Shown: positions 1 through 64,000 of the stretch, piece by piece
Numbering within the stretch: the first letter of the stretch is position 1
How the letters are laid out: every line of letters begins with the position of its first letter
NCBI GenBank assembly: GCA_013334825.1
Contig: JAAXWR010000002.1
Location: 155,009 to 219,008 of the forward strand
Reading direction: 5' to 3'
Source of the DNA: Candidatus Yonathbacteria bacterium
Lineage (GTDB): Bacteria; Patescibacteriota; Minisyncoccia; Phycocordibacterales; JACNGX01
Length of the DNA: 64,000 nucleotides
Position numbers and translations under genes: made by a program
Notes under the pieces: model-generated
Database searches by the model: none
The model's input: only the letters and a program-made list of their open reading frames with translations
What the model was told of the DNA's origin: nothing

Positions 1-13
1 CAAGCACGAAACA

Positions 14-109
14 TGCTGCGGCGTTCGAATCCCTCACGCGAGCCAAGCAGTTGGCTCGCTCCTCTCCGCATAAGAAAATCACTGCCCCAAAAAGGGCGGG
101 ATTTTCAAA
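14..109 (+). repeat. Ser-tRNA-3'-like structured element, copy 1 of 3. It reads CGTTCGAATCCCT, then a hairpin, then CTCTCCGC and AAYAAAAATC, then a second hairpin followed by GGATTTT.
   Basis: Direct visual alignment with copies at 3791-3886 and 35625-35714. The TTCGAATCCCT and CTCTCCGC blocks match the T-arm and acceptor of the tRNA-Ser(GGA) 3' end at 4974-4995. Confidence 0.6.
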
Positions 110-489
110 TGCGGTGTGTATTGGACGAAGTTCGAATGTATTTTGGACAAAATCCGCAGGATTTTGACGAATGACACTTGCACCTCGCACGCTCCCTTCG
201 GTCGCGATTCCAAAACTAAAAATTTTCCTTCCTTTATTTAAGATTTTCGGCGGGGGGTGTGTGGGGCCGATAAAAAGTGAAAGGAAATTTTTGGTTTTGC
301 TGCGCCGTTTCAGTCTCCGAAAAAAGCAATCTTATTTTAACATTTTTATTTGCTCTTTTCTCCATCTTCGCAGTGAGACGAGACACATTCAATTCGGTTG
401 CATTGGATCAAATCTTATTTTGCTTGCCATGCCTAGTGTGTGCATAATCCCGCTTCGCGAGATTACTCACTTAAAAATCTTATATCAAA

Positions 490-523
490 GAAAAAAGCGC
501 CGTACCCGAAGGTCGTGCGCTTG
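490..523 (-). terminator. Rho-independent terminator for the 565-1449 gene.
   Basis: On the minus strand the hairpin AAGCGCACGACC..GGTACGGCGCTT is followed by TTTTTTC. It sits about 40 nt past the stop codon. Confidence 0.55.
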
Positions 524-564
524 TATTGCCGAGACACGGAAATTGTCGATTAGACCAGAGCGAG

Positions 565-1449
565 TCAGAACCCTTCGAGGGTGGCCTGCGCGACACGCCG
601 ACCGAGATCTTCGTTTTTGAAGCGCTTTGCTCTTATCGAGGGTCTACCTGGGAAGAAACCGCCGCTCACCGAGAAGCCGTGAGCGACGCCGCTCCGAATC
701 GCGTCGAGAACTTCGTCCTGGGTCCAACTGTACAAACCGTTGACAGGATTCCGAATTTCCTCGGTGTGGCCGAGTAATTCGAAGAACTGCGCTTCTTCTT
801 TGATGTTGCCGAACGTGATCGGCTCGTTGTGGAAGAACTTCCAGACCGGGCCACGCTCGATGAGAACCATGTCGTCCTCGCTCGCCGACGTGTACCACCC
901 TGCGCCGAGCTCGCTCGAGATATTGTACGCGGGGTACTTGGTCCCGACCTGCGTTTGCTCAGTGAGATAGCGGTAGTCGATCCTGACGATTTGAAAAACA
1001 AAAACGTCGAGGTCGCGATTGGGTAGCATCTCGCCGTACATGTCCGTGACAGTGGAACGGTCACATGTGCGAACGAAGTCGCCCTCCCAAAACGGCGTCT
1101 CGGGAAGATTCCGAAGGAACTCCTTGCTACGCCAGTTGTCCGGCTGCTCCTGCTGGAGCTTGCGGAAGGCGGAGAGGCGACGCTCGTACTCGTCCTTGTT
1201 GGTGAGCTCGAGGCGGCCACTCGACTCGAAATACTCCTTGCCGTTCGGAAGCTGGACATTTACCCACGCACGGTTGATGTACACCCCCGGCTTGAAGCCG
1301 AAGTTGTCGAGTCGCCCGTAGTGAATCTCGGAGAAGCCGAGGATTGTGGCCTTTGTCCCGTCGGGACAAGGGTTGTAGCCACACTCCCGATTCTCCTGCG
1401 GAATTGTGATGATAACTTCGTCGCCGATTCTCGTTAATTCGTCGATCAT
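565..1449 (-). CDS. Hypothetical protein of 294 aa, encoded in a GC-rich segment.
   Basis: Long ORF with no recognised motif. Its GC content is visibly higher than the flanking DNA. Its upstream region is a 146-bp direct repeat that also lies upstream of the unrelated 2575-3450 gene. Confidence 0.6.
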   Translation of the reverse strand: MIDELTRIGDEVIITIPQENRECGYNPCPDGTKATILGFSEIHYGRLDNFGFKPGVYINRAWVNVQLPNGKEYFESSGRLELTNKDEYERRLSAFRKLQQEQPDNWRSKEFLRNLPETPFWEGDFVRTCDRSTVTDMYGEMLPNRDLDVFVFQIVRIDYRYLTEQTQVGTKYPAYNISSELGAGWYTSASEDDMVLIERGPVWKFFHNEPITFGNIKEEAQFFELLGHTEEIRNPVNGLYSWTQDEVLDAIRSGVAHGFSVSGGFFPGRPSIRAKRFKNEDLGRRVAQATLEGF

Positions 1450-1540
1450 GTTTGTCTCCTTTCATTTTTTTAGTTTGAAATGTGCGGTTGGCGCATCACA
1501 ATAGCCACCAAAATTCTGCGTTTAACCTAGCATATCTGAA

Positions 1541-1686
1541 CCATTCTGTCAAGAGCAAAACGGTTCTATTGAAGCTTTGATTTGAACTTATTTTGATATT
1601 GGTAGTTACGTAGCTTTTTTCGGATAAAACATACAGCAGTGCATGTTTTATTCTCTTACCCCTCTGCGTTCGAATCCCTTCCTCTC
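1541..1686 (+). repeat. 146-bp direct repeat, copy 1. The second copy is at 3538-3683 and differs at only about 2 positions.
   Basis: Near-identical strings read directly from the sequence. Both copies end in CCCTCTGCGTTCGAATCCCTTCCTCTC, which matches the tRNA-Ser(GGA) T-arm and acceptor. Each copy lies immediately upstream of a different minus-strand gene start. Confidence 0.9.
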
Positions 1687-1835
1687 TCGCAACATATAAA
1701 TCGCCGGGCGAATTCTCGCCCGGCTCATTATGTTGCGGTGAGGCTCGGTCTAGAACCCAGCCATCCCAAGCAGTGTAAGGCTTCTTTGGCGAGTTTGCGA
1801 CTCGACGATTTTTTTGGGAAGACGGCCGCGATTAG

Positions 1836-2150
1836 TTAGAGCAATTGCCACAAAAGAGCAATTCCCAAGATTATCCCCGGCATAATATAATCTGCAGTAA
1901 ATCTCACTTTGTGACGGTCAAACTGAAATCCAAGTTTTTCAAGCACGTGCGCATAAAATGTCATTTCACGCCTCTGGGATTTAAATTGCCACTTCGTAAG
2001 AATGCAATCACCCACAAGCAATAATTGGAGATAGTAAAGAATTATACCGATCAGAATAAGCTCCCAAGGAAGCCAAAACGGTGAACTCCAAACAGCAATA
2101 ATCAGTAGAAGATGTGTCCAGAAGAGTATGCCGAAATCTTTATCATACAT
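1836..2150 (-). CDS. Small hydrophobic membrane protein of 104 aa.
   Basis: The ORF has two or three predicted hydrophobic helices. No motif was recognised. Confidence 0.4.
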   Translation of the reverse strand: MYDKDFGILFWTHLLLIIAVWSSPFWLPWELILIGIILYYLQLLLVGDCILTKWQFKSQRREMTFYAHVLEKLGFQFDRHKVRFTADYIMPGIILGIALLWQLL

Positions 2151-2512
2151 ATGTTTATTGTAACATACTCAATATTCTTAGAGCATCGGTTGCGTAACAT
2201 CGTCTCACGTTCCTGCGGAGAGGGAGGGGACACTCACTGCTCGGACTTCGCTCGCGGGTAGCTCGCTCGTCCTGTACTCGCGAAACCCACGGTTTCGCGG
2301 GCATCCCTGCCTACCGGCAGGCAGGCTTCACGGGTAACCAGCGTCTCCTCACAGGAGCAGTACACCTTTTGGATGAATCGTTCGGACAAGTCCTCCAATT
2401 CATCTCAAAAGGTCTTGCGAAAGCTCCAAGTGTTCGCTTTCTCACCCCGACCCCCTCCGCGTTCGAATCCCTTCCTCTCCTTATTCACTTCGTTCACTGA
2501 TTGTGGTAACTC

Positions 2513-2554
2513 AATAAAAAAAGAGGGTGGAAAGTTTGGTAACTTCCCACCCTC
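2513..2554 (-). terminator. Rho-independent terminator of the lipoprotein gene.
   Basis: Minus-strand hairpin GAGGGTGG..CCACCCTC followed by TTTTTTTATT, immediately downstream of the stop at 2575. Confidence 0.65.
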
Positions 2555-2574
2555 AGTTGAGAGAGTTTGCGCTC

Positions 2575-3450
2575 TCACTTTGGAATGACGAACTGCTGGC
2601 CGTCGGCGGTTTTCACAAGTTGATAACCATTGTCTACCTTCGACCACTTCTTGGTCACCTTACCGCGAAGTTCCGACAAGCGACCTTTTACGATGAGCGA
2701 GCCAGTACTCAATTGCGCGTTCCAAGCATCGCTGGTCTTCTCATACACCTCGCGTGGAACTTCGAGCGTGATGTCGTGGGTGTTCGCCGCGTTGCGGATG
2801 TGCTTCGTGAGGTCGAGCGTGAACGTGGAGTTCTCGACCCGAATATTCACGAAGTATCGGTTGAGCGACTGGCGATCCACGAACTGGTATTCCGCAAGCG
2901 GCTTTTCCAGAACGTAGGTTCGCGCAACACCAGCAAACGGAACGGTAAGCAGTTGGCGACCGCTGGAACGCAACTGTTGCATCGCTTCGTCGTACTGCTC
3001 CTTGTTGATTTCGGTCTGCGTTCCATTTCTGTCCGCCCAGAAGTACTGGCTTTCGATCTTCTTCTCTGTGGGACGCACGACGTACTCGGCGATCTCGTCA
3101 TTGAAGACAAAACCCCAACCGTCGCCCTTACTCGAGACCTCCTGTCCGATCTCATACTCGTTGAAGGTTTTTTCATCGACGATAAGGGTGCGCGACTCGG
3201 CGGCCATCGCGTTCTTCGCATGAGCCCAAAGGTCGAGAGTGAATTGCTCCTTCTCGAATTTGAGAGTTACGAGGAACAACTTCTCTTCTCGAAGCTCGGT
3301 TGCATTCGCGAGAACCGCGACCACATCCGGTTTCGGATTTTCTGCCGGAGCCGCAGCAACTTGCCGCGACTGTTGATTCGGTTGCTGATCGCACCCCGCA
3401 AAGAACGCGAGGGCAACAATCAAGGTAAATAGGCTGGCTGACTTTCTCAA
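2575..3450 (-). CDS. Lipoprotein of about 291 aa with an internal duplication of roughly 140 aa.
   Basis: A TTG start at 3450 sits 6 nt downstream of AAGGAGA. The signal peptide is LRKSASLFTLIVALAFFAGC and ends in a lipobox. The FTLDL..H..NA motif occurs twice. Confidence 0.6.
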   Translation of the reverse strand: MRKSASLFTLIVALAFFAGCDQQPNQQSRQVAAAPAENPKPDVVAVLANATELREEKLFLVTLKFEKEQFTLDLWAHAKNAMAAESRTLIVDEKTFNEYEIGQEVSSKGDGWGFVFNDEIAEYVVRPTEKKIESQYFWADRNGTQTEINKEQYDEAMQQLRSSGRQLLTVPFAGVARTYVLEKPLAEYQFVDRQSLNRYFVNIRVENSTFTLDLTKHIRNAANTHDITLEVPREVYEKTSDAWNAQLSTGSLIVKGRLSELRGKVTKKWSKVDNGYQLVKTADGQQFVIPK

Positions 3451-3537
3451 TAGTTTCTCCTTATCTTTCGTTGTGAATGTGCGGTTTTTTGAGGCAAAAT
3501 AGCTCAATGAATCATGTGATATCTTAATATATGAAAA

Positions 3538-3683
3538 CCTTTCTGTCAAGAGCAAAACGGTTCTATTGAAGCTTTGATTTGAACTTATTTTGATATTGGT
3601 AGTTACGTAGCTTTTTTCGGATAAAACATACAGCAGTACATGTTTTATTCTCTTACCCCTCTGCGTTCGAATCCCTTCCTCTC
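3538..3683 (+). repeat. 146-bp direct repeat, copy 2. It pairs with 1541-1686.
   Basis: Direct alignment. It is followed at 3662-3725 by an inverted repeat CGAATCCCTTCCTCTCC..GGAGAGGAAGGGATTCG with a 17-bp stem. Confidence 0.9.
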
Positions 3684-3790
3684 CTTATTCACTTCGTTCA
3701 TTGCGGAGAGGAAGGGATTCGCTCCTTACAGGAGCAGTGCAGGTTTCCCATTTTTTCGGAGCATAGCTCCTCAAAAATATGGGAGAACCT

Positions 3791-3886
3791 TTTCGAATCC
3801 CTTCCCGCAGGCAAAGCAGCTTGCCTGCTCTCTCCGCTCAACAAAAATCGCACCCCTCAAAGGGTGCGGATTTTTGTACGAGCGGG
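3791..3886 (+). repeat. Ser-tRNA-3'-like structured element, copy 2 of 3.
   Basis: TTCGAATCCCTTCC, then hairpin GCAGGCAAAGCAGCTTGCCTGC, then CTCTCCGC and AACAAAAATC, then hairpin GCACCCCTCAAAGGGTGC, then GGATTTTTG. The blocks are collinear with 35625-35714. Confidence 0.7.
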
Positions 3887-4078
3887 AACGATATCCGCAA
3901 CTTTGAACCGGCAAATCGTTTAAGCTTTATCAGACTTGATAAGATTATACGAAATTTGCGACTAATATACAAAGAAAATCCTGCTTATTTTGATATTCCA
4001 CAATTCGCACAAAAGGTTTACTGAATTTACCGCTATAATCCGCTACAACCAGCTATATATAGCGTATCAGATAAAATT

Positions 4079-4873
4079 CTACTTTTTATCATAGACAGAT
4101 TCGAATTGAATATTTTGATCACTTATTCTAATAACTTCGCCACTTTTTATTGGAATCGAGTACTCTTGTGTCTGTGGATTAAAATTTTTCCCAGATAACG
4201 CTATTTTTGAGATAATCTTGCCAACCACCTTAGGATCACGGAGTTGATGCTCCATAATTTTTAATTCTGTCCGATGTTTTATATCGCCTACGCCGAAGAC
4301 CAGGACTTCTTGGTGCATCCTTGTATTAACAGACCCTGGACTTATCATAATGATTGTTACGTCTTGATTTTCTGGTTTACCGCTAAAATCTTTTAACCAT
4401 TGTTCCATACGTAATTTACCTTCTCTGTATGTTTCAATTCCACCACCAAGATCAGTATGGGCAGTATCTGAAGTTATGAAAACTATTCTGCCATGATTTT
4501 CCCTTAATGATTCAATTGCTGTCCGCGACAAAGCAATATTTGCAACCTCGTTTACCTTAAAGGCATATTCCTTGTCTTCCTTTAGACCAGTTACCCCTGC
4601 ATTTAATATTAGAACATCTATCCCACCCAATTCTGAAATACTCTCATCAATAAATTCTTGAGCATTATGTCTATCAGCCAAATCGACTTGTTTGGCATGT
4701 ATATCTGGATGAAGTTTTTTTATTTCTTTAATCTTACTTTCGGTACGAGCACAGATAGCGATTTCATGACCCTCGTCAAGTAAATCGTCAGCAATAGCTC
4801 TCCCAATGCCTTCTGTTCCACCAGTTAAGACAACCTTTTTTGTTTCAAACATATTTTGATTTAGTTTTTCCAT
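4079..4873 (-). CDS. Short-chain dehydrogenase/reductase (SDR) family oxidoreductase.
   Basis: N-terminal TGGTEGIGRAIA Rossmann motif, SDR-like overall layout and an ISPGSVNT region. The start was moved to the ATG at 4873 (MEKLNQ..). Confidence 0.8.
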   Translation of the reverse strand: MEKLNQNMFETKKVVLTGGTEGIGRAIADDLLDEGHEIAICARTESKIKEIKKLHPDIHAKQVDLADRHNAQEFIDESISELGGIDVLILNAGVTGLKEDKEYAFKVNEVANIALSRTAIESLRENHGRIVFITSDTAHTDLGGGIETYREGKLRMEQWLKDFSGKPENQDVTIIMISPGSVNTRMHQEVLVFGVGDIKHRTELKIMEHQLRDPKVVGKIISKIALSGKNFNPQTQEYSIPIKSGEVIRISDQNIQFESVYDKK

Positions 4874-4973
4874 TATAGTTCGAATCCCTTTAGAGTTCAG
4901 GCATTTTATCAAATTTCTGTTTTGAAAAGTAGCTTAAAACAAGGATATTTTAATGCACACTTTCCAAAACTTC

Positions 4974-5063
4974 TGGCGGAGAGGAAGGGATTCGAACCCT
5001 TGGTACCGTTACCGATACACCACCTTTCCAGGGTGGCCCATTCGACCGCTCTGGCACCTCTCC
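4974..5063 (-). tRNA. tRNA-Ser (anticodon GGA) with a long variable arm. CCA is encoded.
   Basis: Manual fold: acceptor GGAGAGG/CCTCTCC, anticodon loop CUGGAAA, T-loop TTCGAAT, discriminator G. Confidence 0.85.
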
Positions 5064-5244
5064 ATGTTGTTTTGAAATCCTTTTATACGAAAGGAATCCA
5101 GTGCGGACAGTTTAGCATATCTTTTTACATATCGGTAGTAGCAGATTGGATACCTCATTTCTATAGCGCAACTTTGCATAGTATACATGCATAGAGTACT
5201 ATATTTGATAATTACGAAACGAACAGTTTTGCCATTATTATCGT

Positions 5245-5955
5245 ATGATGCAACACCAAGGGATGTCATGGGAGCGTGAATATAGGAAACCAACACTTAT
5301 GACTGGGGATGCGAAGCCTCAGGCTGATGTGTTGCGATTTTTAAAGTTCTTGAAAAAGGAACGTCGATGCGTTGTTGAAGGTAAGCGAGTATTAGATCTT
5401 GGCTCAGGAACTGGGCGAAATTCAAACTATCTGGCAAGTCTGGGGAATGATGTGATTGGCATAGAGATTTCACCTACAGCGCTTCATAGTGCAAAACAGA
5501 ACAATACAGGCGATATGCATGTAGACTACATGCTGGGAGATATAGGTGCTCCGTATGCTCTCGATACCGAGTCCATTGATATTATTTTGGATGTTACATC
5601 TTCGAACTCACTCAATGAAAAAGGTAGAGAAGTATACTTACAAGAGACGAGTAGGGTATTAAAGACAGGAGGATATATGTTTGTGCGCGCTCTATGCAAA
5701 GATGGTAACGCCAATGTGAAAAATCTTCTCAAGATACATCCCGGAAAAGAGCGCGACACCTATTATCTAAAAGAAATGGATTTGTTTGAGAGAGTGTTTA
5801 GTCGTGAGGATATTACACATATGTATGCACCATATTTTACTATTCTCACCCTTGAAAAAAAGACAGGATATCCTCGTATGGCTGGGCGTTTATACAAACG
5901 AGATTATTGGATTATGTACCTACAAAAACGTCCGACTAGCGCTGATATTCATTGA
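5245..5955 (+). CDS. Class I SAM-dependent methyltransferase.
   Basis: VLDLGSGTGRNS glycine-rich SAM-binding motif I in a Rossmann-type layout. Confidence 0.75.
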   Translation: MMQHQGMSWEREYRKPTLMTGDAKPQADVLRFLKFLKKERRCVVEGKRVLDLGSGTGRNSNYLASLGNDVIGIEISPTALHSAKQNNTGDMHVDYMLGDIGAPYALDTESIDIILDVTSSNSLNEKGREVYLQETSRVLKTGGYMFVRALCKDGNANVKNLLKIHPGKERDTYYLKEMDLFERVFSREDITHMYAPYFTILTLEKKTGYPRMAGRLYKRDYWIMYLQKRPTSADIH

Positions 5956-6117
5956 ACCATAACATGTTTGATACAGTATGTGCATATATGTCTTCTGTGT
6001 TGTGTGTGTTTCATTGTATGTCTTGCACACAAAAATAGTCGCGCCTTTTCTAAAAGAAAAGGCGCGACTATTTTTGTGTGCAGTTGTTCATCTTTTATTT
6101 CCTTGTATACTGTTTAT

Positions 6118-7008
6118 ATGAATAAATCACTTATCATCACACTCGGTATTGTCGCGGGGATTTTACTTATTGTCGCCGTGGTAGGCTTCTATCGATTTAA
6201 TGTTACGAATGGGGGAGATAGTATTGATGGGGAACATACCAATGTTGCGCAGCTTTCTTGTGCTGACGGGACGACTGCTGTTGCCACGTATCATGCGCCG
6301 GATGCCAGTGGTATTATGCAAGAACTCTTATTCGTTGTTACAGACGCACGTGGTGTGGAGACAGAATATGACATGGTCCCCGCCATGTCGGGAAGTGGCG
6401 CAAAATTTGCCACACAGGATGAGTCATTTTCATTGTGGGAGCATCAGGATGAATTTGCATTTAGCCGAGCAGATGGGTCGTCTGTTGTATGTGTTCCAAT
6501 AGAGGATGTGCACACTTCTCAGGGAGATGGTGTAACTCCTGACATGCCGATTGTTGGTGGTGATAGTGATGAGCATGGATGTAAAGCATCGGCTGGATAT
6601 TCATGGTGTGAAGTAAAAGAGAAGTGCTTGCGTGTTTGGGAAGAGACATGTGCCCTAGAGACGGGCACGCCCGCTACGAGTCTCGTTGGCAAGACGTGGA
6701 TGTGGACGCATACAACGTATGCTGATGGTCATGTGGTCACTCCTCAAGCACTCAATCGTTTTGGACTGACATTTGGTACAGATGGACATGTATCTATTGC
6801 GACTGATTGTAATAGTATGGGTGGAGCGTATACCGTACGAGGAAGTACGATGACTTTTTCAGAGATGATATCTACACTTATGTATTGTGAGGGTTCGCAA
6901 GAAAGCGATTTTTCTGCCATGTTGGGACAGGTGGTAAGTTTTGCAATACAGAATGGTGAGCTTTCATTGTCGCTTCGTGGTAATACTGGCACAATGATAT
7001 TGAAGTAA
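6118..7008 (+). CDS. Membrane-anchored protein with an MliC-like domain followed by a META/HslJ-like domain.
   Basis: The start was reset to MNKSLIITLGIVAGILLIVAVV, a single transmembrane anchor. SGSGAKF..C..W..C resembles an MliC lysozyme inhibitor, and DCNSMGGAYTV..MYC resembles META/HslJ. The domain assignment is from memory. Confidence 0.55.
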   Translation: MNKSLIITLGIVAGILLIVAVVGFYRFNVTNGGDSIDGEHTNVAQLSCADGTTAVATYHAPDASGIMQELLFVVTDARGVETEYDMVPAMSGSGAKFATQDESFSLWEHQDEFAFSRADGSSVVCVPIEDVHTSQGDGVTPDMPIVGGDSDEHGCKASAGYSWCEVKEKCLRVWEETCALETGTPATSLVGKTWMWTHTTYADGHVVTPQALNRFGLTFGTDGHVSIATDCNSMGGAYTVRGSTMTFSEMISTLMYCEGSQESDFSAMLGQVVSFAIQNGELSLSLRGNTGTMILK

Positions 7009-7018
7009 AAAAAGATAC

Positions 7019-7045
7019 GCCGCGCCCGAAGGGCGCGGCTTTTCT
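7019..7045 (+). terminator. Rho-independent terminator.
   Basis: Hairpin GCCGCGCCCGAAGGGCGCGGC followed by TTTTCT, immediately after the stop at 7008. Confidence 0.7.
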
Positions 7046-7355
7046 GGTGTTCAGTTCCTGCCCCTTTTGTCCCAAAAGAGGGACATGAGGTGGGCGAGCG
7101 GTTTGGTATCGCCCAAGGAGCAAATATTTTTTACGATGGTTTTTGCCATCGTCTCATATGCCCCGCCAGGGCCGAAGAGAAAAAGGAATGACTGTTCCAT
7201 AGCGGTACTATTTTTTGTTTCAGAGTATGCTGTTTTTATTAGAGCATATTTTTATAAAAAAGTACATACATTTGGAGGTGTTCGCGTCGTTCTCTTTTTA
7301 TCTGTGGTACATAACAAAAACCGCCTTACTCTTTTGAGGGAGAAGGCAGGTGGGA

Positions 7356-7634
7356 TTATTTTGAAAATCTTATTCTATCTTCACGAGTTGCGTAAGGACT
7401 TGCGACCCGTGAGGGTTTTGTGCAAGGGCAATCTACATGGCACGGTGCGTCATTGTTTGCTTCTTTGCAAGAGCATACATGTACATGCGGAGGGTTGAGA
7501 AGCGTTATATAGTGCTCCGCATGTTCCTTATCAAATCCAGGAATAGCGAGCATGCGCTCCCTGATATGAGTTATGAGTGTTGTCATCGTTTTTATTGGTA
7601 TGATGTTTTGTTGCTGCTGATGCCTTTGTATCAT
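7356..7634 (-). CDS. Hypothetical Cys-rich small protein of 92 aa. Low confidence.
   Basis: The ORF contains CSCKEANNDAPCHVDCPC. A TTGACT sits about 20 nt upstream and there is no Shine-Dalgarno. It is the only sizeable ORF in the gene-poor interval 7050-7700. Confidence 0.25.
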   Translation of the reverse strand: MIQRHQQQQNIIPIKTMTTLITHIRERMLAIPGFDKEHAEHYITLLNPPHVHVCSCKEANNDAPCHVDCPCTKPSRVASPYATREDRIRFSK

Positions 7635-7710
7635 ACCCTTGCAAAAAAGTCAATAGTATGGTATATATACGGTCGGGTTGGTTTCTTTCTTTCTTTTCAT
7701 TTTAATTTTT

Positions 7711-7845
7711 ATGTTTATGGAAAAACCTTCGTCTTCTGGTGCTGCCGCACTCGCGGCGGCCATAGTTGTCGGATTTTGGTCACTGGCATTTGGCGCCGTG
7801 ATCTTCAAAAAAAGTCCGGAGTTTGACGAAAGGAGGGCGTACTGA
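7711..7845 (+). CDS. Tiny predicted single-transmembrane protein of 44 aa, absent from the ORF track because it is under 60 aa.
   Basis: Translates to MFMEKPSSSGAAALAAAIVVGFWSLAFGAVIFKKSPEFDERRAY. Its stop overlaps the next ATG in the sequence TGATG. Confidence 0.2.
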   Translation: MFMEKPSSSGAAALAAAIVVGFWSLAFGAVIFKKSPEFDERRAY

Positions 7846-8006
7846 TGAAAAAGGTCGCACTCTTTTCGGGCATCGGCATGCTCTTTGCCGTGACGATTGG
7901 CATGATTGCCATTCGCGCGGGAAAGAAAAATACAACGAGAGGCATCGTCTCTCGTATGCCGGGGTTTCCGTTTGGGAAACGTCCCGGTCTGCCGATGAGC
8001 TATTGA
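7845..8006 (+). CDS. Tiny predicted single-transmembrane protein of 53 aa, absent from the ORF track because it is under 60 aa.
   Basis: Translates to MKKVALFSGIGMLFAVTIGMIAIRAGKKNTTRGIVSRMPGFPFGKRPGLPMSY. A strong Shine-Dalgarno AAGGAGGG sits 8 nt upstream. Confidence 0.35.
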   Translation: MKKVALFSGIGMLFAVTIGMIAIRAGKKNTTRGIVSRMPGFPFGKRPGLPMSY

Positions 8007-8100
8007 AAACACCTCGCTCCACCAAGGGCGAGTTTTTGTTTCCTGCGTATTTGATGAGAGGGTAATCATTCTTAATGATGAAAAATATTTTTATAGTGTA

Positions 8101-8220
8101 AAGTTTATCGTTTATAGCTTTCGTCTCCATATTTCATATTTCTATTTTCTTATTTCATCGTCTATCGTTTATAGTTTTCGTCTTCATATTTCATACTTCT
8201 TAATTCGCCTTTCGTATTCT
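8101..8220 (+). repeat. Tandem repeat of about 60 bp, two copies (TATCGTTTATAGYTTTCGTCTYCATATTTCATAYTTCT..), inside a CT-rich motif block.
   Basis: Read directly. Related CGTTTATAGTTTTCGTCTTCATATTTC strings occur at 39680-39706, and in reverse complement near 48300-48345. Confidence 0.7.
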
Positions 8221-8326
8221 TGCTTCATGCTTCGTGATTCGTGCTTCGAGTATCCGTCCCTATAACCCATCTCCTCTAACTCCTTTCCTACACGAATGCG
8301 TATTTTCTGTTATACTTTCTTGTATT

Positions 8327-9673
8327 ATGCCAACAGTAACACATCATTCACGCACGAAATCTACTAAAAAGAAGTCGTCGTCTGCTCCCGTATCTGTGCC
8401 GGGTTTTGTACATGTGTGCACGTTGGGCGGTGTTGACGAATATCTTTTTAAGAAAAACGGTTTGCGCGTTCTTCTCAAGCGTGAGACATTCGCACCTGTC
8501 GCGACGGTGATGGTCACGTATCTGGTTGGATCAGTGAATGAACGCACAGAGCAAACAGGGCTTGCACATATGCTTGAACACATGATGTTTAAAGAATCAG
8601 CAAATTTCCGTCGCAAGGACAAGCGTGATATCAATGAACTCCTTGATAAAAAAGGTGCTCGTCTCAATGCATCAACATGGACTGATAGAACAAATTATTA
8701 TGAGACAGTTGCGTTGCCATTTCTTGAAGATGCGATTGCTCTTGAGGCAGACCGTATGCGTCACGCGATATTTGACGCAAAAGAACTTGCATCTGAAATG
8801 ACTGTGGTACGAAATGAATATGAAATTGTACGCAATAGTCCAGAGCGCATTCTTTCTACGGACATGCATGCGGCAGCGTTTCAAGCACATCCGTATCATC
8901 ATCCGACGATTGGTTGGCTGTCAGACATCACATCGTATACTGTTCAGAAACTCGTTGATTTTTATGATATGTATTATCGTCCCGATAATGCCGTGGTGTC
9001 GGTTGTTGGTGATATTGATCTAGCGACAACACTTCGTCTCATCAAGACATACTTTGGTGTACATGCGAAACCAAAAAGACCTATCCCTGTTGTTCTTAGT
9101 GAAGAACCAGCACAAGAGGGAGAACGTCGCGTGAGCATCGTTCGTCCTGGTACGTATGATATCCTCTCTTTCATGTGGAAAAAACCTTCCGCGTTGCACC
9201 CAGATATACCGGCGCTCATTGTCCTTGCGAGTATATTGGGAGGTGGGCATGCGAGTGCGCTCTTTCGCGCGCTTGTGGATACGGGGCTTGCGAGTGACGT
9301 GAGTGTGAGTGCATATCCGTTTCGATATGAAAGTGGTTTTGAAATAATGGTAACACTTGCTCCTGGTGTGGCGCATACGACTGTTGAAACAATTGTTATG
9401 CAGACGATTGATGCAATCAAAACAGGTGAGATAACAGAAACTGATATCGTGAGGGCGCAACATATGTTGAAGACTGCATATGCCAGTGAGGCGGGAAGCA
9501 CGGCATCCTTTTCAGATATGCTTTGTGAAGCGATTGCGGGAGGTGATTGGAGTCTTGCGTTCACCATACCAAAACGTGTTGCTACGGTAACACGTGAAGA
9601 TGTTCTGACTGTCGTGCGAACATATATTTCTGATACAACAAAAACAGTTGGACATTATCACGGACAATCATGA
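8327..9673 (+). CDS. M16 family zinc peptidase, the catalytic subunit.
   Basis: HMLEHMMFK inverted zincin motif (HxxEH) and NASTWTDRTNYY. The start was moved to ATG 8327, because the DNA upstream is the CT-rich motif block. Confidence 0.8.
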   Translation: MPTVTHHSRTKSTKKKSSSAPVSVPGFVHVCTLGGVDEYLFKKNGLRVLLKRETFAPVATVMVTYLVGSVNERTEQTGLAHMLEHMMFKESANFRRKDKRDINELLDKKGARLNASTWTDRTNYYETVALPFLEDAIALEADRMRHAIFDAKELASEMTVVRNEYEIVRNSPERILSTDMHAAAFQAHPYHHPTIGWLSDITSYTVQKLVDFYDMYYRPDNAVVSVVGDIDLATTLRLIKTYFGVHAKPKRPIPVVLSEEPAQEGERRVSIVRPGTYDILSFMWKKPSALHPDIPALIVLASILGGGHASALFRALVDTGLASDVSVSAYPFRYESGFEIMVTLAPGVAHTTVETIVMQTIDAIKTGEITETDIVRAQHMLKTAYASEAGSTASFSDMLCEAIAGGDWSLAFTIPKRVATVTREDVLTVVRTYISDTTKTVGHYHGQS

Positions 9674-11019
9674 CATATTGTATGACACATCCATTTTCTC
9701 TGAGTACGCATATACGCGAGACGGTTACTGATGGTATGACTATTCTATCAGTAAAGACAAATGATTCTCTTGTGACCGTGGTGGGAAGTTTTCCTGCTGG
9801 GCGTATGTATGATACGGCACACCATGGTGCCGTTGCTCTTCTCACCGCGCGCATGTTGGGAGAGAGTACACAGACGCGTACAAAAAAAGAATTGCATGAC
9901 ACTCTTGAAGGTATGGGGGCTTCTGTTTCATTTGATAGTGATATTGCACGTGGACGTTTTTTCGCGAGTGGTCTTGCTACGGACATGCATACAATACTTG
10001 CTTTGGTGGGAGAGATGGTACGTGAACCACGTTTTGACCCGGATGAACTTGCGGTGATGAAGACGCGTGTGTCTGCTGAAATACTTGCAGAAAGCGACGA
10101 CCCAAAAGGTATCGCTCGTATGCTTCTTGCACGTACACTATTTCCTCTTGGACACCCTCATCATATCGCCTTACCTGCCGTATTGTCTGAGACAATTGAA
10201 CACGTGACTGTTGATGACGTGCGTACATTTCATAGGGCAATGTATGGGCGTGGTGATATGATACTTGTCGCAGGAGGAGCTGTCCGTCATGATGAATTTG
10301 TAGAGGAGTGTCGGTATGCATTTGAGGGAATGCCGATACAACCCGTTCTCATTGAAAACGATAGTATTGTCTCTCTCTATGAAGCACGTCGTTTTGTGCA
10401 TGAGCATATGCCAAAGAAAGAAACTGCTTCTGTATATATAGGTCATGCACTTTCTCTATCGCCGACTGACCCTGTGTTTGACGCATTGAGTGTGGGAATA
10501 CATGTTCTTGGTGGGGGAATATTTGCCAGTCGTCTCAATCAAGAGATTCGTGAAAAACGTGGTTTGACGTATCATATACGTTCTTCGATTGTGGGCTATC
10601 AAGGGAAACTCCATGGATATTGGCTTTCTCTCGCGATGTTTCCAGAGCGGGTATACGCGGAAGGAGTTGCGCGTATGTTGTATGAGACTGATATCATTGC
10701 GACGCGAGGTATTACGACAAAAGAACTTACTGAAAAAAAAGACGAACTTCTCGGACGATTTCTTACACAGTTTGATAATCGTTCTGGATTGCCGTCATTT
10801 GTGCTTTCCGCATATGAACAAGGGGTGCCGATTACCCATATTGATGCCTATCCTGAACGTATGAGTACCATGACGGTAGCTCGGGTGAACGATGCCCTTG
10901 CAAAGCATCTTTGTCCTGAACAGAGTGTGATTGCAAGTGCGGGGGATATATCGCTTCTTGCTCGAAATGGTGTCCAAAAGGAATATGCACGGATAAAAAA
11001 GGAGAGTAAGAAAGCGTAG
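9670..11019 (+). CDS. M16 family peptidase partner subunit, predicted non-catalytic.
   Basis: Homologous layout but no HxxEH motif. Its start overlaps the upstream stop by 4 nt (ATGA), consistent with an operon. Confidence 0.75.
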   Translation: MTYCMTHPFSLSTHIRETVTDGMTILSVKTNDSLVTVVGSFPAGRMYDTAHHGAVALLTARMLGESTQTRTKKELHDTLEGMGASVSFDSDIARGRFFASGLATDMHTILALVGEMVREPRFDPDELAVMKTRVSAEILAESDDPKGIARMLLARTLFPLGHPHHIALPAVLSETIEHVTVDDVRTFHRAMYGRGDMILVAGGAVRHDEFVEECRYAFEGMPIQPVLIENDSIVSLYEARRFVHEHMPKKETASVYIGHALSLSPTDPVFDALSVGIHVLGGGIFASRLNQEIREKRGLTYHIRSSIVGYQGKLHGYWLSLAMFPERVYAEGVARMLYETDIIATRGITTKELTEKKDELLGRFLTQFDNRSGLPSFVLSAYEQGVPITHIDAYPERMSTMTVARVNDALAKHLCPEQSVIASAGDISLLARNGVQKEYARIKKESKKA

Positions 11020-11039
11020 TCTTGTGAGAGTGAAGAGAA

Positions 11040-11085
11040 AAAGATACGCGCGCGGGTCTTTACAGACCCGCGCGCGTATCTTTTG
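11040..11085 (+). terminator. Large palindromic terminator hairpin.
   Basis: AAAGATACGCGCGCGGGTCT..AGACCCGCGCGCGTATCTTTT lies between the M16 peptidase pair and nrdJ. Confidence 0.6.
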
Positions 11086-11202
11086 ATGCACTTTCCACAG
11101 GGTGCTTACGTAGATGCGCGGTACAATAGTGGAGTCATTATTAGTATATTATTTTGCTCGCATACCTATCCCGTTTTTACGGGGAAGGGGAGCCGATTGC
11201 CT

Positions 11203-13485
11203 ATGGTCAAAGGAGAAGAGGCGACAAAGAAGGCCTCCGCATTATTCAAGAAGGTCGCGAAACGTGATGGATCTATTGCGTCATTTGATATCACGCATAT
11301 TTCTGATGCTGTACTCAAAGCGATGAAGGAAACAGGAGAAGGGGATGCGTTTGACGCACATCGTGTTGCGGAAAAAGTAGTCGTTGAGTTATCAAAGTCC
11401 CATATTAAAGATAAAGGATATATTCCTGGTGTTGAAGAAATTCAAGATGTTGTTGAGAGGGAGCTTATGTGGGAAGATTTTGCCGCGACTGCGAAAGCGT
11501 ATATTTTGTATCGTCAAAAACGTGCAGAAGAACGCGCTGCAGGACGTGCTGTTCCTGAACATGTAAAACAATTGACCGAAGAATCAAGTACATATTTTCG
11601 TAATCAGCTTGCGGAATTTGTGTTTTATCGTACTTATGCGAGATGGGTGGACGGTGAAGGGCGTCGTGAGACATGGATTGAAACAGTTGACAGGTACATG
11701 TCCTTTATGAAAGAAAAGTTAGGCGCGAAATTGACACAAAAAGATTATGATCGCGTGCGTATGGCAATTCTCAAACAAGAAGCAATGCCATCTATGCGTC
11801 TTCTTCAATTTGCAGGTGTTGCCGCGCGCAAGACGAATGTTTGCGCGTACAATTGTTCGTATATCGCGCCGATGAATCCACAAGATTTTGGTGAAGCGAT
11901 GTATGTGCTTATGTGTGGGACAGGTCTTGGTTTTTCCGCGGAGAGTAAGTATGTGCAACAGTTACCTCAAATCAAAGAGCAAACAGGGAAGATGTTACCC
12001 ACGTTTGTTATTCCTGATACAAAAGAAGGATGGGCAGATGCGCTCGTTCATGGCATGAAGACATGGTACGAGGGAAATGATGTTGTGTTTGATTATTCTC
12101 TCTTGCGTCCTGCGGGTGCGCGTCTTCAGACAATGGGTGGTCGTTCTTCGGGTCCTGAACCATTGCGAAGTGTTATCGAATTCACGCGTGAGAAAATGTT
12201 GCGAAAACAGGGTCGTCGACTTTCCAATATTGATGTGCACGATATTATGTGCAAAATTGGCGAAGTGGTTGTTGCGGGTGGCGTGCGTCGAAGTGCGCTT
12301 ATTTCATTGTCTGACCTTGATGATGCGGATATGCGTGACGCAAAGAAAGGACAGTTTTACTACACTGAACCACAGCGTGTGATGGCGAACAATTCCGCCG
12401 TGTATGTACATAAGCCCACGAATGAAGAGTTCATGGATGAATGGGTTGCGCTTATGAAAAGTGGGTCTGGAGAACGGGGTATTTTCAATCGTGAAGCACT
12501 CAAACACACGTTGCCGAAACGACGCTTGGAGTATCTCAAAGGAAATACCAGTGACCTGGGAAGTAATCCGTGTGGAGAAGTTATTCTTCAACCGCACCAA
12601 TTCTGCAATCTGTCAGAAGTAGTAGCGCGCGCGGAAGATACAGAAGCAACACTTCTTGAAAAAGCACGTGTGGCAACTATTTTGGGAACGTATCAATCAA
12701 TGCTTACAGATTTTGGATATTTGTCTGATTCATGGAAGAAAAATTGTGAAGCGGAACGTCTACTCGGTGTGTCGCTGACGGGACAATGGGATTCATCTGT
12801 GTCACGCAAAGAAGAAGTGTTGAAGAAATTACGTGCGGAAGTTATTAAAACAAATAAACAATATGCTGAAAAATGGAAGATGAAGCCGTCTACATGTGTT
12901 ACATCAGTAAAACCATCAGGAACAGTTTCTCAGCTTGTTGATTCTGCATCAGGGATGCATCCGCGTCATGCTGAATATTACATTCGTCGTGTGCGTATTG
13001 CGTCAAATGACCCACTTTTCAAAATGATGAAAGATCAAGGGGTACCCTTTCAGCCTGAAGTAGGTCAATCGCGGGATGATGCAAATACTTATGTGCTTGA
13101 ATTTCCTATCAAAGCACCAAAAAGTAAGCACTATAAAAATGATATTTCTGCACTTGAACAACTGGAGCATTGGAAAACAGTAAAGGTTCATTACACGGAG
13201 CACAATCCATCTGTTACTATTTCGGTTGGTGAAGATGAATGGATTGCGGTTGCCAACTGGGTGTATGAACATTGGGAAATTGTGGGAGGACTTGCGTTCT
13301 TGCCGCGTGATAATCATGTGTATCAGCTCGCTCCGTACGAGACCATTACCAAAGAGCGGTATGAAGAACTCGCGAAGAATCTTGGTACTATTGATTTTTC
13401 AAAACTCGTATTGTATGAAAAAGAGGATACAACTGAAACAAAAAAAGAGCTTGCTTGTACAGGAGGTACTTGTGAAATAGTATAA
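11203..13485 (+). CDS. nrdJ: Class II (adenosylcobalamin-dependent) ribonucleotide reductase with an N-terminal ATP-cone.
   Basis: Single chain of about 760 aa containing NPCGE. The N-terminus KRDGSIASFDITHISDAVLKAM is ATP-cone-like. The start was reset to ATG 11203. Confidence 0.85.
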   Translation: MVKGEEATKKASALFKKVAKRDGSIASFDITHISDAVLKAMKETGEGDAFDAHRVAEKVVVELSKSHIKDKGYIPGVEEIQDVVERELMWEDFAATAKAYILYRQKRAEERAAGRAVPEHVKQLTEESSTYFRNQLAEFVFYRTYARWVDGEGRRETWIETVDRYMSFMKEKLGAKLTQKDYDRVRMAILKQEAMPSMRLLQFAGVAARKTNVCAYNCSYIAPMNPQDFGEAMYVLMCGTGLGFSAESKYVQQLPQIKEQTGKMLPTFVIPDTKEGWADALVHGMKTWYEGNDVVFDYSLLRPAGARLQTMGGRSSGPEPLRSVIEFTREKMLRKQGRRLSNIDVHDIMCKIGEVVVAGGVRRSALISLSDLDDADMRDAKKGQFYYTEPQRVMANNSAVYVHKPTNEEFMDEWVALMKSGSGERGIFNREALKHTLPKRRLEYLKGNTSDLGSNPCGEVILQPHQFCNLSEVVARAEDTEATLLEKARVATILGTYQSMLTDFGYLSDSWKKNCEAERLLGVSLTGQWDSSVSRKEEVLKKLRAEVIKTNKQYAEKWKMKPSTCVTSVKPSGTVSQLVDSASGMHPRHAEYYIRRVRIASNDPLFKMMKDQGVPFQPEVGQSRDDANTYVLEFPIKAPKSKHYKNDISALEQLEHWKTVKVHYTEHNPSVTISVGEDEWIAVANWVYEHWEIVGGLAFLPRDNHVYQLAPYETITKERYEELAKNLGTIDFSKLVLYEKEDTTETKKELACTGGTCEIV

Positions 13486-13505
13486 GGAAATAAAATAATA
13501 AGATA

Positions 13506-13553
13506 ATGTGCATAATAACAACGACGGGAAACCGTCGTTGTTATTATGCACAT
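13506..13553 (+). terminator. Perfect 22-bp stem hairpin downstream of nrdJ.
   Basis: ATGTGCATAATAACAACGACGG GAAA CCGTCGTTGTTATTATGCACAT. The following T-run is weak. Confidence 0.5.
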
Positions 13554-13639
13554 CGACATTTTCGCTTGGAGGATAATAAGGTATACTAATAAGGCATGGA
13601 TTATTAGTTGTTAATAGGCAGTCATTTTTTTATAATTGT

Positions 13640-15991
13640 ATGAAACATATATCATTATCATCTCTTGCCTCATGGATATTTTTGGTCGGTGTGTTCTTTC
13701 TTTTTCCTCTTTTTTTCCTTCCTCTTCCAGGTGTTTCTGTTGGTCTTGCAAAAATGACTTTATTTGCGGGCGTAATAGGTGTGTCTGCGTTTCTTATTCT
13801 TATAGAAATTTTACGAAAAGGAGAAGCAACAATATCAAAAGCTTTTGTTTTTATTGCTCCAGTAGTGCTTTTTTTGATCGTATTTGTATCGGGATTGTTA
13901 TCTTCCGTACCCGTTGTTTCACTTATTGGCAATGGTGATGAAATGATGACGGTATCAGGTATATTTATATTTATTGTATCACTATATGTGGCGGCTCATA
14001 TATGTAAAGAGGAACATGTGTTACAACGCGCATATGTGCTTCTTGCTATGAGCGCAGGTCTTTTGGTTATATATCAAGTGATACACCTCTTTTTGTTGAA
14101 GTTTGGTTTGGAATTGTTATCATTCGGTATGTTTTCGCTTCCTGTATCTTCTCCATTAGGAGGATGGTACGATGTCGGACTTTTTGCCGGTCTCGTTGCA
14201 ATACTTTCTCTTGTTGCAACGGTATTAGCACCTAAAAAAGAATATATACGACGTTTTTCAATGCCTTTATTGATAGCGACATTACTTCTCGTTATTCTTG
14301 TGAACTTCTCTCTTGTATGGTGGATACTTGCTTCGATTTCCTTATTGTTAGTCGTCTTCTCATTTTCTTTTGGGCGTTCAATGTCTAATAGTGAAGACCT
14401 GGAGCACCACCAGTCAACTTCTATTTCTCCTGTGTCTCCTCTTATCGTTCTTCTTGTATCAATTGTATTTCTTCTTCCAGGGAGCTTGGATGATGCGCTT
14501 CTTTCGAAGCTTGGTACTGGGTATACGCATATTCGCCCATCTTGGCAAGGAACCACTGATGTTGTGGTCAAGACAGTATCTACAGATATAAAGACAGCAA
14601 TACTAGGGGAAGGACCTAATCGTTTTACTCATGCCTGGCTTATTCATAAACCAGAGACGATAAATAATACAATTGCGTGGGATACTGATTTTGCATACGG
14701 TGTTAGTGCACTTTCAAGTTTTGTTGTAATGACAGGTATCTTGGGCGCGATATTTCTACTTGTATTTTTGGTGCTCTTTTTCTTTACTGCTCTTCGAGGG
14801 CTTGGAAAAGCAAAACGAAATCTGGAAACGCTATTTCCTCTTGTGTCTATGTTTGCTCTATCACTTTATTCGTGGATTGTCGCATTGGTATATTCACCAG
14901 GAATAGTGATGTTTGCATTTGCGTTTGTATTTTCAGGAGTATTCCTTGGTCTTTTGGTTCGAGAGCGTCTTGTCCCTCTTTTTACATTTTCGTTTTTACG
15001 TGATCCACGTATTGGATTTTTTTCAGTTCTCGTACTTGTCGTTGCTCTTATTGGAGGTTTAGTAATGTTGTACGGTGTCGCTAATCGTGTGGTTGCTGCT
15101 AGCATGTTTGGTGCAGGTATTACTGAGACAAAATATGATGAGGATGTGGAAAAGGGAATTACCACAATGCTTTCGGCTCTGACACTTCATGAAACAGATA
15201 CATATGATCGTCTTCTCGCAGGTGTATTTATAGAAAATATGTATACAATCGCCACTGCTTCTGAAGGAGAACAGAGTGTGATACGAGAACGTTTTCAGAG
15301 TGCGCTTGGTAATGCAATCAATGCGGCTCAGCGTGCAGTCGCATATGATGCTTCTTCGTACGCAAATCATGTCGCTTTAGGAGATGTGTATATGGCGGCT
15401 TCAAATTTTGGTGTTTCTGGCGCATATGAAAGTGCAATTGGTGCATACACGCTTGCGCGGGAACATAATCCAAAAAATCCTGCCGTAATTCTTTCTTTTG
15501 CTCGTTTAGAATTAGGAATGAAACATGTTGATTTAGCCAAAACTCATATTGCAGAAGCACTTGCTCTTAAACCTGATTATGCGGCAGCTATTTTTCTTCT
15601 TTCGCAGATTGAGGCAAATGCAGGAAATACTACTGAAGCAATACGTCTTTCGGAGCAGACAATTGCTCTTGCACCAAATGATATTGGAGCACTTTTCCAA
15701 ACCGGGCTTCTCTATTATCGTAATGGGGCATACACATCTGCAATCCCTGTTCTTGAACGTGCTGTTGCTGTTGCTCCAGCCTATGCAAATGCAAAATATT
15801 TCCTTGCACTGGCATACGATCGTGTAGGTAAGACTTCTGAGGCAAAAGTGATTTTTGAATCTCTATATGTAGATAATCCTACCAATGCGGAACTTCCGCG
15901 CATTATTGAAAATCTCAGTGCTGGTCTTCCTGCTCTTTCAGGTATTGAATCTGTTCCAGAGAATCGCCTTGATACTCCCATTGAAGAATAG
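13640..15991 (+). CDS. Polytopic membrane protein with C-terminal TPR repeats, possibly O-antigen ligase/Wzy-like.
   Basis: More than 10 predicted transmembrane helices in the N-terminal roughly 500 aa. The C-terminal roughly 250 aa carries classic TPR signatures (ALALKPDYAAA.., LAPNDIGALFQTGLLYY.., VAPAYANAKYFLALAY). Confidence 0.65.
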   Translation: MKHISLSSLASWIFLVGVFFLFPLFFLPLPGVSVGLAKMTLFAGVIGVSAFLILIEILRKGEATISKAFVFIAPVVLFLIVFVSGLLSSVPVVSLIGNGDEMMTVSGIFIFIVSLYVAAHICKEEHVLQRAYVLLAMSAGLLVIYQVIHLFLLKFGLELLSFGMFSLPVSSPLGGWYDVGLFAGLVAILSLVATVLAPKKEYIRRFSMPLLIATLLLVILVNFSLVWWILASISLLLVVFSFSFGRSMSNSEDLEHHQSTSISPVSPLIVLLVSIVFLLPGSLDDALLSKLGTGYTHIRPSWQGTTDVVVKTVSTDIKTAILGEGPNRFTHAWLIHKPETINNTIAWDTDFAYGVSALSSFVVMTGILGAIFLLVFLVLFFFTALRGLGKAKRNLETLFPLVSMFALSLYSWIVALVYSPGIVMFAFAFVFSGVFLGLLVRERLVPLFTFSFLRDPRIGFFSVLVLVVALIGGLVMLYGVANRVVAASMFGAGITETKYDEDVEKGITTMLSALTLHETDTYDRLLAGVFIENMYTIATASEGEQSVIRERFQSALGNAINAAQRAVAYDASSYANHVALGDVYMAASNFGVSGAYESAIGAYTLAREHNPKNPAVILSFARLELGMKHVDLAKTHIAEALALKPDYAAAIFLLSQIEANAGNTTEAIRLSEQTIALAPNDIGALFQTGLLYYRNGAYTSAIPVLERAVAVAPAYANAKYFLALAYDRVGKTSEAKVIFESLYVDNPTNAELPRIIENLSAGLPALSGIESVPENRLDTPIEE

Positions 15992-16008
15992 TCGCTCATA
16001 TATCTATC

Positions 16009-17694
16009 ATGGTAAAGAGAGCGTTTTCATTCATCAATAAAGAATTTTCCGGATTGCACCAAGCAGCATACCTGCTTGGTGCGTTCGCGTTTATCTCTCA
16101 AATACTGGGACTCGTGCGTGATCGTTTACTTGCGCACGCATTTGGCGCGGGTCCCATGCTCGATGCGTATTACGCGGCATTTCGTATTCCGGATTTAATT
16201 TTCATTGGTGTTTCCTCATTTGTTTCTTTGACGGTGCTTATTCCTTTTCTTGCGGGACGACTTGATGCAGAAGGGAAAGCGACAGAATCGGCGGACACAT
16301 TTATTCGTTCAGTAACGAGTGTGTTTGTTGTTTCTGTGACACTTGTGTGCGGTGCGACATTTTTTGCCATGCCGATACTCGCACCTATACTCGCGCCAGG
16401 GTTTACTTCGGAACAGATGACACTCCTTATCTCTTTATCACGGATACTGCTTCTTTCCCCGATACTTCTCGGACTCTCAAATATTTTAGGTGGTATTACG
16501 CAGACATTCAGAAAGTTTGTGGTGTATGCGGGTGCGCCTGTGTTGTATAACCTCGGAATCATTATTGGCATTGTGTTATTTCTCCCATATGCAGGACTTT
16601 CTGGCGTTGCGTGGGGTGTTGTTTTTGGTGCGTTTCTCCACGTCCTCATTCAATTACCTGTCGCAATCAAAGAAAAACTTGTTCCTAAATGGACATTGCG
16701 ACCAGACATAAACATTATCCGTGATGTGGTGGGGCTTTCTTTGCCACGAACAGTTGCGTTGTCGGCATCGCAGTTCGTATCCGCAGCTTTGGTTGCTGTT
16801 GCATCTACCTTTACTGCTGGGTCTGTGGCTGTTATGACCTTTGCATTCAATCTACAATCAGTACCGCTTTCCATCATCGGCGTGAGTTATTCTGTGGCGG
16901 CATTTCCTACGCTCGCACGATTTTTCTCGAGTGGTGATACAAAACTTTTCGCGCGTCATATGATGACGGCCGCTCGACATATTATTTTGTGGTCGCTTCC
17001 GGCCATCGTACTTTTTGTCATGTTGCGTGCGCAGATTGTTCGTGTGGTCTTGGGGTCGGGCGGATTTGATTGGACGGACACACGTCTTACTGCTGCCGCT
17101 CTTGCAGTGTTTGTTGTGTCAGTGCTCGCGCAGTCACTCCAGCTTCTCTTTGTGCGTGGATATTATGCTGCAGGGAAGACCAAGACGCCGCTTGTTATCA
17201 ATCTTGTCTTTTCAGGAATAACGATTGTGCTTGTGGGTATCTTGTCGCAATCATTTTCTCCGACAGAAGGGTGGGGAGAGGTGATGGTACATCTTTTGAA
17301 AATAGCCGATTTGCCGGGTACGGAGATTGTTGTCTTACCGCTTGCTTACACGCTGGGTATGATTGGTAATGCTGTCGCACTCTGGATATTTTTCGATAAA
17401 GATTTTTATGAGTTTTCTCTTCGTGCCGAACGAGCATTTGTCGAAGTGGCGGGCGCGTCGTTTGTCATGGGTGTCGTTGCGTATCATCTGCTCAATGCCA
17501 TCGCGCCGCACATTGATATGGAGACATTTTCAGGCGTCTTTTTGCAAGGTGCAGGTGCGGGCATAGGAGGCATACTCGCGGGGATATGCGTCCTTCTCAT
17601 CATTGGAAATAAAGAAATACGAGAAATAGGTGGGGCATTTCACACGCACATCGGACATGTGCGTCCCGTAGGAGCGGAAAAAGAAGAAATTTGA
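16009..17694 (+). CDS. murJ: Lipid II flippase MurJ (MviN).
   Basis: FGAGPMLDAYYAAFRIPDLIF signature and a 14-helix MOP-family layout. Confidence 0.9.
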   Translation: MVKRAFSFINKEFSGLHQAAYLLGAFAFISQILGLVRDRLLAHAFGAGPMLDAYYAAFRIPDLIFIGVSSFVSLTVLIPFLAGRLDAEGKATESADTFIRSVTSVFVVSVTLVCGATFFAMPILAPILAPGFTSEQMTLLISLSRILLLSPILLGLSNILGGITQTFRKFVVYAGAPVLYNLGIIIGIVLFLPYAGLSGVAWGVVFGAFLHVLIQLPVAIKEKLVPKWTLRPDINIIRDVVGLSLPRTVALSASQFVSAALVAVASTFTAGSVAVMTFAFNLQSVPLSIIGVSYSVAAFPTLARFFSSGDTKLFARHMMTAARHIILWSLPAIVLFVMLRAQIVRVVLGSGGFDWTDTRLTAAALAVFVVSVLAQSLQLLFVRGYYAAGKTKTPLVINLVFSGITIVLVGILSQSFSPTEGWGEVMVHLLKIADLPGTEIVVLPLAYTLGMIGNAVALWIFFDKDFYEFSLRAERAFVEVAGASFVMGVVAYHLLNAIAPHIDMETFSGVFLQGAGAGIGGILAGICVLLIIGNKEIREIGGAFHTHIGHVRPVGAEKEEI

Positions 17695-17830
17695 TGAATC
17701 GTGAGAAGTGTTATAAATGAATAAAGGTTCAACATGCGCATGGTAGGATCATGTGCATTGTTATTGTTATAGTGATATGGTAAGATTTGCGCAGTATTTT
17801 TTTTGTCATAATCTTAAAAACTATATAGTC

Positions 17831-18451
17831 ATGAAGCAAAAAGAAAGAAGAAAACGGGAAATGCTTCCTTATGAGAAGGCGTTGTATGAAAATGTTCCTT
17901 TCGGTTCTTTCAAATATGTTAGTTCGACAAATTCTGAGCACATTCTTTCTATGAAGCGTCATCTCATGAGAAAAGCACGGATGTATAAAGAAAATGTATA
18001 CATCTTTGCTAATGAAAAAGATCCTAGGTGGTATGACAATATCCTTTTGGACATTCAACATACCTTGGATGTATGCTCAGTTTTTCTTTTTGTGCTTATA
18101 GGAAAAGAGGAAGAAGTTCCTCAAGACATCAGAAACAGTATCGGGAAACATGAACACGGAAAGATTATCCGTGTATCTCAGAATGAACAAGCACGTTCCT
18201 TCATTATTGTTGGAAAAGAAGGTATATGTTATCGGTCTGATGAAGAAAAATGGACTGAGACAAAGCGTGTATATCATCATTATTCATGTTTTTTACCCGG
18301 GTTTGAGGTGAATAAACATCATTCCAAGGATATGCATGGTTCGGTCACACTAAATTGTTCTGGAGAAGGTGAAGTTATTGTATTTCTCTCTTGTATTTTT
18401 TTAGAGGAGTCAATTGCCGCCCTTCTGTGTTCGTATCATATTCTCCCGTGA
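17831..18451 (+). CDS. Hypothetical protein of about 206 aa, AT-rich.
   Basis: ORF with no recognised motif. The start was reset to MKQKERRK. It is followed by a terminator at 18480-18509. Confidence 0.4.
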   Translation: MKQKERRKREMLPYEKALYENVPFGSFKYVSSTNSEHILSMKRHLMRKARMYKENVYIFANEKDPRWYDNILLDIQHTLDVCSVFLFVLIGKEEEVPQDIRNSIGKHEHGKIIRVSQNEQARSFIIVGKEGICYRSDEEKWTETKRVYHHYSCFLPGFEVNKHHSKDMHGSVTLNCSGEGEVIVFLSCIFLEESIAALLCSYHILP

Positions 18452-18479
18452 AGAAATAAATATTCGTGATTATCTTTGA

Positions 18480-18509
18480 AAACGGCACGAAATGCCGTTT
18501 TTTGTTTTT
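18480..18509 (+). terminator. Rho-independent terminator.
   Basis: AAACGGCACGAAATGCCGTTTTTTGTTTTT. Confidence 0.7.
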
Positions 18510-18550
18510 ACATTCCCCATCGTGTTATTTTATGGTATGCTGACGACACT

Positions 18551-20356
18551 ATGTCAGCGGATCAACGTCATATCAGAAACTTCACCATCATTGCCCATAT
18601 CGACCACGGCAAGTCCACACTTGCCGACCGTATGCTTGAAATTACAGAAACGGTTGAAAAACGCAATATGAAAGAGCAAACACTTGATTCCATGGACTTG
18701 GAACGTGAACGGGGTATCACCATTAAGATGGCTCCTGTTTCGATGGATTTTACCATGAACGGAGAAATGTATGCACTCAACCTCATTGATACACCAGGGC
18801 ATATCGACTTTTCCTATGAAGTGTCTCGCGCGCTCCGTGCCGTGGAAGGAACAGTGCTTTTGGTTGACGCGACACAAGGTATCCAGGCACAAACATTATC
18901 TGTTCTTGGTATGGCGCGAGAATTGGGGCTTGTTGTTATTCCTGTTGTATCAAAGATTGACTCACCGCTCGCACGCGTTGATGAGGTGAAACTTGAAGTA
19001 GCAAGTTTACTTGAGTGTTCACCTGATGACGTGCTTGGCGTTTCTGGAAAAACAGGTGAAGGAGTTGCGTTGCTTCTTCAAACACTTGTCCGTACTGTCC
19101 CACCGCCGACGTCCGCGTATCCCGAAACGGGAAGCGCGCGCGCACTCATCTTTGATTTTGAATATTCTTCACATAAGGGCGTTATCGTCTATGTGCGTGT
19201 TCTTGATGGCACGATTCGTCCTGGTGATGGGCTTACCTTCATTCAAACAGAAAAACATTGCAAAGCAATTGAAACAGGAGTTTTTACCCCAAAGCAAAAA
19301 CCAATTGATGTACTTTCTGCTGGTTCTATCGGATATATTGTAACAGGGGTTAAGGAGGCGGGCGTCGCGTCTGTTGGTGATACGCTCTCTGTCCGTGGCA
19401 AAGAACTGCCAGCACTTTCAGGATATCTCGAACCAAAACCAGTTGTTTGGGCGTCCATTTTTCCTGAGAGTCAAGATGATTTTACCTTACTTCGTTCGTC
19501 GCTTGAACGACTCAAATTATCTGACCCGTCGGTATCGTTTGAAGAAGAAGCATCGGGTGTCATGGGACGAGGATTTCGATGTGGTTTCCTCGGGATGCTT
19601 CACTTGGAAATTGTGACGGAGCGATTACGTCGTGAATTTTCACTTGATTTGATTGTCGCGACTCCATCCATTACGTATGAGGTGGTGTTTAAAGGCGGTC
19701 GTCGTGAGATAATTTATTCCCCGTCACTTTTTCCTGATCATGGTATGTATGAAAAGTCGTATGAGCCGTGGGTAGACGCGCATATTATTATGCCATCGAC
19801 ATATGTAGGTGATGTGTCAAAGATACTCTATGATCATGAAGCTGAAACGGGAGATATGGAGAACTTTGGTGATGATCGTATGTCGCTTTCTCTCAAGATG
19901 CCACTTCGTGAACTTATGCGTAATTTTTTTGATGAACTCAAGAGTGCGTCATCTGGATTTGCGTCATTATCGTATGATATTACAGAACTTCGTGACGCGG
20001 ATGTGACGCGTTTGGATATCCTTGTCGCAGAGGAGGTTGTTCCTGCGTTTACGCGTGTTGTGTCAGTACGACGAGCAGAAGAAGAAGCCCGAAGTGCAGT
20101 GGAACGTCTCCACAAAGTGCTTCCGCGTCAGATGTTCGTAGTAAAAATTCAAGCGAAAGCGTTGGGGCGTATTATTGCGTCTGAAACAGTATCTGCGTTT
20201 CGTAAGGATGTAACCGCGAAATTGTACGGAGGAGATATTACGCGTAAAATGAAACTTCTCGAAAAACAGAAAAAAGGAAAAAAGAAAATGAAAGGAATGG
20301 GGAAGGTTAATATTCCTCAGGATGTCTTTGTAAAGATGATGAGACAAGGGGACTAG
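18551..20356 (+). CDS. lepA: Elongation factor 4 (LepA).
   Basis: IRNFTIIAHIDHGKSTLADR G1 motif and DTPGH. The LepA-specific C-terminus is LYGGDITRKMKLLEKQKKGKKKMK. Confidence 0.95.
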   Translation: MSADQRHIRNFTIIAHIDHGKSTLADRMLEITETVEKRNMKEQTLDSMDLERERGITIKMAPVSMDFTMNGEMYALNLIDTPGHIDFSYEVSRALRAVEGTVLLVDATQGIQAQTLSVLGMARELGLVVIPVVSKIDSPLARVDEVKLEVASLLECSPDDVLGVSGKTGEGVALLLQTLVRTVPPPTSAYPETGSARALIFDFEYSSHKGVIVYVRVLDGTIRPGDGLTFIQTEKHCKAIETGVFTPKQKPIDVLSAGSIGYIVTGVKEAGVASVGDTLSVRGKELPALSGYLEPKPVVWASIFPESQDDFTLLRSSLERLKLSDPSVSFEEEASGVMGRGFRCGFLGMLHLEIVTERLRREFSLDLIVATPSITYEVVFKGGRREIIYSPSLFPDHGMYEKSYEPWVDAHIIMPSTYVGDVSKILYDHEAETGDMENFGDDRMSLSLKMPLRELMRNFFDELKSASSGFASLSYDITELRDADVTRLDILVAEEVVPAFTRVVSVRRAEEEARSAVERLHKVLPRQMFVVKIQAKALGRIIASETVSAFRKDVTAKLYGGDITRKMKLLEKQKKGKKKMKGMGKVNIPQDVFVKMMRQGD

Positions 20357-20637
20357 TTTTTGGTCACTAGTAATTGGGATATCATATAATCTTGTATGAT
20401 ATTTTTCTCAATATGGCAGAAAATACGGAGTTTTCTCTTGTATGTTTTTCTGTGTTACTATTGAAAAATAGGCGTATAGAGAAGTGTCATACTGAGCATG
20501 ACAAGGACGGCGACGACTGTCCAGATGATGCGGATGGTTTTTTGGTGTTCGGGATTGAATATCATGGCACCTAGTATACATGAAATATATGTTCCGTGCA
20601 GTATCCTACATGTGTTTTTTTTCGTATAATAGAGGTC

Positions 20638-21030
20638 ATGGATATCAAGAAACACAATAAGCGTCGTATTAGTGCCAATACTGTTTTTTCTTCACATATG
20701 GCACTTGGTGGACTTCTTCTTGCGGTAGCGTTTTTAGGAAATGCGACATGGAACGTGTATCGAACATATCATGATGCTCGTGTGCGCGAATTGAGAACAA
20801 AAGATGAACTCTCTGCTTTGGTTTTACGAGAAGAGCATTTGGTGGGGGAGATCGCACGTCTCAATACAGAAGATGGACGTGAGGAAGAAATGCGTGAACG
20901 TTTTGGTGTAGGAAAAGAAGGGGAACATCTCATTGTCATTACAAAGAAAGAATCAGAAAATACTGATGGAAATCATCCGATTGTTCCGTGGTATGGAGTG
21001 ATTTGGAATCGTTTGTTTAAAAAAGAATAA
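20638..21030 (+). CDS. Septum formation initiator, FtsB/DivIC-like. The call is tentative.
   Basis: N-terminal transmembrane segment, a coiled coil (LREEHLVGEIARL) and a C-terminal ERFGVGKEGEHLIVI motif. Confidence 0.45.
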   Translation: MDIKKHNKRRISANTVFSSHMALGGLLLAVAFLGNATWNVYRTYHDARVRELRTKDELSALVLREEHLVGEIARLNTEDGREEEMRERFGVGKEGEHLIVITKKESENTDGNHPIVPWYGVIWNRLFKKE

Positions 21031-21079
21031 ATCGGTGTGTATGGACGGATAAAAGATGTCCGTGTACAATGACACGCAC

Positions 21080-21150
21080 GCGGAATTAGTTAAGTGGCAT
21101 AACATTAGCTTCCCAAGCTGAGATCGCGGGTCCGATTCCCGCATTCCGCA
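21080..21150 (+). tRNA. tRNA-Gly (anticodon CCC).
   Basis: Manual fold: acceptor GCGGAAT/ATTCCGC, D-stem GTTA/TAAC, anticodon loop UUCCCAA, T-arm GCGGG-TCCGATT-CCCGC. CCA is not encoded. Confidence 0.8.
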
Positions 21151-21478
21151 CAAAGGACGCCCTTCAGGGGCGTCCTTTGTGCGGAATGAGCGAGCAAACT
21201 GCTTTGCTCGCGTTGGGAATCGGACGGCTCGGCGATGTTGTCGCTTGCGACGACCGCGAGCCGCGTCCAGGAGTACTTAGCGGATTGCGAATAAGTGAAG
21301 CAATACGCTTAGTAACTCCGGGACGATTCCCGCATTCCGCACCCAGCCCTACTTTCATAACAAACGCATGTACACTACATGCGTTTGTTATGTGATTATT
21401 AGAAATATATATTATTGAGTGTTTAATGAAAGTAGAGCTGGGTGCGGAATGAGCGAGCAAACTGCTTGATATACATTA
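21151..21478 (+). repeat. Composite element downstream of tRNA-Gly. It contains a terminator hairpin, an inverted copy of the tRNA 3' end split by a CTGC-loop hairpin, an H2 module, a direct copy of the 3' end, a roughly 105-bp CCCAGCC hairpin and a second truncated inverted copy.
   Basis: 21180-21227 reads TGCGGAATG[AGCGAGCAAACTGCTTTGCTCGC]GTTGGGAATCGGACGG. 21319-21341 reads CGGGACGATTCCCGCATTCCGCA. 21342-21447 reads CCCAGCCCTACTTTCAT..ATGAAAGTAGAGCTGGG. The 24-bp string TGCGGAATGAGCGAGCAAACTGCT occurs at both 21180 and 21447. Confidence 0.8.
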
Positions 21479-22633
21479 TTATCCGCAAATTGCGGCTCGT
21501 ATTGCTGGTACGACAGCGGGGTCCATTACTGTCGGCATGATATGTTCGGGTGTTGGTTCTGTTACAACAGACGCAATTGCTTCGGCGGTGGCGATTTTCA
21601 CCTCAGTCATATGTTCAGAGAGAACACATTTTTTTGGAATCGTGTTTGCGTCAAGAAGAGCACGAAAGATACCGGGAAAAACGAGCGCATTGTTGATTTG
21701 ATTAGGAAAATCAGAGCGTCCAGTACCGATAATAAATGCACCAGCTTCTTTTGCGTCGTCAGGAAGTATTTCAGGCTCAGGATTTGCCATAGCAAAGATG
21801 ATAGGACGTGGTGCCATGGAACGAACCATTTCCTGTGAAAGAAGTCCTGGCCCAGATACACCGACAAAAGCATCTACACCAATGAGTGCGTCTGAGAGAC
21901 TTCCTGTTATTCCGCGCGGATTTGAAATGTTCGCTATGTGTTCTTTATATACATTCATCCCATCGCGTCCAAGTGCAACAATACCTTTGCTATCGACAAG
22001 AATGATATCAGATATACCGTATGCGGAAAAAAGTCGTGCGATAGCGATACCTGCCGCACCTGCACCGTTCACGACAATCTTTAAGGTACGTATATCTCCT
22101 CCGCGAACTTTTGTTGCATTGATGAGCGCTGCAAGTGCGACGATTGCCGTTCCGTCCTGATCGTCATGAAAGACGGGGATAGAAAGTTCTTTTTCTAAAC
22201 GGTCAAGAATATCAAAACATCGTGGCGCGGAAATATCTTCCAAATTAATTCCCCCAAACGAAGGTGCTATCTGTTTGCAAAAACGGACAATCTCTTCTGC
22301 GTCTTGAGTAGCGATACATAATGGGACAGCGTCAACGTCGGCAAGTGTTTTGAATATCATTGCCTTTCCTTCCATGACTGGCAACCCTGCTTCAGGACCG
22401 ATATTTCCAAGACCAAGGATAGCAGAGCCATCGGAGACGATTGCAATGGTATTGCTTTTATTGGTGAGAGAGTTTACTTGTTCAGGATGCGCCACAATTT
22501 CCATGCATACTTTTCCAACACCAGGTGTGTATGCGAGTGCAAGATCCACAGCATCGTTGAGTGGAGCTTTAGGTTTAATTTCTATTTTACCGCGATGTGC
22601 GCGATGATAATCAAGTGGGTCCATAGATGTCAA
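21479..22633 (-). CDS. NAD(P)-dependent malic enzyme (short form).
   Basis: Malic-enzyme N-terminal region (LAYTPGVGKVCMEI) and a Rossmann motif VVNGAGAAGIAIARL. Confidence 0.85.
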   Translation of the reverse strand: MTSMDPLDYHRAHRGKIEIKPKAPLNDAVDLALAYTPGVGKVCMEIVAHPEQVNSLTNKSNTIAIVSDGSAILGLGNIGPEAGLPVMEGKAMIFKTLADVDAVPLCIATQDAEEIVRFCKQIAPSFGGINLEDISAPRCFDILDRLEKELSIPVFHDDQDGTAIVALAALINATKVRGGDIRTLKIVVNGAGAAGIAIARLFSAYGISDIILVDSKGIVALGRDGMNVYKEHIANISNPRGITGSLSDALIGVDAFVGVSGPGLLSQEMVRSMAPRPIIFAMANPEPEILPDDAKEAGAFIIGTGRSDFPNQINNALVFPGIFRALLDANTIPKKCVLSEHMTEVKIATAEAIASVVTEPTPEHIMPTVMDPAVVPAIRAAICG

Positions 22634-22724
22634 AAAAGGATATAATGCAATGCATTATACCCCGGGGAGGTTCCCTGCGCTAGTGTGACTTTCATATATT
22701 CTGTAAGGACGATATACTTACCTT

Positions 22725-23915
22725 ATGGAAAAAGCACCTCGCCGAAATGAAAAAGCACATGCAGATGAAAACTCATTTTCTAATGGTGTACCTGATAATG
22801 TCCCTGAAGTAACTTCTCTGAAAGGTGGTAAGGAAGGTGGTGATGTAGCTTCTCATGAAAAAGCAAAGCATCTTCTTATGGAGATCGAATCAACGAAAGG
22901 AGTTTCTCCTTCGGGGGGACAAGAGACTTCTGTGTCAGAAAAAAAAGAAGAGCATGAATCTGTCCCCAATCCTTCACGGAGACGTTTTTTGAGACAAGTA
23001 TTTACATATGGAGCAGGAGCGACGATTGTGTCGATTCCATTTTTGGGAAGACTCTTTAATAAGGGTGATGTGGTATCAGAGAAAGATAAAAAGGAAGTGA
23101 ACGATGTAAATCGTCTTGCTCGTGAACTTGATGCTGTTGAGAAAGATGATAGTATTGAGCGACGTGAGCGTTTTATAAAACGAGTGAGAGAGACAGGAGA
23201 ATTCATTGTAAGGGACGAAGATACCATACTTGATACGGATGTGATGGAAGCATTGGAAGAGTATTGGCAAAAACAATTCATGACACGACGTGATGGACGT
23301 GAAGATGTTCCTTTTGCGTGGGAAGATATACTTCTTGCCAGAGAACGTATGCGCCCGTATATGCCGTCTATGCGGAGAGCATTTAAAAATCAAGGACTTT
23401 CTGATGCACTTGTAGGACTCGCTATTGTGGAGTCATGGGGAGATAGGTTTGCGCGCTCTCACGCGGGAGCAAAAGGACTGTATCAGTTTACGGAGAGTAC
23501 TGGGCGTATGTATGGACTTGAAACAGAGGCAGATTTTTTTGATCCTATAACATCATCTCTTGCTGCGGCGAAGTATATTGCCACGATGTATGATGTAAAT
23601 GGGGGGAGTCTTCCACTCGCTCTTCACGAATATAATGGGGGATACGCGCTGGCATATAGAATGAACCACACAGATAAAAAAGCTGACTATGTGGGATTTT
23701 TGAAAGAAATGGAGTATGTTATTAATGAAAAGAGACATGCATTTGGAGATATAGATGAACGGACATTTCTTGAAGAAGTGAAGGACGTTAATGGTTCTTT
23801 GCATGGGCTCTTTGAGAATGTTGTGTATCCTGCAAAAGTATTTGCGGCGGAATACGCGATGAGACAAGCTGATAAAGAAGAATTGGAAAAGGAGACGCTT
23901 CTTGCTCGTCGCTGA
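22725..23915 (+). CDS. Lytic transglycosylase (SLT) domain protein with a twin-arginine-like signal.
   Basis: SRRRFLRQV then a hydrophobic stretch. The SLT core is VESWGDRFARSHAGAKGLYQFTESTG..AAAKYI. Confidence 0.65.
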   Translation: MEKAPRRNEKAHADENSFSNGVPDNVPEVTSLKGGKEGGDVASHEKAKHLLMEIESTKGVSPSGGQETSVSEKKEEHESVPNPSRRRFLRQVFTYGAGATIVSIPFLGRLFNKGDVVSEKDKKEVNDVNRLARELDAVEKDDSIERRERFIKRVRETGEFIVRDEDTILDTDVMEALEEYWQKQFMTRRDGREDVPFAWEDILLARERMRPYMPSMRRAFKNQGLSDALVGLAIVESWGDRFARSHAGAKGLYQFTESTGRMYGLETEADFFDPITSSLAAAKYIATMYDVNGGSLPLALHEYNGGYALAYRMNHTDKKADYVGFLKEMEYVINEKRHAFGDIDERTFLEEVKDVNGSLHGLFENVVYPAKVFAAEYAMRQADKEELEKETLLARR

Positions 23916-24029
23916 TACCCCCATGGGGTATGTTGCGCATCATGTTTCATGTGGTATACTAGAATCTATTAATCGTTTTGGATGATATATCGCATTTGCG
24001 ATATGCCAGCCATAGTTATTTTTTTACAC

Positions 24030-24269
24030 ATGGAACAAAAGACTGTTATTGTATATTCCACGCCAACATGTGCGTTTTGCCACATGGCAAAGGAATATTT
24101 TACTCAGAACAATGTCGCGTTTACCGATCACAATGTCGCGACCGATTTGGAAAAGCGTCAGGAGATGCTTGAACTCACGGGACAGATGGGTGTTCCTGTT
24201 ATCAAAATCGGTGATGATATTGTCATTGGTTTTGATCAAGGACACATTGCTGAATTGCTCGGACTGTAA
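24030..24269 (+). CDS. Glutaredoxin-like protein (NrdH-like).
   Basis: A 79-aa thioredoxin-fold protein carrying a CAFC redox motif and the GVPVIKIGD signature. Confidence 0.75.
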   Translation: MEQKTVIVYSTPTCAFCHMAKEYFTQNNVAFTDHNVATDLEKRQEMLELTGQMGVPVIKIGDDIVIGFDQGHIAELLGL

Positions 24270-24334
24270 TCTTGAGAAAAAATATGCTTTAATGAAAGCG
24301 CCGTATCCTTTTATAGGGTCGGCGCTTTCATCAT

Positions 24335-24406
24335 CCCTTCGTAGCTCAATGGATAGAGCAACTCCGTCCTAAGGAGAAGATGTAGGTTCGACTCCCGCCG
24401 AAGGGA
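24335..24406 (+). tRNA. tRNA-Arg (anticodon CCT).
   Basis: Manual fold: acceptor CCCTTCG/CGAAGGG, D-stem GCTC/GAGC, anticodon loop GUCCUAA, T-loop TTCGACT. There is one mismatch in the anticodon stem and one in the T-stem. Confidence 0.6.
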
Positions 24407-24670
24407 CATATTGAAAAACACCCTTTAGGGTGTTTTTCAATATGTCCCTTCGGAGTAAGCCGACTGCTCGGCTTACGTCGGGAGTCGAACTGAGCACCAC
24501 TTTTGCTGTTGCAAAAGTGGTGCTCGACGTCCAGCGGTACTTATGGAAATGCGAGTGCCCGAAGCATTTCCATTAGTAACCGCGGGACGATTCCTGCCGA
24601 GGGGTTTTTGATTGTGAGCGTATCCCGCGAACCTTTCCGAGCAGTGAGTGTTCCTGCCGAGGGGACAGGC
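24407..24670 (+). repeat. Composite element downstream of tRNA-Arg. It contains a 21-bp-stem hairpin, an inverted 3' copy split by a CTGC-loop hairpin, and H1, H2 and degenerate direct 3' copies.
   Basis: GGGACATATTGAAAAACACCC..GGGTGTTTTTCAATATGTCCC, then TTCGG[AGTAAGCCGACTGCTCGGCTTACGT]CGGGAGTCGAAC. H1 is GAGCACCACTTTTGC..GCAAAAGTGGTGCTC. H2 is GTCCAGCGGTACTTAT..TTAGTAACC followed by GCGGGACGATTCCTGCCGAGGGG. Confidence 0.8.
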
Positions 24671-24823
24671 GAGTTTTAAGTTTATAGTTTCAAGAGCACG
24701 GAAAATATATTTTTTAGTGTTTTTTAACTTATAATTTGAAGTTCACGACTTTTGTAAAATTAAAGAATGAGATATAGTCCATTCTTATTTCCATATACAA
24801 GTATTCATGATACCATATAGTCC

Positions 24824-25174
24824 ATGATGGACATGGAGCTTAAACACAAGCTCGACGAGCTTGAAACAGTTACTCATGAAAATAATGAGATATTGCGTGG
24901 TATACAACGTTCCGCGCGCCTGCAACGCATCTTGTCTATCATTAAATGGGTGATGATTGTCATTTTTGCCATGGCGGGGTATTATGTCCTTCAGCCATTC
25001 GTGGATAGCGCCAGAAAGACGTATGAGGCGCTTCAAAGTGGTGTTATGGAGGTAAAGGAAGTACAGAGCACATTGCCAGATTTGACGCTCTTATTTCAAT
25101 TATTAGGGTCGCAAAAGCCCTCAAAACAAGACGCTGAAAAGAGTGCAGAAATGACAGTGCCTGTTACAGAATAG
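24824..25174 (+). CDS. Hypothetical small membrane protein of 116 aa.
   Basis: ORF with a central hydrophobic helix (IIKWVMIVIFAMAGYYVL). No motif recognised. Confidence 0.35.
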   Translation: MMDMELKHKLDELETVTHENNEILRGIQRSARLQRILSIIKWVMIVIFAMAGYYVLQPFVDSARKTYEALQSGVMEVKEVQSTLPDLTLLFQLLGSQKPSKQDAEKSAEMTVPVTE

Positions 25175-25191
25175 AAGTATCATACCAATTT

Positions 25192-25264
25192 GCCGAGGTA
25201 GCTCAGTTGGTAGAGCATACGCCTGAAGAGCGTGTGGTCGGCGGTTCGAGCCCGCCCCTCGGCA
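25192..25264 (+). tRNA. tRNA-Phe (anticodon GAA).
   Basis: Manual fold: perfect acceptor GCCGAGG/CCTCGGC, D-arm GCTCAGTTGGTAGAGC, anticodon loop CUGAAGA, T-loop TTCGAGC. Confidence 0.9.
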
Positions 25265-25400
25265 CCCAGCCCTACATTCATAATAAACGCATGTACACCA
25301 CGTGCGTTTATTTTGTGATTGTTGCATTTTTACATATTGCCACCTTTCATGAATGTAGGGCTGGGTGCCGAGGGAGGAAGGCAACTGCTTGCCCACAGTT
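25265..25400 (+). repeat. Composite element downstream of tRNA-Phe. It is a roughly 100-bp CCCAGCC hairpin module followed by an inverted acceptor copy and a CTGC-loop hairpin.
   Basis: CCCAGCCCTACATTCATAATAAACGCATGTACACCACGTGCGTTTATT..CATGAATGTAGGGCTGGG, then GTGCCGAGGGAGGAAGGCAACTGCTTGCCC. Confidence 0.8.
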
Positions 25401-25454
25401 TTATTCCTCAGGAATATGTTTGTAGAAATATGAAGATTTATGTAATTTCGAATC

Positions 25455-25492
25455 TGTATTGACAATGTATATACATTGTATATACTTATGAT
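25455..25492 (+). promoter_or_regulatory. Putative promoter and operator of the dinJ-yafQ operon.
   Basis: TTGACA, then the 18-bp perfect palindrome ACAATGTATATACATTGT, then TATACT, about 10 nt ahead of the ATG. Confidence 0.5.
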
Positions 25493-25747
25493 ATGACTAC
25501 GCTTAATATAAGAATTGAAGAAAAAATTAAAGTGAAGGCAAATAAAACATTATCTTCACTTGGGCTTGATATGTCTACGGCAGTTAAGATATTTTTGAAT
25601 CAAGTTATTATAGAAGACGGTTTACCGTTTACCCCTACGAATAATAAACTTATGCTAAAAGAACGTTGGGATAAACAAACTGCTCATGCATTGAAGTATG
25701 GAAAAAATTACAAAAATGGTAAAGATGTATTGTCTGACATAGTGTAA
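25493..25747 (+). CDS. dinJ: Type II antitoxin, DinJ/RelB family.
   Basis: MTTLNIRIEEKIKVKANKTLSSLGLDMSTAVKIFLNQVIIEDGLPF matches the DinJ RHH N-terminus. Confidence 0.8.
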   Translation: MTTLNIRIEEKIKVKANKTLSSLGLDMSTAVKIFLNQVIIEDGLPFTPTNNKLMLKERWDKQTAHALKYGKNYKNGKDVLSDIV

Positions 25748-25758
25748 TATTTTTTTGT

Positions 25759-26040
25759 ATGTATACGATACGTCGTTCAAAAGACTTTGAATTATCTATT
25801 AAACGTCTAAAACATGCAGGGTTAAAGCCGTCAGTAAAACATGATATTGAGTGTGTTATCGATTTGCTTGCTTTAGGGGAAAAGTTACCCGCGAAATATA
25901 GAGATCACAAATTACAAGGAGAACTTTCAGCGTATAGAGAGTGTCATATAAAAGGAGATTTGCTTTTGATTTATATGATAAGAAAAGAGTACATGATATT
26001 GATTCTTGTTGATATCGGTTCTCACGCGCAATTATTTTAA
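25759..26040 (+). CDS. yafQ: Type II toxin, YafQ (RelE/ParE superfamily).
   Basis: DHKLQGELSAYRECHIKGDLLLIY..GSHAQLF matches the YafQ consensus, and it lies immediately downstream of dinJ. Confidence 0.8.
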   Translation: MYTIRRSKDFELSIKRLKHAGLKPSVKHDIECVIDLLALGEKLPAKYRDHKLQGELSAYRECHIKGDLLLIYMIRKEYMILILVDIGSHAQLF

Positions 26041-26149
26041 ATACGAAAATAGTCTCTCTCTATTGAGAGATATTTAGTAAAGTTTCCATACACACACTGG
26101 AGGGCGTAAGCCCTCCAGTGTGTGTATAATTACTTCGTGCTTCCCGTCT

Positions 26150-26240
26150 TGTTTCGTATGTTCCCTAGCACTGTGCATTGTGCACCACGTAGGATGCACA
26201 GCACGCCACGTGGGGTGCAGGGCAATCGTACTATTCGTAC
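26150..26240. repeat. Palindromic element of about 90 bp rich in CACGTGG, copy A (MITE-like).
   Basis: CCCTAGCACTGTGCATTGTGCACCACGTAGGATGCACAGCACGCCACGTGGGGTGCAGGG flanked by GTTTCGTATG / GTACTATTCGTAC. This is the reverse complement of the copies at 39583-39666 and 41563-41652. Confidence 0.75.
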
Positions 26241-26309
26241 TTCGTAACCCTTAATTCTTGCTTCGTGATTCCAGTATCCGTCCCTATCACCCATCACCTC
26301 TCTCCTAAT

Positions 26310-26798
26310 TTAATTCCCCTTTACCTTTACACGAGAGTGTTTATCACGGTCTATTTTAGGCATGCGGATTGTGAGTAGTCCGTTGCGTTCAGTTGCTTCA
26401 GCAGCATCAGGGTCAATTTCTACCGAGAGGGGAATGACACGTGAGAATGAACCCCAATACAGTTCCCGATACATAAAGCCATCATTTTCGATAATACCCG
26501 AATCGTCTTCGCGGGTACCTTTGATGGTTACCTCGTTACGACTGATGGAAACTTCAAGGTCACTCGGATCAACACCCGCAATCATTGATTTGATAACCAA
26601 ATCATCACCTTGTTCATACATATCAACAGTGAGTTCTCCTTCCTCGTCTTCTTCTTCCCACATATCGGCAGCTGTTTCTTCGCGCTCTGTGGGCGATTCG
26701 TCTTCATCAGCGAATATGGTGTCGCGTTCATCTTCATCACGTGGCGTTACCGCGCCTGCGATGCGTCCGAACAGAGATGTGCGTTTTCGTTTCATCAT
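26310..26798 (-). CDS. Hsp20/alpha-crystallin family small heat-shock protein.
   Basis: Alpha-crystallin domain motifs (RELYWGSFSRVIPLSVEIDPD, GLLTIRMPK). Acidic N-terminal region. Confidence 0.85.
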   Translation of the reverse strand: MMKRKRTSLFGRIAGAVTPRDEDERDTIFADEDESPTEREETAADMWEEEDEEGELTVDMYEQGDDLVIKSMIAGVDPSDLEVSISRNEVTIKGTREDDSGIIENDGFMYRELYWGSFSRVIPLSVEIDPDAAEATERNGLLTIRMPKIDRDKHSRVKVKGN

Positions 26799-27493
26799 GA
26801 TGTATGTCGCGACTTGAGTCGCTCAAAAAGAAAGATGATAATAATCGCGCCAATCCAGAGCCATAAAAATATGGCAAACGGATCGGGTCCTGTCTCACTC
26901 ATTATAAAAAAATTAAACGCAGTATGCAAAGCAATTGCTATGCACAGGCCAAAGAGTCCGGCAATTTTTCTCATGAAATCACTTTTCCAAAATGCAAATC
27001 CTATCATTACACCGACCATCGATGACGCAATGACATGCAAGAGTGTTGCGCCCAAGAAGCGCAAGTTCCCAGTGAGGAATGATACCAGTGCTTGTCCACG
27101 TGATATTGGCTCAAGAAGAAAGAGCGTGTTCTCAAGAGCGGCAAAACCGAGCGCGACCGTAATCATGTAGATAAGTGCGTCCACAGGTTCGTCAAAATAA
27201 TCTGATGTTTGAAAAATAATCACGACAATCATCGCGAATTTCATCATTTCTTCGATAGTTGCCCATGCGATAAGGAGATCAAGCCCTTCAAATCCAAGTG
27301 CTGTTGCAAATTGTTCCATTGGATATACAAGCATGACGGCAGCCATACCCGCAAAAAAAGAAAGGATGAGAAGCCCGCGGGGTTCAGGATTGTCGCTGTC
27401 TTCTTTGAGCCAAAACCAAAGCCACAGGAGTGCGGGGAGTACCCCTCCGAGAAGTGCGTAAAAGAGCGATTGTGTAGTGAATGTGTCGGGCAT
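26795..27493 (-). CDS. PrsW-family intramembrane metalloprotease.
   Basis: Polytopic protein with IEEMMKFA (EExxK), FAALENTLF (FxxxENxxY) and an HTAFNF motif. It overlaps hsp20 by 4 nt. Confidence 0.65.
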   Translation of the reverse strand: MPDTFTTQSLFYALLGGVLPALLWLWFWLKEDSDNPEPRGLLILSFFAGMAAVMLVYPMEQFATALGFEGLDLLIAWATIEEMMKFAMIVVIIFQTSDYFDEPVDALIYMITVALGFAALENTLFLLEPISRGQALVSFLTGNLRFLGATLLHVIASSMVGVMIGFAFWKSDFMRKIAGLFGLCIAIALHTAFNFFIMSETGPDPFAIFLWLWIGAIIIIFLFERLKSRHTS

Positions 27494-27503
27494 GCCGAAT
27501 GTA

Positions 27504-29741
27504 TTATGCGCGCGGCCAGCGTTCTACCATGAGAAACCGACGCGCGTCCGGTCCATGGGACATAAGTGACCAAATCTTTTCGGTGATGAAAGGCATGAAG
27601 GGATGGAGGAGTTTGAGTTGTGTCATAAGCATCAGACGAAGTGTATATTGTGCTGAGCGCTTGTCCGTCTCATTGTCGCTTGTGAGGCGTGGTTTTGTTT
27701 CTTCAATCACAATATCAGCGAATGTGTGCCAGAAATAATGATACAGTTTTTCGGCAGCGAGATACAATCGAAACGCTTCAATATCCGCTGTCACATCTAT
27801 CACAAGTGCATCAAGTTCAGATAAACGTGCTGTATCTTTTTCACTTAAAGTGGGAGACAACGTAATGTCAAAGTCCGCGGTTGCTTCCATAACAAAACGC
27901 GATGCATTCCAGATTTTGTTGGCGAATTTTTTGTGGGCTTTGACCTTATCTTCGCCGAGGTTGATGTCATTGCCTGCGGCAGCGCCGATAATGACAGACA
28001 TGCGTGTGGCATCGGCACCATAGGTCGCAATCAAATCGCGTGGGTCCATGGCATTGCCAAGTGATTTACTCATCTTGCGTCCCTTTGCGTCGCGTACAAT
28101 ACCGTGGAGATATACATGTTTGAATGGAATATCGCCGAGCAAATATGTCGTCATGAGAATCATACGCGCAACCCAAAAGAAAATAATATCGTATCCGGTT
28201 TCAAGAACGGTTGTTGGATGATATGTGTTCAAATCGTTTGTTTCTTCGGGCCAGCCAAGTGTGGAAAATGTCCAGAGCCCTGATGAAAACCATGTATCAA
28301 GTGTGTCGGGATCTTGTTCCCAGCCATCTCCTTGGGGTGCACTTGCTCCGACATGGATTTCCTCGTTGCCGTCCATTGTGCGATACCATACTGGGATACG
28401 ATGCCCATACCAAATCTGTCGGCTGATGCACCAATCTTTCAAGTTATCAATCCAGTGCGTATATGTCTTTTCGAAGCGGTCGGGCATGATGTCAATCTGA
28501 CCACTTCCGACGACTGTTTGCATGAGTGTTTTTAGCGTTACCATTTCACCATGTGCGATACCGTTGATAGCATGTCCTTTGAAGGGGAATGCTTTATTTA
28601 CATCAATGAACCACTGTAATTTGGGGAGCGGTTCAACAATTCCTCCTGTGCGTTCGGCGGTTGAAATGTTTTGTTTCATTGATTCTTCTTTTTCAAGAAG
28701 TCCTTCTTCGCGAAGCCATGCGACGATGATATCTCGTGCCTCGGTCGTTTTCTTGCCCGACAAACGTGGTTCATCGACGGTCATTTTGGCATATTCGTTG
28801 ATGACTTGAATCATCGGCAAGTTGTGTCGCTCCTTCATAGCAAAGTCCACCATGGAATGCGCTGGTGTAACACCGACGGCGCCAGTACCATACGCAGGGT
28901 CTACATCCTTGTCCGCAATAACTTGAATATGCAGGGGGACCCCGCAAAATATCACATCGTATGTATTGCCAACGTATGCACTGTATCGTGCGTCATCAGG
29001 ATGAACTGCGACAGCGGTGTCGCCGACTTTTGTTTCAGGACGGGTTGTCGCAATAGGAATAGGGAAGTCTTTACTGTAGCGAAACGTGTAGATAGTCGCG
29101 TCACGTTCTTCATATATAATCTCATCATCAGAAATGGTCGTCTGACCTTTCGGGTCCCAGTTGACGACGCGATATCCACGGTAAATAAGCCCGTCATGAT
29201 ACATGCGTGTAAACGCTTCATTCACTGCGCGTGCGCGTGTGCCATCGAGGGTAAATGCTTCACGACTCCAGTCTACTGACGCGCCGAGCTTGGCAACTTG
29301 ATCAACAATATTGTCGTGACTGTCGTGCGTGAATGCATGGACACGTTCGAGGAATACTTCACGACCAAGGTCATGGCGGTTTTTCTTTTCTGTTTTTACG
29401 ATTTCTTTTTCAACTTTACTTTGGGTGGCGATGGCAGCGTGGTCGGTACCGGGGAGCCAGAGGGTGCGCTTGCCACGCATGCGTTCAAAACGAACAAGAA
29501 TATCTTCAACCGCAAGCATTGCCGCGTGTCCCATGTGCAGGACTCCCGTGACGTTGGGAGGAGGAAGAACGATAGAAAAGGGTTCAGCATCGGAGGAAGT
29601 GACACCTTGTTCAATACAGACATCGGGATTGAATAGTCCACTCTCACGCCACGAAGCATATATGTCAGACTCGGTTGTTGCCGGATTATACGGCTGGAGA
29701 AACTCTTGGGGGATAGAGGGAGATTGTTTGTCTTCAGTCAT
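27504..29741 (-). CDS. valS: Valyl-tRNA synthetase.
   Basis: PPPNVTGVLHMGHA (HIGH motif) and KMSKSLGN (KMSKS motif). The start was reset to ATG 29741, because the upstream 29742-29888 is a CT-rich motif block. Confidence 0.9.
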   Translation of the reverse strand: MTEDKQSPSIPQEFLQPYNPATTESDIYASWRESGLFNPDVCIEQGVTSSDAEPFSIVLPPPNVTGVLHMGHAAMLAVEDILVRFERMRGKRTLWLPGTDHAAIATQSKVEKEIVKTEKKNRHDLGREVFLERVHAFTHDSHDNIVDQVAKLGASVDWSREAFTLDGTRARAVNEAFTRMYHDGLIYRGYRVVNWDPKGQTTISDDEIIYEERDATIYTFRYSKDFPIPIATTRPETKVGDTAVAVHPDDARYSAYVGNTYDVIFCGVPLHIQVIADKDVDPAYGTGAVGVTPAHSMVDFAMKERHNLPMIQVINEYAKMTVDEPRLSGKKTTEARDIIVAWLREEGLLEKEESMKQNISTAERTGGIVEPLPKLQWFIDVNKAFPFKGHAINGIAHGEMVTLKTLMQTVVGSGQIDIMPDRFEKTYTHWIDNLKDWCISRQIWYGHRIPVWYRTMDGNEEIHVGASAPQGDGWEQDPDTLDTWFSSGLWTFSTLGWPEETNDLNTYHPTTVLETGYDIIFFWVARMILMTTYLLGDIPFKHVYLHGIVRDAKGRKMSKSLGNAMDPRDLIATYGADATRMSVIIGAAAGNDINLGEDKVKAHKKFANKIWNASRFVMEATADFDITLSPTLSEKDTARLSELDALVIDVTADIEAFRLYLAAEKLYHYFWHTFADIVIEETKPRLTSDNETDKRSAQYTLRLMLMTQLKLLHPFMPFITEKIWSLMSHGPDARRFLMVERWPRA

Positions 29742-29854
29742 GGGAAAAGTATAGCATAAAGTAGGGGTTAGGTTATAGGGACGGACGGATATAGGAAAGA
29801 GGTTATAGGTGATAGGTACGGACATTGGAATCACGAAGCAAGAATCAAGAAGGA

Positions 29855-29885
<31 letters not shown>

Positions 29886-29920
29886 CAAAAAGCCGCGCTT
29901 GCGCGCGGCCGTGAATGGCG

Positions 29921-30154
29921 TTATTTGTGTCGCATGCTCTCAATGAGCTTTTTTGCGAGCTCAAGCTCCGAGATTGACTCGGGGTACCTGCCCTGCGACA
30001 GGTATATCGACATCCTCGCGTGAATGCAGCCGAGCAGCTGCACAAAGAAAGTTTTGTGTCCATATGGTGCGTTAATAACAATCGCACCACTCGATAATGA
30101 TGACTGCAGATCACTGCATTCATCCATCAACTTTTCAACATCACTATTTTTCAT
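29921..30154 (-). CDS. Hypothetical protein of 77 aa.
   Basis: ORF only. A weak AAAG lies upstream. Confidence 0.3.
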   Translation of the reverse strand: MKNSDVEKLMDECSDLQSSLSSGAIVINAPYGHKTFFVQLLGCIHARMSIYLSQGRYPESISELELAKKLIESMRHK

Positions 30155-30358
30155 TTCTTTATAGATTTTTTATTATTAGATCTAAGTCTTTTCTTATTAT
30201 ATACCAAATAGAATGTTTTGTCAATAGTATGGGAGGTGTGCAATAGAAAATATTATATGAAGCGGGGTTTGGGCGCTACGCGCCCAAACCCCGCAGTGTT
30301 TCCTAGCTTTCTCATCTCCTAACTTACTAACCTTCTGACATACTAACCTTCTAACCTC

Positions 30359-31537
30359 CTAATTTCCTAACTCCAGATTTCCCCACGCTCTTACATCATC
30401 TGGTCTTGCGGTATCACCCCGCATATATCTAAATGTTCCCGCGACACCGATCATGACCGCATTGTCTGTGGTTGCCGCGCGGTCGGAGAGGCGTACAGCA
30501 ACATCAGGCAGTTCCCGCGCGACCGCATCCGCAAGTCTTTTACGGAGTGTGTCGTTCGCCGCCACACCACCACCCATGACTATCGTTCGTGCGCCATATT
30601 CACGTGTTGCGTCGAGCGTCTTTTTTACAAGTACATCGACGACAGCGTCTTGAAACGCATGTGCAAATACGCGCTTTGTCGCATCGTTCATGTTAGGGAT
30701 TTTTTTCGCCGCATAGAGCACTGATGTTTTGATGCCAGAAAATGAAAAATCATAATCACCTGAGCTAATCATCGGACGGGGAAAGACAATATCGTCTTCG
30801 GTTGGTGCAGGGGCTTCTGCGGCGAGACGAGAAATCTCAGGTCCACCCGGATAGGGCAGTCCCAAGACACGCGCAACCTTGTCAAATGCTTCACCTGCCG
30901 CGTCATCGCGCGTTTGCCCCACGAGCTCATAGGAGAACATTTCACGCATAAGACGAAGTTCTGTATGTCCGCCCGAAACGAGAAGTGCGAGAAGAGGCAA
31001 GTCAATCGTGTCTGCACCGATAGTAAATTCATCACCTTGCACAAACGCCGAAAAGATATGTCCCTCCATATGATTGACGGGAATGAGTGGTTTTTCCCAG
31101 AGTTCGGCAAGTGCGCGCGCGAAGTTCACACCAACCCAAAGTGCTGGTTCAAGTCCCGGACCGTGTGTGACGGCAATTGCGTCAATGGCAGGAGACATGA
31201 GTGGCACATGTGCGAGGAATGTATCGGCAAGTTCTGGTTCATGAGAAAAAAGTTCGCGTATGGAGAGGATACGTTCAGGTGGCAACGTGCTTGCGGATAT
31301 ACTGTCCGTATCAATGTGCGCTTCGGATAATGCTTGCAACAGAACAGGAACAAGATTGCGTGCGTGTTCGCGTTTGGCAAGTGTGGGGAAGACACCTCCA
31401 TAGGGTGCATGCAGGTCAATTTGAGAATGGACGACATTGGCGCGAATAATGAATGACGCTTCACCAATACCGCCTTCTGTTTCAAGAATGGCGATTGCCG
31501 TTTCGTCGCAACTTGTTTCGATGGAGAGGATGAGCAT
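30359..31537 (-). CDS. tsaD: tRNA N6-adenosine threonylcarbamoyltransferase (Kae1/TsaD).
   Basis: MLILSIETSCDETAIAIL N-terminus, HMEGH metal-binding motif and VSGGVAAN. Confidence 0.9.
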   Translation of the reverse strand: MLILSIETSCDETAIAILETEGGIGEASFIIRANVVHSQIDLHAPYGGVFPTLAKREHARNLVPVLLQALSEAHIDTDSISASTLPPERILSIRELFSHEPELADTFLAHVPLMSPAIDAIAVTHGPGLEPALWVGVNFARALAELWEKPLIPVNHMEGHIFSAFVQGDEFTIGADTIDLPLLALLVSGGHTELRLMREMFSYELVGQTRDDAAGEAFDKVARVLGLPYPGGPEISRLAAEAPAPTEDDIVFPRPMISSGDYDFSFSGIKTSVLYAAKKIPNMNDATKRVFAHAFQDAVVDVLVKKTLDATREYGARTIVMGGGVAANDTLRKRLADAVARELPDVAVRLSDRAATTDNAVMIGVAGTFRYMRGDTARPDDVRAWGNLELGN

Positions 31538-31633
31538 AGGGATGTAAAAATTTTCAATTTCTCATGTTTAATTTTCATACAACGTATCAATGTTTCAATT
31601 TCTCACTATGGAAATTGTTTGAAAATTGAAAAT

Positions 31634-32020
31634 TCAGAAATCTATTTTTTTCCTTACTTTATCCCATTGAGAGATACCTATTGCACCGACACCGAGGACA
31701 AGTCCAAGGAGAAGTCCTACGTCGTTGTGTGCTGAAACGAGAATACGTTGGAGAGAGATAATGGCAAGAACCAAAAAGACAAAGAGAAGAAACGGCACGC
31801 GAAGTGAATGACTCTGGTCAATAAAAAACCATCCGATATACAGCACAAAGAGTGCAATAGCAATATGCGCTGACGCATCAAAAAGAATATCTGGTCCCCA
31901 CGCAAGCATGGGAAGAAATTTGAGAAAAAATAATCCAGCAGCAATAATCGCTCCCGCAATAGCGATACGGTGCATATTGTCTTTGGGTGTATGTGATTGC
32001 ATGAAGAAATGGTACCACAA
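31634..32020 (-). CDS. Hypothetical membrane protein of 128 aa.
   Basis: Four predicted hydrophobic segments. No motif. Confidence 0.4.
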   Translation of the reverse strand: MWYHFFMQSHTPKDNMHRIAIAGAIIAAGLFFLKFLPMLAWGPDILFDASAHIAIALFVLYIGWFFIDQSHSLRVPFLLFVFLVLAIISLQRILVSAHNDVGLLLGLVLGVGAIGISQWDKVRKKIDF

Positions 32021-32160
32021 AATCTTTAAAAGAAGTATGTTTTTTGTATGACTGTATTATGGAATATGATAAATCTAAAAAAGAGACGAGAAAATGTTTG
32101 TTGTTTGAGGATTTTAATTTTTGCGTGATATAAAAATATAAAAAACCCGCATTGCGGGTT

Positions 32161-32679
32161 TTATCTCTTGAATCTCACGACTGGTGTCGACACTGCCTCT
32201 TGTACAGCATGGGGTAGTCGTTCCTGCAGAGACTTTTGAATCTCTTCTCTTGTCCAATGAGTTTTCTCACCTGATTCCATTGCATGAAGTATTGGTGCGA
32301 AAGATTTTTGGGCAATTAATTTTTCAAGGAGTATCTGTCTCAAGTCCCTAGGTCTCTCTTTGCGTGAGTAGACCGACAGAGTGACCACATCTCCTACAAG
32401 AAGTTTGCTCGCGTCGATAAAAGGCAACCGTTCCTTTTCAGGGATAATGTCTCTGACGTCTCCGGAGAATAGATACTCCTCAGCGTGTCCACCTGTTAGC
32501 ATGGGGAACAGTATGGCAATAGTGGCACCCTCTCTCAAGATGGTAATACGTGCGTATGGATAAAACTCATATGCATCCATGGAGTCAAAGAGCATTTCAT
32601 GATAAGAAAAAAGATTTTCACCATTCACGCTTACAACATAGATTGGCTCTTCCAATGAAATGATGTTTTTGTCCGTCAT
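32161..32679 (-). CDS. Hypothetical protein of 172 aa.
   Basis: ORF. A bidirectional terminator AAAAACCCGCATTGCGGGTTTTA lies at about 32139-32162. Confidence 0.45.
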   Translation of the reverse strand: MTDKNIISLEEPIYVVSVNGENLFSYHEMLFDSMDAYEFYPYARITILREGATIAILFPMLTGGHAEEYLFSGDVRDIIPEKERLPFIDASKLLVGDVVTLSVYSRKERPRDLRQILLEKLIAQKSFAPILHAMESGEKTHWTREEIQKSLQERLPHAVQEAVSTPVVRFKR

Positions 32680-32818
32680 TTTTCTTTTTGATTAAGTATG
32701 TGGAGTATAATGGAGTCTCTGCCGAGAGTGTACGTTCTTCTTTTCAATATGTCAATATCTTTCTTTTTGCATTTTATAAAAAGATGCCAAACAAGTCTTT
32801 TTTTGTTATCATAGAGTT

Positions 32819-34312
32819 ATGAAACGCATCCTCTTTTTTCTTTTTAGTTTTTTACTTATTCTTTCCACAATCGTTTCAGATGTCTCTGCCGCAACGAGGT
32901 CGCTTTCTCTTGGTATGTCGGGAAGTGATGTGACGGAACTTCAGAGCAAGCTTATTTCTTTGGGGTATCTTGTGTCTGGTAAGAATACAGGATATTTCGG
33001 TCCACTCACCGATACCGCACTCAAAAAGTTTCAGTGTGATAAGAGCATTATTTGCACGAATGCGGCTGTTTCAGGGTATGGTATTTATGGACCAAAGACA
33101 CGCACGAAACTTGTCGCACTTACTTCATCTGTTTCTCTTGGTTCAGGAACGTCATCAAGTACCACATCAACGACAGTATCGTCCGCGCCATGGACGGGCA
33201 AACTTGAGTTTTCGGGGTGGATTCCGTATTGGCGTAAGGAAAAAGGTGTCGAGGATACACTTCCACATCTTTCTCAACTTTCGAGTGTGATGCCATTTGG
33301 TTTTACGATGAAGTCCGATGGTACGCTTGCTGATACTGCAAAAATAAACGAAGAGCCGTGGAAGACGCTTATCGCTGAAGCAAAGAAAAAAGGCGTGCGT
33401 GTTGTTCCAACGGTGATGTGGGGTGATGGCGAAACGATTCACGCGGTGCTTTCGGATGATACGAAGCGTGTTGCACTTGAAGATGAGATTGCAAAACTTG
33501 TGAAGGACAATGGCTTTGATGGTATTGATATTGATTTTGAGGCAAAAAAGCATGAGACGAAAGATTATTTTTCAACCTTCTTGAAAGGTCTCTATCAGCG
33601 TATGGGCAATAAGTGGGTGTATTGCACGGTAGAGGCACGCATGCCCCTGTCGCATCGATATTTGCCCGGGCAGACGATTCCTGCTGATGCCACGGACTAC
33701 GCTAATGACTACGCGGCAATGAACAAATATTGTGACCGTGTGGAAATCATGGCGTATGATCAAGGGTATGTGGACAAGGTGTTAAACAGAGCACGCACTG
33801 CACCGTACGCGCCTGTTGCTGATCCTGCATGGGTAGAAAACTTGGTGGAACTCGCCGCGCAAAGTATCGACAGAAAAAAGATTGTTATCGGTGTGCCGAC
33901 GTATGGATATGAATATTCTGTAACGCCAACATCATCCGGCTCATATCTCTACAAAATGCTCTGGGCGTTTAATTACAAATACGCGACTGATATTGCAAAC
34001 AAACTTGGCATCACACCGACACGCACCAGTGCCAATGAAATCGGATTTTCGTATGACCCAGCGCTTCTTGCTGCCGTTGCGCCAGAAGGAGATGATGTGG
34101 CAGGAACACAACACGCGCTTGCAGGCGCGGAGATTGTCGGTAATGCTGGTGCGACTGTGGATACCAGTAAGCCATTTAACTTCCTCTCATGGAGTGATGC
34201 GCAAGCGATTAAAGACAAAGTAAATCTCGCCAAGAAACTTGGAGTTCGTGGTGTCGCGGTCTTTAAGTTTGATGGGGGAGAGGATATGGGGATGTGGGAG
34301 GTACTGAAGTAA
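32819..34312 (+). CDS. Secreted glycoside hydrolase family 18 protein with an N-terminal peptidoglycan-binding domain.
   Basis: Signal peptide. PG_binding_1-like GMSGSDVTELQSKLISLGYL..GPLTDTALKKFQ. GH18 catalytic DGIDIDFE (DxxDxDxE). Confidence 0.75.
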   Translation: MKRILFFLFSFLLILSTIVSDVSAATRSLSLGMSGSDVTELQSKLISLGYLVSGKNTGYFGPLTDTALKKFQCDKSIICTNAAVSGYGIYGPKTRTKLVALTSSVSLGSGTSSSTTSTTVSSAPWTGKLEFSGWIPYWRKEKGVEDTLPHLSQLSSVMPFGFTMKSDGTLADTAKINEEPWKTLIAEAKKKGVRVVPTVMWGDGETIHAVLSDDTKRVALEDEIAKLVKDNGFDGIDIDFEAKKHETKDYFSTFLKGLYQRMGNKWVYCTVEARMPLSHRYLPGQTIPADATDYANDYAAMNKYCDRVEIMAYDQGYVDKVLNRARTAPYAPVADPAWVENLVELAAQSIDRKKIVIGVPTYGYEYSVTPTSSGSYLYKMLWAFNYKYATDIANKLGITPTRTSANEIGFSYDPALLAAVAPEGDDVAGTQHALAGAEIVGNAGATVDTSKPFNFLSWSDAQAIKDKVNLAKKLGVRGVAVFKFDGGEDMGMWEVLK

Positions 34313-34444
34313 CGAGAAGCAAGAATCAGGAAGTAAGAATCAAGAATACGGACGTACTGGAAAATAGAAATTAGGAAAATGAAATATGAATATAAACAAT
34401 CCGCCGGCTTGCGCCGGCGGACGTGTGTTACAGTAGCCGCAATA

Positions 34445-34960
34445 TCATTTAAAAAGTTCCTCGATGTCTAATTTTCTAGGATTGTTTGTTATAATGACCT
34501 TTTTATCTTTAATGGATTTCATTACATGAAGCATATCTCTTTTGTGATTTTTGTTCCAGAGAAGGACCCATGTAAAAAATTTAAAATCAATAGTATCTTT
34601 TCTACCATCTTTCATTCCATGTCTTTTTTCTAATTCTAGATTTACCATTAATGATCTCTTAAAAATATTAAATAGATGACGATATGTTGGTACATTTATA
34701 AATATAATTAAGTCAGCCCAAGCTATTCTTTCAGGAAGTATTGATGAGTAGTTTCCGTCCACAATCCCAATATCTTTTGAAAGAAATTCTTTTTTACAGA
34801 TGTTTAACCACTCACCTTTATCTTTCTGTGTCCAGTTGTCGTTTAAGAGCAAATTATCCAAATGATACATAGGATAACCTGTATATCTACTAAGCCTATT
34901 TGTGAGAGTAGATTTACCAGAGCCGCTACCGCCCAGAATAATGATTCTTTTGTATTTCAT
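34445..34960 (-). CDS. P-loop kinase of the topology-modulation-protein / adenylate-kinase-like family.
   Basis: Walker A ILGGSGSGKSTLTNRL, then ..HLDNLL.. and IVDGNY. The architecture is that of the FlaR-like family. Confidence 0.55.
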   Translation of the reverse strand: MKYKRIIILGGSGSGKSTLTNRLSRYTGYPMYHLDNLLLNDNWTQKDKGEWLNICKKEFLSKDIGIVDGNYSSILPERIAWADLIIFINVPTYRHLFNIFKRSLMVNLELEKRHGMKDGRKDTIDFKFFTWVLLWNKNHKRDMLHVMKSIKDKKVIITNNPRKLDIEELFK

Positions 34961-35002
34961 TTTCCCATTGTATCATTTTTTCTATTTTTAAATAATTTTT
35001 TA

Positions 35003-35488
35003 CTAAAGAGATACTAATTGCCATGCGCCTTGGTTATATCTTCCTGTTTTTTCCAATGAAGCTATTTCTTCTTGTATTTCTTTTATATCCTCTTCGTTAA
35101 GTGGTGCAAAACCATCATAGAAACCTGATGATCTGTCCGGTAAATATACTGCCTCAGGAAATTTTTGATGCCCTGCATCTTTTGAGCGACCAAAAATATG
35201 GATGTGCAAAAAAGGTTTCTCTCCTGTCTTCCATGCCCAATTTCCCATATCGTGGTAATTCACTTTGACGACAGGAATACCTCTTTTATTCATTGCGTTC
35301 TCTAGTGCTTCACCTGCAAGCATACTCAAACGCATGAGTTCTACCGCAGCCGATGGAGATAGTTTGGTTCTATCGGTAACGGAACGGTCTTTTACTCTGA
35401 TACGCAGATGCCCACCGTCTGTTCTAGAAACAAACGGCTTGTCATGAGATTCAAGTATAAAGTGTTCAGTATAGAAAAATTCTGCCAT
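35003..35488 (-). CDS. HIT (histidine triad) family protein.
   Basis: HIHIFGR histidine-triad motif near the C-terminal third. Confidence 0.6.
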   Translation of the reverse strand: MAEFFYTEHFILESHDKPFVSRTDGGHLRIRVKDRSVTDRTKLSPSAAVELMRLSMLAGEALENAMNKRGIPVVKVNYHDMGNWAWKTGEKPFLHIHIFGRSKDAGHQKFPEAVYLPDRSSGFYDGFAPLNEEDIKEIQEEIASLEKTGRYNQGAWQLVSL

Positions 35489-35624
35489 ATAAAACTATGA
35501 TACCATGTCGATTGATTTTTAGGGAGGGATTTGTCCTGGAGTTACTAATTGAAATGTTCTATGTATTCTCATTTTAATAAGTACTCCTGGACGCGGCTCG
35601 CATTTCTCGCGAGCGAGAAATATG

Positions 35625-35714
35625 CTCCGCCGTTCGAATCCCTCCTCGCAGGCAAAGCAGTTTGCCTGCTCTCTCCGCCCAACAAAAATCGCACCCTAAA
35701 GGTGCGGATTTTTG
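35625..35714 (+). repeat. Ser-tRNA-3'-like structured element, copy 3 of 3.
   Basis: CGTTCGAATCCCTCC, then hairpin TCGCAGGCAAAGCAGTTTGCCTGC, then TCTCTCCGCC and CAACAAAAATC, then GCACCCTAAAGGTGC and GGATTTTTG. It is preceded by the palindrome GCATTTCTCGCGAGCGAGAAATATGC. Confidence 0.7.
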
Positions 35715-35787
35715 AACGGGCGGGCATCGTGGTTTAAATACCAGAGCGGTGATACATCATAAGGGCAATTTGAGATAATTTCAATTA

Positions 35788-36618
35788 CTAAACTGAGACA
35801 TGTAGCTCGGAGGTTTGTAAAATTTCTTGGTGTAATTTTTCTATTTTCTCCTGATCCTCTTTCTGTCGTATTGCAGAATAAAATTCTGGATCAAATTTTC
35901 TGATTGCGTCTTTCAAGGTGTCTGGAGTTTCAATAACCACATTAGGATCCTTTCGCTGCTCCATTGTTCTTATTTGAGAAGCTACTTCATCCCAGAGTTT
36001 TTCGGCGACATCTTTGTTGGGCATAGTAGCAAGTTTCTCAATAAACACTTTTCTATACTTCTCAATCCCCGAGCCTATACGTGCATGAAACATTCCAGAG
36101 ATTCCAAATTGAATTGTCCTAAAATCAGGTTCTTGTAGCAGTAGTGTTTCTTTTTCTTTATCTGAAGCTTCTCCGTATTTTTCATTCAACATTTGCTTGT
36201 ATTCCTCAGTTTTTTGATAGAAACTAAGTTGATCCTCAATCTCTTTTTCAATTATTGCAGTACTCAGAGGTTGAACTCGCAGATCCTCGTAATATTTTGA
36301 ATTTTCATTATTTTCCGCTCCAAGTTTCTCCATTACTTTTTGTCGGTATGAATCAATTGCAATGTTAGTACTCAATAGATTTTCGGCATCAACATACAAG
36401 AATGAATCTACATCACTTTCAGATCTTGCTTGTTTCCCTTTAATCATTGATCCATAAATCGTTGCTCCTAAAACTTCGGGATTTTCTTTTTGAAGGTCTT
36501 TGATTGTAGCTCGAAAAGTGTCTAGACGAGCTTTTGCTTCATCTTGAATCGGCAATTCAAAACGCTTCTCCTTTATTTTTTCTTCAGTTTGATTATTTAG
36601 AGAGGCTTGCTCTTTCAT
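35788..36618 (-). CDS. Nucleotidyltransferase-fold protein (Pol-beta superfamily; KNTase- or CD-NTase-like), otherwise hypothetical.
   Basis: GATIYGSMIKGKQARSESDVDSFLYVD matches the GS..x9-13..[DE]h[DE]h NTase signature. The rest of the protein is K/E-rich. Confidence 0.5.
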   Translation of the reverse strand: MKEQASLNNQTEEKIKEKRFELPIQDEAKARLDTFRATIKDLQKENPEVLGATIYGSMIKGKQARSESDVDSFLYVDAENLLSTNIAIDSYRQKVMEKLGAENNENSKYYEDLRVQPLSTAIIEKEIEDQLSFYQKTEEYKQMLNEKYGEASDKEKETLLLQEPDFRTIQFGISGMFHARIGSGIEKYRKVFIEKLATMPNKDVAEKLWDEVASQIRTMEQRKDPNVVIETPDTLKDAIRKFDPEFYSAIRQKEDQEKIEKLHQEILQTSELHVSV

Positions 36619-36656
36619 ACACCTATTCTAGCTTAAATGCTCGTATTTATCTACTC

Positions 36657-36687
36657 GGGTCTGCCGATACTAAGTGCTTAATGCGGG
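36657..36687 (+). repeat. 31-bp direct repeat GGGTCTGCCGATACTAAGTNCTTAATGCGG, copy 1. Copy 2 at 37813-37843 abuts the tRNA-Ser(CGA) 3' end.
   Basis: Read directly. The two copies bracket the 36777-37742 gene. Confidence 0.8.
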
Positions 36688-36776
36688 CAACTCGGGTTAA
36701 GTACCAAGTGTATGAGACACAATAAGGCTGGTTTGGAAGAATTTCAGAGGCTAATCCGAGGTATGTGGGTCGGAGT

Positions 36777-37742
36777 CTATAATATCGACTCGAAGTATTC
36801 TTTAAACTCCTCAGAAGAAGCTGTTTGGTATTTTTCATAAAGGCTTTTAATTTCCTCATCCGAGAAAACAGATATAACGTCATGTGTTATTTTTAGGTTT
36901 GGTAGCTCTTTCTTTAGGAGAAGATAGAGGGCTATTTTAGGCAACAAATATTTTGACTCCTCCATTCCCTTAAAATGAATATTGCGTTCTGTTGCCATTC
37001 GAGGATCAAAGTTGTATGGCATGCTTGAGAATTCTCGACTTACATCATTCCCTGATTTTTTCATCTCGTGATATAGGCGAGTGTGAAAACCTCCCATTGA
37101 AAAAAGTATCTTCAAGTTTTCTTTTTTCTGGAGATCAGGATTCTGCTTCAATGTTTCAGCCAAAGCTTCTGGAAGTTTTTCTAAAATATAATCTTCGCGA
37201 GCCTTCTGCATGTCGGACTCAAATTTTGATACATTACCGATTCTTCGAAGCGTTTCCTCATAGGGCAAGGACTTATTTATGAGGTTGTTATAAGCACCAT
37301 TGGATGCATACAGACCCATAAGGTTTTTAAAGACGACATTATCATTTGGAACGTCTACAAGCATTACTTTCTTCTCTGATTTATACAAACCCTCGAGTAA
37401 CGAAGCATAGAAGTCTTTCCACAAAAATGGCTTTCCATTCTGCTTTTCCATATCCATCGCCTGTTCAGGGGTCAGAGTACCATTTGATACTTCGTTGAAA
37501 ATATCGAGTCGAGCAGAATCCCAACCGGCGTTTTCCTGAATGAGAATATCTGCGTTTTTTAGGCGTTCACCCACCGCTTGTCCGTTTTCTGCTGTTGCGT
37601 GTTTGTGAAAGAAGAAATTGGTTTCAATTTTGGGCACGTTTTCAATACCTTTTTCTCTCAGCAAAGAACCTAAATCATTCTGAGCCGAAGATTTTTCTAA
37701 GTCTAAATTATTGCTTTTTAACCCAAAATTTTGTCCTTCCAT
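36777..37742 (-). CDS. Hypothetical protein of 321 aa, inside a repeat-bounded islet.
   Basis: ORF with no recognised motif. It is flanked by the 31-bp direct repeats. Confidence 0.45.
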   Translation of the reverse strand: MEGQNFGLKSNNLDLEKSSAQNDLGSLLREKGIENVPKIETNFFFHKHATAENGQAVGERLKNADILIQENAGWDSARLDIFNEVSNGTLTPEQAMDMEKQNGKPFLWKDFYASLLEGLYKSEKKVMLVDVPNDNVVFKNLMGLYASNGAYNNLINKSLPYEETLRRIGNVSKFESDMQKAREDYILEKLPEALAETLKQNPDLQKKENLKILFSMGGFHTRLYHEMKKSGNDVSREFSSMPYNFDPRMATERNIHFKGMEESKYLLPKIALYLLLKKELPNLKITHDVISVFSDEEIKSLYEKYQTASSEEFKEYFESIL

Positions 37743-37840
37743 GTTTTTATTTTAGCTTAAAATTACCCTTTTGGTAATCATGTCGTCGGGTCGCACCACA
37801 GTCATATGACCATGGGTCTGCCGATACTAAGTTCTTAATG

Positions 37841-37927
37841 CGGAGAGGGAGGGATTTGAACCCTCGAACGAGTTACCTCGTTGCCGCATTTCGAGTGCGG
37901 TGCCTTCGACCACTCAGCCACCTCTCC
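37841..37927 (-). tRNA. tRNA-Ser (anticodon CGA).
   Basis: Manual fold: acceptor GGAGAGG/CCTCTCC, anticodon stem-loop CCGCA-CUCGAAA-UGCGG, long variable arm, T-loop TTCAAAT. Confidence 0.85.
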
Positions 37928-38186
37928 AATATCTTAACTACACTCTTTCGCTATGATACATGAAAGGGTGCCTTTCCGCGACATCCCCGTTCTTTGCTGC
38001 GCAAAGAGCGGGGTGCGCGGACCCGCCCAGCTCTTTCAAAAGGGCTGGACGGGCGACCACAGAGCCACCTCTCCATTTCTTCTGCGTCTTTCTGTATTCG
38101 TTCCGCGAAGTTCTGCGTAATTCGTATATCCTAGCACCTTTTGCCATTTTTTCAAAACATGATACAATGCATCGGTCAAATAAATA

Positions 38187-38349
38187 CATGGCCCTATCGT
38201 TCCCGGTGGAGAAACCAAGTAAAACTTTGTTTCTCCACCGAGGACCCGCGATATTGCAACCAAATCAAAGATTTGGGCAATATCGGGGCTAACGGTTTCA
38301 ATTGACACTGAACACCAAAAGATTGAAAAATAATTAAAAACTAGTTCAT
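38187..38349 (+). repeat. Duplication of 15 bp spanning the tRNA-Glu 5' end, flanking a roughly 140-bp hairpin-containing insert.
   Basis: CATGGCCCTATCGT at 38187-38201 and again at 38347-38361. The intervening sequence contains GGTGGAGAAAC..GTTTCTCCACC and GCGATATTGC..GCAATATCG hairpins. Confidence 0.65.
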
Positions 38350-38421
38350 GGCCCTATCGTCTAACGGTTAGGACATCGCCCTTTCACGGCGGTAATCGGG
38401 GTTCGATTCCCCGTAGGGTCA
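38350..38421 (+). tRNA. tRNA-Glu (anticodon TTC).
   Basis: Manual fold: acceptor GGCCCTA/TAGGGTC with one G-U pair, D-arm GTCTAACGGTTAGGAC, anticodon loop CUUUCAC, T-arm CGGGG-TTCGATT-CCCCG. Confidence 0.85.
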
Positions 38422-38819
38422 CAAAACGCCAGCGCCGAAGTATATCTTCGGCGCTGTTGCGTTTTGTAGACCCTACGGGGAATCGAACGGCGCAAGGCGG
38501 TATACAAGATGCGCAAGATTGCGCATGCTTGTCGCTGCGCCGCGTCCAGCGGTACTTATCAGAATGCGAGCATTGGCGAAGCATTATGATTAGTAACCGC
38601 GGGACGATTCCCCGTAGTGCCTTTCGTGAGAATCGAACCGAGCACCACTTTTGCAATGGCAAAAGTGGTGCTCGATGTCCAACAGTATCCAGCCCCACTT
38701 TCATAATAAACACATGTGCTGTGATAGATTTTTTATCCGAGTTATGAGTATTGTTTATGAATGAAGCCTCTCATGAAAGTGGAGCTGGATAACCGTGGGG
38801 ACGATTCCCCGTAGAGTCA
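38422..38819 (+). repeat. Composite element downstream of tRNA-Glu. It contains a long hairpin, a contiguous inverted copy of the tRNA 3' end, a GGCGCAAGGCGGTATACAAG box, H2, a direct 3' copy, H1, a roughly 100-bp CCAGCC hairpin and a second direct 3' copy.
   Basis: 38467-38490 TAGACCCTACGGGGAATCGAACGG is the reverse complement of the tRNA's 3' end. 38599-38621 reads GCGGGACGATTCCCCGTAGTGCC. 38797-38819 reads GGGGACGATTCCCCGTAGAGTCA. The modules align with those of the Gly, Arg and Val loci. Confidence 0.8.
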
Positions 38820-38888
38820 GTGAAAAAAACTACACCCCATCGCTTAATTTTGCTATACTATCCGCATACTCATAATTACGAAACATAT

Positions 38889-39308
38889 ATGGCAAAAGGA
38901 ATGATGTGTCAGAGTTGCGGTATGCCACTCTCCAAGGACCCACAGGGTGGGGGAACAAACGCGGACGGTTCGAAATCCGCAATGTATTGCAGTTATTGTT
39001 ATCAGAACGGGGCATTTACTGCGCCAGATATAACTGCCGTGCAAATGCAAGAGTTCGTGGTAGCAAAATTGAAGGAAATGCATTATCCAGGATTTATTGC
39101 GAAGTTTTTTGCAAAAAATATTCCCAGTCTTGAACGTTGGAAGAATGTTTCTGTTTCAGCCTCCCCGGTCGCTCCTGCCATTGAAACGGTAGTTCCTCCT
39201 GTATACACACCTGCTTCTGACTCGATTGTTTCAAATATCCCTGAGGCGCCTATTGTTTCTCCTCGTGATGAATCTGCGAGTGGAACAGGGGACCAAGAAA
39301 GCGCATAA
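38889..39308 (+). CDS. Putative zinc-ribbon domain protein (Zn_ribbon_2-like).
   Basis: MAKGMMCQSCGMPL..DGSKSAMYCSYCYQNGAF. ATG 38889 was preferred over the in-frame GTG 38820, which lies inside the tRNA-Glu 3'-copy repeat. Confidence 0.55.
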   Translation: MAKGMMCQSCGMPLSKDPQGGGTNADGSKSAMYCSYCYQNGAFTAPDITAVQMQEFVVAKLKEMHYPGFIAKFFAKNIPSLERWKNVSVSASPVAPAIETVVPPVYTPASDSIVSNIPEAPIVSPRDESASGTGDQESA

Positions 39309-39326
39309 CACAACACGACTTTTTAT

Positions 39327-39548
39327 ATGAAACATCAGAACGAAACAACGATTGCATATTTTGGACGGAACCTCTATTACATGTTTGGTATCGTCCTCGT
39401 ATGGCGCGGTGTATGGTATGTGCTTGATTGGGTTGATATATCATTTTTTAGCGGTAATCATTATTGGACGGGAGCAGTAGGTGTTCTTCTCGGTCTCGTG
39501 CTTTTGTATATGCCCGATGGAGACTTGAAGGAGATAGAGAAGCTGTAA
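39327..39548 (+). CDS. Hypothetical small membrane protein of 73 aa.
   Basis: ORF with two hydrophobic segments. Confidence 0.35.
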   Translation: MKHQNETTIAYFGRNLYYMFGIVLVWRGVWYVLDWVDISFFSGNHYWTGAVGVLLGLVLLYMPDGDLKEIEKL

Positions 39549-39582
39549 GGTGAGTTTCAAGTTTCAAGAATGGTTGTGAATA

Positions 39583-39666
39583 ACGAATATGTACGCCTGC
39601 CCGCATCCTTGTGGCGTGCCATGCACCCTGCGTGGTGCATGGTGCTGGGGAATGTACGAATACGAC
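39583..39666. repeat. Palindromic CACGTGG-rich element, copy B.
   Basis: GCCTGCCCGCATCCTTGTGGCGTGCCATGCACCCTGCGTGGTGCATGGTGCTGGGG flanked by ATATGTACGCC / AATGTACGAATACG. Confidence 0.7.
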
Positions 39667-39826
39667 TTCTTTATTTTTTACCGTTTATAGTTTTCGTCTT
39701 CATATTTCTAATTTCGTATTTCATCTTTCGTATTCTTGATTCCCGTCAATTCCATAATTCATAATTTATATCTATATCAATAAGTCATAAGCTCATACCT
39801 ATAAGCTAATTCCTTATTCCTCACAT

Positions 39827-40324
39827 ATGGACACCGTACTAAATCAGGAACTTCATCGGATTACTTCCACAGCGATTATTCATCGTGACGGGAAGTATTT
39901 GATTTTGAAACGTTCTCCTCACAAGAAGACGTTTCCGAGTAAATGGACAGTGCCAGGTGGTGGACTTGAGACAGATGATTACACGCAGACCGAGAAGACA
40001 ACACATGATCATTGGTATTATGCTATTGAGCGCTCACTCCGGAGAGAGATTAAAGAAGAATGTGGACTGGAAACAGGTAAATTGGACTATCTTTTGGATA
40101 TGACCTTTATTCGTCCTGATGGTACTCCTGTCATTGTTCTCAGTTATTATGGTCCGTATGTGTCAGGCGATGTCGTGCTTGATGAAGATAGTGTTGAGTA
40201 TGCATGGGTGGCGTGTGAAGAAGCAAAAACATACGATCTAATTGAAGGAATTGCCGAGGAGATAGAAATGGTAGATAGAATATTGAAAGGGGAGAAGGAT
40301 GTGATATTTGCGAGAGAGAAATAA
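39827..40324 (+). CDS. NUDIX hydrolase.
   Basis: The Nudix box ends in RREIKEECGLE. Size and layout are typical. Confidence 0.8.
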   Translation: MDTVLNQELHRITSTAIIHRDGKYLILKRSPHKKTFPSKWTVPGGGLETDDYTQTEKTTHDHWYYAIERSLRREIKEECGLETGKLDYLLDMTFIRPDGTPVIVLSYYGPYVSGDVVLDEDSVEYAWVACEEAKTYDLIEGIAEEIEMVDRILKGEKDVIFAREK

Positions 40325-40339
40325 AAAAAGAAATGACGC

Positions 40340-40445
40340 GGATACGATGCGGAACCTACGCGGACGTGATGCTGAACGAACGCGGAAAGTCGCGGAACCT
40401 ACGCGGACACGATGCAGATCAGACGTGGAATGTCGCGGAACGGGA
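40340..40445 (+). repeat. Tandem repeat of about 44 bp, roughly 2.3 copies (GCGGAACCTACGCGGACRYGATGC..).
   Basis: Read directly. A related ACGCAGAAT x3 repeat lies at 41495-41540. Confidence 0.6.
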
Positions 40446-41562
40446 TAAAAAATAGCATGAGGAGATTAAAAATTAGGAGATTACATGTTAAACGATAACA
40501 TACACGACGGATTGCTCTACGAGCAATCCGTCGTGTTGGTATATATAAAAACCGCTCTTGTGAGCGGTTGTGAAAAAAGGTCGCACGGGATGGTACGTGC
40601 GGGAGTTTGCGACCGTCCCATGGTCTTGGTCATGAGTGATGTCTGAAATTGCAGTGGAGCGCATTCAGAAACATATCGGGCGCGCCGTGCGACCTTTGAA
40701 ATCAAAAAAGAACTCATTGGAAATATCTTCTCCGCTTGAGACATGTTCGGACCGTGTCCGGATAACCGATTTCGGTCGCCCCTACTCTCGTAACTGTGCG
40801 CAAGCGGAGAAAGAATCAGCATACGAAATAAGATATTCTTTGCTCAGGATATATTGATAGGGTATGTTTGTCAATGACACGATACAAAAGGAAACCCCGC
40901 CGTTTTGGGCGGGGGGTGCGGGCTAGGGTCAGAGAGACCTTACCGCAATAAAAGAACAATACACTTTCCTTACTTGATATGCCCGTTTTGGGCGTCTCCC
41001 GGCAAGATGGAAATGGGGCCGGTAAGATTTTTCATCGTAAGGTTGAGCGGGTGTATCCGCATCGTGTGCCGTGCCACAGGAAGTGGCGTTTACTGACCTT
41101 ATCCATACGATCCCGTCTGCCTGACGGTCGGATAGATCAGAAAATTGTTGTCCTTGTTCCCTACCTAAAATAAAACAAGGATTTGGAGCTGATAACTCCA
41201 TGTATCCAACGTGACGGGGGATACAAGGACAACTTGGCAATTGCCAACCTCTCTTTGTTACCTTGCCCAAGGGAGAGAGGGTGGAGATAGGCGTTCCAAT
41301 GCCGTGAGTTCCATCGCTAGCTCAAGCCCGAAGGCGAGCGGCGCTCACGGTTTTTTAATGTGGCCATGCGTAATGGCCGCGGACCCCCGTATCCCGCAAT
41401 GAGCCAATGTGGCGTATGGGCGGGAACCTGAGGATGCTAGTATTATATACCAAAACAATTTTTTTGTCAAGCGTTTTTGTATATACGCAGAATCTATGCG
41501 GACACTACGCAGAATGACGCAGAATTTACGCAGAAGAGTTTTCATTTCGTGGAGATTGGTTA

Positions 41563-41652
41563 CGAAGTACGAACTTATACGCTTGCCCTGCACACCACGT
41601 GGCATGCTGTGCATCCTACGTGGTGCACAGTGCTAGGGAACATACGAACACT
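41563..41652. repeat. Palindromic CACGTGG-rich element, copy C.
   Basis: GCCCTGCACACCACGTGGCATGCTGTGCATCCTACGTGGTGCACAGTGCTAGGG flanked by GTACGAAC / CATACGAACA. Confidence 0.75.
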
Positions 41653-41853
41653 ACTGAATACAAATAATCATGTTGGTGAGTTTGTGTTCGTATGTTCGTA
41701 CTCGTTCATACTTCGTAACCCCTCATTCCTGTCCGTCTCTATAAACCTATCACCTCTAACCTCTTTCCTATTTTCGTCCACTCTTATCACCTCTAACCTA
41801 TTTCCTGCCCCCTGCTTCTTGCTTCGTGATTCTCATGTTATGATATTCTCCAT

Positions 41854-43281
41854 ATGGAACAAACAAAACGAGTCATTACCCCCCAAGCGGAGAATTTTCC
41901 CGAGTGGTATCAGGACGTAGTACGTGAAGCCGGACTTGCTGAAGTCTCGGAAGTGCGCGGATGCGGTATCATAAAGCCGTACGGATATAAAATTTGGGAA
42001 CTTATCAAAGCGGAACTTTCGAAAAAAATTGAAGCCACGGGCGCGGAGAATGTGTATTTTCCACTCTTTGTACCGATTGCTAATCTGGAAGCAGAAGCCG
42101 ATCATGTTGAAGGGTTCTCTCCGGAACTTGCAGTGGTTACGCATGCAGGCGGTGAAGAATTGACAGAAAAACTTGCCGTGCGTCCGACGAGTGAAGCGGC
42201 GATGTATACGACGTATGCAAAATGGGTGCAAAGCTATCGTGATTTGCCGATGCGTCTCAATCAATGGAACAATGTCGTGCGGTGGGAAAAACGTCCGCGT
42301 GCGTTTTTGCGCTGGAGCGAATTTCAGTGGCAAGAAGGACACTCTGTATTTGCCGATGAAGCAACGGCGGTTGATGAAGTCTGGCAGATGCTCGGTGTAT
42401 ATAAAGACATGTACGCACATATGGCGATCCCCGTCGTGGATGGCAAAAAGTCTGATATGGAAAAATTTGCTGGTGCTGTTATGACAACGACGGTAGAAGC
42501 GATGGCACGTGATGGCAAAGCGATTCAGGGAGGCACGAGTCATTATCTCGGTACCAATTTTGCCAAGGTATTTGATGTGAAGTATCTCGGTGCTGATGGT
42601 GAACATCATTTGGCACATCAAACAAGTTGGGGTATGAGCTGGCGCAGTGTGGGAGCGCTTATCATGGCACACGGTGATGATAATGGACTTCGATTGCCGC
42701 CCAATGTGGCACCGATTCAGGTTGTCATTGTACCGATTTATAAAGACGAGAACAAAGATACAGTGCTTGCGTATGCGCGTGAGGTTGCGAACAGTTTTTC
42801 TGGTATGCGCGTGCATGTGGATGTTCGTGAAGGGCAGACACCGGGATTCAAGTTTAATGAATGGGAAGTGAAGGGTGTGCCAGTGCGATTAGAGATTGGG
42901 GGTAAAGAAGCAGATGAAAAAGCGCTCACGGTTTATCGTCGCGATACAGGAGTGAAAGAAAAGATTTCCGCTGATGGAGCGAAAGAGTATATCGAGAAGC
43001 TCTTTGTCGATATCCATGAGACGCTTTACAATCAAGCGTACGACTTTCTCACGACACATATTCATCGTATTGAAAGCATTGATGATATTGATGACCGTAT
43101 TGGTTATTTTGAAGCAAGTTGGTCGGAAACACCAGAATCTGAGAAGATGCTTAAAGAGCGTTTTGCCATGGTCTCACGTGTGTTGCCTCGGGAGTTTGAG
43201 GGTGTGGAACCAAAAAATACAAAGTGCTTTATTACGGGAGAGCCTGCGAAGCATGATTGGTATTTTGCGAAAAGCTATTAG
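41854..43281 (+). CDS. proS: Prolyl-tRNA synthetase (archaeal/eukaryotic-like short form).
   Basis: Class II aaRS motifs with the ProRS-specific layout (FPEWYQDVV.., RPTSE, HAQ..FQWQEGH) and the C-terminal zinc-binding tail found in archaeal-type ProRS. Confidence 0.9.
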   Translation: MEQTKRVITPQAENFPEWYQDVVREAGLAEVSEVRGCGIIKPYGYKIWELIKAELSKKIEATGAENVYFPLFVPIANLEAEADHVEGFSPELAVVTHAGGEELTEKLAVRPTSEAAMYTTYAKWVQSYRDLPMRLNQWNNVVRWEKRPRAFLRWSEFQWQEGHSVFADEATAVDEVWQMLGVYKDMYAHMAIPVVDGKKSDMEKFAGAVMTTTVEAMARDGKAIQGGTSHYLGTNFAKVFDVKYLGADGEHHLAHQTSWGMSWRSVGALIMAHGDDNGLRLPPNVAPIQVVIVPIYKDENKDTVLAYAREVANSFSGMRVHVDVREGQTPGFKFNEWEVKGVPVRLEIGGKEADEKALTVYRRDTGVKEKISADGAKEYIEKLFVDIHETLYNQAYDFLTTHIHRIESIDDIDDRIGYFEASWSETPESEKMLKERFAMVSRVLPREFEGVEPKNTKCFITGEPAKHDWYFAKSY

Positions 43282-43407
43282 TACGTGAAGCATGAATCAA
43301 GAAGCAAGAATCAAGGATACGGAAAAGTGACGCTCCGCACCGCCTCTCTGTTTTTTGTGGAACATATTACATCACATTTTTTCTTAAAAAAAGAGGACCG
43401 TCCTTTC

Positions 43408-43500
43408 TGTTCGAGCCCCGTGTCACCACGCAAATACAAACAATCGCAAGGGCATGCCTTGCGATTGTGTATTTGTGGGCGACACAGGACTCGTCCCGCG
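43408..43500 (+). repeat. Direct repeat of about 93 bp, copy 1. It duplicates the downstream hairpin, the inverted T-arm copy and the last 18 nt of tRNA-Val. Copy 2 is at 43676-43768.
   Basis: The two copies are identical over roughly 90 nt (CGTTCGAGCCCCGTGTCACCACGCAAATACAAACAATCGCAAGGGCATGCCTTGCGATTGTGTATTTGTGGGCGACACAGGACTCG). They bracket a CCAGC hairpin module at 43503-43606. Confidence 0.9.
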
Positions 43501-43743
43501 GTTATCCAGCTCCACTTTCATAATAAACACATACGCCATGATAGATTTTTTATCCGAGACGTAGGTATTGTTTATAGATGAAGTCTCTCATGAAAGTGGG
43601 GCTGGATACCGTTGGACGCGGCGCGGCGACAAGCACTCGCGAGTAAACTCGCTCGTCTTGTATACCGCCTTGCGCCGTTCGAGCCCCGTGTCACCACGCA
43701 AATACAAACAATCGCAAGGGCATGCCTTGCGATTGTGTATTTG

Positions 43744-43817
43744 TGGGCGACACAGGACTCGAACCTGTGACCTTCACAATGTCAATGTGACGCTCTAACC
43801 AGCTGAGCTAGCCGCCC
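43744..43817 (-). tRNA. tRNA-Val (anticodon GAC).
   Basis: Manual fold: acceptor GGGCGGC/GTCGCCC, D-arm GCTCAGCTGGTTAGAGC, anticodon stem-loop TCACA-UUGACAU-TGTGA, T-arm ACAGG-TTCGAGT-CCTGT. Confidence 0.9.
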
Positions 43818-43966
43818 GTGAAAAAAAGTATAGCATATCTCTAAAAAGTTTCCACTTTTTCGTAATTTCTTATTGCATGATATACTTAATTGTGTACTAG
43901 ATTTTTTACGTTCTTATTTGCTTGTATACTAACTTTCTAACCTCTTCATTTCCTCACATACTATCT

Positions 43967-44905
43967 ATGTCCACTACATACGACACCATCATTATCGGCG
44001 CTGGCGCCGCCGGACTCTCCGCAGGTATTTATGCTGGACGCTATGGCATGAAGACATTGATTCTTTCGCATGAACTTGGGGGAGAAACAGCTCAAGCGGG
44101 TGTTATTGAAAATTGGCCAGGGGATAAAGAAATTGAGGGCTTCAAACTCATTTTTCGTTTTCGTGATCACGCACTCGCGTCAGGCGCAGAGATTATAAAT
44201 AGCCCCGCAGTCTCTGCGATACGTGAAGGAGAACTATTTCACGTGACAGACAAAGCGGGAGCAGTGCATATAGGAAAGACGGTTGTCTTGGCGCAAGGGT
44301 CACGCCGTCGTCGCTTGGGACTACCAAATGAAGAAACACTTACCGGACGCGGGGTTCATTATTGTGTAACATGTGACGGTCCTGTATATGGAGGAAAGAC
44401 GATTGCAATGGTTGGCGGGGGAGATGCTTCAGTAAAAGGTATTCTTCTTGCCGCGCAATACGCGTCGAAGATACTTTTTATTGTTCGTGGAAATGAACTT
44501 CGCGCGGAACCAGTCAATGTGGAGCATATGCGTGCATTGGGAGATAAAGTGGAAGTGTTGTTTGATACTGAAGTAAAAGAAATTATTGGCACGAACGCAC
44601 TGGAAAAACTCGTTATTTCAAAGCCGTATCATGATTCGACCGATCTTGTTGTCGATGGATTGTTTGTTGAAATTGGCGCAGAACCAGAAACAGACATTGC
44701 CAAAGAACTTGGTGTAATCCTTGATGAATATGGGTATGTAAAGACAGATTGTATGATGTATACAAATGTCCCTGGTGTATCGGCGGCAGGGGACTTGGTC
44801 AATCATTTTGGGCATTTCAAACAAGTGATTACTGCTTCTGCTACAGGTACTGCGGCGGCAACCGCGGTGTTTGGGTATCTGAAGAATGCGAGAAATGAGA
44901 AATGA
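43967..44905 (+). CDS. trxB: Thioredoxin reductase.
   Basis: FAD motif IIIGAGAAGLSAGIYAG, redox-active CVTCDG, NADPH motif MVGGGDASV. Confidence 0.9.
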   Translation: MSTTYDTIIIGAGAAGLSAGIYAGRYGMKTLILSHELGGETAQAGVIENWPGDKEIEGFKLIFRFRDHALASGAEIINSPAVSAIREGELFHVTDKAGAVHIGKTVVLAQGSRRRRLGLPNEETLTGRGVHYCVTCDGPVYGGKTIAMVGGGDASVKGILLAAQYASKILFIVRGNELRAEPVNVEHMRALGDKVEVLFDTEVKEIIGTNALEKLVISKPYHDSTDLVVDGLFVEIGAEPETDIAKELGVILDEYGYVKTDCMMYTNVPGVSAAGDLVNHFGHFKQVITASATGTAAATAVFGYLKNARNEK

Positions 44906-44993
44906 GGAAAATAGAAAAACGGTGAATTATAAAATAAAAAAGTGGTGCTCATGCCCCACTTTTATACAAACAAAAACCGCCCATGAAAGGCGG

Positions 44994-45524
44994 TTACTTT
45001 TTGATACGGAATCCTTTGGTATGTACTTTGCGCAAATGAGCGAACTGCACTATTTTCTTTATGAGGCGACGCATGGTTGTTGTCACATACAGAATGTCAT
45101 ATCCCAGATATGCCGTTTGTATCATCGTATCCCCGTTGACATGACAGAGTACACCGCCAATATCAAGTACAGGAATAATTACTCGTGCGGAAATTCTATG
45201 TGTGTCCAGAAGGTCTTGAAAAAGAGCTTGGTTCCGTTCCAATTCATCTCGTGCGATTTGTCGCTCTTTGAACGTCTCCAGCTCTCTTCCCAGGGGACCA
45301 TGTTCTGTTAATGTAAAACCCGCCTCTTTGAGTGCTGTGTTGATTTGTGTTCCACCCCCGATGCAGACCACAACCGAGTACTTATGTGTCAGCTTTTTCA
45401 TCCATCTGAGAAATGCGGGGAGGATAAATACATCACCCGAAACTTTCACAAATGCGTTTTTCTTCGCGATTTGAGTCGTCATGATATCTTGATTTACTTG
45501 TTTTTGAGTTACTTCTGCCGACAT
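44994..45524 (-). CDS. Hypothetical protein, possibly amino-acid-kinase-fold (uridylate-kinase-like).
   Basis: VKVSGDVF and VVVCIGGGTQIN resemble motifs of the AAK/UMP-kinase fold. The match is weak. Confidence 0.35.
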   Translation of the reverse strand: MSAEVTQKQVNQDIMTTQIAKKNAFVKVSGDVFILPAFLRWMKKLTHKYSVVVCIGGGTQINTALKEAGFTLTEHGPLGRELETFKERQIARDELERNQALFQDLLDTHRISARVIIPVLDIGGVLCHVNGDTMIQTAYLGYDILYVTTTMRRLIKKIVQFAHLRKVHTKGFRIKK

Positions 45525-45620
45525 GGTACAGGAAAAGAAGAGATGTGCAAGTATAATAAAAGCGGGGCCGACAGGCCCCGCTTTTATCGTTATCGTTTAC
45601 AGTTTGTCGCTCGTCGTCTT

Positions 45621-46814
45621 TTATTTCAACTTTGACCGACGGAGAAATGCGGGGACAGATGACCAATCATCATCTTCTTCGATTTCAGTAGATTCTTGTT
45701 TAGCATTACCAACACTACCAATAGGACGATGGATTTCGCTAATGACGTCGCTGCGCTTATTTTCACGATCTGATTCACGAGGTGCAGGTTCGCGTGTCTC
45801 GTGCTCTTCAGTATGTTCCGCAAAAAGTGTTTGTGCGGGGCGACGACTATTTTGTGTGTGCCCAGGAAAACCAGAAGCAATAACAGTGATTTTGAGTTCG
45901 CCTTTTTTGAGTGAATCGTCTTTGATTGTACCGAAGATAACTTTTGCCTCTGGGTCGGCGGATTCGGTAATAACACGGGCGGCTTCCTGAATTTCGTGCA
46001 TGGTAATATCATCACTTCCAGCAATAGCAAAGAGAACCCCGCGCGCACCATCAATGGAGAGTTCAAGAAGAGGGGAATTGATGGCTGCCTGTGCAGCTTT
46101 TTCTGCACGCTTGTCGCCAGTTGCGATGCCGATGCCCATAAGTGCTGAACCTGCGTCTTCCATGACAGCGCGGATATCCGCGAAGTCTACGTTGATAATA
46201 CCTGGAGTAGTGATGAGATCGGAAATACCTTCAACGGCTTGGCGAAGAATGTCGTCGCACATGGCGAATGCATCCTTTGCACTGGTGTTTTTGTCTACTG
46301 TTTCGAGAATACGATCGTTGGGAACCAGGATCATAGTATCCACAGCGAGGCTTAGATTTGCGAGTGCTTGTTCAGCAATACGTGTGCGTTGTGTTCCTTC
46401 AAATGAAAATGGTTTTGTGACGACTGCGACTGTAAGTGCGCCAGATTCTTTTGCTGCTCGAGCAACAACTTCGGACGCCGAACTGCCTGTTCCTCCACCT
46501 AAACCAGATGCAATAAAAACCATGTCAGAGTTTTGAACTGCATCCATGATTTCCTCTTTGCTTTCTTCTGCGGCACGCTTACCAACGTCTGGATTCATTC
46601 CTGAGCCAAGACCACGGGTAAGATTGCGACCAAGATGAATTTTCTTTTTGGGAAGTGCTTGGTGAAGATGTTGAGCGTCAGTGTTCATGACAATAAACTC
46701 AACGTCTTTTACTTCGCTTCGCATCATGTGGTTGACTGCATTTGTGCCCGCGCCGCCGACGCCGACGACTTTGATACGCGCAAATGTTTCGATATCAGGG
46801 GTGACTTTAGGCAT
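45621..46814 (-). CDS. ftsZ: Cell division GTPase FtsZ.
   Basis: Tubulin signature GGGTGSG (GLGGGTGSSASEV), N-terminal KVVGVGGAGTNAVNHM, and a C-terminal acidic tail. Confidence 0.95.
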   Translation of the reverse strand: MPKVTPDIETFARIKVVGVGGAGTNAVNHMMRSEVKDVEFIVMNTDAQHLHQALPKKKIHLGRNLTRGLGSGMNPDVGKRAAEESKEEIMDAVQNSDMVFIASGLGGGTGSSASEVVARAAKESGALTVAVVTKPFSFEGTQRTRIAEQALANLSLAVDTMILVPNDRILETVDKNTSAKDAFAMCDDILRQAVEGISDLITTPGIINVDFADIRAVMEDAGSALMGIGIATGDKRAEKAAQAAINSPLLELSIDGARGVLFAIAGSDDITMHEIQEAARVITESADPEAKVIFGTIKDDSLKKGELKITVIASGFPGHTQNSRRPAQTLFAEHTEEHETREPAPRESDRENKRSDVISEIHRPIGSVGNAKQESTEIEEDDDWSSVPAFLRRSKLK

Positions 46815-47114
46815 AAAACGAGAATAAAGAATAAAGAAGCAAGAATTAAGAATACGTCCTGTGGCTACGTTAACGGATGTACTGTAATTATTCCACGAGT
46901 GTGGATGTATACTTGAGTATCATATCAGAGAGTGTGGGTTTATGAAAGTGCTTGACAGATGAGCAAGTTAGTAGGATTGTAATTATGCGAATACGTGAAA
47001 GGATGAAAAGATTAGTAAGTTGTTGTGTATATTGTATATATGAGGAAAAACAAAAATAGTCGGCTATGCCGACTAACTATATGATGTATGTTTCCAATTT
47101 TTATCGTTTCCTTT

Positions 47115-48287
47115 TTAAGGGAGAAACTGTTTAAACCATTCTCCTACGCTTCCTGCGCCACGTTTGCTTTTATTGACAAGTTTGATGCCTGCTGATTCTT
47201 CGGTGTTGTCCACACCCATAATACAGAGTCCATACGCAACCGACCAACTTGTATCGGTTGTTTTGTATTTTGTATTTTTCATGGAGTCCATATATGCAAC
47301 TTTGGAAGGAAGTTTGAGTGTGTTTTTGGCAAAGTCTTCGATGCCGGTGAGTGCAGCAGACCCTCCCGTAATGACGATGCCTGCGGGAAGGAGATTATTT
47401 TTACCGAGTTTTTTGAGGTGTGCTTCGATAATATCAAAAATGTCTGAAAGGCGAGCGTTGATGATTTCATTGACTTTCTTTTTAGGATACACATTCAAGT
47501 TCATGCCTTTTTTGATTTTCTCTGCTTCTTCGAGAGGAATCTTGAAACCGAGAGCGATATCATTGGTGATTTCCATTCCGCCAATGGGATAGATTTTGAG
47601 AGAGACGGGCATGCTGTTTTCAAATACAGCAACAGAAAGTGTTTCCGCGCCAATATTGGCGAGCATGCAACCCGCGGTTTTTTGGCGTTTGGTAAGCGTT
47701 ACAAAACTTGCTGCGATAGGTGACGGCATGACATCGTCGACAGCAACACCCGCTTCTTCAACTGCAGCGATAAAGTCATGAAGATGTTGAGAGAGGCACG
47801 TAATAAAGAGCGTATGTGTTTCAACACGCGATCCTTTGAGTCCTGTAGGACGCCCAAGGACTTCTTTTCCATCAAGGATAACAGCAGTTGGAATCACTTG
47901 GATGACTTGGTCGTTTGCGGAGAGTCCTGCAGCATCTTGGGCTGCTTCCATAGCTTTGTCGATATCTCCAGGTGTTACCTCATTGTCTGCGCGCGATACA
48001 AAAACAGAGCCAGTGGAGAGGACGGATTCGACACTGAGTCCACCAACGGCGACAAATGCTTTTTTGACTTCTACATTTGCTGCCTTTTCTGCTTTTTCTA
48101 TTGCTTCGCGAATGCTTTCAGATGCTTCAGGAACAGAAACAATATACCCATGGCGTAATCCACGAGATTCAGCGATACCCATGCCGATAATTTCGGGCTG
48201 GCCACCATGTGCGTCATGTTCAGCGATGACTACACGGACAGATGATGTGCCGATATCAATACCGGTTGAAATGTGTCGTTTTGCCAT
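47115..48287 (-). CDS. ftsA: Cell division protein FtsA.
   Basis: Actin-fold N-terminus ISTGIDIGTSSVRVVIA and ..VITGGSAALTGI.. It lies immediately upstream of ftsZ. Confidence 0.9.
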   Translation of the reverse strand: MAKRHISTGIDIGTSSVRVVIAEHDAHGGQPEIIGMGIAESRGLRHGYIVSVPEASESIREAIEKAEKAANVEVKKAFVAVGGLSVESVLSTGSVFVSRADNEVTPGDIDKAMEAAQDAAGLSANDQVIQVIPTAVILDGKEVLGRPTGLKGSRVETHTLFITCLSQHLHDFIAAVEEAGVAVDDVMPSPIAASFVTLTKRQKTAGCMLANIGAETLSVAVFENSMPVSLKIYPIGGMEITNDIALGFKIPLEEAEKIKKGMNLNVYPKKKVNEIINARLSDIFDIIEAHLKKLGKNNLLPAGIVITGGSAALTGIEDFAKNTLKLPSKVAYMDSMKNTKYKTTDTSWSVAYGLCIMGVDNTEESAGIKLVNKSKRGAGSVGEWFKQFLP

Positions 48288-48350
48288 GGGGGAATAAAGA
48301 GAAAATAAGATGAAACGATAAACGAAAAAAAGAAAACACTTCGTAGAGTA

Positions 48351-48752
48351 TTATTTTTTTGTTGAGAAAAACTTTTTCATCGCGATGTCTTCGGCGCGTT
48401 CCATTGCTGACCCATGATCGTACCCTTTTAAATGGAGACACCCGTGAACAAATAAATATGCAACAAATTCATTATATCCTTTTTCAAAGCGATATGCATC
48501 TTTTTTTGCCCTGTGGAGATTGATAAATATTTCTCCCGAATCTTTGGCGAGAGGAAAAGAAAGAATGTTCGCGGGTTTGTCATTGCCCCGATGGTCGCGA
48601 TTGAGACGACGAGAAAGCTCGTTGCCAACAAAAACAAGGCTGAGACGATACGTCTTTCCGAGGATACCTTCCTTTGCCACACGGAAAAGCGACCCCGCTT
48701 CAGAGGGGGTCGCTTGTCGTGTCGTATTGCGTATGTCGAATGTCTCTTGCAT
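48351..48752 (-). CDS. ybeY: Endoribonuclease YbeY.
   Basis: HGCLHLKGYDH metal-binding histidine motif. About 130 aa. Confidence 0.85.
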   Translation of the reverse strand: MQETFDIRNTTRQATPSEAGSLFRVAKEGILGKTYRLSLVFVGNELSRRLNRDHRGNDKPANILSFPLAKDSGEIFINLHRAKKDAYRFEKGYNEFVAYLFVHGCLHLKGYDHGSAMERAEDIAMKKFFSTKK

Positions 48753-48769
48753 ACGGCGTGAGGAGAAAA

Positions 48770-48994
48770 TTATACTTTACCGAGCTTCTTCAAGCGTTCA
48801 CCTTCTATACGCTTGGCGAGGCGCTTGAGCGCTTGGCTTTTACGTGTGTAACGTGATTGCGGGCGTTCGAGATAGCGATTGGCTTTTACGCGCTTCACAA
48901 CACCAGAGCTTTGTACAGCACGAGAAAAACGGCGCATCAAACTTGCGGCATTTTCATTGCTGTTTTTGGTGACTTGTACGTTCGTTTTTGTCAT
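48770..48994 (-). CDS. rpsU: 30S ribosomal protein S21.
   Basis: A 74-aa basic protein. LMRRFSRAV..RYLERPQSRYTRK matches the S21 pattern. The start was reset to ATG 48994. Confidence 0.65.
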   Translation of the reverse strand: MTKTNVQVTKNSNENAASLMRRFSRAVQSSGVVKRVKANRYLERPQSRYTRKSQALKRLAKRIEGERLKKLGKV

Positions 48995-49140
48995 GGGAAA
49001 TATCATAGCACAGACATGTTGAAATGCAAGCGAATGCATATGGTATGATAGAGGTATAATTTGTCTGGGGAGGCCGCGCGCGAAGCGCGCGGCCAGTCAG
49101 GTTGGTTTTGTTGAGCTCCGTGATTCTTTATTCTTGATTC

Positions 49141-49374
49141 GTGCTTCTCGTTATGTATCTCCATATCCGCATTACACCAAAATCAAAAAAAGATTCAATT
49201 GAACAGACTGGCGAACTTCGCTATGCCGTGACGGTAACAGAGCCCGCCGAAGACAATAGAGCAAATGAGCGCATGTGTGAAGTTGTCGCGAGACATTTTT
49301 CCGTAGAGCGAAAACAGGTGCATATTGTGAACGGACATAGAAGCAGGAGCAAACTCGTCGAGATTAGGGAGTAG
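49141..49374 (+). CDS. DUF167 (YggU) family protein.
   Basis: IRITPKSKKD..V.VTEPAEDNRANE..GHRSRSKLVEI matches YggU/DUF167. Confidence 0.55.
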   Translation: MLLVMYLHIRITPKSKKDSIEQTGELRYAVTVTEPAEDNRANERMCEVVARHFSVERKQVHIVNGHRSRSKLVEIRE

Positions 49375-49674
49375 AGAATAGTGTCTTCATCACATGTTTT
49401 TGACATATATTGTCATTTGCAAATCACAAATTCCAATGTTTAACATTGAAAATACGACGATACAATAGAGTCTATTTTATAATAATGGTTCACTGGATTT
49501 TTCTTCCTACCGCATCATATCTCTCATGTTTACATGTTAATGAGTTAAACGTCATTTTTTGAATTTTTTAGATTTTGATATTGTTTGTCATTTGGTGCTT
49601 AAGATTTGGAATTTTGAATGGGGTGGATATCTTCCTGTCGCGCGTTGTGTTGCGTTTTGGTATACTGTAACCAT

Positions 49675-50046
49675 ATGAGCATTCACATCAATACTATTAA
49701 AGCGACAGGAATCGACCTGACGCCCGCAATCGATGCGTATGTGCGCGAACGTCTCGCTGCACTCGATAAATTAGTCGCACCAGATGACACCAGTGCAAGT
49801 ATGAGTGTTGAAGTAGGAAAAACTACAGAACATCATCATACGGGAGAGATATTTCTCGCGGAAGTAAATATGATAATTGGTGGTACGCAACTTTGCGCTA
49901 CAGCAACACATGAAGATCTGTACGCCGCAATAGATAAAGTACGTGACGAGTCTGTACGTATGTTGTCAGAACATAAAAAGAAACAAAAAAAGAATTTTTT
50001 GAAAGGCGCAGTCGCTTTCAAAAAGTTTTTGAAAGGGGGTCGTTGA
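49675..50046 (+). CDS. hpf: Ribosome hibernation promoting factor (HPF/RaiA).
   Basis: [32 protein letters not shown].. and DLYAAIDKV match the HPF/YfiA family. Confidence 0.8.
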
Positions 50047-50095
50047 TATATTTATTCATCTGTTATGTTTTGTCGGCATTTCGACACAGTTCTTT

Positions 50096-50812
50096 ATGAT
50101 TCATGAAAAAGTAAGTTTGACGGGAATGACCCGCAAAGATTTGATTTTTATTCTTATTCTTACGATTGTTGCATCATCATTTGCGTATACGATTATTCGG
50201 TACGCTGAGGAAACAGAAATATTTCCTGTTATTGGAGAGGCACATGTTTCTTCTGGTATGACATCGTCTGAACAATTAACCGCATCTATGCAACAAGAAC
50301 AACACATGCAAACAGACGGAGTGGCTCACGCTGTATCTCGAGCAATGATACGTACATCCGTAGGCACCATCACCGTTGAGCTTTTTGGTGACAAAGCACC
50401 ACAGACTGTTAAGAATTTTACAACTCTCGCGGGACAAGGATTTTACGATGGGACAAAATTCCATCGCATTATCAAAGATTTTATGATTCAGGGTGGCGAC
50501 CCACTTTCTAAAGATGATGCGATGCAAGCACGTTGGGGAACAGGAGGTCCTGGGTATACGTTTGCTGATGAAATCAATAGTGAAAAGCTTGTCCGTGGAA
50601 CGATAGCCATGGCAAATGCAGGTCCCAATACGAACGGCAGTCAATTCTTTATTGTTACTGCGGAAGCGACGCCCTGGCTTGATGGACATCATACGGTATT
50701 TGGTAAGGTAGTATCGGGGATGGATGTTGTCGCCGCGATTGAAGCTGTCGCGACAGACGCATCTGATAAACCACTTCAACCTATTGTCGTAGAGAGTATT
50801 ACATTAGAATAA
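50096..50812 (+). CDS. Cyclophilin-type peptidyl-prolyl cis-trans isomerase with an N-terminal membrane anchor.
   Basis: [37 protein letters not shown] and the QFFI cyclophilin signatures. Confidence 0.9.
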
Positions 50813-50829
50813 TCATTTTTGATGAAAGA

Positions 50830-50877
50830 AATGGGGTGTAGGGGAGGTATCCACTGCACCCCTTTCTTTTTTTCAGG
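50830..50877 (+). terminator. Rho-independent terminator.
   Basis: AAAGAAATGGGGTG..CACCCCTTTCTTTTTTTC after the PPIase stop. Confidence 0.65.
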
Positions 50878-51043
50878 GTTGTGGTATACTTGACATATTG
50901 CATGAAGGAGTAGCAATGCTCTCCGAACCACGTACCCTTTTTGGGGAAACGAGCGGATCGTCATCGTACTCGGTACCATGCAGGTCGATACGCCAGATGC
51001 GTCTGGCGTGCACAAACTTAGTATATAATACACAGAGTACCAA

Positions 51044-51388
51044 ATGACGTATTCGAACAACGACGATCGCAACGATCGTCCAATGTACCAGGGAAATTGG
51101 TCTTGCTCCAAGTGCGGTGCTGCTATTACGCAGTTGCCGTTCCAGCCGGACCCGTCTCGCGAAGGTTCACTCCTTTGTCGTGACTGTCATCGTGCTGAGC
51201 GCGATGAACGCCCCCGTCGTGATTTCGGTGGTAACCGCGGTAATGACCGTGGAGACCGTCCGCAACGCCCGATGGTTCAGGGTAACTGGACGTGCTCCGA
51301 GTGTGGCGCTCCTATTACGGAGCTTCCATTCGAGCCACGCCCGGGAAGCGAAAACACGCTCAAGTGCCGGAATTGTTTCCGTCGCTAA
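51044..51388 (+). CDS. Small protein of 114 aa made of two tandem CxxC..CxxC zinc-ribbon repeats.
   Basis: QGNWSCSKCGAAITQLPFQPDPSR..LLCRDCHR, then QGNWTCSECGAPITELPFEPRPGS..LKCRNCFR. A terminator hairpin lies at 51420-51450. Confidence 0.55.
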   Translation: MTYSNNDDRNDRPMYQGNWSCSKCGAAITQLPFQPDPSREGSLLCRDCHRAERDERPRRDFGGNRGNDRGDRPQRPMVQGNWTCSECGAPITELPFEPRPGSENTLKCRNCFRR

Positions 51389-51465
51389 GCGTTTTCCCTC
51401 AAATCTAAGAGTTTGCATACACACCCCGCTTTGCGGGGTGTGTATGTTTATGGGATAATTAATAC

Positions 51466-52155
51466 ATGAATACACGCAAAGTAGCGATCTTCGATGTCGA
51501 TGGAACTATTTTTCGTTCCAGTCTTCTTATTGAACTTGTAGAAGAACTTATTACGCGCGAGGTGTTTGATGAGGATATCCGTGAAGAGTATAAAGCGGAA
51601 CATCTTTTATGGCTTGATCGTAAAGGACGATATGAGGAATATATCAATTCTGTTATTGATGTGTTTGCTCATCATGTGAAAGGAGTACACTATGGTGATG
51701 TAAAAGATGCCGCCGAAGCGGTGTTTGAGCGTCATAAGGATCGTGTCTATCGATATACGCGAGATATGATTCGCAAATTGCATAAACAAGATTATTATCT
51801 TCTCGCGATTTCACATTCACCCAAACTTATTATTGATATGTTTTGTGAGGAGTGGGGTTTTGATAAGAGTTACGGAACACTCTATGCTCTGGGCGCGGGA
51901 GACAGGTTTACGGGTGAACGCATGGAAGAGCATCTCATCTTTAACAAGGGCGCAACCGCACGTCGTGCCATTGAGAAAGAAGGACTCTCTTTTGAAGGGT
52001 CTGTTGGTATTGGTGACACAGAGAGTGACATTGGCTTTCTTGAGCTTGTCGAGAATCCAATTTGTTTCAATCCCAATGCACTTCTTGAACGTCATGCGCG
52101 TTTGAATGGCTGGAAAGTTGTTGTAGAGCGCAAGGATGTGGTGTATGAGCTCTAA
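51466..52155 (+). CDS. HAD-superfamily hydrolase (HAD-IB, phosphoserine-phosphatase-like).
   Basis: VAIFDVDGTI motif I, and GIGDTESD motif IV. Confidence 0.75.
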   Translation: MNTRKVAIFDVDGTIFRSSLLIELVEELITREVFDEDIREEYKAEHLLWLDRKGRYEEYINSVIDVFAHHVKGVHYGDVKDAAEAVFERHKDRVYRYTRDMIRKLHKQDYYLLAISHSPKLIIDMFCEEWGFDKSYGTLYALGAGDRFTGERMEEHLIFNKGATARRAIEKEGLSFEGSVGIGDTESDIGFLELVENPICFNPNALLERHARLNGWKVVVERKDVVYEL

Positions 52156-52401
52156 GTTGTCAGTTGCTAGTTGTCAGAAACAGCACGAATTAGGTGGGCA
52201 TAAGCTCGCCCCGTTTCTTATGCGTGTAATTGTGTATAACGTTTGTGTGTATGAGAAGTTTCGCCGACTTCCTATTTATTTTATCATAGAGGAGGCGAAA
52301 TTTGGGTGAAGGAAAAAGTACAACCTTTGAAAATTATTAACGCACTTTTTCTTGAACCTCATACACGCTGTTATCGGATGTATTTTGGCAATAATTTTTG
52401 G

Positions 52402-52875
52402 TTAAACAGTTGGCTTGTTTTTTAAATCTTCGGAAATAACTATGTCGGGAAAATACACAAGGTAATCTTGACTCATATCGTGTATGCCTAGGAACTCAAA
52501 CTCGTCTCCGTGGAATAATTCAAAGTTTTTTACACCAAGATATTTATGTTTGAAACTATCATAGTCAGCAACTTTGAAATCGCCACATCCAGTCTGCGGT
52601 CTTTCGGGATCTGGTTTTCTTATCCTAAAAAAATTTAATACCCCATTGTAAAATACGATAGGTTGGTTTAGCTTGTAGATTGGACCATTATGCTCATCTA
52701 TTTGCTGTCCAATATCGTTGCTAGCATTTACTAAATTAGTAAGTTCAGATTCGGAATGTGCAAATATTGTGACATAATCCAGTATTAAATTTTTTTCGGA
52801 AACATAAATATCTTTGACATTAGTAATGCCTTTTGCTATGTCGTGTATTTTATTGATGATTTCTTTGGAATGCAT
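52402..52875 (-). CDS. Hypothetical protein of 157 aa, AT-rich.
   Basis: ORF. No motif. Confidence 0.4.
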   Translation of the reverse strand: MHSKEIINKIHDIAKGITNVKDIYVSEKNLILDYVTIFAHSESELTNLVNASNDIGQQIDEHNGPIYKLNQPIVFYNGVLNFFRIRKPDPERPQTGCGDFKVADYDSFKHKYLGVKNFELFHGDEFEFLGIHDMSQDYLVYFPDIVISEDLKNKPTV

Positions 52876-52917
52876 AAATACTAAAAAATTATTGCCAAAA
52901 TATTTCCGATAACTACT

Positions 52918-54831
52918 CTATAATACACTCTCAGGATTTATATCAATATCAAATGACGGAGAAAGAGAACGGAGTTGGGACAAGAGTTCACTATCAGGCC
53001 ATGATTTTGCAGGAACCTTAAGAAGAATGTGCGTACGGTGCGCGCTTTTTTTGTTTCCCGCTCCGGCATAAGCATGAGGTTTCCATGGTGACAGAAGTGC
53101 TTGAATGCGTGCGACATGTGTGTCTACCGTTCCACGTGTTCCTTCTACAGTGATGCGGACGAGAACAGAAAACGGCGGATAGCCGAGTTCTTTACGATCG
53201 GCGAGGTCTTCACGATACCGATCGGCAAGATTGCCATCTTTGGCAAATGCGAGCGCTGCGTTTTCTGGATTGCGTGTCTGTATGAGAAGAATTTTCCCTG
53301 CGAGCATACGAAGCGTCGCGAGAATACCCACTGCGCGTTCTTCAGCACGAAAATCAGGAAATGAAAGCAGTGTATCCATAGAGGCAACAGCAACAAGAGG
53401 AATATCAGGTGAAAGCGCTAATAGCCCGATGCCTGTGGTAACAAGTATTGCGCCTGGCGTATGTTCAAACTCCGCGATATGTTTTGCACTTTTTGTTGGT
53501 GTTGTTGCGGTATCACCATCGACGCGGATGATGGTTGCACTCGGAAAGGTATGAGCAATTGCTTCTTCGACATATTGCGTACCAATACCAATAGTGGAGA
53601 GTTTCCAACTATTACAATGTGTGCAACGGTCTTTCGCAGAGATACGTGCTCCACATGTGTGGCACACATGTGCGTTTGCCTCACCATCAGTTTTATGAAG
53701 AACGAGTGGTGCACCACACCGGGAGCATGCGACTATGTGCCCGCAATCATTGCATACCGTCATTCCGTGAAGTCCTTTGCGCGCAGAAAATACAACCGAA
53801 CGCTTGCCTGTGTCGAGTGCGTCTGCAAGCGCGGAGCGAAGTTCGTGAGAGAGCACCGCATCATAGGGACCTTTTTTCTTGGGGATGTCTTCAGTTTTCT
53901 TTTTGCCCATGGGAACAATAACGACGTTTGCCGTTGTGGTAACACGTGTGCGTACTGTTCCCACCGCGTATGCCGAGCCTGATTCGACGCCCGCGAGTGT
54001 TTCTACACGGAGAGGGAGTCCTCCATATACGATGCGCGCACCAAGATGTGTTGCATATGCTTTGACGAAAACACGTATATCCATGTGTGGACGTACTGTC
54101 TCTTTGTATGCATGAGAGCGTTCTCCTTCGACAATGATAGTACCAATGTCCGCACGGGGAAGTGAGAGAAATGCACCTGTGCCAATGATAAGGAGTGCAT
54201 GTGATGAAGATGTTGCTTGTTTCCATGCTTCAGCACGTTTATTTGGAGAAAGTCCTCCGTGAAGAACGACAACGCGGTCTTCAACACCTTTACCAAGGGA
54301 TTCTGTAAGTCGAGGAATAAAATCTGTTTCTGGAACAAGAAGAAAGATGGAGCGATTTTGTGCAAATGATTCGCGAATCATGCGACGATAGGTGGCAAAG
54401 CGTTCATCACGTTCTGCTTGGAGAAGCCCTGAATCTACTGTAATTCCATGTGGTTTTGATTGTTGTGGAAAGTAAGGGTTGTCGGAAGACGTTGAAGATG
54501 TTTCGGAAAAAGAGAGTGTTGTGAAGCGTGCGAGTATCGCTCCTGTTGTCGTTGCGTGGAAATCGGCAGTTTCTCTTGCCGCGACGACAAATGCTGGAGT
54601 GAATGCAGAAGGGGAAATGATTGTATCTACTTTGCGCATGGTGTGTCCTGCGGAGCGTATTTTTGTTTTTGCAGTAAGGGCATCTTCGACATCGACGACG
54701 AGAGCAGGAACGATATGTTTGCGGAGTGGAACAGAAACAAGCGCTCCCGGAGAAACAGAGAGTGATGTGAAATAGGTCAAGGTTTCCTTGCCAATACCGC
54801 GTGATATGGGAATAACGTGGAGGAGAAACAT
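52918..54831 (-). CDS. priA: Primosomal protein N' (PriA homolog) with degenerate helicase motifs.
   Basis: PriA N-terminal 3'-DNA-binding domain. The Cys-rich zinc-binding region is CNDCGHIVACSRCGAPL..CHTCG..CTHCNS. No GxGKT Walker A is present, and the DEEH box is replaced by VEGER. Confidence 0.8.
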   Translation of the reverse strand: MFLLHVIPISRGIGKETLTYFTSLSVSPGALVSVPLRKHIVPALVVDVEDALTAKTKIRSAGHTMRKVDTIISPSAFTPAFVVAARETADFHATTTGAILARFTTLSFSETSSTSSDNPYFPQQSKPHGITVDSGLLQAERDERFATYRRMIRESFAQNRSIFLLVPETDFIPRLTESLGKGVEDRVVVLHGGLSPNKRAEAWKQATSSSHALLIIGTGAFLSLPRADIGTIIVEGERSHAYKETVRPHMDIRVFVKAYATHLGARIVYGGLPLRVETLAGVESGSAYAVGTVRTRVTTTANVVIVPMGKKKTEDIPKKKGPYDAVLSHELRSALADALDTGKRSVVFSARKGLHGMTVCNDCGHIVACSRCGAPLVLHKTDGEANAHVCHTCGARISAKDRCTHCNSWKLSTIGIGTQYVEEAIAHTFPSATIIRVDGDTATTPTKSAKHIAEFEHTPGAILVTTGIGLLALSPDIPLVAVASMDTLLSFPDFRAEERAVGILATLRMLAGKILLIQTRNPENAALAFAKDGNLADRYREDLADRKELGYPPFSVLVRITVEGTRGTVDTHVARIQALLSPWKPHAYAGAGNKKSAHRTHILLKVPAKSWPDSELLSQLRSLSPSFDIDINPESVL

Positions 54832-54921
54832 GAGGTTAGTATATCAGTATATGAGAAGATTAGGAAAAGTGTATACGATAAAAAATAAAAACAAAAAGCG
54901 CGGTATGCCGCGCTTTTGGTA

Positions 54922-55323
54922 TCAGATACCAAGATATGCCTTTGCAATATCCGCGACATCTTCATCATTAAGATGTTCACGGAGTATTGCCCTTGCTTCC
55001 TCGACAATATGTTTGTCGAGAACATGTGCGCGTTTTGCAAACGCACATGCTGCGCGGAAACGCGGATAGGAATTGTCAATCTGCTCATGTATCATGACGA
55101 GCAGTTTTTCAATATCGCTCTTCTCAAGAACGATAGTTGATGTTTCAAAAATGCACGCCGAGAGATCTTTGAGATTTGCGTTGGGATTTTTCGTGTTTTC
55201 TTTTGCCCACGCAATAACATCGATATCATTGGCATGCGCGGGGAGAATGGCATCAACGCATTCCCAAAAATCCTGTTTGCTCAGGGTGATGAGCTGTTCG
55301 AGAATAGAGGAAGAGCTGTTCAT
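54922..55323 (-). CDS. Hypothetical protein of 133 aa.
   Basis: ORF. A bidirectional terminator AAAAGCGCGGTATGCCGCGCTTTT lies at about 54888-54915. Confidence 0.4.
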   Translation of the reverse strand: MNSSSSILEQLITLSKQDFWECVDAILPAHANDIDVIAWAKENTKNPNANLKDLSACIFETSTIVLEKSDIEKLLVMIHEQIDNSYPRFRAACAFAKRAHVLDKHIVEEARAILREHLNDEDVADIAKAYLGI

Positions 55324-55438
55324 AACTTGATACGTTTATATTGGTAGGAATATCCGTGTATGAGAATATCATATATTTATAAAATGTAAAGGACTGAAAC
55401 TCGCAACTTGAAACTCTCCATGCTATACTGCTCACACT

Positions 55439-56452
55439 ATGAGTATGTTTTCACCCAAATTGGGTATCGATTTAGGAACAGCAAATACTCTTGTCTTTAA
55501 GCCTGGCAAGGGTATTGTGCTGAACGAGCCTTCGGTTGTTGCGGTATCCGAAATTGACAATACGGTGCTTGCGGTGGGGCTTGAAGCAAAGGAAATGGTA
55601 GGTCGCACACCAGACGCGATTCGTGCATATCGCCCCATGCGTGATGGTGTGATTGCTGATTACCGAGTGACAGAAGCGATGCTCCGGTATTATATTGGTA
55701 AGGCATTGGGAAAGTGGAATCTTTGGAAACCAGAAGTGATGGTGTCGGTTCCCGCGGGAGTAACATCCACAGAACGTCGCGCGGTGGTGGAAGCGGCAAT
55801 AAAAGCGGGTGCCAAAAACGCATACGTAGTCAAAGAGCCGATTCTCGCGGCGATTGGCGCAGGTATTCCTATTCACGAAGCGCGCGGACATATGGTCGTG
55901 GATATTGGTGGTGGTACGACGGACGTCGCGGTTATTTCGCTCGGTGGTATTGTTGCTTCTACATCAGTTAAGTGCGCGGGTGATCGCATTGATCATGCCA
56001 TCGCGGACTATATTAAAAAGACGTTTAATCTTGCTATTGGAGATAAGACGGCAGAGAATATCAAAATCAAAATTGGTTCGGCGATTCCTTTGGAAGAAGA
56101 ACTGATAATGACTATTAAAGGACGTGACTTTGTGTCGGGACTGCCACGCACGACAGAAATCGGTACGAATGAAATCGTTAAGGCAATTGACAATGAACTC
56201 AGGGATATTATCAAAGCAATCAAGGCGGTATTACAAGAAACACCTCCAGAACTTTCTGCTGATATTATTGATCAAGGTATTATTATGACAGGCGGGTCAT
56301 CCCAACTTGCCAATCTTCCTGAACTTATCTATCGTCGTACGGGTGTGGAAGCGCGCCTTGCCAAAGATGCTTTGTATTGTGTTGCAAAGGGGACGGGCAT
56401 CGCACTTGAGCACTTGGATACATACAAAAAGAGTATTATTGCGAAGAGATAA
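55439..56452 (+). CDS. mreB: Actin homolog MreB, paralog 1. No mreCD is adjacent.
   Basis: LGIDLGTANTLVF.. and DIGGGTTDVAVISLGGIV are MreB signatures. Confidence 0.9.
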   Translation: MSMFSPKLGIDLGTANTLVFKPGKGIVLNEPSVVAVSEIDNTVLAVGLEAKEMVGRTPDAIRAYRPMRDGVIADYRVTEAMLRYYIGKALGKWNLWKPEVMVSVPAGVTSTERRAVVEAAIKAGAKNAYVVKEPILAAIGAGIPIHEARGHMVVDIGGGTTDVAVISLGGIVASTSVKCAGDRIDHAIADYIKKTFNLAIGDKTAENIKIKIGSAIPLEEELIMTIKGRDFVSGLPRTTEIGTNEIVKAIDNELRDIIKAIKAVLQETPPELSADIIDQGIIMTGGSSQLANLPELIYRRTGVEARLAKDALYCVAKGTGIALEHLDTYKKSIIAKR

Positions 56453-56512
56453 GAAAGGAGAAATACGAGACAAGAATCAAGAAGCACAAACATTTTTTCG
56501 CACTATCATTGT

Positions 56513-57193
56513 ATGTTCTCATTTTCGCACCATGCATATCTTGTTCGCTCGCCTCGCGAATCGGGGATTCTTCATGTGAAGCAGACGCTTGTCGAATCAG
56601 GTGTACAGACTGAGGGGAATCCCGATGTACGCGTATGGAATGAGGAATCGTTCTCGGTGGATACCGCGCGTGATGTACGTGAAGCAATGACAAAGAAACC
56701 GTTTGGTGATAAACAAGTATGTATTGTCGCGGGCGATACGTTTACCGTGGAAGCACAAAACGCGCTTCTCAAAACACTTGAAGAGCCGGGTGAGGGGACG
56801 TATATTGTCGTGATAACACCAAATCCTGGCATACTGTTGCCAACACTATTGTCACGGTTGGCGCAGTTTCAAGAAGGGGAGTCGTTTGTTGTGACGGCAG
56901 AACATGATGCGGTTGCATTTTTGTCTCTGTCAGTACCTGAGCGTCTTTCATACCTTGAACCAATGCTAAAAAATAAAGACAAGACTACGGCATGCGCCCT
57001 TGTTGATGGAATGCTCGAGGTATACCACAACGAAACAATAGCAATAGGTGCGGACGCGCTCCGCGCGTCCGCACCCTACCTCGCCGAACTCTCCGCTATG
57101 CGTGGGTATCTTACGGACCGCTCGTCATCAGTAAAACTTATTATGGAACACCTTGCGCTTCTTCTCCCCGTAAGGGAGAAGAAGCAATCCTAA
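56513..57193 (+). CDS. holB: DNA polymerase III delta-prime-like subunit, short form.
   Basis: NALLKTLEEP motif. HAYLV.SPRESG has no GKT, as is typical of delta-prime. Confidence 0.55.
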   Translation: MFSFSHHAYLVRSPRESGILHVKQTLVESGVQTEGNPDVRVWNEESFSVDTARDVREAMTKKPFGDKQVCIVAGDTFTVEAQNALLKTLEEPGEGTYIVVITPNPGILLPTLLSRLAQFQEGESFVVTAEHDAVAFLSLSVPERLSYLEPMLKNKDKTTACALVDGMLEVYHNETIAIGADALRASAPYLAELSAMRGYLTDRSSSVKLIMEHLALLLPVREKKQS

Positions 57194-57246
57194 CTACTCA
57201 GCACAAAATTCTAAACAAATTTTAATGTGAGAACCTCAAGTTTAAT

Positions 57247-64000: not shown

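What the first reader, a model, noticed from the sequence alone, without database searches (positions are those of the whole stretch)
26150..26240. MITE-like 90-bp palindromic element rich in CACGTGG, three copies, each fused to a CT-rich motif block
Copies at 26150-26240, 39583-39666 and 41563-41652 (the first inverted relative to the other two) share a long imperfect palindrome of the form GCCCTGCACMCCACGTGGCRTGCTGTGCATCCTACGTGGTGCACARTGCTAGGG flanked by GTACGAA / TTCGTAC termini. Each is immediately followed by the pyrimidine-rich block CTTCGTAACCC..CGTCCCTATMACC..TCACCTCTAACC. They sit downstream of yafQ (and hsp20, which is convergent), upstream of NUDIX and upstream of proS. This could be a non-autonomous mobile element or a palindromic operator for an unknown regulator.
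Basis: seen in the sequence. Interest (0 to 1): 0.5.

Follow-up and report, generated by a model that had tools for sequence, protein, structure and literature searches.

The report
REP-like hairpin repeat in a CPR bacterium
The three copies are real members of a lineage-restricted family of intergenic hairpin repeats in an uncultured Candidatus Yonathbacteria (CPR) genome, whose discrete unit is a 56-nt palindromic core that is gained or lost precisely, with no terminal inverted repeats and no target duplication, which makes it more like REP/BIME-type repeats than a classical MITE or an operator.

Summary
**Observation.** Three homologous copies exist (26142-26249 on the minus strand, 39571-39667 and 41557-41659 on the plus strand). 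A 29-nt core pattern hits 3 times against 0 expected by chance.

**Source and spread.** The window comes from a Candidatus Yonathbacteria MAG (CPR/Patescibacteria). The core pattern is absent from 185,579 reference genomes, viral contigs, phages and plasmids. It occurs at least 17 times on 9 metagenome contigs, often in head-to-tail arrays.

**Boundaries need revising.**
- The discrete unit is a 55-64-nt palindromic core (CYTGCCCYGCA...GCTRGGG).
- The core sits inside TACGAA-rich host modules, here called A and B.
- These modules also occur without the core, with the identical junction TACG^AAYATACGAA.
- The TACGAA "termini" are direct repeats, not inverted ones. There is no target-site duplication.
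- The CT-rich block is a separate repeat family and is not fused to the element.

**Other properties.**
- The core folds as a long hairpin: 97% of pair cells are paired and three pairs covary.
- It lies mostly 18-145 nt downstream of a stop codon, in sense orientation.
- Copy number differs between orthologous strains.
- The orthologous copy diverges at least as fast as the neighbouring genes.

**Best reading.** This is a new REP/BIME- or PATE-like interspersed palindromic repeat. It is probably selfish or neutral, and may have a side effect as a 3'-UTR hairpin. Its mobilising enzyme was not identified. It is not an operator and not a classical MITE.

The parts
26142..26249 (-). Copy c1: host module A plus core. 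It lies 60 nt downstream of the hsp20 stop codon, in sense with hsp20, between convergent yafQ and hsp20.
   Evidence: nhmmer 98 bits; CM 82 bits; alignments; Pfam neighbours.
26163..26226 (-). Palindromic core of c1, 64 nt. It carries a 7-nt internal tandem duplication (TGCACAA).
   Evidence: Regex extraction bounded by TACG^ and ^AACATACGAA; fold -28.4 kcal/mol.
39571..39667 (+). Copy c2: host module B plus core. It starts 23 nt downstream of a 73-aa ORF and lies 160 nt upstream of the NUDIX gene.
   Evidence: nhmmer 97 bits; CM 92 bits; 94-96% identical to B-type copies on L003, L004, L005, L008 and L009.
39596..39650 (+). Palindromic core of c2, 55 nt, B subtype. P2 hairpin is GTGCCATGCACC-CTGCGT-GGTGCATGGTGC.
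41557..41659 (+). Copy c3: host module A plus core, 195 nt upstream of proS.
   Evidence: nhmmer 111 bits; CM 95 bits.
41582..41638 (+). Palindromic core of c3, 57 nt. P2 hairpin at 41604-41633 with loop CTACGT.
41685..41721 (-). Core-less copy of host module A, inverted relative to c3 (GGGTTACGAAGTATGAACGAGTACG^AACATACGAACAC). With c3 it forms a 162-bp inverted doublet.
   Evidence: the same doublet occurs on L002 447-614.
26250..26310 (+). CT-rich block next to c1. It is a separate repeat family and is not part of the element.
   Evidence: the repeat finder families D2/D5/D12/I3, 8 or more copies in the window.
41711..41835 (+). CT-rich blocks (two units) upstream of proS. Same separate family.
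   Evidence: D2, D5, D12, I4.
26090..26125 (.). Perfect 16-bp hairpin between yafQ and hsp20, conserved in L009. It is probably the shared terminator, which would place c1 inside the hsp20 3' UTR (inference).
   Evidence: Sequence; conserved in the L009 alignment.

Best explanation
The three sites belong to a lineage-restricted family of interspersed extragenic palindromic repeats. The family is REP/BIME-like with nested modules, and the host is a Candidatus Yonathbacteria (CPR) genome.

**Anatomy.**
- The unit is a 55-64-nt imperfect palindrome: stem P1 CCCY/RGGG plus GCA/TGC, and a 12-bp stem P2 with loop CTACGT.
- The palindrome itself is built from 2-3 copies of a roughly 21-nt GTGG-containing sub-repeat.
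- This core sits at one fixed position (TACG^AAYATACGAA) inside TACGAA-rich host modules A and B.
- These modules are strung together with other short modules (GA/CT block, T-rich tail) into mosaic intergenic arrays.

**What is shown.**
- The family changes in three ways: duplication and recombination of module-plus-core units, slippage between the internal 21-nt repeats, and precise gain or loss of the whole core with no flanking repeat.

**What is inferred.**
- The precise, scarless, hairpin-bounded indel next to an invariant TACG is best explained by a hairpin-specific single-strand DNA process. The model is the HUH/Y1 enzymes that move IS200/IS605 derivatives and REP/REPIN elements.
- The elements are probably selfish or neutral.
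- Because most copies lie just after stop codons in sense orientation, they are probably transcribed into 3' UTRs, where the hairpin may incidentally stabilise or punctuate mRNA.
For: **Real, multi-copy and lineage-restricted.**
- 3 hits in the window against 0 expected.
- 0 hits in 185,579 species genomes, in viral contigs, and in phages or plasmids.
- 9 metagenome contigs carry at least 17 distinct copies, with head-to-tail arrays such as L003 2065-2576 and 5622-5851 and L009 4648-5022.

**The core is a discrete unit.**
- A clean 56-nt indel lies inside a 440-bp composite whose aligned positions are otherwise about 95% identical, L003 5590-6030 versus L008 12048-12432.
- Core-less A and B modules with the identical junction occur at 10 or more places.
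- A core-less and a full A module sit side by side on L007.
- All 14 cores are preceded by TACG.

**Strain polymorphism.**
- L009 is orthologous to window 22716-30490 at 87-96% identity.
- It has A'-B-tail-A where the window has a single A.

**Internal slippage variants.**
- L009a carries a deletion between CCTACGTGG repeats.
- L003c and L007 carry a three-unit expansion, and c1 and L009c a 7-nt duplication.

**Hairpin structure.**
- 97.3% of pair cells are paired.
- Three pairs show double changes.
- Shifting the register drops pairing to 26-51%.

**Young and old copies coexist.**
- Four distinct B cores are 56/56 identical while their flanks differ.
- The orthologous c1/L009c core is 84% identical, against 92-94% for hsp20 and yafQ.

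**Position.**
- All copies are intergenic.
- 7 of the 8 loci where it can be judged have the element 18-145 nt downstream of a stop codon in sense orientation.
- 4 of 10 loci lie between convergent genes.

**No known RNA family.**
- No Rfam match even at E<=10.
Against: - No transposase, RAYT or IS200-like gene was found in the window or the loci (Pfam).
- The direction of the core indel (insertion or excision) is not resolved.
- The second base of the core and its CTRGGG end correlate with the flank type. This favours co-duplication of core and flank plus occasional deletion over repeated independent insertion.
- Strand asymmetry of folding is weak: the sense strand is more stable in only 6 of 10 cores.
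- The copy number per genome is unknown. At 3 copies per 64 kb it may be far below that of classical REPs.
Confidence: 0.62

Rival explanations
1. A cis-acting or small RNA element: the hairpin is a selected RNA structure, such as a 3'-UTR stabiliser, a processing site or a terminator, or a family of small-RNA genes arranged in tandem. Under this reading it is not selfish DNA.
For: - Three covarying pairs, and 4 invariant or near-invariant G.U pairs that would be C.A mismatches on the other strand.
- Sense orientation downstream of stop codons at 7 of 8 judgeable loci.
- On L006 the P2 hairpin directly follows, and overlaps, the 3' end of a tRNA-Arg gene.
- B-type cores are identical while their flanks vary.
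Against: - There is no T-run after the hairpin on either strand and no promoter-like module (sequences).
- There is no Rfam family match.
- Copy number at one orthologous locus differs between strains, 1 versus 3.
- The orthologous core has diverged more than the neighbouring genes and folds worse, -21.6 versus -28.4 kcal/mol.
- One array (L003 2065-2576) is antisense to both of its neighbouring genes.
- The covariation reflects few events, essentially the differences between subfamilies.
Confidence: 0.17
2. A classical MITE moved by a DDE transposase. The unit would be the roughly 162-bp inverted doublet at 41560-41721, bounded by 17-nt GGTTACGAAGTACGAAC arms.
For: - c3 together with the inverted core-less module forms a doublet with inverted 17-nt and 14-nt arms.
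- The same doublet recurs at an unrelated locus, L002 447-614.
- The L003/L008 composite also ends in inverted A and B modules.
Against: - There is no target-site duplication at c3 or L002: flanks are AGATT/CCTCA and GAATG/CAATT.
- c1 and c2 are solo units without an inverted partner.
- No transposase was seen.
- The polymorphisms actually observed concern the core or tandem units, not the doublet.
Confidence: 0.07
3. A palindromic operator: binding sites (CACGTGG half-sites) for an unknown transcription factor that regulates proS, NUDIX and hsp20.
For: The sequence is palindromic with repeated (C)ACGTGG. Copies c2 and c3 lie upstream of genes.
Against: - CACGTG is replaced by CTTGTG in the B subtype. 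Only GTGG is near-invariant.
- Positions are mostly downstream of genes or between convergent genes.
- The element forms arrays of 2-5 units.
- It shows precise presence/absence.
- The orthologous copy diverges quickly.
Confidence: 0.04

Closest known systems
REP sequences and BIMEs (bacterial interspersed mosaic elements) of Enterobacteria and Pseudomonas; REPINs with their RAYT transposases (Bertels & Rainey 2011, PMC3116915)
   Same: - Extragenic imperfect palindromes. The minimal form here is 26-28 nt (L009a, L010: CCCTGCACC-CTACGT-GGTGCTAGGG).
- Clustered with other short motifs into mosaic arrays.
- A hairpin that can form in single-stranded DNA or in RNA.
- A GTGG tetranucleotide just 5' of the main stem.
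- Located at gene 3' ends.
- Inverted doublets are present (c3, L002).
- Scarless excision-like polymorphism, as reported for REPINs (PMC3116915).
   Different: - The host is a CPR bacterium, and no RAYT was identified.
- The arrays are mostly direct (head-to-tail) rather than alternating inverted.
- The core is nested at one fixed site of another repeat.
- The core is built from 21-nt direct sub-repeats.
- There is no sequence similarity to any known REP.
- The copy number per genome is unknown.
PATEs and other non-autonomous derivatives of IS200/IS605 elements (peel-and-paste transposition by the Y1 HUH enzyme TnpA)
   Same: - No terminal inverted repeats and no target duplication.
- Hairpin-forming.
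- Always located 3' of one conserved tetranucleotide (TACG in 14 of 14 copies).
- Precise, scarless presence/absence.
   Different: - At 56 nt it is much shorter than typical PATEs, and separate left-end and right-end hairpins are not evident.
- No tnpA or tnpB gene was found in the sequence available.
- The correlation between core ends and flank type argues against free re-insertion.
Modular small repeats: BOX (boxA/B/C) and RUP of Streptococcus pneumoniae, Correia/NEMIS of Neisseria, ERIC, and the cyanobacterial STRR heptamers and small dispersed repeats (from my own knowledge; SDR is cited in PMC3116915)
   Same: - Modular, nested, intergenic and co-transcribed repeats.
- The heptamer-like TACGAAN and GAAKCAA runs around the core recall STRRs.
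- Insertion of one small repeat inside another recalls the small dispersed repeats.
   Different: - Correia and RUP elements have terminal inverted repeats and TA or other target duplications. This element has neither.
- There is no sequence similarity.
- The host phylum is different.

Membership tests
MITE (classical, DDE-transposase dependent) | Terminal inverted repeats at the element ends | tested here: not met
   Both flanks carry TACGAA in direct orientation. Only the larger c3 and L002 doublet has inverted arms.
MITE (classical, DDE-transposase dependent) | Target-site duplication flanking the insertion | tested here: not met
   The filled-versus-empty comparison of L003 and L008 gives TACG^core^AATATACGAA, with at most a 1-nt (G) ambiguity. 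The same junction occurs in 10 or more core-less modules. The c3 and L002 doublets have no duplication either.
MITE (classical, DDE-transposase dependent) | An autonomous partner element with matching ends in the same genome | not testable with these tools
   No transposase domain was found in 48 ORFs scanned from the window and loci. The rest of the MAG could not be read.
REP / BIME | Short imperfect palindrome, extragenic, repeated | tested here: met
   Consensus hairpin with 97% of pair cells paired. All copies lie outside credible genes. There are 3 copies in the window and at least 17 on 9 contigs.
REP / BIME | Occurs in mosaic clusters with other conserved short motifs | tested here: met
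   Composites of GA/CT block, A, B, tail and inverted core-less modules recur at unrelated loci.
REP / BIME | Hundreds of copies per genome | not testable with these tools
   Only 64 kb of the source genome is available, and the pattern is absent from the reference-genome collection.
REP/REPIN-RAYT system | A single-copy RAYT (Y1 HUH) gene flanked by the repeats | not testable with these tools
   Not found in the window or loci.
REP/REPIN-RAYT system | Conserved GT[A/G]G head 5' of the hairpin; inverted REP doublets as the mobile unit | tested here: inconclusive
   GTGG is near-invariant 1 nt 5' of P2, but a 4-mer is weak evidence. Inverted doublets exist at c3 and L002, while most arrays are direct.
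IS200/IS605-derived non-autonomous element (PATE) | Insertion 3' of a specific tetra- or pentanucleotide, without duplication, with hairpin ends | tested here: inconclusive
   TACG precedes all 14 cores and there is no duplication. However, the direction of the indel is unresolved and the core ends co-vary with the flank type.
Any Rfam RNA family | Covariance-model match | tested here: not met
   Nothing reached the gathering score, E<=1 or E<=10 apart from generic hairpin (miRNA-precursor) noise.
CRISPR / TIGR-type guide arrays | Conserved repeats alternating with variable spacers | tested here: not met
   Tandem units abut without variable segments, and the junctions are the same at different loci.

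The most novel reading that the evidence does not exclude
The 56-nt core may be an actively mobile hairpin cassette in a CPR bacterium. It would insert site-specifically and without a scar at TACG^AAYATACGAA inside another repeat. The mover would be either a RAYT/TnpA-like HUH enzyme, making this the first REPIN-like system described in Patescibacteria, or a mechanism not yet described. It would be driving the unusually fast turnover of intergenic DNA seen between strains.
Probability: 0.2. Interest if true: 0.55.

Novelty: new member of a known kind. Interest (0 to 1): 0.36.

Why it matters
CPR/Patescibacteria genomes are regarded as small and streamlined. A Yonathbacteria genome whose intergenic regions are mosaics of nested, rapidly turning-over repeats is therefore mildly unexpected.

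- It shows that REP/BIME-style selfish or structural DNA also exists in these episymbiotic lineages.
- The repeats fragment short-read assemblies. The Logan contigs of this organism break at them, which matters for the quality of CPR MAGs.
- The clean core-plus and core-minus pairs give a concrete way to look for hairpin-specific excision or insertion in metagenomic reads.

Tried and rejected
1. **Census in reference genomes.** The core pattern gave 0 hits in genome contigs, so neither the source genome nor a close relative carrying the element is in that collection. Viral contigs, phages and plasmids also gave nothing.
2. **Widening the census through spurious ORFs.** I searched the protein collection with the 130-aa ORF that runs through the L003 array. 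There were no hits.
3. **Walking along the source contig.** The look-up of encoding contigs returned only short Logan contigs that end at the repeats.
4. **More distant copies.** nhmmer and a covariance model were run over 80 proS loci of other CPR and other bacteria. None were found.
5. **Known RNA family.** Rejected.
6. **Transposase or RAYT near the copies.** None among the 48 ORFs scanned.
7. **Strand asymmetry of folding as evidence for an RNA role.** Weak: sense is more stable in 6 of 10 cores.
8. **TIGR- or CRISPR-like guide array.** Rejected because the arrays have no variable spacers.
9. **Resemblance of GTGGTGCATGGT to a 16S rRNA segment (from memory).** Not supported by any Rfam hit, so dropped.

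Full report
**1. The observation**

Reading the three sites and aligning them shows three homologous stretches.
- Copy c1 is at 26142-26249, on the minus strand relative to the other two.
- Copy c2 is at 39571-39667 and copy c3 at 41557-41659.
- A 29-nt degenerate core pattern matches exactly these three places. Dinucleotide shuffles give 0.00 expected matches.
- Pfam confirms the neighbours. c1 lies between RelB/YafQ (25493-26040, +) and Hsp20 (26310-26798, -). c2 lies between a 73-aa ORF and a NUDIX gene. c3 lies upstream of an archaeal-type ProRS.

The repeat is therefore real and is not a chance match.

**2. Source and distribution**

Exact protein look-ups place the window in a MAG named Candidatus Yonathbacteria bacterium, on a contig of 388,826 bp. 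This is a CPR/Patescibacteria organism.
- The gene content of the window fits this: aminoacyl-tRNA synthetases, LepA, MurJ, class II RNR and MreB.
- The closest ProRS loci among 185,579 species genomes are only 69% identical.

The core pattern has a narrow distribution.
- It is absent from those reference genomes, from viral contigs, and from phage and plasmid records.
- It occurs on 9 JGI metagenome contigs.
- nhmmer finds at least 17 distinct copies on those contigs. Many stand head-to-tail: L003 2065-2576 has 4-5 units, L003 5622-5851 has 2, and L009 4648-5022 has 3.
- Neither nhmmer nor a covariance model finds copies around proS in 80 other lineages, or additional copies in the window.

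**3. Anatomy, and why the boundaries change**

Aligning all copies shows two flank types.
- Module A: GGGTTACGAAGTACGAACTTATACG | core | AACATACGAAACGGGACG.
- Module B: AACATACGAATAACGAATRTRTACG | core | AATATACGAATGAC.

In both modules the TACGAA hexamers on the two sides are direct repeats, not inverted ones.

Both modules also occur without the palindrome, and the junction is always the same, TACG^AAYATACGAA.
- Core-less A modules: window 41685-41721 (-), L002 447-481, L007 2679-2712, 4209-4242, 5470-5500 and 5571-5605, and L009 1011-1044.
- Core-less B modules: L008 12198-12260, L007 about 4167, L003 about 5999 and L008 about 12401.

The clearest case is a 440-bp composite present at two unrelated loci.
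- The loci are L003 5590-6030 and L008 12048-12432.
- Their aligned positions are about 95% identical, apart from one clean 56-nt indel that removes exactly the B core.
- There is no flanking direct repeat beyond a single ambiguous G.

On L007 a core-less A module and a full A module stand side by side.

The discrete unit is therefore the 55-64-nt core (CYTGCCCYGCA...GCTRGGG) and not the 90-nt stretch. In the window the cores are at 26163-26226, 39596-39650 and 41582-41638. It has neither terminal inverted repeats nor a target-site duplication.

**4. Internal structure of the core**

RNAalifold gives P1 (CCCY-G/T-RGGG plus GCA/TGC) and a 12-bp P2 with hexaloop CTACGT.
- On 11 distinct sequences, 97.3% of pair cells are standard pairs.
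- Three pairs show double changes (UA/CG, CG/UA, AU/GC).
- Sliding the pairing register drops pairing to 26-51%.
- The covariation mostly separates subfamilies, so it reflects few independent events.
- Several invariant G.U pairs favour the sense strand. The energy asymmetry is nevertheless weak: sense is more stable in 6 of 10 cores.

The core is itself made of roughly 21-nt direct sub-repeats, each containing GTGG.
- L009a has lost one sub-repeat between CCTACGTGG repeats. This leaves a 28-nt minimal palindrome, which is also seen on L010.
- L003c and L007 have gained one sub-repeat.
- c1 and L009c carry a 7-nt duplication.

These are ordinary slippage events. They contrast with the whole-core indel, which has no flanking repeat.

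**5. Dynamics**

L009 is orthologous to window 22716-30490 at 87-96% identity.
- Between hsp20 and yafQ, L009 carries A'-B-tail-A where the window has only one A unit, c1.
- The neighbouring tsaD-leuS spacer is unalignable between the two strains and differs in length, 577 versus 1000 nt.
- The orthologous cores are 84% identical (54 of 64). hsp20 is 93.5% identical, yafQ 92.2%, and the immediate flanks 93-100%.
- The L009 core also folds less well than c1.

By contrast, four distinct B cores on L003, L008 and L009 are 56/56 identical while their flanks differ. Old decaying copies alongside identical young or homogenised copies is the pattern expected of repeated selfish DNA or of concerted evolution. 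It is not the pattern expected of a conserved operator.

Two observations count against free re-insertion of the core.
- The second base of the core and its CTRGGG end correlate with the flank type.
- One copy, L003b, is an A/B recombinant.

Much of the spread is therefore by duplication or recombination of module-plus-core units. The direction of the core indel remains open.

**6. Position**

All copies lie outside credible genes. The ORFs that overlap them are created by the repeats themselves.
- At 7 of the 8 loci that can be judged, the element lies 18-145 nt downstream of a stop codon in sense orientation.
- These are hsp20 (c1 and its ortholog on L009), the 73-aa ORF (c2), L002, L003 cluster 2, L007 (ychF) and L008a.
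- Four of ten loci lie between convergent genes.
- One array, L003 2065-2576, is antisense to both of its neighbours.
- At c1 a perfect 16-bp hairpin (26090-26125) lies beyond the element. It is conserved in L009 and is probably the shared terminator. This places the element in the hsp20 3' UTR (inference).
- No T-run follows the core hairpin on either strand, so it is not a canonical intrinsic terminator.

**7. The CT-rich block**

This is a separate repeat family.
- It has 8 or more copies in the window (families D2/D5/D12/I3), mostly just upstream of start codons in sense orientation.
- It touches the 5' end of c1 but lies beyond the 3' end of c3, because the element is inverted while the block is not.
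- c2 lacks it.

'Fused' is therefore not correct. The two families are neighbours in a mosaic.

**8. Interpretation**

The data fit a new family of REP/BIME-like interspersed palindromic repeats. The family has a nested architecture: a hairpin core sits inside TACGAA-rich modules, which sit inside mosaic arrays.

The scarless, hairpin-bounded indel next to an invariant TACG resembles what HUH/Y1 enzymes do with IS200/IS605 derivatives and REPINs (PMC3116915 describes REPIN excision and the RAYT link). No such enzyme was found in the roughly 110 kb that I could read. This step is therefore an inference.

Rival readings and my confidence in each:
- A selected RNA hairpin or small RNA: 0.17.
- A classical MITE formed by the c3-type inverted doublet: 0.07.
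- An operator: 0.04.

Membership in the MITE class fails on both terminal inverted repeats and target duplication. Membership in REP/RAYT cannot be decided without the full genome.

**9. Novelty and score**

No paper in the searchable library describes such repeats in Yonathbacteria, Parcubacteria or CPR.
- I rate it a new member of a known kind, namely extragenic palindromic or mosaic repeats.
- The finding is modestly interesting because CPR genomes are thought to be streamlined, and because the core-plus and core-minus pairs make the mobility directly testable in reads.
- Interest score: 0.36.

Noticed in passing
window 40500-41450: About 950 nt directly upstream of c3 have no Pfam hit for any ORF and no Rfam hit even at E<=10. 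The stretch is GC-rich and strongly structured on both strands (z = -4.5 and -5.0 for 40860-41450). It could be an undescribed structured RNA or a hairpin-repeat mosaic.
   Followed up: partly
window 21135-21197, 24388-24463, 25256-25374, 38409-38482, 43688-43753: At least five of the seven tRNA genes in the window are followed by a long inverted repeat whose first arm includes the tRNA's own 3' end. One example is the 26-nt perfect arms at tRNA-Phe, 25256-25281 and 25349-25374. On L006 a tRNA-Arg 3' end overlaps the P2 hairpin of the element studied here.
   Followed up: partly
window 21157-21460, 24385-24600, 35526-35700, 38536-38800, 43409-43640; also 1523-1686 = 3520-3683: A second family of 100-200-nt repeats is linked to tRNA genes and contains tRNA 3'-half-like pieces (TTCGAATCCC..., GTTCGAGCCCC...CACCA). 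It includes an 85-nt perfect duplicate, 43409-43493 = 43677-43761, that carries the tRNA-Val 3' end. L009 has an extra copy next to tRNA-Phe that the window lacks.
   Followed up: no
L007 15-1115 and 1218-2264: A CRISPR array with a 25-nt repeat (GCCTTTTCCCCTCCTACATTCGGAG) and unusually short 17-18-nt spacers, at least 25 units long, next to a cas1 gene. This geometry is typical of CasY/Cas12d systems of CPR bacteria (that comparison is from memory).
   Followed up: partly
window 8256-8289, 29792-29849 (-), 41736-41806, 58606-58684, 62607-62702: The CT-rich block GTCCCTATAACC.ATCACCTCTAACCTCTTTCCT recurs immediately upstream of start codons in sense orientation. The genes checked (proS, NUDIX) have no Shine-Dalgarno sequence. 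The block resembles the anti-SD end of 16S rRNA (from memory). It may be a leader or promoter module.
   Followed up: no
window 40327-40434, 41480-41535; 29828-29871, 34309-34352, 43280-43323, 46804-46856: Heptamer-like short tandem repeats fill intergenic DNA (ACGCGGA/ACGCAGA-type units, and GAATCAA/GAAGCAA units). They are reminiscent of cyanobacterial STRR sequences.
   Followed up: no
window 29832-30408 versus L009 83-1082: The tsaD-leuS intergenic spacer is completely different, and nearly twice as long, in a strain whose flanking genes are 85-93% identical. Intergenic DNA turns over very fast here.
   Followed up: partly
window 60088-60867: Seven or more tandem 84-bp (28-aa) repeats lie inside the 838-aa ORF at 60010-62526, which has no clear Pfam family.
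   Followed up: no

Follow-up and report, generated by a model that had tools for sequence, protein, structure and literature searches.

Does the DNA beside the tRNA-Ser(CGA) gene of this Candidatus Yonathbacteria genome carry a two-gene system, or did its two genes arrive separately? The sequence-only reading of the 64,000-nucleotide stretch analysed here (the window) had proposed a single mobile islet, on which a nucleotidyltransferase (NTase) and an uncharacterised partner might form a defence or accessory pair. Both open reading frames exist as described (35788-36618, minus strand, 276 aa; 36777-37742, minus strand, 321 aa). Our results suggest, with a probability of roughly 0.78, that the segment at ~35720-37839 is horizontally acquired DNA made of two independent, tandem single-gene cassettes, both reading in the direction of the tRNA, whose products act separately. 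The features of the locus are as follows.

37840..37927, minus strand: tRNA-Ser(CGA) gene (ARAGORN; Rfam tRNA, 58.6 bits; 88% identical to the tRNA-Ser(CGA) of the relative L061)
35720..37839, minus strand: inserted segment of ~2.12 kb with two tandem cassettes (alignment to the L061 empty site; GC content)
36683..37839, minus strand: cassette 1, comprising leader, 321-aa gene and 3' flank (junction profile at 37747-37865, right half, and at 36620-36775; copy in L011)
37743..37839, minus strand: cassette 1 leader (repeat copy 2, 37814-37843, and a promoter-like site)
36777..37742, minus strand: gene for the 321-aa protein, a predicted hydrolase (large family without Pfam coverage; remote EreA/ChaN-type fold)
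36683..36776, minus strand: cassette 1 3' flank (aligns to both the tRNA 3' end and the 276-aa gene's flank; junction profile)
35720..36682, minus strand: cassette 2, comprising leader, 276-aa NTase gene and 3' flank (junction profile at 36620-36775 and 35712-35811)
36619..36682, minus strand: cassette 2 leader (repeat copy 1, 36657-36686, and a promoter-like site)
35788..36618, minus strand: gene for the 276-aa NTase of the Pol-beta superfamily, with two domains (N-terminal NTase core and conserved helical C-terminal domain)
35720..35787, minus strand: cassette 2 3' flank (flank alignment; junction profile; L061 alignment)
35689..35707, both strands: bidirectional intrinsic terminator (terminator scan; L061 alignment, where it lies directly 3' of the tRNA)
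35513..35685, minus strand: trailing RNA of tRNA-Ser(CGA) (covariance model R1, 154 bits, E 1.7e-47, on the tRNA-sense strand; orthologue in L061)

That this DNA is inserted follows from the syntenic relative L061. In the alignment, L061 positions 2548-2747 match window positions 35521-35712 and L061 positions 2750-2840 match window positions 37837-37927, so that in L061 the tRNA-Ser(CGA) touches the terminator and the trailing element (2747|2750) at the place where the window has 2.1 kb. Since the two window blocks are contiguous in this relative, the segment at ~35720-37839 is an insertion, located between the 3' end of tRNA-Ser(CGA) and the tRNA's own terminator. The insertion point is the tRNA 3' end, at 37840, and the left limit can be placed only to within 2 nt (35718-35720). 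Synteny with L061 includes tRNA-Glu, tRNA-Val and ~3.2 kb aligned 3' of tRNA-Val (window 43979-47956), at 65-75% nucleotide identity. The proposal that the genes lie in tRNA-linked inserted DNA was thus borne out by an empty site with nothing between tRNA-Ser(CGA) and terminator; insertion of the island type at a tRNA 3' end is supported both by this site and by a cassette at tRNA-Ser(TGA) in the relative L011. The polarity of the event (gain here versus loss in L061) is read from this one empty site and the comparison with L011. The two ORFs are the entire gene content of the insert, which holds no integrase. The same layout occurs a second time in the window, where the tRNA-Ser(GGA) gene has behind it a single SDR gene and a pseudo-tRNA end, then the same terminator (the hairpin sequence of 35689-35707 recurs after this cassette) and a trailing element. 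The GC content of the insert is 37.6%, versus 43.8% for the window, and the three cassette genes all rank within the seven lowest in GC among 42 ORFs.

The insert is not one islet. The sequence-only reading had seen 31-bp direct repeats bracketing the 321-aa gene, and the repeats themselves are real: a 30-nt sequence is present at 36657-36686 and 37814-37843, matching at 29/30 positions, and the window has just these two with up to 3 mismatches allowed (copies expected: 0, from 100 shuffles). The second copy does adjoin the tRNA-Ser(CGA) 3' end, as had been noted, overlapping its last 4 nt (tRNA at 37840-37927, minus strand). The bracket around a single islet did not survive, however, because the homology between the upstream regions runs past the 30 nt, through TTTAAGCTAnAATA, up to the start codons of both genes, and because the regions 3' of both genes are homologous too. 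Taken together, these two homologies mean that the repeats mark the starts of two tandem cassettes, the 30-nt repeat being the start of the two leaders. For the same reasons we rejected the repeat as an att site or target-site duplication of one islet, because homology extends as far as the start codons and is found between the distal flanks as well.

In support of this anatomy, an nhmmer profile of the junction matched in full between the genes (36620-36775), with its right half by the tRNA (37747-37865) and with its left half by the terminator (35712-35811). Each cassette consists of a leader of ~65-100 nt, starting with ATTAAGnACTTAGTATCGGCAGACCC, then one gene, then a 3' flank of ~70-95 nt that ends as a degenerate copy of a tRNA-Ser 3' end (..GGTAyTTAAaCC..TGCCCGC). 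The copies of the tRNA 3' part at the distal ends are degenerate ones only, GGTACTTAACCCGAGTTGCCCGC (36683-36705) in cassette 1 and GGTATTTAAACCACGATGCCCGC (35720-35742) in cassette 2, versus GGTTCAAATCCCTCCCTCTCCGC in the tRNA itself. Note that the likeness of these pseudo-tRNA ends to tRNA-Ser is loose. The leader also carries a promoter-like TTTAAGCTAnAAT box 6-7 nt 5' of the ATG, and a box so close to the start codon suggests that the mRNA is probably leaderless or nearly so. The putative sites, identified as consensus matches only, are TTACCA-17-TAAAAT at 37777-37749 in cassette 1, ending 6 nt 5' of the ATG, and TAGATA-17-TAGAAT at 36653-36625 in cassette 2. The promoter scan gave 9 sites versus 6.4±2.6 in shuffles, that is, no enrichment; in most junctions TTTAAGCTAnAAT is conserved and lies equally far from the start codon, which supports the promoter reading. 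A promoter-like site lies 5' of each gene and a terminator only 3' of the second, the NTase gene, and judging by these motifs both cassettes probably use promoters of their own.

Modularity is seen directly in the relatives. The same junction divides a 212-aa gene, a polyprenyl synthase, the NTase and a beta-lactamase-family gene in L001; a 250-aa gene and the 321-aa gene in L004; and, in L007, a gene of 581 aa, that for the 321-aa protein, one of the MBL fold and one for a histidine kinase. The L001 NTase homologue, 84% identical in amino acids, lies between the same junctions with other neighbours. The arrays carrying this junction belong to related Paceibacteria, and their genes are unrelated to one another. 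In L011 the 321-aa cassette stands alone, 3' of tRNA-Ser(TGA), with 92% nucleotide identity over 1108 bp. The shared stretch runs from within tRNA-Ser(TGA) to 20 nt beyond the stop codon, where the L011 copy ends without the rest of the 3' flank; no other DNA similarity was detectable in the 21-kb locus, and no other homologous ORF was found within ±10 kb. The 321-aa cassette has therefore been transferred as a single gene. The cargo of the sister arrays includes beta-lactamase-family, MBL-fold, GNAT and SDR genes, and both products of the locus would be accessory cargo of this kind.

How would such cassettes move? We propose that they are gained, lost and reshuffled singly, by recombination at a ..C(C/T)C(C)(G/A)C|A boundary that would be common to real tRNA-Ser 3' ends and to the pseudo-tRNA end of each cassette. 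The empty-site junction would then join the tRNA-Ser end to CCGTTCAAAAAT, and the circular excision junction would join ..TGCCCGC to ATTAAG... The most likely agent, at about even odds in our judgement, is a site-specific recombinase acting in trans. No recombinase gene was found in the insert or, by Pfam on ten further ORFs, in the window. A large serine recombinase adjoins tRNA-Ser only in L007 and L013, and tblastn with the L007 protein returned homologues in none but L007, L008 and L013, and none in the window.

The main alternative for the agent, which we hold to be possible if rather doubtful, keeps the same anatomy and lets the cassettes move without a dedicated recombinase. This could happen by RecA-dependent recombination between the ~60-150-nt junction repeats, with excision of a circle and re-insertion at any junction, or, once DNA has been taken up, by homology-facilitated illegitimate recombination anchored in the conserved tRNA-Ser gene. 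It would explain why the arrays, L007 excepted, have no recombinase in or beside them, why the junctions are direct repeats without hairpin potential, why the L011 cassette is clean on the tRNA side and truncated, apparently illegitimately, on the distal side, and why the L001 array, with no adjoining tRNA within 6 kb, lies away from such a gene. Against it, the proximal boundary falls at the identical nucleotide, after ..CTCCGC, in two genomes and at different tRNA-Ser isoacceptors, and after an analogous ..CCCGC, ..CTCCAC or ..CTCCGC in most junctions examined. Such precision is typical of site-specific exchange. In addition, junction copies are ~70% identical between most cassettes, which makes them a poor RecA substrate. 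We keep the trans-acting site-specific recombinase as the preferred agent, noting that the truncated 3' flank in L011 and the position of the L001 array mean that not every event fits one clean att x att scheme.

A very unlikely alternative to acquisition is that the segment is ancestral, its old resident genes having been deleted from L061, with leaders and flanks representing duplicated promoter/UTR modules or a regulon element. Only one genome supplies the empty site, a recombinase was not found, and a promoter-like box in the junction would be kept for regulation, all of which this explanation accommodates. It does not accommodate the L011 cassette, 92% identical in nucleotides behind another tRNA-Ser isoacceptor with no other homology in 21 kb, nor the fact that left and right neighbours differ in each relative, the breakpoints falling at junctions. 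The low GC of the cassette genes and the same layout with a different gene at the second tRNA-Ser of the window also speak against it.

Are the two genes nonetheless a pair? None of 14 independent contexts (nine with a homologue of the 321-aa gene, five with an NTase homologue) holds both genes within the 6-10 kb searched on each side of the locus, where the contig allows. With no shared locus in these contexts, the two genes are not a pair, and the sequence-only reading, which had named a lack of co-occurrence elsewhere as what would refute it, fails on this point. The separate promoter-like leaders and cassette ends of the two genes were also counted against pairing. The PADLOC search suggested for a defence system gave nothing significant for either protein, nor did PHROGs or NCBIfam, and tblastn against 50,697 phage records matched neither. 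The idea of the tRNA-linked site as a context for defence genes was right in general and wrong for these two: at the equivalent gap beside such tRNAs other genomes carry restriction-modification genes (L045) or SIR2 and HerA (L067). It is therefore highly improbable that NTase and 321-aa protein form one functional module on a tRNA-linked islet, be it a toxin-antitoxin of MNT type or a defence system that joins an effector to the NTase as its sensor or signal generator, for the absent co-occurrence comes near to refuting it, even though the two genes adjoin at a spacing of 158 nt, in the same orientation, within DNA acquired at a tRNA, defence cargo occupies the equivalent sites in L045 and L067, one relative in the 321-aa family carries an ART-PolyVal fusion, and PADLOC gave weak cyclase matches (E 0.007-0.013). 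What the locus holds is no new NTase-based defence system but two separately acquired accessory enzymes.

The assignment of the 276-aa protein to the Pol-beta-type NTases held. Its motif, YGS..(x11)..SDVDSFLYVD, fits hG[GS]-x9-13-Dh[DE]h, with G56, S57, D69 and D71 invariant and D77 nearly so in 33 homologues, and the protein has the NTase alpha/beta fold. PF18765 scored 26.6 bits (E 6.7e-6), just under its cut-off of 26.9, and PF01909 19.5 bits, under its cut-off of 21; most homologues carry a precomputed PF18765 match. Of the classes proposed beforehand, the MNT/ANT-like one was retained and the CD-NTase one was not: the Pol-beta NTase core is common to this protein and the CD-NTases of CBASS, but no specific fold and profile match with an adjacent effector was found. 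Similarly, MNT-HEPN (type VII) toxin-antitoxins combine a small MNT of ~100-140 aa with an adjacent HEPN toxin bearing Rx4-6H, whereas this NTase has 276 aa and scores 14.5 bits with NCBIfam MntA (cut-off 60). Neither neighbour gave a HEPN match, so that the NTase is without the HEPN partner that MNT antitoxins have, and manual reading of the alignment consensus revealed no conserved Rx4-6H in its C-terminal domain. Sequence identity to MNT and antibiotic nucleotidyltransferases (KNTase/ANT(4'), LinB, AadA/AAD(9)) is 10-17% and, unlike in these, the C-terminal domain has an invariant motif of its own, GMFHARxGxGxxKYR, which matched no family. We infer that the protein is an MNT/ANT-like enzyme that would transfer NMP to a small-molecule or macromolecular substrate.

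The 321-aa protein had been described as matching nothing recognisable. This remains so for Pfam, and its sequence links to known families are at chance level (for example NleB/SseK, E 0.02; Pfam with 60 members, and PDB profiles), but a remote match to an EreA/ChaN-like fold was found (TM 0.33-0.40), the fold being shared with that superfamily. The superfamily comprises erythromycin esterases, ChaN, BcR135/136, HopBA1, and PMT/RRSP and TraB-type domains. In 60 diverse members of the family, which counts at least 971 clusters at 50% identity, H48, D65, E70, R182 and H220 are invariant, and the protein is a predicted His/Glu/Arg/His hydrolase of the EreA/ChaN fold class. The structure model is confident. 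ART-PolyVal, the domain fused to one family member, is typical of conflict proteins. A large uncharacterised family, a confident model, catalytic-looking invariant residues and this fusion make the 321-aa protein a tractable target for enzymology.

Compared with known mobile systems, the cassettes resemble tRNA-targeted islands in that foreign DNA sits at a tRNA 3' end and leaves the tRNA intact, each unit ends distally in a degenerate copy resembling the tRNA 3' end, units stack in tandem, and the cargo is accessory and lower in GC. They differ in being ~1 kb long, with a single gene and no integrase; their distal repeat imitates the tRNA end only loosely, they share a conserved leader and 3' flank in the fashion of a cassette family, and the crossover apparently lies at the last bases of the tRNA, not in the T or anticodon loop. 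With integron arrays they share co-oriented single-gene cassettes, a conserved element resembling a recombination junction between them, content interchangeable among relatives, and a cargo rich in small-molecule-modifying families (NTase, beta-lactamase-family, MBL-fold, GNAT, SDR). Unlike in integrons, no intI was found (ten further window ORFs scanned by Pfam), each cassette has its own promoter-like box in place of a Pc, insertion is at a tRNA-Ser 3' end in place of attI, and the junctions lack both the imperfect palindromes and the single-stranded hairpins of attC. Attempts to find attC-like hairpins by DNA folding of both strands gave z values of -0.4 to -1.8 and no common hairpin. Literature searches on Patescibacteria/CPR turned up nothing relevant to cassettes of an integron-like kind or to structured RNAs linked to tRNA genes. 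Patescibacterial genomes are regarded as small and streamlined, and the locus provides a concrete, repeatable route by which they gain genes: single-gene cassettes, each with its own promoter-like box and with a ~150-nt junction in common, accumulate in tandem at tRNA-Ser genes and pass between otherwise unrelated genomes, a route that is integron-like in logic without integron parts.

Finally, the more unusual feature of the locus is not the gene pair but the trailing RNA. The Ser-like structured element at 35625-35714, taken earlier as a boundary of the islet, is real; it is not a single element, having two components, an inverted, hairpin-interrupted copy of the tRNA-Ser 3' end (35625-35680) and the bidirectional intrinsic terminator (35689-35707), and it is part of one copy of an RNA of ~170 nt, supported by covariation statistics on alignment A9. 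This RNA is found 3' of all seven tRNAs of the window, on the strand of the tRNA concerned, and at 55 metagenome loci, with tRNA genes of at least 13 identities; the boundary element is thus a widespread RNA tied to tRNA genes. Its 5' arm is complementary to the 3' half of its particular tRNA and is interrupted by a hairpin whose A-CUGC-U loop is invariant; the remainder is a conserved scaffold. Rfam gave no match at gathering score to it in the window, and nothing relevant at E<=5 in 35300-39000; its core pattern had no match in viral contigs.

The insert separates the trailing RNA from its tRNA-Ser(CGA), and foreign cargo (these cassettes, the restriction-modification system and SIR2-HerA) sits exactly between tRNA and trailing RNA. 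It is conceivable, if a long shot, that the RNA represents a guide or antisense RNA of a new, tRNA-specific class, or that it serves an RNA-directed landing pad for mobile DNA as its RNA component. As a guide it would be the programmable partner of a protein acting on the cognate tRNA or tRNA gene, with possible roles in, for example, quality control, repair or protection of tRNA 3' halves. The landing-pad version is opposed by L011, where the 321-aa cassette is inserted at a tRNA-Ser and the covariance model finds no trailing RNA. The model likewise found none in L012 and L013, though cassettes lie near tRNA-Ser genes in all three, which weakens the notion that the RNA is required for cassette insertion. 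The tRNA-complementary arm makes the function of the RNA directly testable. We also considered the elements at 35.5 kb and 38.5 kb as antisense-strand hairpin RNAs, or as MITEs with tRNA-derived terminal inverted repeats, and the strand test pointed the opposite way: in 38 of 40 units the tRNA-sense strand gives the better fold, with 30 versus 4 G.U pairs.

The locus is a two-cassette array that is inserted at tRNA-Ser and carries two unrelated accessory enzymes, a variant of two kinds already known, the tRNA-linked islet and the cassette array. The two proteins match, at 100% identity, the hypothetical proteins HGB03_03275 and HGB03_03280 of a Candidatus Yonathbacteria MAG (Patescibacteria/CPR). 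The tRNA-Ser(CGA), the two ORFs and the direct repeat described in a sequence-only reading were all found in the window, and no longer competing ORF was found on the plus strand opposite the 276-aa and 321-aa genes.

Features of the array
37840-37927, minus strand: tRNA-Ser(CGA)
36777-37742, minus strand (that of the tRNA): 321-aa ORF
35788-36618, minus strand (that of the tRNA): 276-aa ORF, the nucleotidyltransferase (NTase)
36657-36686 (copy 1) and 37814-37843 (copy 2): direct repeat, 29/30 positions identical
37747-37865: right half of a junction, adjoining the tRNA (nhmmer junction profile)
36620-36775: complete junction between the 321-aa and 276-aa genes (same profile)
35712-35811: left half of a junction, adjoining the terminator (same profile)
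37777-37749: promoter-like -35/-10 pair of the 321-aa gene, TTACCA-17-TAAAAT
36653-36625: promoter-like -35/-10 pair of the NTase gene, TAGATA-17-TAGAAT
35689-35707: sole intrinsic terminator of the array, bidirectional

The 30-nt repeat has just two copies in the window, compared to 0 expected by chance. In the alignment, the homology of the two upstream regions exceeds these 30 nt, continuing through a 33-nt indel and then TTTAAGCTAnAATA as far as the start codons. The regions 3' of both stop codons are also homologous, and both flanks terminate in a loose imitation of the tRNA-Ser 3' end (GGTACTTAACCCGAGTTGCCCGC and GGTATTTAAACCACGATGCCCGC, versus GGTTCAAATCCCTCCCTCTCCGC in the tRNA). Since the genes share homology on both sides, the region consists of two tandem leader-gene-flank units, or cassettes, and its minus-strand order is tRNA-Ser, leader, 321-aa gene, flank with pseudo-tRNA end, leader, 276-aa gene, flank with pseudo-tRNA end, and terminator. 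A profile of the junction (the flank of one cassette plus the next leader) matched the window three times, once completely and twice as halves. Judged from these alignments, the 30-nt repeat is the start of the leader in each of the two cassettes.

The insertion was revealed by L061, a metagenome contig syntenic with the window at 65-75% nt identity over tRNA-Ser(CGA), tRNA-Glu and tRNA-Val and, downstream of the last of these, over about 3.2 kb of aligned DNA (window 43979-47956). In this contig the counterparts of 35521-35712 and 37837-37927 lie only 2 nt apart, and the terminator directly follows the tRNA (GGATTTTCAAAT/GCGGAGAGGG, the slash marking the boundary), whereas the window has about 2.12 kb (35718/35720-37839) between these blocks. 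At the level of this comparison, window DNA is shown to be inserted at the 3' end of tRNA-Ser(CGA). The insert has a GC content of 37.6% versus 43.8% for the window, and the 321-aa gene, the NTase gene and the gene of a second cassette, at tRNA-Ser(GGA), are all within the 7 lowest-GC ORFs of 42.

Two further features of the surroundings were recorded. The spacer between the divergent tRNA-Ser(CGA) and tRNA-Glu measures 422 nt in the window versus 187 nt in L061, and within it the 5' end of each tRNA is partly duplicated (38054-38075 and 38178-38200), with GC-rich hairpins after each duplicate; the duplicates may represent a further class of tRNA-derived element. On the far side of the structured RNA at 35513-35685 lie two minus-strand genes (34445-34960 and 35003-35488). 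The first encodes a homologue of the P-loop kinase-like 'DNA topology modulation protein' (NCBIfam PRK08118, E 8e-37), and its GC content of only 30% may mark another acquired gene; the second encodes a weak HIT-like protein.

Junctions of the same type divide unrelated genes in related metagenome loci.

Cassette arrays and recombinase in relatives
L001: 212-aa gene, polyprenyl synthase, NTase (84% aa), beta-lactamase-family gene
L004: 250-aa gene, 321-aa gene (92% aa), terminator
L007: 581-aa gene, 321-aa gene (79% aa), MBL-fold gene, histidine kinase
L007 878-2867, equal to L013 2878-4867: large serine recombinase (Resolvase + Recombinase + Zn_ribbon_recom)

In L004 the junction 5' of the 321-aa gene reads CCCTCTCCAC/AGTA, nearly the tRNA-Ser(CGA) acceptor strand. 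L011, a locus of a Ca. Nomurabacteria MAG, is the most informative on cassette modularity: it has only 1108 bp in common with the window (92% nt, 94% aa), from inside a tRNA-Ser whose anticodon is TGA to 20 nt past the stop codon; no further homologous ORF was found within 10 kb on either side. The proximal cassette boundary falls at the identical base in both (CTCCGC/A). The window itself holds the same layout with other cargo at tRNA-Ser(GGA) (4974-5063), where a second tRNA-Ser-linked cassette follows the tRNA (3882-4973, minus strand). Here the order is tRNA, one short-chain dehydrogenase (SDR) gene (4079-4912, PF00106), pseudo-tRNA end (3882-3909), a terminator with the sequence of that at 35689-35707, and a trailing element, which is a variant of the trailing RNA; after it the tRNA 3' end recurs as an 18-nt copy (3701-3718). 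Three further loci involve tRNA-Ser(GCT): in L012 it is followed by a GATase gene, a 148-aa gene and then the 321-aa homologue; in L075 the NTase lies in the variable region downstream, alongside a rolling-circle Rep gene and a Fic gene; and in L007/L013 it adjoins the 539-aa large serine recombinase. Taken together, the alignments show that the unit of exchange is one gene with its leader and flank and that the breakpoints fall at junctions.

Note that the L007/L013 recombinase neighbours an oppositely oriented tRNA-like gene, called tRNA-Ser(ACT) by ARAGORN; the 321-aa homologue lies about 5 kb downstream of both. This region is possibly an autonomous element of the same integration niche.

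How would the cassettes move? We put at roughly one half (about 0.5) the probability that they are exchanged by a site-specific recombinase acting in trans, because the proximal boundary is identical in two genomes and analogous in most junctions examined. A serious alternative, which we regard as possible, is that they are moved by junction-repeat recombination or by tRNA-anchored homology-facilitated recombination. In support of this, the arrays have no associated recombinase, L007 excepted, the L011 cassette is truncated at its distal end, the L001 array is not located at a tRNA, and the junction has no hairpin potential. An integron was rejected, since the cassettes, unlike those of integrons, come without intI or an attC fold and each with its own promoter-like box.

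The sequence-only reading had also proposed the NTase and the 321-aa protein as a candidate defence or accessory system, to be abandoned if the genes never co-occurred elsewhere. Local flanks (6-10 kb on either side, where the contig allows) were inspected in 5 independent NTase contexts (L001, L009, L075, L077 and two contigs of the homologue P0010) and 9 independent 321-aa contexts (L004, L011, L012, L013, L014, L016, L017, L018 and L019). In none of these 14 were both proteins found together; the window alone has both. Thus, judged on local context, of that interpretation the insertion at tRNA-Ser stands but the functional pair does not, and a new NTase-based defence system at this locus is rejected. 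Each promoter-like pair finishes 6-7 nt 5' of its ATG, which suggests separate, nearly leaderless transcripts for the two genes, an argument that relies on most junctions having the box at a conserved position, the promoter scan being no richer than shuffles.

The NTase is best described as a predicted MNT/ANT-like two-domain nucleotidyltransferase. Its G-S..D-x-D motif is invariant in 33 homologues, those with a taxon name all coming from Patescibacteria-type MAGs; its Pfam Polbeta score is slightly under threshold, its structure model is confident (pLDDT 91), and its C-terminal helical domain has an invariant block of its own (MFH..G.G..KYR, W209, E220). It failed the test for CD-NTase membership, a class named in the sequence-only reading. 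Membership of MNT-HEPN was likewise tried and failed.

The 321-aa protein matched nothing in Pfam, NCBIfam, PHROG or PADLOC. Searched against 1.84 billion representatives, its profile yielded 971 relatives at E<=1e-3, of which 669 pass E<=1e-10; among 60 diverse members, none had a meaningful Pfam match, and H48, D65, E70, R182, G217 and H220 are invariant. Foldseek gave the same top group (EreA/ChaN) with low TM scores, and the protein is probably a remote member of this fold class and a predicted hydrolase. The relative P0061 (695 aa) has an N-terminal ART-PolyVal domain (E 9e-17). In tblastn against 50,697 phage records, neither the NTase nor the 321-aa protein had a match.

In P0061 the ART-PolyVal ADP-ribosyltransferase domain and the 321-aa-family domain occupy residues 192-360 and 373-687, a fusion that hints at use of the latter in inter-genomic conflict proteins. 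Five other relatives (P0047, P0059, P0060, P0066, P0067) carry long N-terminal extensions with no Pfam match.

The leads of higher value are the cassette family, the large, uncharacterised family of the predicted hydrolase and, most of all, a structured RNA of ~170 nt that trails every tRNA gene of the window on the strand of that tRNA. What had been taken for a Ser-like structured element at 35625-35714 is indeed structured, but it consists of the terminator and one end of this larger unit (35513-35685, minus strand).

Trailing RNAs in the window
21174-21344, plus strand: copy
24439-24608, plus strand: copy
35513-35685, minus strand: copy
38479-38611, plus strand: copy
43473-43706, minus strand: copy
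3767-3844, minus strand: variant
25360-25417, plus strand: remnant
1-75, minus strand: cut by the window start

The conserved core (GTCCCGnnGTTACTAA..TAAGTACnnCTGGACG on one strand) has 4 copies in the window, each adjoining a tRNA. Scanned for as an exact pattern, it turned up in 55 metagenome loci and no viral contig. In 39/55 loci a tRNA, of at least 13 identities overall, lies 84-510 nt from the core in fixed relative orientation, and 11 of the 16 without one sit <300 nt from a contig end. The free nn/nn positions covary in 43 unique cores (CA/TG 22, CG/CG 14, GA/TC 3, TG/CA 1, GA/TT 1, unpaired 2). Since the MFE is lower on the tRNA strand for 38/40 units (mean difference 8.7 kcal/mol) and G.U pairs number 30 there versus 4 on the opposite strand, the evidence points to an RNA transcribed in the direction of the tRNA.

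In tRNA sense, the unit comprises (1) an often present terminator-like hairpin; (2) a copy of the tRNA acceptor 5' strand; (3) an 8-9-bp covarying hairpin with an invariant A-CUGC-U loop; (4) a T-stem 5' strand copy and AAUCGAAC; (5) a helix GGCGGAGC..hairpin..GCGAGCCG; (6) the long core hairpin, with bulged U and variable tip; and (7) GAUUCC, plus the tRNA 3' strand again in many copies. RNAalifold predicted 37 pairs from a 22-sequence alignment, 21 of them with compensatory changes. Paired cells reached 97.5%, versus 83.5+-0.8% in shuffled and 31-41% in slid controls, and 0/500 shuffles attained the observed value on any of five measures; in this alignment the invariance of the outer core helix is partly a product of the search pattern. 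Single sequences gave fold z of -7.3 and -8.5. The 5' arm, complementary to the upstream tRNA's 3' half, matches the 3' end of that tRNA at 7.3/10 and 11.6/13 positions and the distal copy more poorly (5.8/10 and 7.7/13); the remainder of the unit is a conserved multi-hairpin scaffold. The tRNA-Ser(CGA) copy and the L061 copy are orthologues (69% identity), and because the two differ by compensatory changes in the core helix, the comparison argues for selection on structure.

A covariance model placed a sense-strand copy, whether full, variant or remnant, downstream of 7/7 window tRNAs. It also found an eighth copy, which the window start cuts off, and another after the L004 cassette. Because it found none in L001, L009, L011-L014, L016-L019, L075 or L077, the RNA would be lineage-restricted and dispensable for cassette insertion. 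It had no match in Rfam, and a literature search found no relevant paper. Two loci with the unit and no nearby tRNA have defence genes preceding it (tRNA sense): an N6_Mtase/Eco57I methylase and a Methylase_S specificity subunit in L045 (151-3742), and SIR2_2, HerA (DUF87) and small ORFs in L067 (154-4741). For this reason the gap that separates a tRNA from the RNA trailing it appears to serve generally as a landing site for cargo. Roles as anti-tRNA, quality-control, processing-signal or guide RNA are speculation.

Finally, several minor features were seen around these units. A second, MITE-interrupted unit (38622-38820) stands in tandem after the tRNA-Glu unit and finishes with another tRNA-Glu 3'-end copy (38803-38820). 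The distal 3'-end copy behind tRNA-Arg(CCT) (~24590-24605) is closer to tRNA-Arg(GCG/TCT) 3' ends elsewhere than to its own tRNA, which suggests exchange between trailing units. The MITE-like element (~21343-21441, ~25266-25364, ~38684-38793 and ~43506-43605) is ~100 nt long and carries a terminator-like hairpin between its terminal inverted repeats, CCAGCCCnACTTTCAT / ATGAAAGTnGAGCTGG; its insertion points follow copies of the tRNA 3' end (Gly, Phe) or lie within the trailing-RNA core hairpin (Val, second Glu unit). About 400 nt downstream of tRNA-Phe, its MITE and truncated unit lies a YafQ/ParE-type toxin gene (25759-26040, plus strand; PF15738, E 5e-26), and the small ORF region upstream of it (~25500-25750) may encode the antitoxin.

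Follow-up and report, generated by a model that had tools for sequence, protein, structure and literature searches.

CPR bacteria have tiny genomes with few recognised mobile elements, and their gene exchange is poorly understood. In tRNA operons of E. coli, short tRNA-linked repeats that carry a piece of the tRNA end are known as tyrT repeats or RtT RNA (Rfam RF00391). The tycheposon islands of Prochlorococcus represent tRNA-targeted integrative elements, which leave partial-tRNA scars (10.1101/2020.12.28.424599). In Caldiarchaeum subterraneum, a 5' tRNA fragment is found 1.8 kb upstream of the tRNA-Thr gene, and a recombinase-encoding element is situated between both (PMC3293823). Folded single strands serve as att sites in integrons (attC; PMC5027507) and in CTXphi (attP1/attP2; PMC3089051, PMC3442271), where attP is formed by folding of two dif-like sites that are inverted and spaced by about 90 bp (PMC3089051). 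Finally, TIGR arrays consist of tandem short repeats with dual spacers and box C/D-like motifs, and they adjoin a Tas (Nop-domain) gene (PMC12045711). The present study deals with two neighbouring tRNA genes that are each preceded by a partial copy of their own 5' end split by hairpins. We consider it reasonably probable that both 5' copies were left as scars when small, non-autonomous modules inserted into the 5' part of the tRNA genes that they target.

Both genes, tRNA-Ser(CGA) and tRNA-Glu(UUC), are located in one intergenic region of 1.15 kb (37743-38888) of the window, i.e. the whole 64,000-nt stretch of Candidatus Yonathbacteria DNA that was analysed, and are divergently transcribed. 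Relatives (loci L030-L036) were obtained by a metagenome scan with the 5' 43-mer of tRNA-Glu; around the locus, L033, L034 and L036 share about 90% identity with the window. The layout is as follows (window coordinates, strand, feature and its basis).

36777-37742, minus: neighbouring protein gene that bounds the tRNA-Ser(CGA)/tRNA-Glu(UUC) intergenic region (product 100% identical to a protein of a Yonathbacteria MAG in NCBI)
37840-37927, minus: intact tRNA-Ser(CGA) (ARAGORN; Rfam tRNA model, 58.6 bits)
37928-37966, minus: leader S, directly upstream of tRNA-Ser and within the repeat unit (39 nt, recurring in each unit of L033, L034 and L036)
37967-37974, minus: copy of tRNA-Ser positions 22-29, AAGGCACC (sequence match)
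37975-38021, minus: hairpin hp2 of the Ser module (fold; kept in L033, L034 and L036)
38022-38053, minus: hairpin hp1 of the Ser module (fold; a different stem in its place in L033)
38054-38075, minus: displaced tRNA-Ser copy, positions -1 to 21 (sequence match, 20/22 identical)
38128-38168, both strands: conserved back-to-back promoter core (promoter scan; conserved in L019 and L033)
38187-38200, plus: ancestral CAT and tRNA-Glu positions 1-11, beside the ancestral promoter (in L033 the same flank continues into the intact tRNA-Glu)
38201-38245, plus: hairpin hp1 of the Glu module (inverted repeat and fold)
38246-38288, plus: hairpin hp2 of the Glu module (inverted repeat and fold)
38289-38297, plus: copy of tRNA-Glu positions 12-20, CTAACGGTT (sequence match)
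38298-38346, plus: new leader S', carried by the Glu insert (no counterpart in L033)
38347-38422, plus: CAT and intact tRNA-Glu(UUC), the tRNA at 38350-38422 (ARAGORN, Rfam tRNA model, L033 alignment)
38423-38468, no strand assigned: bidirectional terminator hairpin, stem 38430-38456 (terminator prediction)
38469-38488, minus: inverted tRNA-Glu copy, positions 52-71 (sequence match, 20/20)
38489-38541 and 38543-38607, plus: conserved hairpin modules HP-B and HP-A, respectively (pattern and fold across loci)
38605-38622, plus: slightly decayed direct copy of the tRNA-Glu 3' end from position 55/56 (sequence match)
38630-38820, plus: second 3' unit downstream of tRNA-Glu (91% identical to L033 5953-6137)

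The repeat at tRNA-Glu, CATGGCCCTATCGT, comprises 14 nt (3 nt of flank and tRNA positions 1-11), and its copies at 38187-38200 and 38347-38360 are identical in 14/14 positions. The duplication claimed in an earlier note on this DNA is thus borne out, with ends at 38200 and 38360 and the coordinates at most one base off. The insert described there as 140 bp with two hairpins has the hairpins, but its length is 146 nt; it starts with them, and they are strong (arms 38199-38220/38224-38245 and 38246-38257/38277-38288). The minus-strand copy of the tRNA-Ser(CGA) 5' end is likewise present at 38054-38075, where the sequence reads TGGAGAGGTGGCTCTGTGGTCG and agrees with the tRNA at 20 of 22 positions, 19 of 21 inside the tRNA. 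Beside it, the expected CTGC-loop hairpin was recovered as hp2, which has an outer stem TCCGCG/CGCGGA and an apical stem CTTTGC-GCA-GCAAAG, corresponding to a CTGCG loop on the plus strand. In both cases the tRNA copy resumes past the hairpins, with CTAACGGTT for Glu and AAGGCACC for Ser. The units consist of tRNA positions 1 to x, two hairpins, positions x+1 to 20 or 29, a leader of 39-49 nt and the intact gene, and the tRNA sequence is broken in the D-arm, past position 11 in Glu and past position 21 in Ser. Chance, against which the earlier note had proposed to check these matches, does not explain them. Exact matches with the tRNA 5' end extend to 14 nt for Glu (mean of the shuffle null 6.2, maximum 12) and 13 nt for Ser (maximum 11), and these lengths were never attained in 2000 dinucleotide-preserving shuffles of the spacer. 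Moreover, the folds are far more stable than those of shuffled sequence, with z = -7.5 for the Glu spacer and -5.6 for the Ser module.

The copies adjoin the intact gene in the same orientation, as would be expected for decayed tRNA pseudogenes that arose by ordinary whole-gene duplication and later received unrelated hairpin insertions. However, every copy stops by about position 30-34 and all are interrupted at the D-arm. The 5' units do not conform to a tRNA cloverleaf with ARAGORN or the Rfam tRNA model, and within 37928-38349 no tRNA or pseudo-tRNA was called by either of them, even at E<=10 in the case of Rfam, i.e. a cloverleaf remnant was not detected. Furthermore, the identity of the Glu pair points to a recent event, yet the remainder of the supposed duplicate is wholly missing. 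A pseudogene origin appears highly improbable to us. The search with Rfam at gathering thresholds returned nothing except tRNAs, and at E<=10 it gave weak sub-threshold matches alone (tRNA-related cross-matches over the two genes and chance miRNA or sRNA matches elsewhere), with no match to RtT, tmRNA, Y-RNA or ribozymes.

The comparison with relatives, also proposed in the earlier note, strengthens its claim that the 5' ends of tRNAs are copied here and not the 3' ends alone: the Glu insertion is missing from close relatives, and the Ser unit varies in copy number. L033, L034 and L036 have no Glu module, and there the same conserved promoter adjoins the intact tRNA-Glu. In the alignment of window positions 38076-38430 with L033 5640-5820, the promoter region, flank and tRNA correspond to each other, and the only difference of this kind is a clean gain of 160 nt in the window, made up of 146 novel nt and the second CATGGCCCTATCGT, which demonstrates an insertion and defines its boundaries. 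The conserved core contains TTGCCA-16-TG-TACAAT on the plus strand (38141-38168) and TTGAAA-16-TAGGAT on the minus strand (38155-38128), both found by promoter scan. The plus-strand promoter, TTGCCA-16-TGATACAAT, is directly followed by the intact tRNA-Glu both in L033 and in L019, a more distant relative, and by the distal copy in the window. Since it runs straight into the intact gene in both relatives, the distal (promoter-proximal) copy at 38187-38200 can be recognised from the alignments as the ancestral 5' end. We infer that the first 11 nt of the functional tRNA-Glu and its leader arrived with the insert, which would have supplied positions -3 to 11 of the intact gene. The new leader S' carries a promoter-like site of its own, TTGACA-18-AAAAAT (38302-38331; promoter scan). 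The empty site is expected to read ...AAATACAT / GGCCCTATCGTCTAACGG, and a circle or tandem junction ...CTAGTTCATGGCCCTATCGT / TCCCGGTGGAG. No other part of the window or of the fetched loci matches the 146 novel nt, hence the insert did not arise by local (tandem) duplication.

The Ser unit is common to the window, L033, L034 and L036, with a unit length of 137-147 nt and a tandem period of 137 nt. Its copy number varies, from one in the window to one plus a partial copy in L033 and L036 and at least two plus a partial copy in L034, and hp1 has been swapped for a different stem between lineages. The two mismatches in the distal copy and the sharing with these three relatives indicate that the Ser unit is older than the Glu insertion. 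In L019 and L035 the divergent Ser/Glu pair is kept with spacers of just 174 and 89 nt, respectively, and with neither module; the 3.4 kb between tRNA-Glu and proS are also missing from L019. Synteny via the neighbouring 321-aa protein was discarded, because its homologues P0002, P0005 and P0006 are found in other contexts and are uninformative for the locus.

The Glu module is known from one assembly, so that an assembly artefact might be suspected in this metagenome-derived genome. No independent confirmation of the module came from further assemblies of that sample, as the Logan contigs either lack the necessary length or stop within the repeats; contig L001 stops inside the Ser module at about window position 38038, and the same-sample short-read contigs are fragmented nearby. 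On the other hand, the Ser module was independently assembled in three JGI metagenomes, the 14-nt repeat is shorter than assembler k-mers, the insert is unique with intact flanks, and analogous modules are known from many independent assemblies, one of which is a complete Campbellbacteria genome. An assembly error is therefore regarded as extremely improbable.

Split 5' copies are not restricted to this locus. In a k-mer scan of 52 tRNA calls from the window and the fetched Patescibacteria loci, they were detected at 6 distinct tRNA genes, whereby the number of distinct genes scanned is below 52 because several loci overlap. Among these are a tRNA-Ser(GCU) gene with three tandem 101-nt units (L002), one tRNA-Ser (L008), a tRNA-Lys(CUU) (L013) and a tRNA-Leu(UAG) in the complete Campbellbacteria genome (L021), the latter three each with an upstream split copy. 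All have positions 1 to x, 55-95 nt of hairpins, positions x+1 to about 30, a leader of 20-50 nt and the tRNA, with periods of 101-163 nt. Without exception the copies are direct and upstream; the first block ends at positions 11-21, the second at about 29-34, and the break is always in the D-arm. L013 and L021 have a conserved 24-nt insert module in common, GGTTCTGAGCGAAGCGAAGAAATT, despite different genomes and tRNAs, while no insert sequence is common to the window's two 5' modules or shared with that module. By their sequence anatomy, the two window copies represent two instances of one recurring module type.

The tandem arrays of identical units, 137 nt in L034 and 101 nt in L002, resemble products of unequal crossing-over or slippage, and repeats of 14-21 nt are in the range of microhomology. 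It might be argued that slippage, template switching or unequal crossing-over at hairpins beside highly transcribed tRNA genes generated the modules as passive by-products of replication errors, with no dedicated element or enzyme. However, the 146 nt at tRNA-Glu are not of local origin, the conserved insert is common to L013 and L021, and the breakpoints fall in the D-arm every time. The sequence of the downstream hairpin HP-A is also conserved among distant Patescibacteria, and its junction with the tRNA copy is always found at the same T-loop position. Hence, replication errors seem quite unlikely as the source.

Hairpin-linked copies of the 3' end occur just downstream of 6 of the 7 window tRNAs, and those of the seventh, tRNA-Ser(GGA), are scattered across about 5 kb among cassette-like ORFs. 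The order in these 3' units is the tRNA, a terminator or a hairpin of about 105 nt, an inverted copy of positions 72 to 53, HP-B, HP-A and a direct copy from position 55/56; at times, a CTGC-loop hairpin with a 9-bp stem interrupts the inverted copy. The second 3' unit behind tRNA-Glu is composed of an inverted T-loop piece, an HP-B variant, a long HP-A enclosing a hairpin of about 105 nt (38686-38791) and a direct 3'-end copy (38802-38820). The HP-A pattern was found in 19 loci of diverse Patescibacteria, and it is situated 100-415 nt downstream of a tRNA in 17 of 26 copies (those with an upstream tRNA on the same strand). Nearly all HP-A copies are followed by the second half of the T-loop and 3'-end-like sequence from position 55/56, which wholly or partly matches the upstream tRNA where such a tRNA exists. 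The stems of HP-A show covariation, and in 23 of 25 cases their folding is better on the tRNA-sense strand; its loops are rich in GCGAAGC-type mini-hairpins, and its conserved internal loop GAG...CGAA could form tandem sheared G-A pairs. A relation of HP-A to TIGR-Tas via a K-turn was considered and rejected; the internal loop deviates from the K-turn consensus, and a Tas gene is not present.

Perfect hairpins with a CTGC loop are the commonest perfect tetraloop hairpins (13 of 94 in 288 kb). The loop reads CTGC on the tRNA-sense strand for every such hairpin with a nearby tRNA, the strand of four of them being loosely assigned because they are 1-5.5 kb away from the nearest tRNA. Such hairpins occur in 3' units, with 9-bp stems, as well as in the 5' units of L008 and L021, a feature that connects both types of unit. 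In the 5' inserts, complementarity to their own tRNA 5' end does not exceed chance (best match P = 0.24-1.0), so that they hold no inverted copy. Hence, their architecture differs from that of the 3' modules, and the grammar of the latter ('direct, inverted, direct') was rejected for them. Most 3' units are found behind a bidirectional intrinsic terminator and have no promoter of their own, and some are kilobases away from the tRNA with cargo genes between. Two ORFs, for example, are enclosed between tRNA-Ser(CGA) and an orphan unit at 35510-35715. The cargo of the downstream units is variable and comprises NUDIX proteins, phosphatases, toxin-antitoxin systems and proteins without assigned function; that of L029 includes NUDIX and histidine phosphatase.

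The 5' modules sit between promoter and gene and must therefore be transcribed, in tRNA sense, which makes an RNA-level role possible. Hence, they might be structured pre-tRNA leaders, and the 3' modules might be trailers or tRNA-like minihelix RNAs, with a role in tRNA processing or stability or as decoys. In this case the tRNA mimicry would be due to binding of enzymes that also act on the tRNA (RNase P or Z, CCA-adding enzyme), or to contact with this tRNA. The conserved promoter upstream, the very stable structures, the strand-specific, tRNA-sense orientation of the hairpins and the possible sheared pairs in the conserved HP-A loop are in line with such functional RNAs. However, presence/absence and copy number are polymorphic among relatives of about 90% identity, hence the modules are dispensable, and more distant relatives have none. 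In addition, the two window modules have no common insert sequence, no Rfam match was obtained, and most 3' units are found behind a terminator and without promoter, some of them beyond kilobases of cargo genes. A functional RNA is considered unlikely as the main explanation.

The comparisons thus show that a module of 137-160 nt has entered each gene in the D-arm, behind position 11 (tRNA-Glu) or position 21 (tRNA-Ser). It is composed of two stable hairpins, a short continuation of the tRNA, a new leader and fresh first 11-21 nt of the tRNA; since the module brings a fresh 5' end, the gene is made intact again on its promoter-distal side. Its former 5' end, with the hairpins now behind it, remains beside the old promoter. 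For the insertion of small modules, which we prefer, the following further events can be proposed. New insertions would land beside the gene and push older ones outward, thereby giving rise to tandem arrays, and displaced copies would decay afterwards, as may be seen in the two mismatches of the Ser copy. The modules would be non-autonomous mobile DNA served in trans by a recombinase encoded elsewhere, which would recognise the tRNA-gene segment from position 1 to about 30 and the extruded hairpins. Probably the same machinery handles the downstream hairpin modules, because the CTGC-loop hairpin on the tRNA-sense strand is common to both.

The Pfam search covered 47 of the 72 window ORFs of at least 70 aa (about two thirds), including all ORFs flanking the locus, and it revealed no recombinase, transposase or reverse transcriptase near the locus or elsewhere among these 47; IntI is not encoded nearby, and Phage_integrase had no match in the same set. 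No recombinase was found in the examined cargo of L029 either, and the cargo of the other loci (Pfam, PADLOC, PHROGs) yielded just an unrelated DDE transposase (L026) and, adjoining tRNA-Ser in L008, a large serine recombinase. Since no recombinase was found, the mechanism is one that we infer. Scans of IMG/VR with HP-A and with the 5' module of L013/L021 gave no matches and no free (circular or viral) form.

Furthermore, these observations are of relevance for work on CPR genomes. The data point to a recurrent insertion of structured DNA at both ends of tRNA genes, by which the single-copy tRNA is kept intact. If a dedicated enzyme is behind the modules, it would represent a new site-specific system for folded DNA with sites set by the tRNA sequence; it would explain the formation of islands in CPR genomes and might be used as a tool. 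Moreover, short-read assemblies are interrupted by the modules at tRNA loci, and errors in the annotation of tRNAs and pseudogenes can result from them.

Among the described systems, the tyrT/RtT repeats are similar in that short repeats beside a tRNA gene carry a piece of the end of that tRNA. However, they contain 3'-end pieces in direct tandem downstream of the gene, whereas the pieces described here are from the 5' end, upstream and split by hairpins, and have no Rfam match. MITEs also differ, since the modules show no TIRs at their ends, the repeat is 14-22 nt instead of 2-10 bp, and the Glu insert is unique among the window and loci. Compared with TIGR arrays, no Tas gene was found, and the units are tRNA-derived and located beside their own 'target'. 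Hairpin modules of 100-160 nt that restore tRNA 5' ends, as well as HP-A/HP-B units, were not found described in Rfam or the literature searched.

The 3' units, not the 5' modules, resemble integron attC and CTXphi attP sites in their inverted target-like sequences around a structured spacer of about 100-130 nt, their strand-specific structure, the variable stems with conserved ends, and cassette arrays without own recombinase. Their layout of direct copy, cargo (or terminator), inverted copy, structured spacer and direct copy corresponds to integron and CTXphi products and would fit an integration via folded single-stranded att sites. Likewise, the CTXphi-type IMEX geometry (inverted target-like sites, forked hairpin, order) is present in the 3' units and not in the 5' modules. 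However, their target is the T-loop and 3' end of tRNA instead of attI or dif. The attC R-box consensus GTTRRRY does not apply to the 3' units because the T-loop junction reads GTTCGAA/T; R''/R' boxes (RYYYAAC ... GTTRRRY) were not recognised, the 5' inserts having no inverted target copy, and the target is a tRNA gene, not the chromosomal dif site on which XerC/XerD act. Since the 5' inserts have no inverted copy, the folded-hairpin att model of the 3' units does not fit them and their geometry differs. Tentatively, and with considerable doubt, it might be envisaged that CPR bacteria own an integron-like system, in which tRNA genes are docking sites at the D-arm and T-loop. Modules and gene cassettes would enter via folded-DNA att sites (HP-A/HP-B three-way junctions and CTGC-loop hairpins) with a trans-acting recombinase, and the 5' modules would represent a new insertion geometry, by which the gene regains its 5' end and receives another leader or promoter.

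The hallmark of att scars, a direct repeat of a tRNA segment together with a regenerated tRNA, is found here with 14 nt for Glu and 22 nt for Ser and with the empty site in L033. As in tycheposons, an insertion in a tRNA gene leaves a partial tRNA copy as direct repeat while the intact gene is regenerated, successive insertions would push older ones outward, decayed fragments accumulate, and the genomes are streamlined. In tycheposons and classical att scars, however, the 3' part is duplicated, whereas here it is the 5' end (-3 to 11 or -1 to 21) with a break in the D-arm. Tycheposons bear an integrase, while the inserts here are non-coding, 100-163 nt long and without integrase; classical att scars also differ in that the displaced copy is split by hairpins here and the 3' units add an inverted copy. 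A parallel for a 5' fragment left upstream of a functional gene by mobile DNA is the Caldiarchaeum tRNA-Thr, a locus that is also heterogeneous in the natural population. However, that case is archaeal and involves a 1.8-kb element with its own recombinase and an intron gain, whereas the modules reported here are bacterial, tiny, non-coding and present at many tRNAs. Collectively, our data support the notion that the 5' modules are tRNA-targeted insertion scars related in outcome to these systems, with a real chance that they mark an undescribed recombination system.

Hairpin units lie downstream of six of the seven tRNA genes in the window. These 3' units are ordered as terminator or long hairpin, inverted copy of the tRNA 3' end, the conserved hairpin modules HP-B and HP-A, and finally a direct copy of the 3' end. 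The tRNA-Phe gene has only the first part of this arrangement, and at tRNA-Ser(GGA) scattered 3'-end fragments stand in place of the ordered unit. One unit is an orphan: two ORFs and a distance of 2.2 kb separate it from tRNA-Ser(CGA), which lies upstream of it. Distant members of the Patescibacteria share a conserved HP-A motif.

21152-21470: 3' unit
24408-24670: 3' unit
25266-25390: 3' unit
35510-35715: orphan 3' unit with its own terminator
38423-38820: 3' unit
43400-43742: 3' unit

Two types of hairpin were recognized. The first is the CTGC-loop hairpin, which in the 3' units is placed between the inverted acceptor piece and the inverted T-arm piece; its stem of exactly 9 bp is variable in sequence and covarying, its tetraloop is invariant and reads CTGC on the tRNA-sense strand, and it looks like a protein-recognition hairpin. 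The hairpins of the second family, about 100-105 nt long with the ends CCAGCCCYACTTTCAT...ATGAAAGTRGRGCTGG, are found either immediately behind the tRNA 3' end, where the CCA is then supplied by the hairpin, or within the HP-A tip. In their placement they act like a palindrome that inserts itself into the middle of other palindromes.

38-59: CTGC-loop hairpin, 9-bp stem
near 3796-3817: CTGC-loop hairpin, imperfect copy
21190-21211: CTGC-loop hairpin, 9-bp stem
24455-24476: CTGC-loop hairpin, 9-bp stem
35648-35669: CTGC-loop hairpin, 9-bp stem
21343-21441: hairpin of about 100-105 nt
25266-25364: hairpin of about 100-105 nt
38686-38791: hairpin of about 100-105 nt
43506-43605: hairpin of about 100-105 nt

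The tRNA-Glu gene, together with the 3.4-kb island that is missing from the more distant relative L019, is bracketed by clusters of the octamer TTCTGCGT, which occurs 10 times in the window versus 2.3 expected. These clusters and a second, CGCGGAAC-like one may represent protein-binding sites or element ends. A large palindrome is located at the far end of the island, immediately upstream of proS. In L019 (around 3740), the prolyl-tRNA synthetase ORF proS contains 14 nt, GGCCCTATCGTCTA, that repeat the 5' end of tRNA-Glu in inverted orientation, 1.4 kb downstream of the tRNA-Glu gene; this match may be due to chance.

38080-38118, plus strand: TTCTGCGT cluster, two copies
40340-40441: CGCGGAAC-like repeat cluster
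41485-41535, minus strand: TTCTGCGT cluster, four copies in inverted orientation
41548-41720: large imperfect palindrome, GGTTACGAAGTACGAAC ... GTTCGTACTCGTTCATACTTCGTAACC

The region downstream of tRNA-Ser(GGA), 1-5063, has a GC content of 0.49 versus about 0.43 and looks like a cassette array. It contains at least six tRNA-Ser(GGA) 3'-end fragments spaced by 0.1-1.2 kb, with ORFs lacking known domains in between, and in short-read data the contigs end at the borders of the cassettes (locus L039).

about 1500-1680: repeat of about 170 nt, first copy
about 3520-3680: repeat of about 170 nt, second copy

Among the relatives, GCA_031413715.1 (L008, 2878-4867) has a tRNA-Ser gene with an unusual anticodon, ACT, and a 5' module, the split copy of a tRNA 5' end. 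This module contains a 12-bp CTGC hairpin. At its 3' end, the tRNA gene overlaps with the end of a large serine recombinase gene (539 aa), and the locus may be an intact element residing at a tRNA-Ser gene. In locus L002, from another of the Patescibacteria, the tandem 5' units of tRNA-Ser(GCU) include 100 N in a row (8221-8320). The repeats have probably left a gap in the assembly here, which makes any count of the units provisional. Finally, directly behind the hairpin unit downstream of tRNA-Phe in the window, a RelB/YafQ toxin-antitoxin pair is encoded at 25493-26040, which is typical island cargo.

Follow-up and report, generated by a model that had tools for sequence, protein, structure and literature searches.

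Two candidate structured RNA genes in the GC-rich gap between a NUDIX gene and proS of a Candidatus Yonathbacteria genome

Introduction

CPR/Patescibacteria genomes measure about 1 Mb and are tightly packed and, to our knowledge, very few non-coding RNAs (ncRNAs) beyond the universal ones have been described for this radiation. What, then, occupies a GC-rich, ORF-poor stretch between a NUDIX gene and the prolyl-tRNA synthetase gene proS in a Candidatus Yonathbacteria genome? A sequence-only reading of the 64,000-nt stretch of DNA analyzed here (hereafter the window) left two answers standing, a structured RNA or decayed foreign DNA. Our comparative analysis of this locus and its counterparts in related lineages suggests that the gap probably holds two lineage-restricted and previously undescribed structured ncRNA genes, which we call A and B, both encoded on the minus strand.

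Results

Composition and organization of the gap

The interval 40850–41480, which the sequence-only reading had singled out for its high GC content, contains 49.8% GC compared with a window mean of 43.8% (sd 4.4% in 631-nt windows; 94th percentile). This enrichment is genuine, yet moderate. It peaks in the segment 40888–41436 (53.0% GC), with the NUDIX gene at 42.0% and proS at 46.9%. The same reading rightly described the interval as ORF-poor, since it contains only short overlapping ORFs, such as 40929–41270 on the minus strand and 40979–41173 on the plus strand, none of which has a Pfam match. Its estimate of a 0.6-kb non-coding segment was too small, as the gap between the flanking genes spans 1.5 kb (40325–41853). 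The neighboring genes encode a NUDIX protein, ProRS, and a Zn-ribbon protein, and the wider surroundings are of housekeeping character (proS, ftsZ/ftsA region).

Within this gap, the signals described below delineate two putative minus-strand transcription units, A (~41436 to 40888) and B (~40839 to 40546), which are present in a single copy in the window (Table 1). The interval 40850–41480 encloses the body of A, but leaves most of the better conserved B (40546–40839) outside. The strand, the true boundaries of the units, and the existence of a second unit did not figure in the sequence-only reading.

Table 1. Features of the NUDIX–proS gap and its flanks (window coordinates)
Feature	Position	Strand	Remarks
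NUDIX gene	39827–40324		Left flank of gap; convergent with the minus-strand units
Left array, ACGCGGA-like heptamers, 11-nt phase	40336–40441	+	TRF period 43 × 2.2 copies, 11-nt sub-period
Perfect 16-bp palindromic hairpin	40502–40536	−	Downstream of B, before the convergent NUDIX gene
Candidate ncRNA B, ~290 nt	40546–40839	−	5′ three-way-junction domain, U-rich linker, 3′ domain, terminator
B main intrinsic terminator	40550–40569	−	Kept through compensatory changes in L082 and L083
B 3′ domain	40576–40697	−	Closed by 10–13-bp long-range helix GGUCGCACGG/CCGUGCGACC; helix 7, 100% paired
Invariant unpaired 20-mer AAACUCCCGCACGUACCAUC in B 3′ domain	40589–40608	−	Candidate interaction site
B 5′ domain	40727–40812	−	Long closing helix (CUCCGCUUG/CAAGCGGAG core) around two hairpins; helices 3–6
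B promoter TTGACA-17-TATCCT	40846–40874	−	10/12 consensus; TAGGAT in relatives
A intrinsic terminator	40885–40914	−	7-bp all-G/C stem plus U tract; CCCCGCC..GGCGGGG at 40895–40914
Candidate ncRNA A, ~550 nt	40888–41436	−	GC-rich chain of local hairpin modules; the segment flagged by the sequence-only reading
A module M11, GCGG-UAAG-hairpin-CCGC	40917–40947	−	3′ module; all three lineages, compensatory changes
A module M7, GCCAC/GUGGC hairpin	41073–41087	−	GCCACAGGAAGTGGC on plus strand; GCCGC/GCGGC in L082
A module M6, contains CCGUC/GACGG hairpin	41093–41140	−	G-C pair replaced by C-G in L083
A module M3, CCGUGAG...CUCACGG hairpin, UUCG tetraloop	41302–41350	−	2 differences vs L083; absent from L082
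A promoter TTGACA-17-TATAAT	41442–41470	−	12/12 consensus; 64 kb contain just one other perfect match
Right array, ACGCAGA-like heptamers, 11-nt phase	41484–41535	+	Period 11 × 4.8 copies; just upstream of A promoter
Dispersed intergenic repeats: palindromic element, TATCACCTCTAACCT units	41553–41838	.	Between A promoter and proS; outside the RNA units
proS (ProRS)	41854–43281		Right flank of gap; divergent from the minus-strand units

Several of the secondary structure elements proposed earlier are borne out. The hairpins at 40895–40914 and 41073–41087 are present, and the segment 40885–41436 has a fold z of −5.3, with none of 100 shuffled sequences being equally stable. A perfect stem reported as 15 bp at 40499–40531 also exists, but comprises 16 bp, lies at 40502–40536 outside the flagged interval, and ends a different unit. 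In the relative L082, the stem at this place extends to 20 bp and a T tract comes after it; the hairpin is probably an extra or bidirectional terminator. The two tandem repeats seen on either side of the segment are likewise real, with slightly different coordinates and periods (Table 1). Both arrays are missing at the corresponding positions in L082 and L083, and arrays occur elsewhere in L082. By this comparison, the flanking arrays are not conserved boundaries of the A/B units.

Promoters and terminators of the two units

Apart from the genome studied here, two lineages carry the unit beside proS in conserved synteny, namely L082 (94% ProRS identity) and L083 (87% ProRS identity). The promoter and terminator of A as well as those of B all recur in L082, where the A promoter is again a 12/12 consensus match (5835–5807). 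In L083, the B promoter, the A terminator hairpin with its U tract, and the B terminator recur, and the A promoter is not recognizable. The B promoter retains its 17-nt spacing in all three lineages. Thus, B has a sigma-70-type promoter and an intrinsic terminator on the same strand in each of the three lineages, and A has such a pair in two of them, the window and L082. Moreover, the region 39700–42000 contains six terminator-like sites compared with 1.5 ± 1.3 expected; five of the six lie on the minus strand, and those of B are stacked. Consensus folding was uninformative on the strand of B. We assigned the units to the minus strand because of their promoters, their terminators, and the asymmetry between G.U and A.C cells described below.

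Unit B is conserved in sequence and architecture

The sequence of B is 87% identical in L082 and 78% identical in L083, compared with only 51% and 44% identity, respectively, at the four-fold codon sites of proS, which are near saturation in both comparisons. B folds with a z of −3.6, and 90.8% of its cells are paired. Substitutions on both sides of a pair affect 18 of 73 pairs, compared with 6.4 ± 2.0 in shuffled controls (none of 500 reaching 18) and 1–3 in slid controls, a count that has limited power, as the covariation analyses of both units draw on two to three sequences. Together, these comparisons indicate that B is under strong purifying selection, with covariation.

In the 5′ domain of B, the hairpin sequences are wholly different in L083 and the architecture is the same. 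In the 3′ domain, the long-range closing helix has acquired two compensatory and three G.U changes in L083 (the latter reading as A.C on the plus strand), and all 10 of 10 pairs form in that lineage only on the minus strand. A covariance model of this domain (R1) scored 151 bits at B, with the next best match in the window at 16 bits. The 3′ domain also holds the invariant unpaired 20-mer, for which the 64-kb window contains no complementary target at up to three mismatches.

Unit A remains structured while its modules turn over

The equivalents of A in the relatives are also more stable than expected, with a fold z of −6.1 in L082 and −3.2 in L083, and A has a GC content of 0.53 in all three lineages against a locus background of 0.44–0.46. 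Its interior, in contrast to these constant properties, is a mosaic in which different blocks are missing or replaced in L082 and L083. We dropped a global identity figure for A, since the aligner yields ~72% even for a poorly related control, and relied on shuffle-calibrated local alignment for the same reason. By this measure, the 5′ half of A is strongly similar to that of L083 (z = 44), the similarity to the closest relative L082 is confined to the 3′ half and barely alignable (z ~7), and the A equivalents of L082 and L083 show no detectable similarity to each other (z = 0.9). This poor alignability between lineages implies that a large part of A is without sequence constraint.

The hairpins that are shared nevertheless change in a concerted manner. 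The CCGUC/GACGG hairpin of M6 is the only interior hairpin common to all three lineages. Across the shared hairpins, in a module alignment registered by hand (the M11 arm sequences were also entered by hand, its coordinates being taken from the module map), 51 pairs are unchanged, and we counted eight compensatory, four pair-keeping, and two disruptive changes, again from two to three sequences; when read on the minus strand, six cells are G.U and two are A.C. The comparison thus indicates that A keeps its GC content, its foldedness, and several hairpins via compensatory changes despite the turnover of whole modules.

Such fluidity raises the question of whether A is a gene at all. It might instead be a DNA-level, fast-turnover, and hairpin-rich intergenic filler that yields at most a by-product transcript, leaving B as the only genuine RNA gene. 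Accumulated palindromic or mobile mini-elements, or insulators of transcription or topology between divergent and convergent genes, would be candidates for such a filler. The mosaic interior fits this explanation, as do the abundance of dispersed palindromic intergenic repeats in the genome, the duplication of a 12-mer from the terminator hairpin within A, and the failure to find the promoter in L083. However, the modules of A are single-copy in 64 kb and fall outside the dispersed repeat families, double changes that compensate each other have preserved several of its hairpins, the GC content persists though neutral sites are saturated, and a perfect consensus promoter is present in two lineages. 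On balance, we consider it unlikely that A is mere filler, and we treat it below as a putative RNA gene.

A and B are seen in three closely related lineages

Relatives with 84%, 82%, and 75% ProRS identity do not carry the unit beside proS, and a comparison of proS synteny across GTDB species representatives found no similarity at 80 loci. Similarly, relatives of the adjacent 73-aa gene at up to 60% identity are without the unit. When metagenomes were scanned with a B invariant 21-mer, one of the five matches was true and represented the L083 lineage again. Searching 1.07 Mb of loci as well as the window with the R1 covariance model of the B 3′ domain recovered known members only. As far as these searches reach, the A/B family is very narrow and comprises three closely related lineages.

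Comparison with known RNA families

The sequence-only reading had called for an Rfam search of the segment. At the gathering score, Rfam matched nothing in the gap when the whole window was searched, and at E ≤ 10, the only matches in the gap and in its counterparts in L082 and L083 were unrelated, below threshold, and different between lineages. Since the RNA may be new, the lack of an Rfam match does not refute a structured RNA. The earlier statement that the segment is not RNase P RNA, tmRNA, or SRP RNA is upheld by Rfam (E ≤ 10) and ARAGORN, which yield none of these RNAs in the gap. RNase P RNA, in which the conserved regions CR-I (GAGGAAAGUCC) and CR-V follow in order and form P4, is without a match at E ≤ 10 in the window and in both relatives. 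The RNase P-like strings were correctly said to be in the wrong order and are, in addition, not conserved in the two relatives; AAGGAAAGUG, for instance, lies 3′ of the other look-alike strings. No tmRNA, with its tRNA-like domain and tag frame, was found by ARAGORN, even at a relaxed threshold, or by Rfam. SRP RNA and 6S RNA, marked by a domain IV motif and by a rod-like hairpin with a central bubble, respectively, have no match at E ≤ 10 in the three lineages; in place of a rod, folding predicts strings of local hairpins or two domains. The group I intron model RF00028 is likewise without a match at E ≤ 10 in the three lineages. Allowing introns of up to 1 kb, ARAGORN detected no split tRNA in the gap at default stringency, and its relaxed run returned four weak and mutually inconsistent calls.

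Could the gap still encode a divergent member of one of these classes, that is, RNase P RNA, tmRNA, SRP RNA, 6S RNA, a group I intron (free-standing or tRNA-embedded), or a plus-strand T-box-like leader of proS? Fragmentary motif resemblances (AAGGAAAGUG, GCGGUAAGG, and GUGGCACGG) would speak for it, and the reverse complement of the invariant 20-mer of B, by our reading, resembles the T-box core consensus, next to an aminoacyl-tRNA synthetase gene. B also shares with T-box leaders its position near proS and mutually exclusive helices (S1/S2 versus S3) around a terminator-like hairpin. Furthermore, group I introns are abundant in Patescibacteria (PMC13011429). Against this stand the lack of any such family at E ≤ 10 in three lineages, the lineage-specific nature of the weak matches, the negative ARAGORN results, and the disorder of the RNase P-like strings. 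A T-box riboswitch in particular was rejected, as RF00230 matches neither strand in the three lineages and the promoters and terminators lie on the strand opposite to proS. B differs from T-box leaders in being transcribed away from proS, with minus-strand terminators between the two and no regulated gene downstream. We regard a divergent known class as highly improbable; by the models searched, A and B are outside all described RNA families.

Coding, foreign, and DNA-level explanations

Two further explanations concern the origin and the use of the DNA itself. The segment could be a decayed gene or be left over from foreign or mobile DNA, as might be expected from its atypical GC content, its short overlapping ORFs, the flanking direct-repeat arrays, and the 131-aa ORF that a gene caller placed in the equivalent region of L082. 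The sequence-only reading had allowed for a pseudogene that would match a protein once a frameshift is admitted. However, tblastx favors none of the six frames, its similarity being equal among them and drifting from one to another, and Pfam has no match for seven ORFs of the region. Searched exhaustively with HMMER against 1.84 billion representative proteins, the 113-aa ORF gave one weak chance match of ~30 aa, which is inflated by nine repeats in the subject and located in a block missing from the relatives. The idea of decayed foreign DNA fares no better: The segment is syntenic with proS in three lineages, shows no similarity to phage and plasmid records or to viral contigs, and has no integrase, transposase, RT, TnpB, or Cas gene nearby. 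A single 17-mer match to a viral contig falls within a membrane-protein gene and was dismissed as chance. With the arrays not acting as conserved boundaries either, the decayed or foreign origin is already largely refuted and, in our view, very unlikely. Alternatively, the gap could serve as a DNA-level site, either a replication origin or a centromere-like partition site, with the arrays as protein-binding iterons. Two phased heptamer arrays, spaced by approximately one helical turn, flank the unit and recall the 11-bp iterons of parC in plasmid R1. On the other hand, GC skew is positive throughout the 64-kb window without a switch, DnaA-box-like sites are neither enriched nor clustered there, and the replication origin was rejected on these grounds. 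No par or rep genes are located nearby, the arrays are displaced or missing in the relatives as described above, and such a site would leave the conserved sequence of B and its covariation unexplained. We therefore judge a DNA-level role of this kind exceedingly improbable.

The structured RNA proposed by the sequence-only reading is the answer that agrees with the promoter/terminator pairs, the compensatory hairpin changes, the persistent GC content, and the lack of a coding signal.

Discussion

If A and B are RNA genes, A would be transcribed independently from its perfect sigma-70 promoter, starting at ~41436, to the strong intrinsic terminator at ~40888. B would follow directly downstream on the same strand (~40839 to 40546), with its own promoter and stacked terminators. 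With NUDIX convergent and proS divergent to them, the two units together would take up the gap, and both may be made as stable RNAs. In A, structure and composition appear to be retained rather than sequence, which suggests an RNA that acts through its shape, the hairpin chain forming a protein-binding or a scaffold/decoy RNA. B, in turn, may rely on its invariant single-stranded 20-mer and on its conserved closing helices to make sequence-specific contacts, whether by pairing with a target or by being recognized by a protein.

Known systems offer partial parallels. Large and medium-sized orphan structured ncRNAs of bacteria, such as raiA, ROOL, OLE, and GOLLD, came to light in AT-rich genomes as intergenic regions of high GC content. 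A resembles them as a ~550-nt, GC-enriched, multi-hairpin, and non-coding unit with its own promoter and terminator in housekeeping surroundings. However, no Rfam 15 model of these classes matches at E ≤ 10, A is found in three lineages only, and its interior turns over by module, whereas those classes have conserved cores. CsrB and RsmZ are multi-hairpin sRNAs that sequester proteins, and A shares with them a beads-on-a-string layout, a number of hairpin modules that varies between close relatives, a strong promoter, and a fast sequence turnover with retention of hairpins. In contrast to these sRNAs, the hairpin loops of A lack a repeated motif, GGA or other. B, for its part, has features of seed-type trans-acting sRNAs, including its own promoter, a structured body, the invariant unpaired 20-mer, a U-rich linker, and a terminator; it differs from them in its larger size (~290 nt), its two elaborate domains, and the lack of a target in the 64-kb window.

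In tightly packed genomes of ~1 Mb, setting aside ~0.9 kb amid core genes for A and B, two non-coding units with strong promoters and several terminators, implies a function that justifies the length they take up. B makes a clean candidate for a new RNA family: It is under strong purifying selection, its pairs covary, and it contains an invariant single-stranded 20-mer. A would evolve in an unusual manner, its content being fluid within a transcription unit that is conserved along with its structuredness. The distribution over three lineages found so far is very narrow and limits this significance. A bolder proposal, for which we see only a slim chance, is that A and B are the founding members of two undescribed CPR-specific RNA classes, A being a highly expressed RNA of >500 nt whose hairpin modules are exchanged, lost, or replaced among near-identical genomes and B its conserved partner. 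The turnover of modules within a maintained transcription unit would then be the signature of an arms race or of partner-specific recognition, with A, in an episymbiotic way of life, serving for example as a decoy directed at factors of phages or of the host, alongside B.

The arrays themselves also invite a comparison. TIGR arrays, which occur in CPR bacteria and phages, consist of 36-nt units with two 8–9-nt spacers and lie beside a Nop-domain Tas gene (PMC12045711). The arrays of the gap likewise alternate short tandem repeats with variable bases and come from a CPR genome, but with their 11-nt rather than 36-nt units and no Tas gene nearby, we rejected this assignment. Each of their units consists of a heptamer and a 4-nt variable part, and super-periods of 22 and 43 nt are superimposed.

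A non-coding gap with two putative transcription units

The NUDIX gene and proS enclose a 1.5-kb gap without coding sequence. The sequence-only reading had described part of this gap as GC-rich and ORF-poor, and this description holds: GC content in 40850-41480 is 49.8% (94th percentile; the window averages 43.8%, sd 4.4%) and reaches 53% in the core, and the ORFs are only short and overlapping, with no Pfam match. The repeats and hairpins reported there are present, although their coordinates needed small corrections, and the segment is densely structured: dinucleotide shuffles give folds much less stable than the one predicted for 40885-41436 (z = -5.3).

On the best-supported interpretation, the gap holds two free-standing ncRNA genes, A and B, in tandem on the minus strand, and current data confine them to a narrow Yonathbacteria sub-clade. 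Unit A is defined by a perfect promoter and a G/C hairpin with a U tract; the signals of both units are listed in the table. The minus strand carries five of the six terminator-like sites of the region, where 1.5 would be expected in total. Perfect TTGACA-17-TATAAT sequences occur twice in 64 kb, one being the A promoter. The other (30196-30224, minus strand) precedes a 77-aa ORF (29921-30154, minus strand) whose leader is AT-rich and whose terminator is clean, and the spacer of this promoter has sequence in common with that of the A promoter (TTGACAAAA...TTTGGTATATAAT).

Features of the NUDIX-proS gap and repeats in the window
Feature	Position	Strand	Remark
NUDIX gene	39827-40324	+	left border of gap
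proS	41854-43281	+	right border of gap
A promoter, TTGACA-17-TATAAT	41470->41442	-	perfect consensus match
A terminator, 7-bp all-G/C hairpin and U tract	40914->40885	-	~550 nt downstream of A promoter
B promoter, TTGACA-17-TATCCT	40874->40846	-	twenty bases past A terminator
B terminator-like hairpin, first of stack	40601->40582	-	at B end
B terminator-like hairpin, second of stack	40569->40550	-	at B end
Perfect 16-bp palindrome	40536->40502	-	next after B's stacked hairpins
Competitors for CCGUGCGACC in B	40576-40697	-	5' strand GGUCGCACGG; internal GGUCGCA; internal CGCACG
Palindromic intergenic element, ~100 nt, dispersed	41553-41655; 26153-26249; 39567-39667		75-87% identity between copies
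Repeated TATCACCTCTAACCT(C/A)TTTCCT units	41725-41806; 62597-62648; 58614-58690; 29770-29849
Perfect direct duplication, 85 nt	43409-43493; 43677-43761

Distribution among relatives

The window's ProRS matches, at 100% identity, a protein assigned to a Candidatus Yonathbacteria MAG. Contigs anchored on proS were obtained for relatives in six classes of ProRS identity: 94% (L082), 87% (L083, L084, L085), 84% (L096), 82% (L086), and 76% and 75% (L088-L090); L094, found by a metagenome motif scan, belongs to the lineage of L083-L085. Among these relatives, compared down to 75%, sequence related to the gap occurs only in the lineages at 94% and 87% identity. NUDIX is missing from the latter, so that the A-B unit goes with proS and not with NUDIX. 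Searches with a covariance model for the B 3' domain found no loci beyond the known ones in the window and 1.07 Mb of fetched loci, and a metagenome scan with the conserved B motif (N at two variable positions) recovered the L083 lineage alone.

Unit B is conserved in sequence and structure

B is 87% identical to its counterpart in L082 and 78% to that in L083, whereas four-fold degenerate sites of proS are 51% and 44% identical, which indicates clear purifying selection on B. Shuffle-calibrated local alignments give z = 138 and 34, respectively. Its TTGACA-17-TAnnnT promoter lies in the same place in all three lineages, across which the terminator is kept through compensatory changes. In the consensus fold, where 90.8% of the cells are paired, a U-rich linker joins a 5' domain built as a three-way junction to a 3' domain that a long-range helix closes. 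Both sides have changed in 18 of 73 pairs, compared with 6.4 +/- 2.0 in shuffles (0/500) and one to three in slid controls.

Consensus folding alone did not tell the strands of B apart; the strand assignment therefore rests on the transcription signals and on the long-range helix. In L083, this helix changes from GGUCGCACGG/CCGUGCGACC to GAUCACAUGG/UUGUGUGAUC through two compensatory pairs and three G.U pairs, the latter being A.C mismatches if read on the plus strand. The 20-mer AAACUCCCGCACGUACCAUC, which is unpaired, hardly varies; L082 has two substitutions in it. Overall, B is a convincing candidate for a new structured RNA, which might act through this single-stranded stretch and the conserved helices.

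Three segments of B can compete for the 3' strand CCGUGCGACC, and one of them, the internal CGCACG, forms with it a terminator-like hairpin followed by a U tract. All alternative pairings are still possible in L083 via G.U pairs. The arrangement looks switch-like, yet there is no downstream gene to regulate.

Unit A keeps its form rather than its sequence

The equivalents of A are shorter (~400 nt in L082, ~370 nt in L083). They are as GC-rich as the window copy, with a GC fraction of 0.53-0.54 against a locus background of 0.44-0.46, and strongly structured (fold z = -6.1 and -3.2). The terminator hairpin and U tract are found in all three lineages; the perfect promoter is kept in L082 and has no recognisable counterpart in L083. 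The interior is a mosaic. The 5' half of the window copy is common to L083 (z = 44) and includes a hairpin, at 41350-41302, in which the two copies differ at only two positions; with L082, the overlap is weak and limited to a portion of the 3' half (z about 7); and the L082 and L083 interiors have no detectable sharing (z = 0.9). Judging from this pattern, the window copy looks like a union of modules, of which each relative has lost or replaced different ones.

In the matchable hairpins, whose arms were registered by hand (one script-mislocated module takes its coordinates from the module map), 51 pair positions are unchanged, eight are altered on both sides and four on one side without loss of pairing, and two are disrupted. 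Read as minus strand, these hairpins contain six G.U against two A.C cells. Together with the GC, fold, and signal data, these counts show that A conserves its transcription unit, composition, foldedness, and a few hairpins, and not most of its sequence. A is probably an RNA that is highly expressed, works through its shape and has fluid hairpin modules; its chief rival explanation is structured filler whose transcript would be a by-product.

Both units are alike in kind to the orphan structured bacterial ncRNAs found as GC-rich intergenic regions. The module turnover of A also recalls multi-hairpin sponge RNAs, from which A differs in lacking a repeated loop motif. The pair is of interest for its setting in a reduced CPR genome and for the unusual evolutionary mode of A; its distribution is narrow.

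Alternative identities

A coding gene or pseudogene is not supported: translated similarity is equally strong in all six frames and shifts from one to another, and Pfam searches were empty. In a search of 1.84 billion proteins, the sole match of the 113-aa ORF is weak and covers 30 aa; nine repeats in the subject inflate it, and it falls in a block that the relatives lack. Decayed foreign DNA, one of the two options of the sequence-only reading, is not supported either: phage, plasmid, or viral similarity is absent, the neighbours are housekeeping genes, and the unit is syntenic in three lineages.

Neither ARAGORN nor Rfam, applied at gathering score to the window and at E<=10 to the gap, revealed a known RNA in the gap, and no family recurs across lineages among the E<=10 matches. 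Neither a split tRNA nor a group I intron was detected by ARAGORN with long introns, at default stringency, or by RF00028; PMC13011429 uses its own custom group I intron model. A T-box leader of proS would lie on the other strand and has no model match. Against an origin or partition site, the GC skew is positive throughout, a DnaA-box cluster is absent, and the heptamer arrays do not keep their position in relatives. The repeat units do not have the architecture of a TIGR array, and a Tas gene is absent. Neither A nor B qualified as a member of any described family examined.

Repeats around the unit and elsewhere

Heptamers resembling ACGCGGA/ACGCAGA, spaced by 11 nt and all on the plus strand, occur at 40336-40441 and 41484-41535, bordering the A-B unit on both sides, and at 4256-4300 in L082, where the array instead directly follows the stop codon of a 75-aa gene. 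The arrays form a repeat class of the clade whose location shifts between genomes, and their one-helical-turn phasing suggests a candidate protein-binding array. The palindromic element upstream of proS sits in a 24-nt inverted-repeat structure (41558-41720); a Logan contig with the same proS covers 293 nt upstream of the gene and therefore ends near this element. The TATCACCTCTAACCT(C/A)TTTCCT units lie directly upstream of proS and of the ORFs starting at 62760 and 58691, and also of the 794-aa ORF ending at 29888. They resemble the 16S rRNA 3' end (anti-Shine-Dalgarno sense), an unusual feature in a 5' leader.

At its 3' end, tRNA-Val (43743-43817, minus strand) overlaps with one copy of the 85-nt direct duplication. 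Related sequences (83-86% identity) occur at 38475-38799, near tRNA-Glu at ~38.5 kb, and at 43503-43689, and GC-rich palindromes border several tRNA genes. Partial duplication of tRNAs or att-like scars could account for these features. Tandem ~84-nt repeats (~82% identity, 60169-60783) within an 838-aa ORF (60010-62526) imply a repetitive protein domain array. At the window start, where GC is higher (49%), a 148-nt direct repeat (98.6% identity) occurs at 1539-1686 and 3536-3683, ~2 kb apart.
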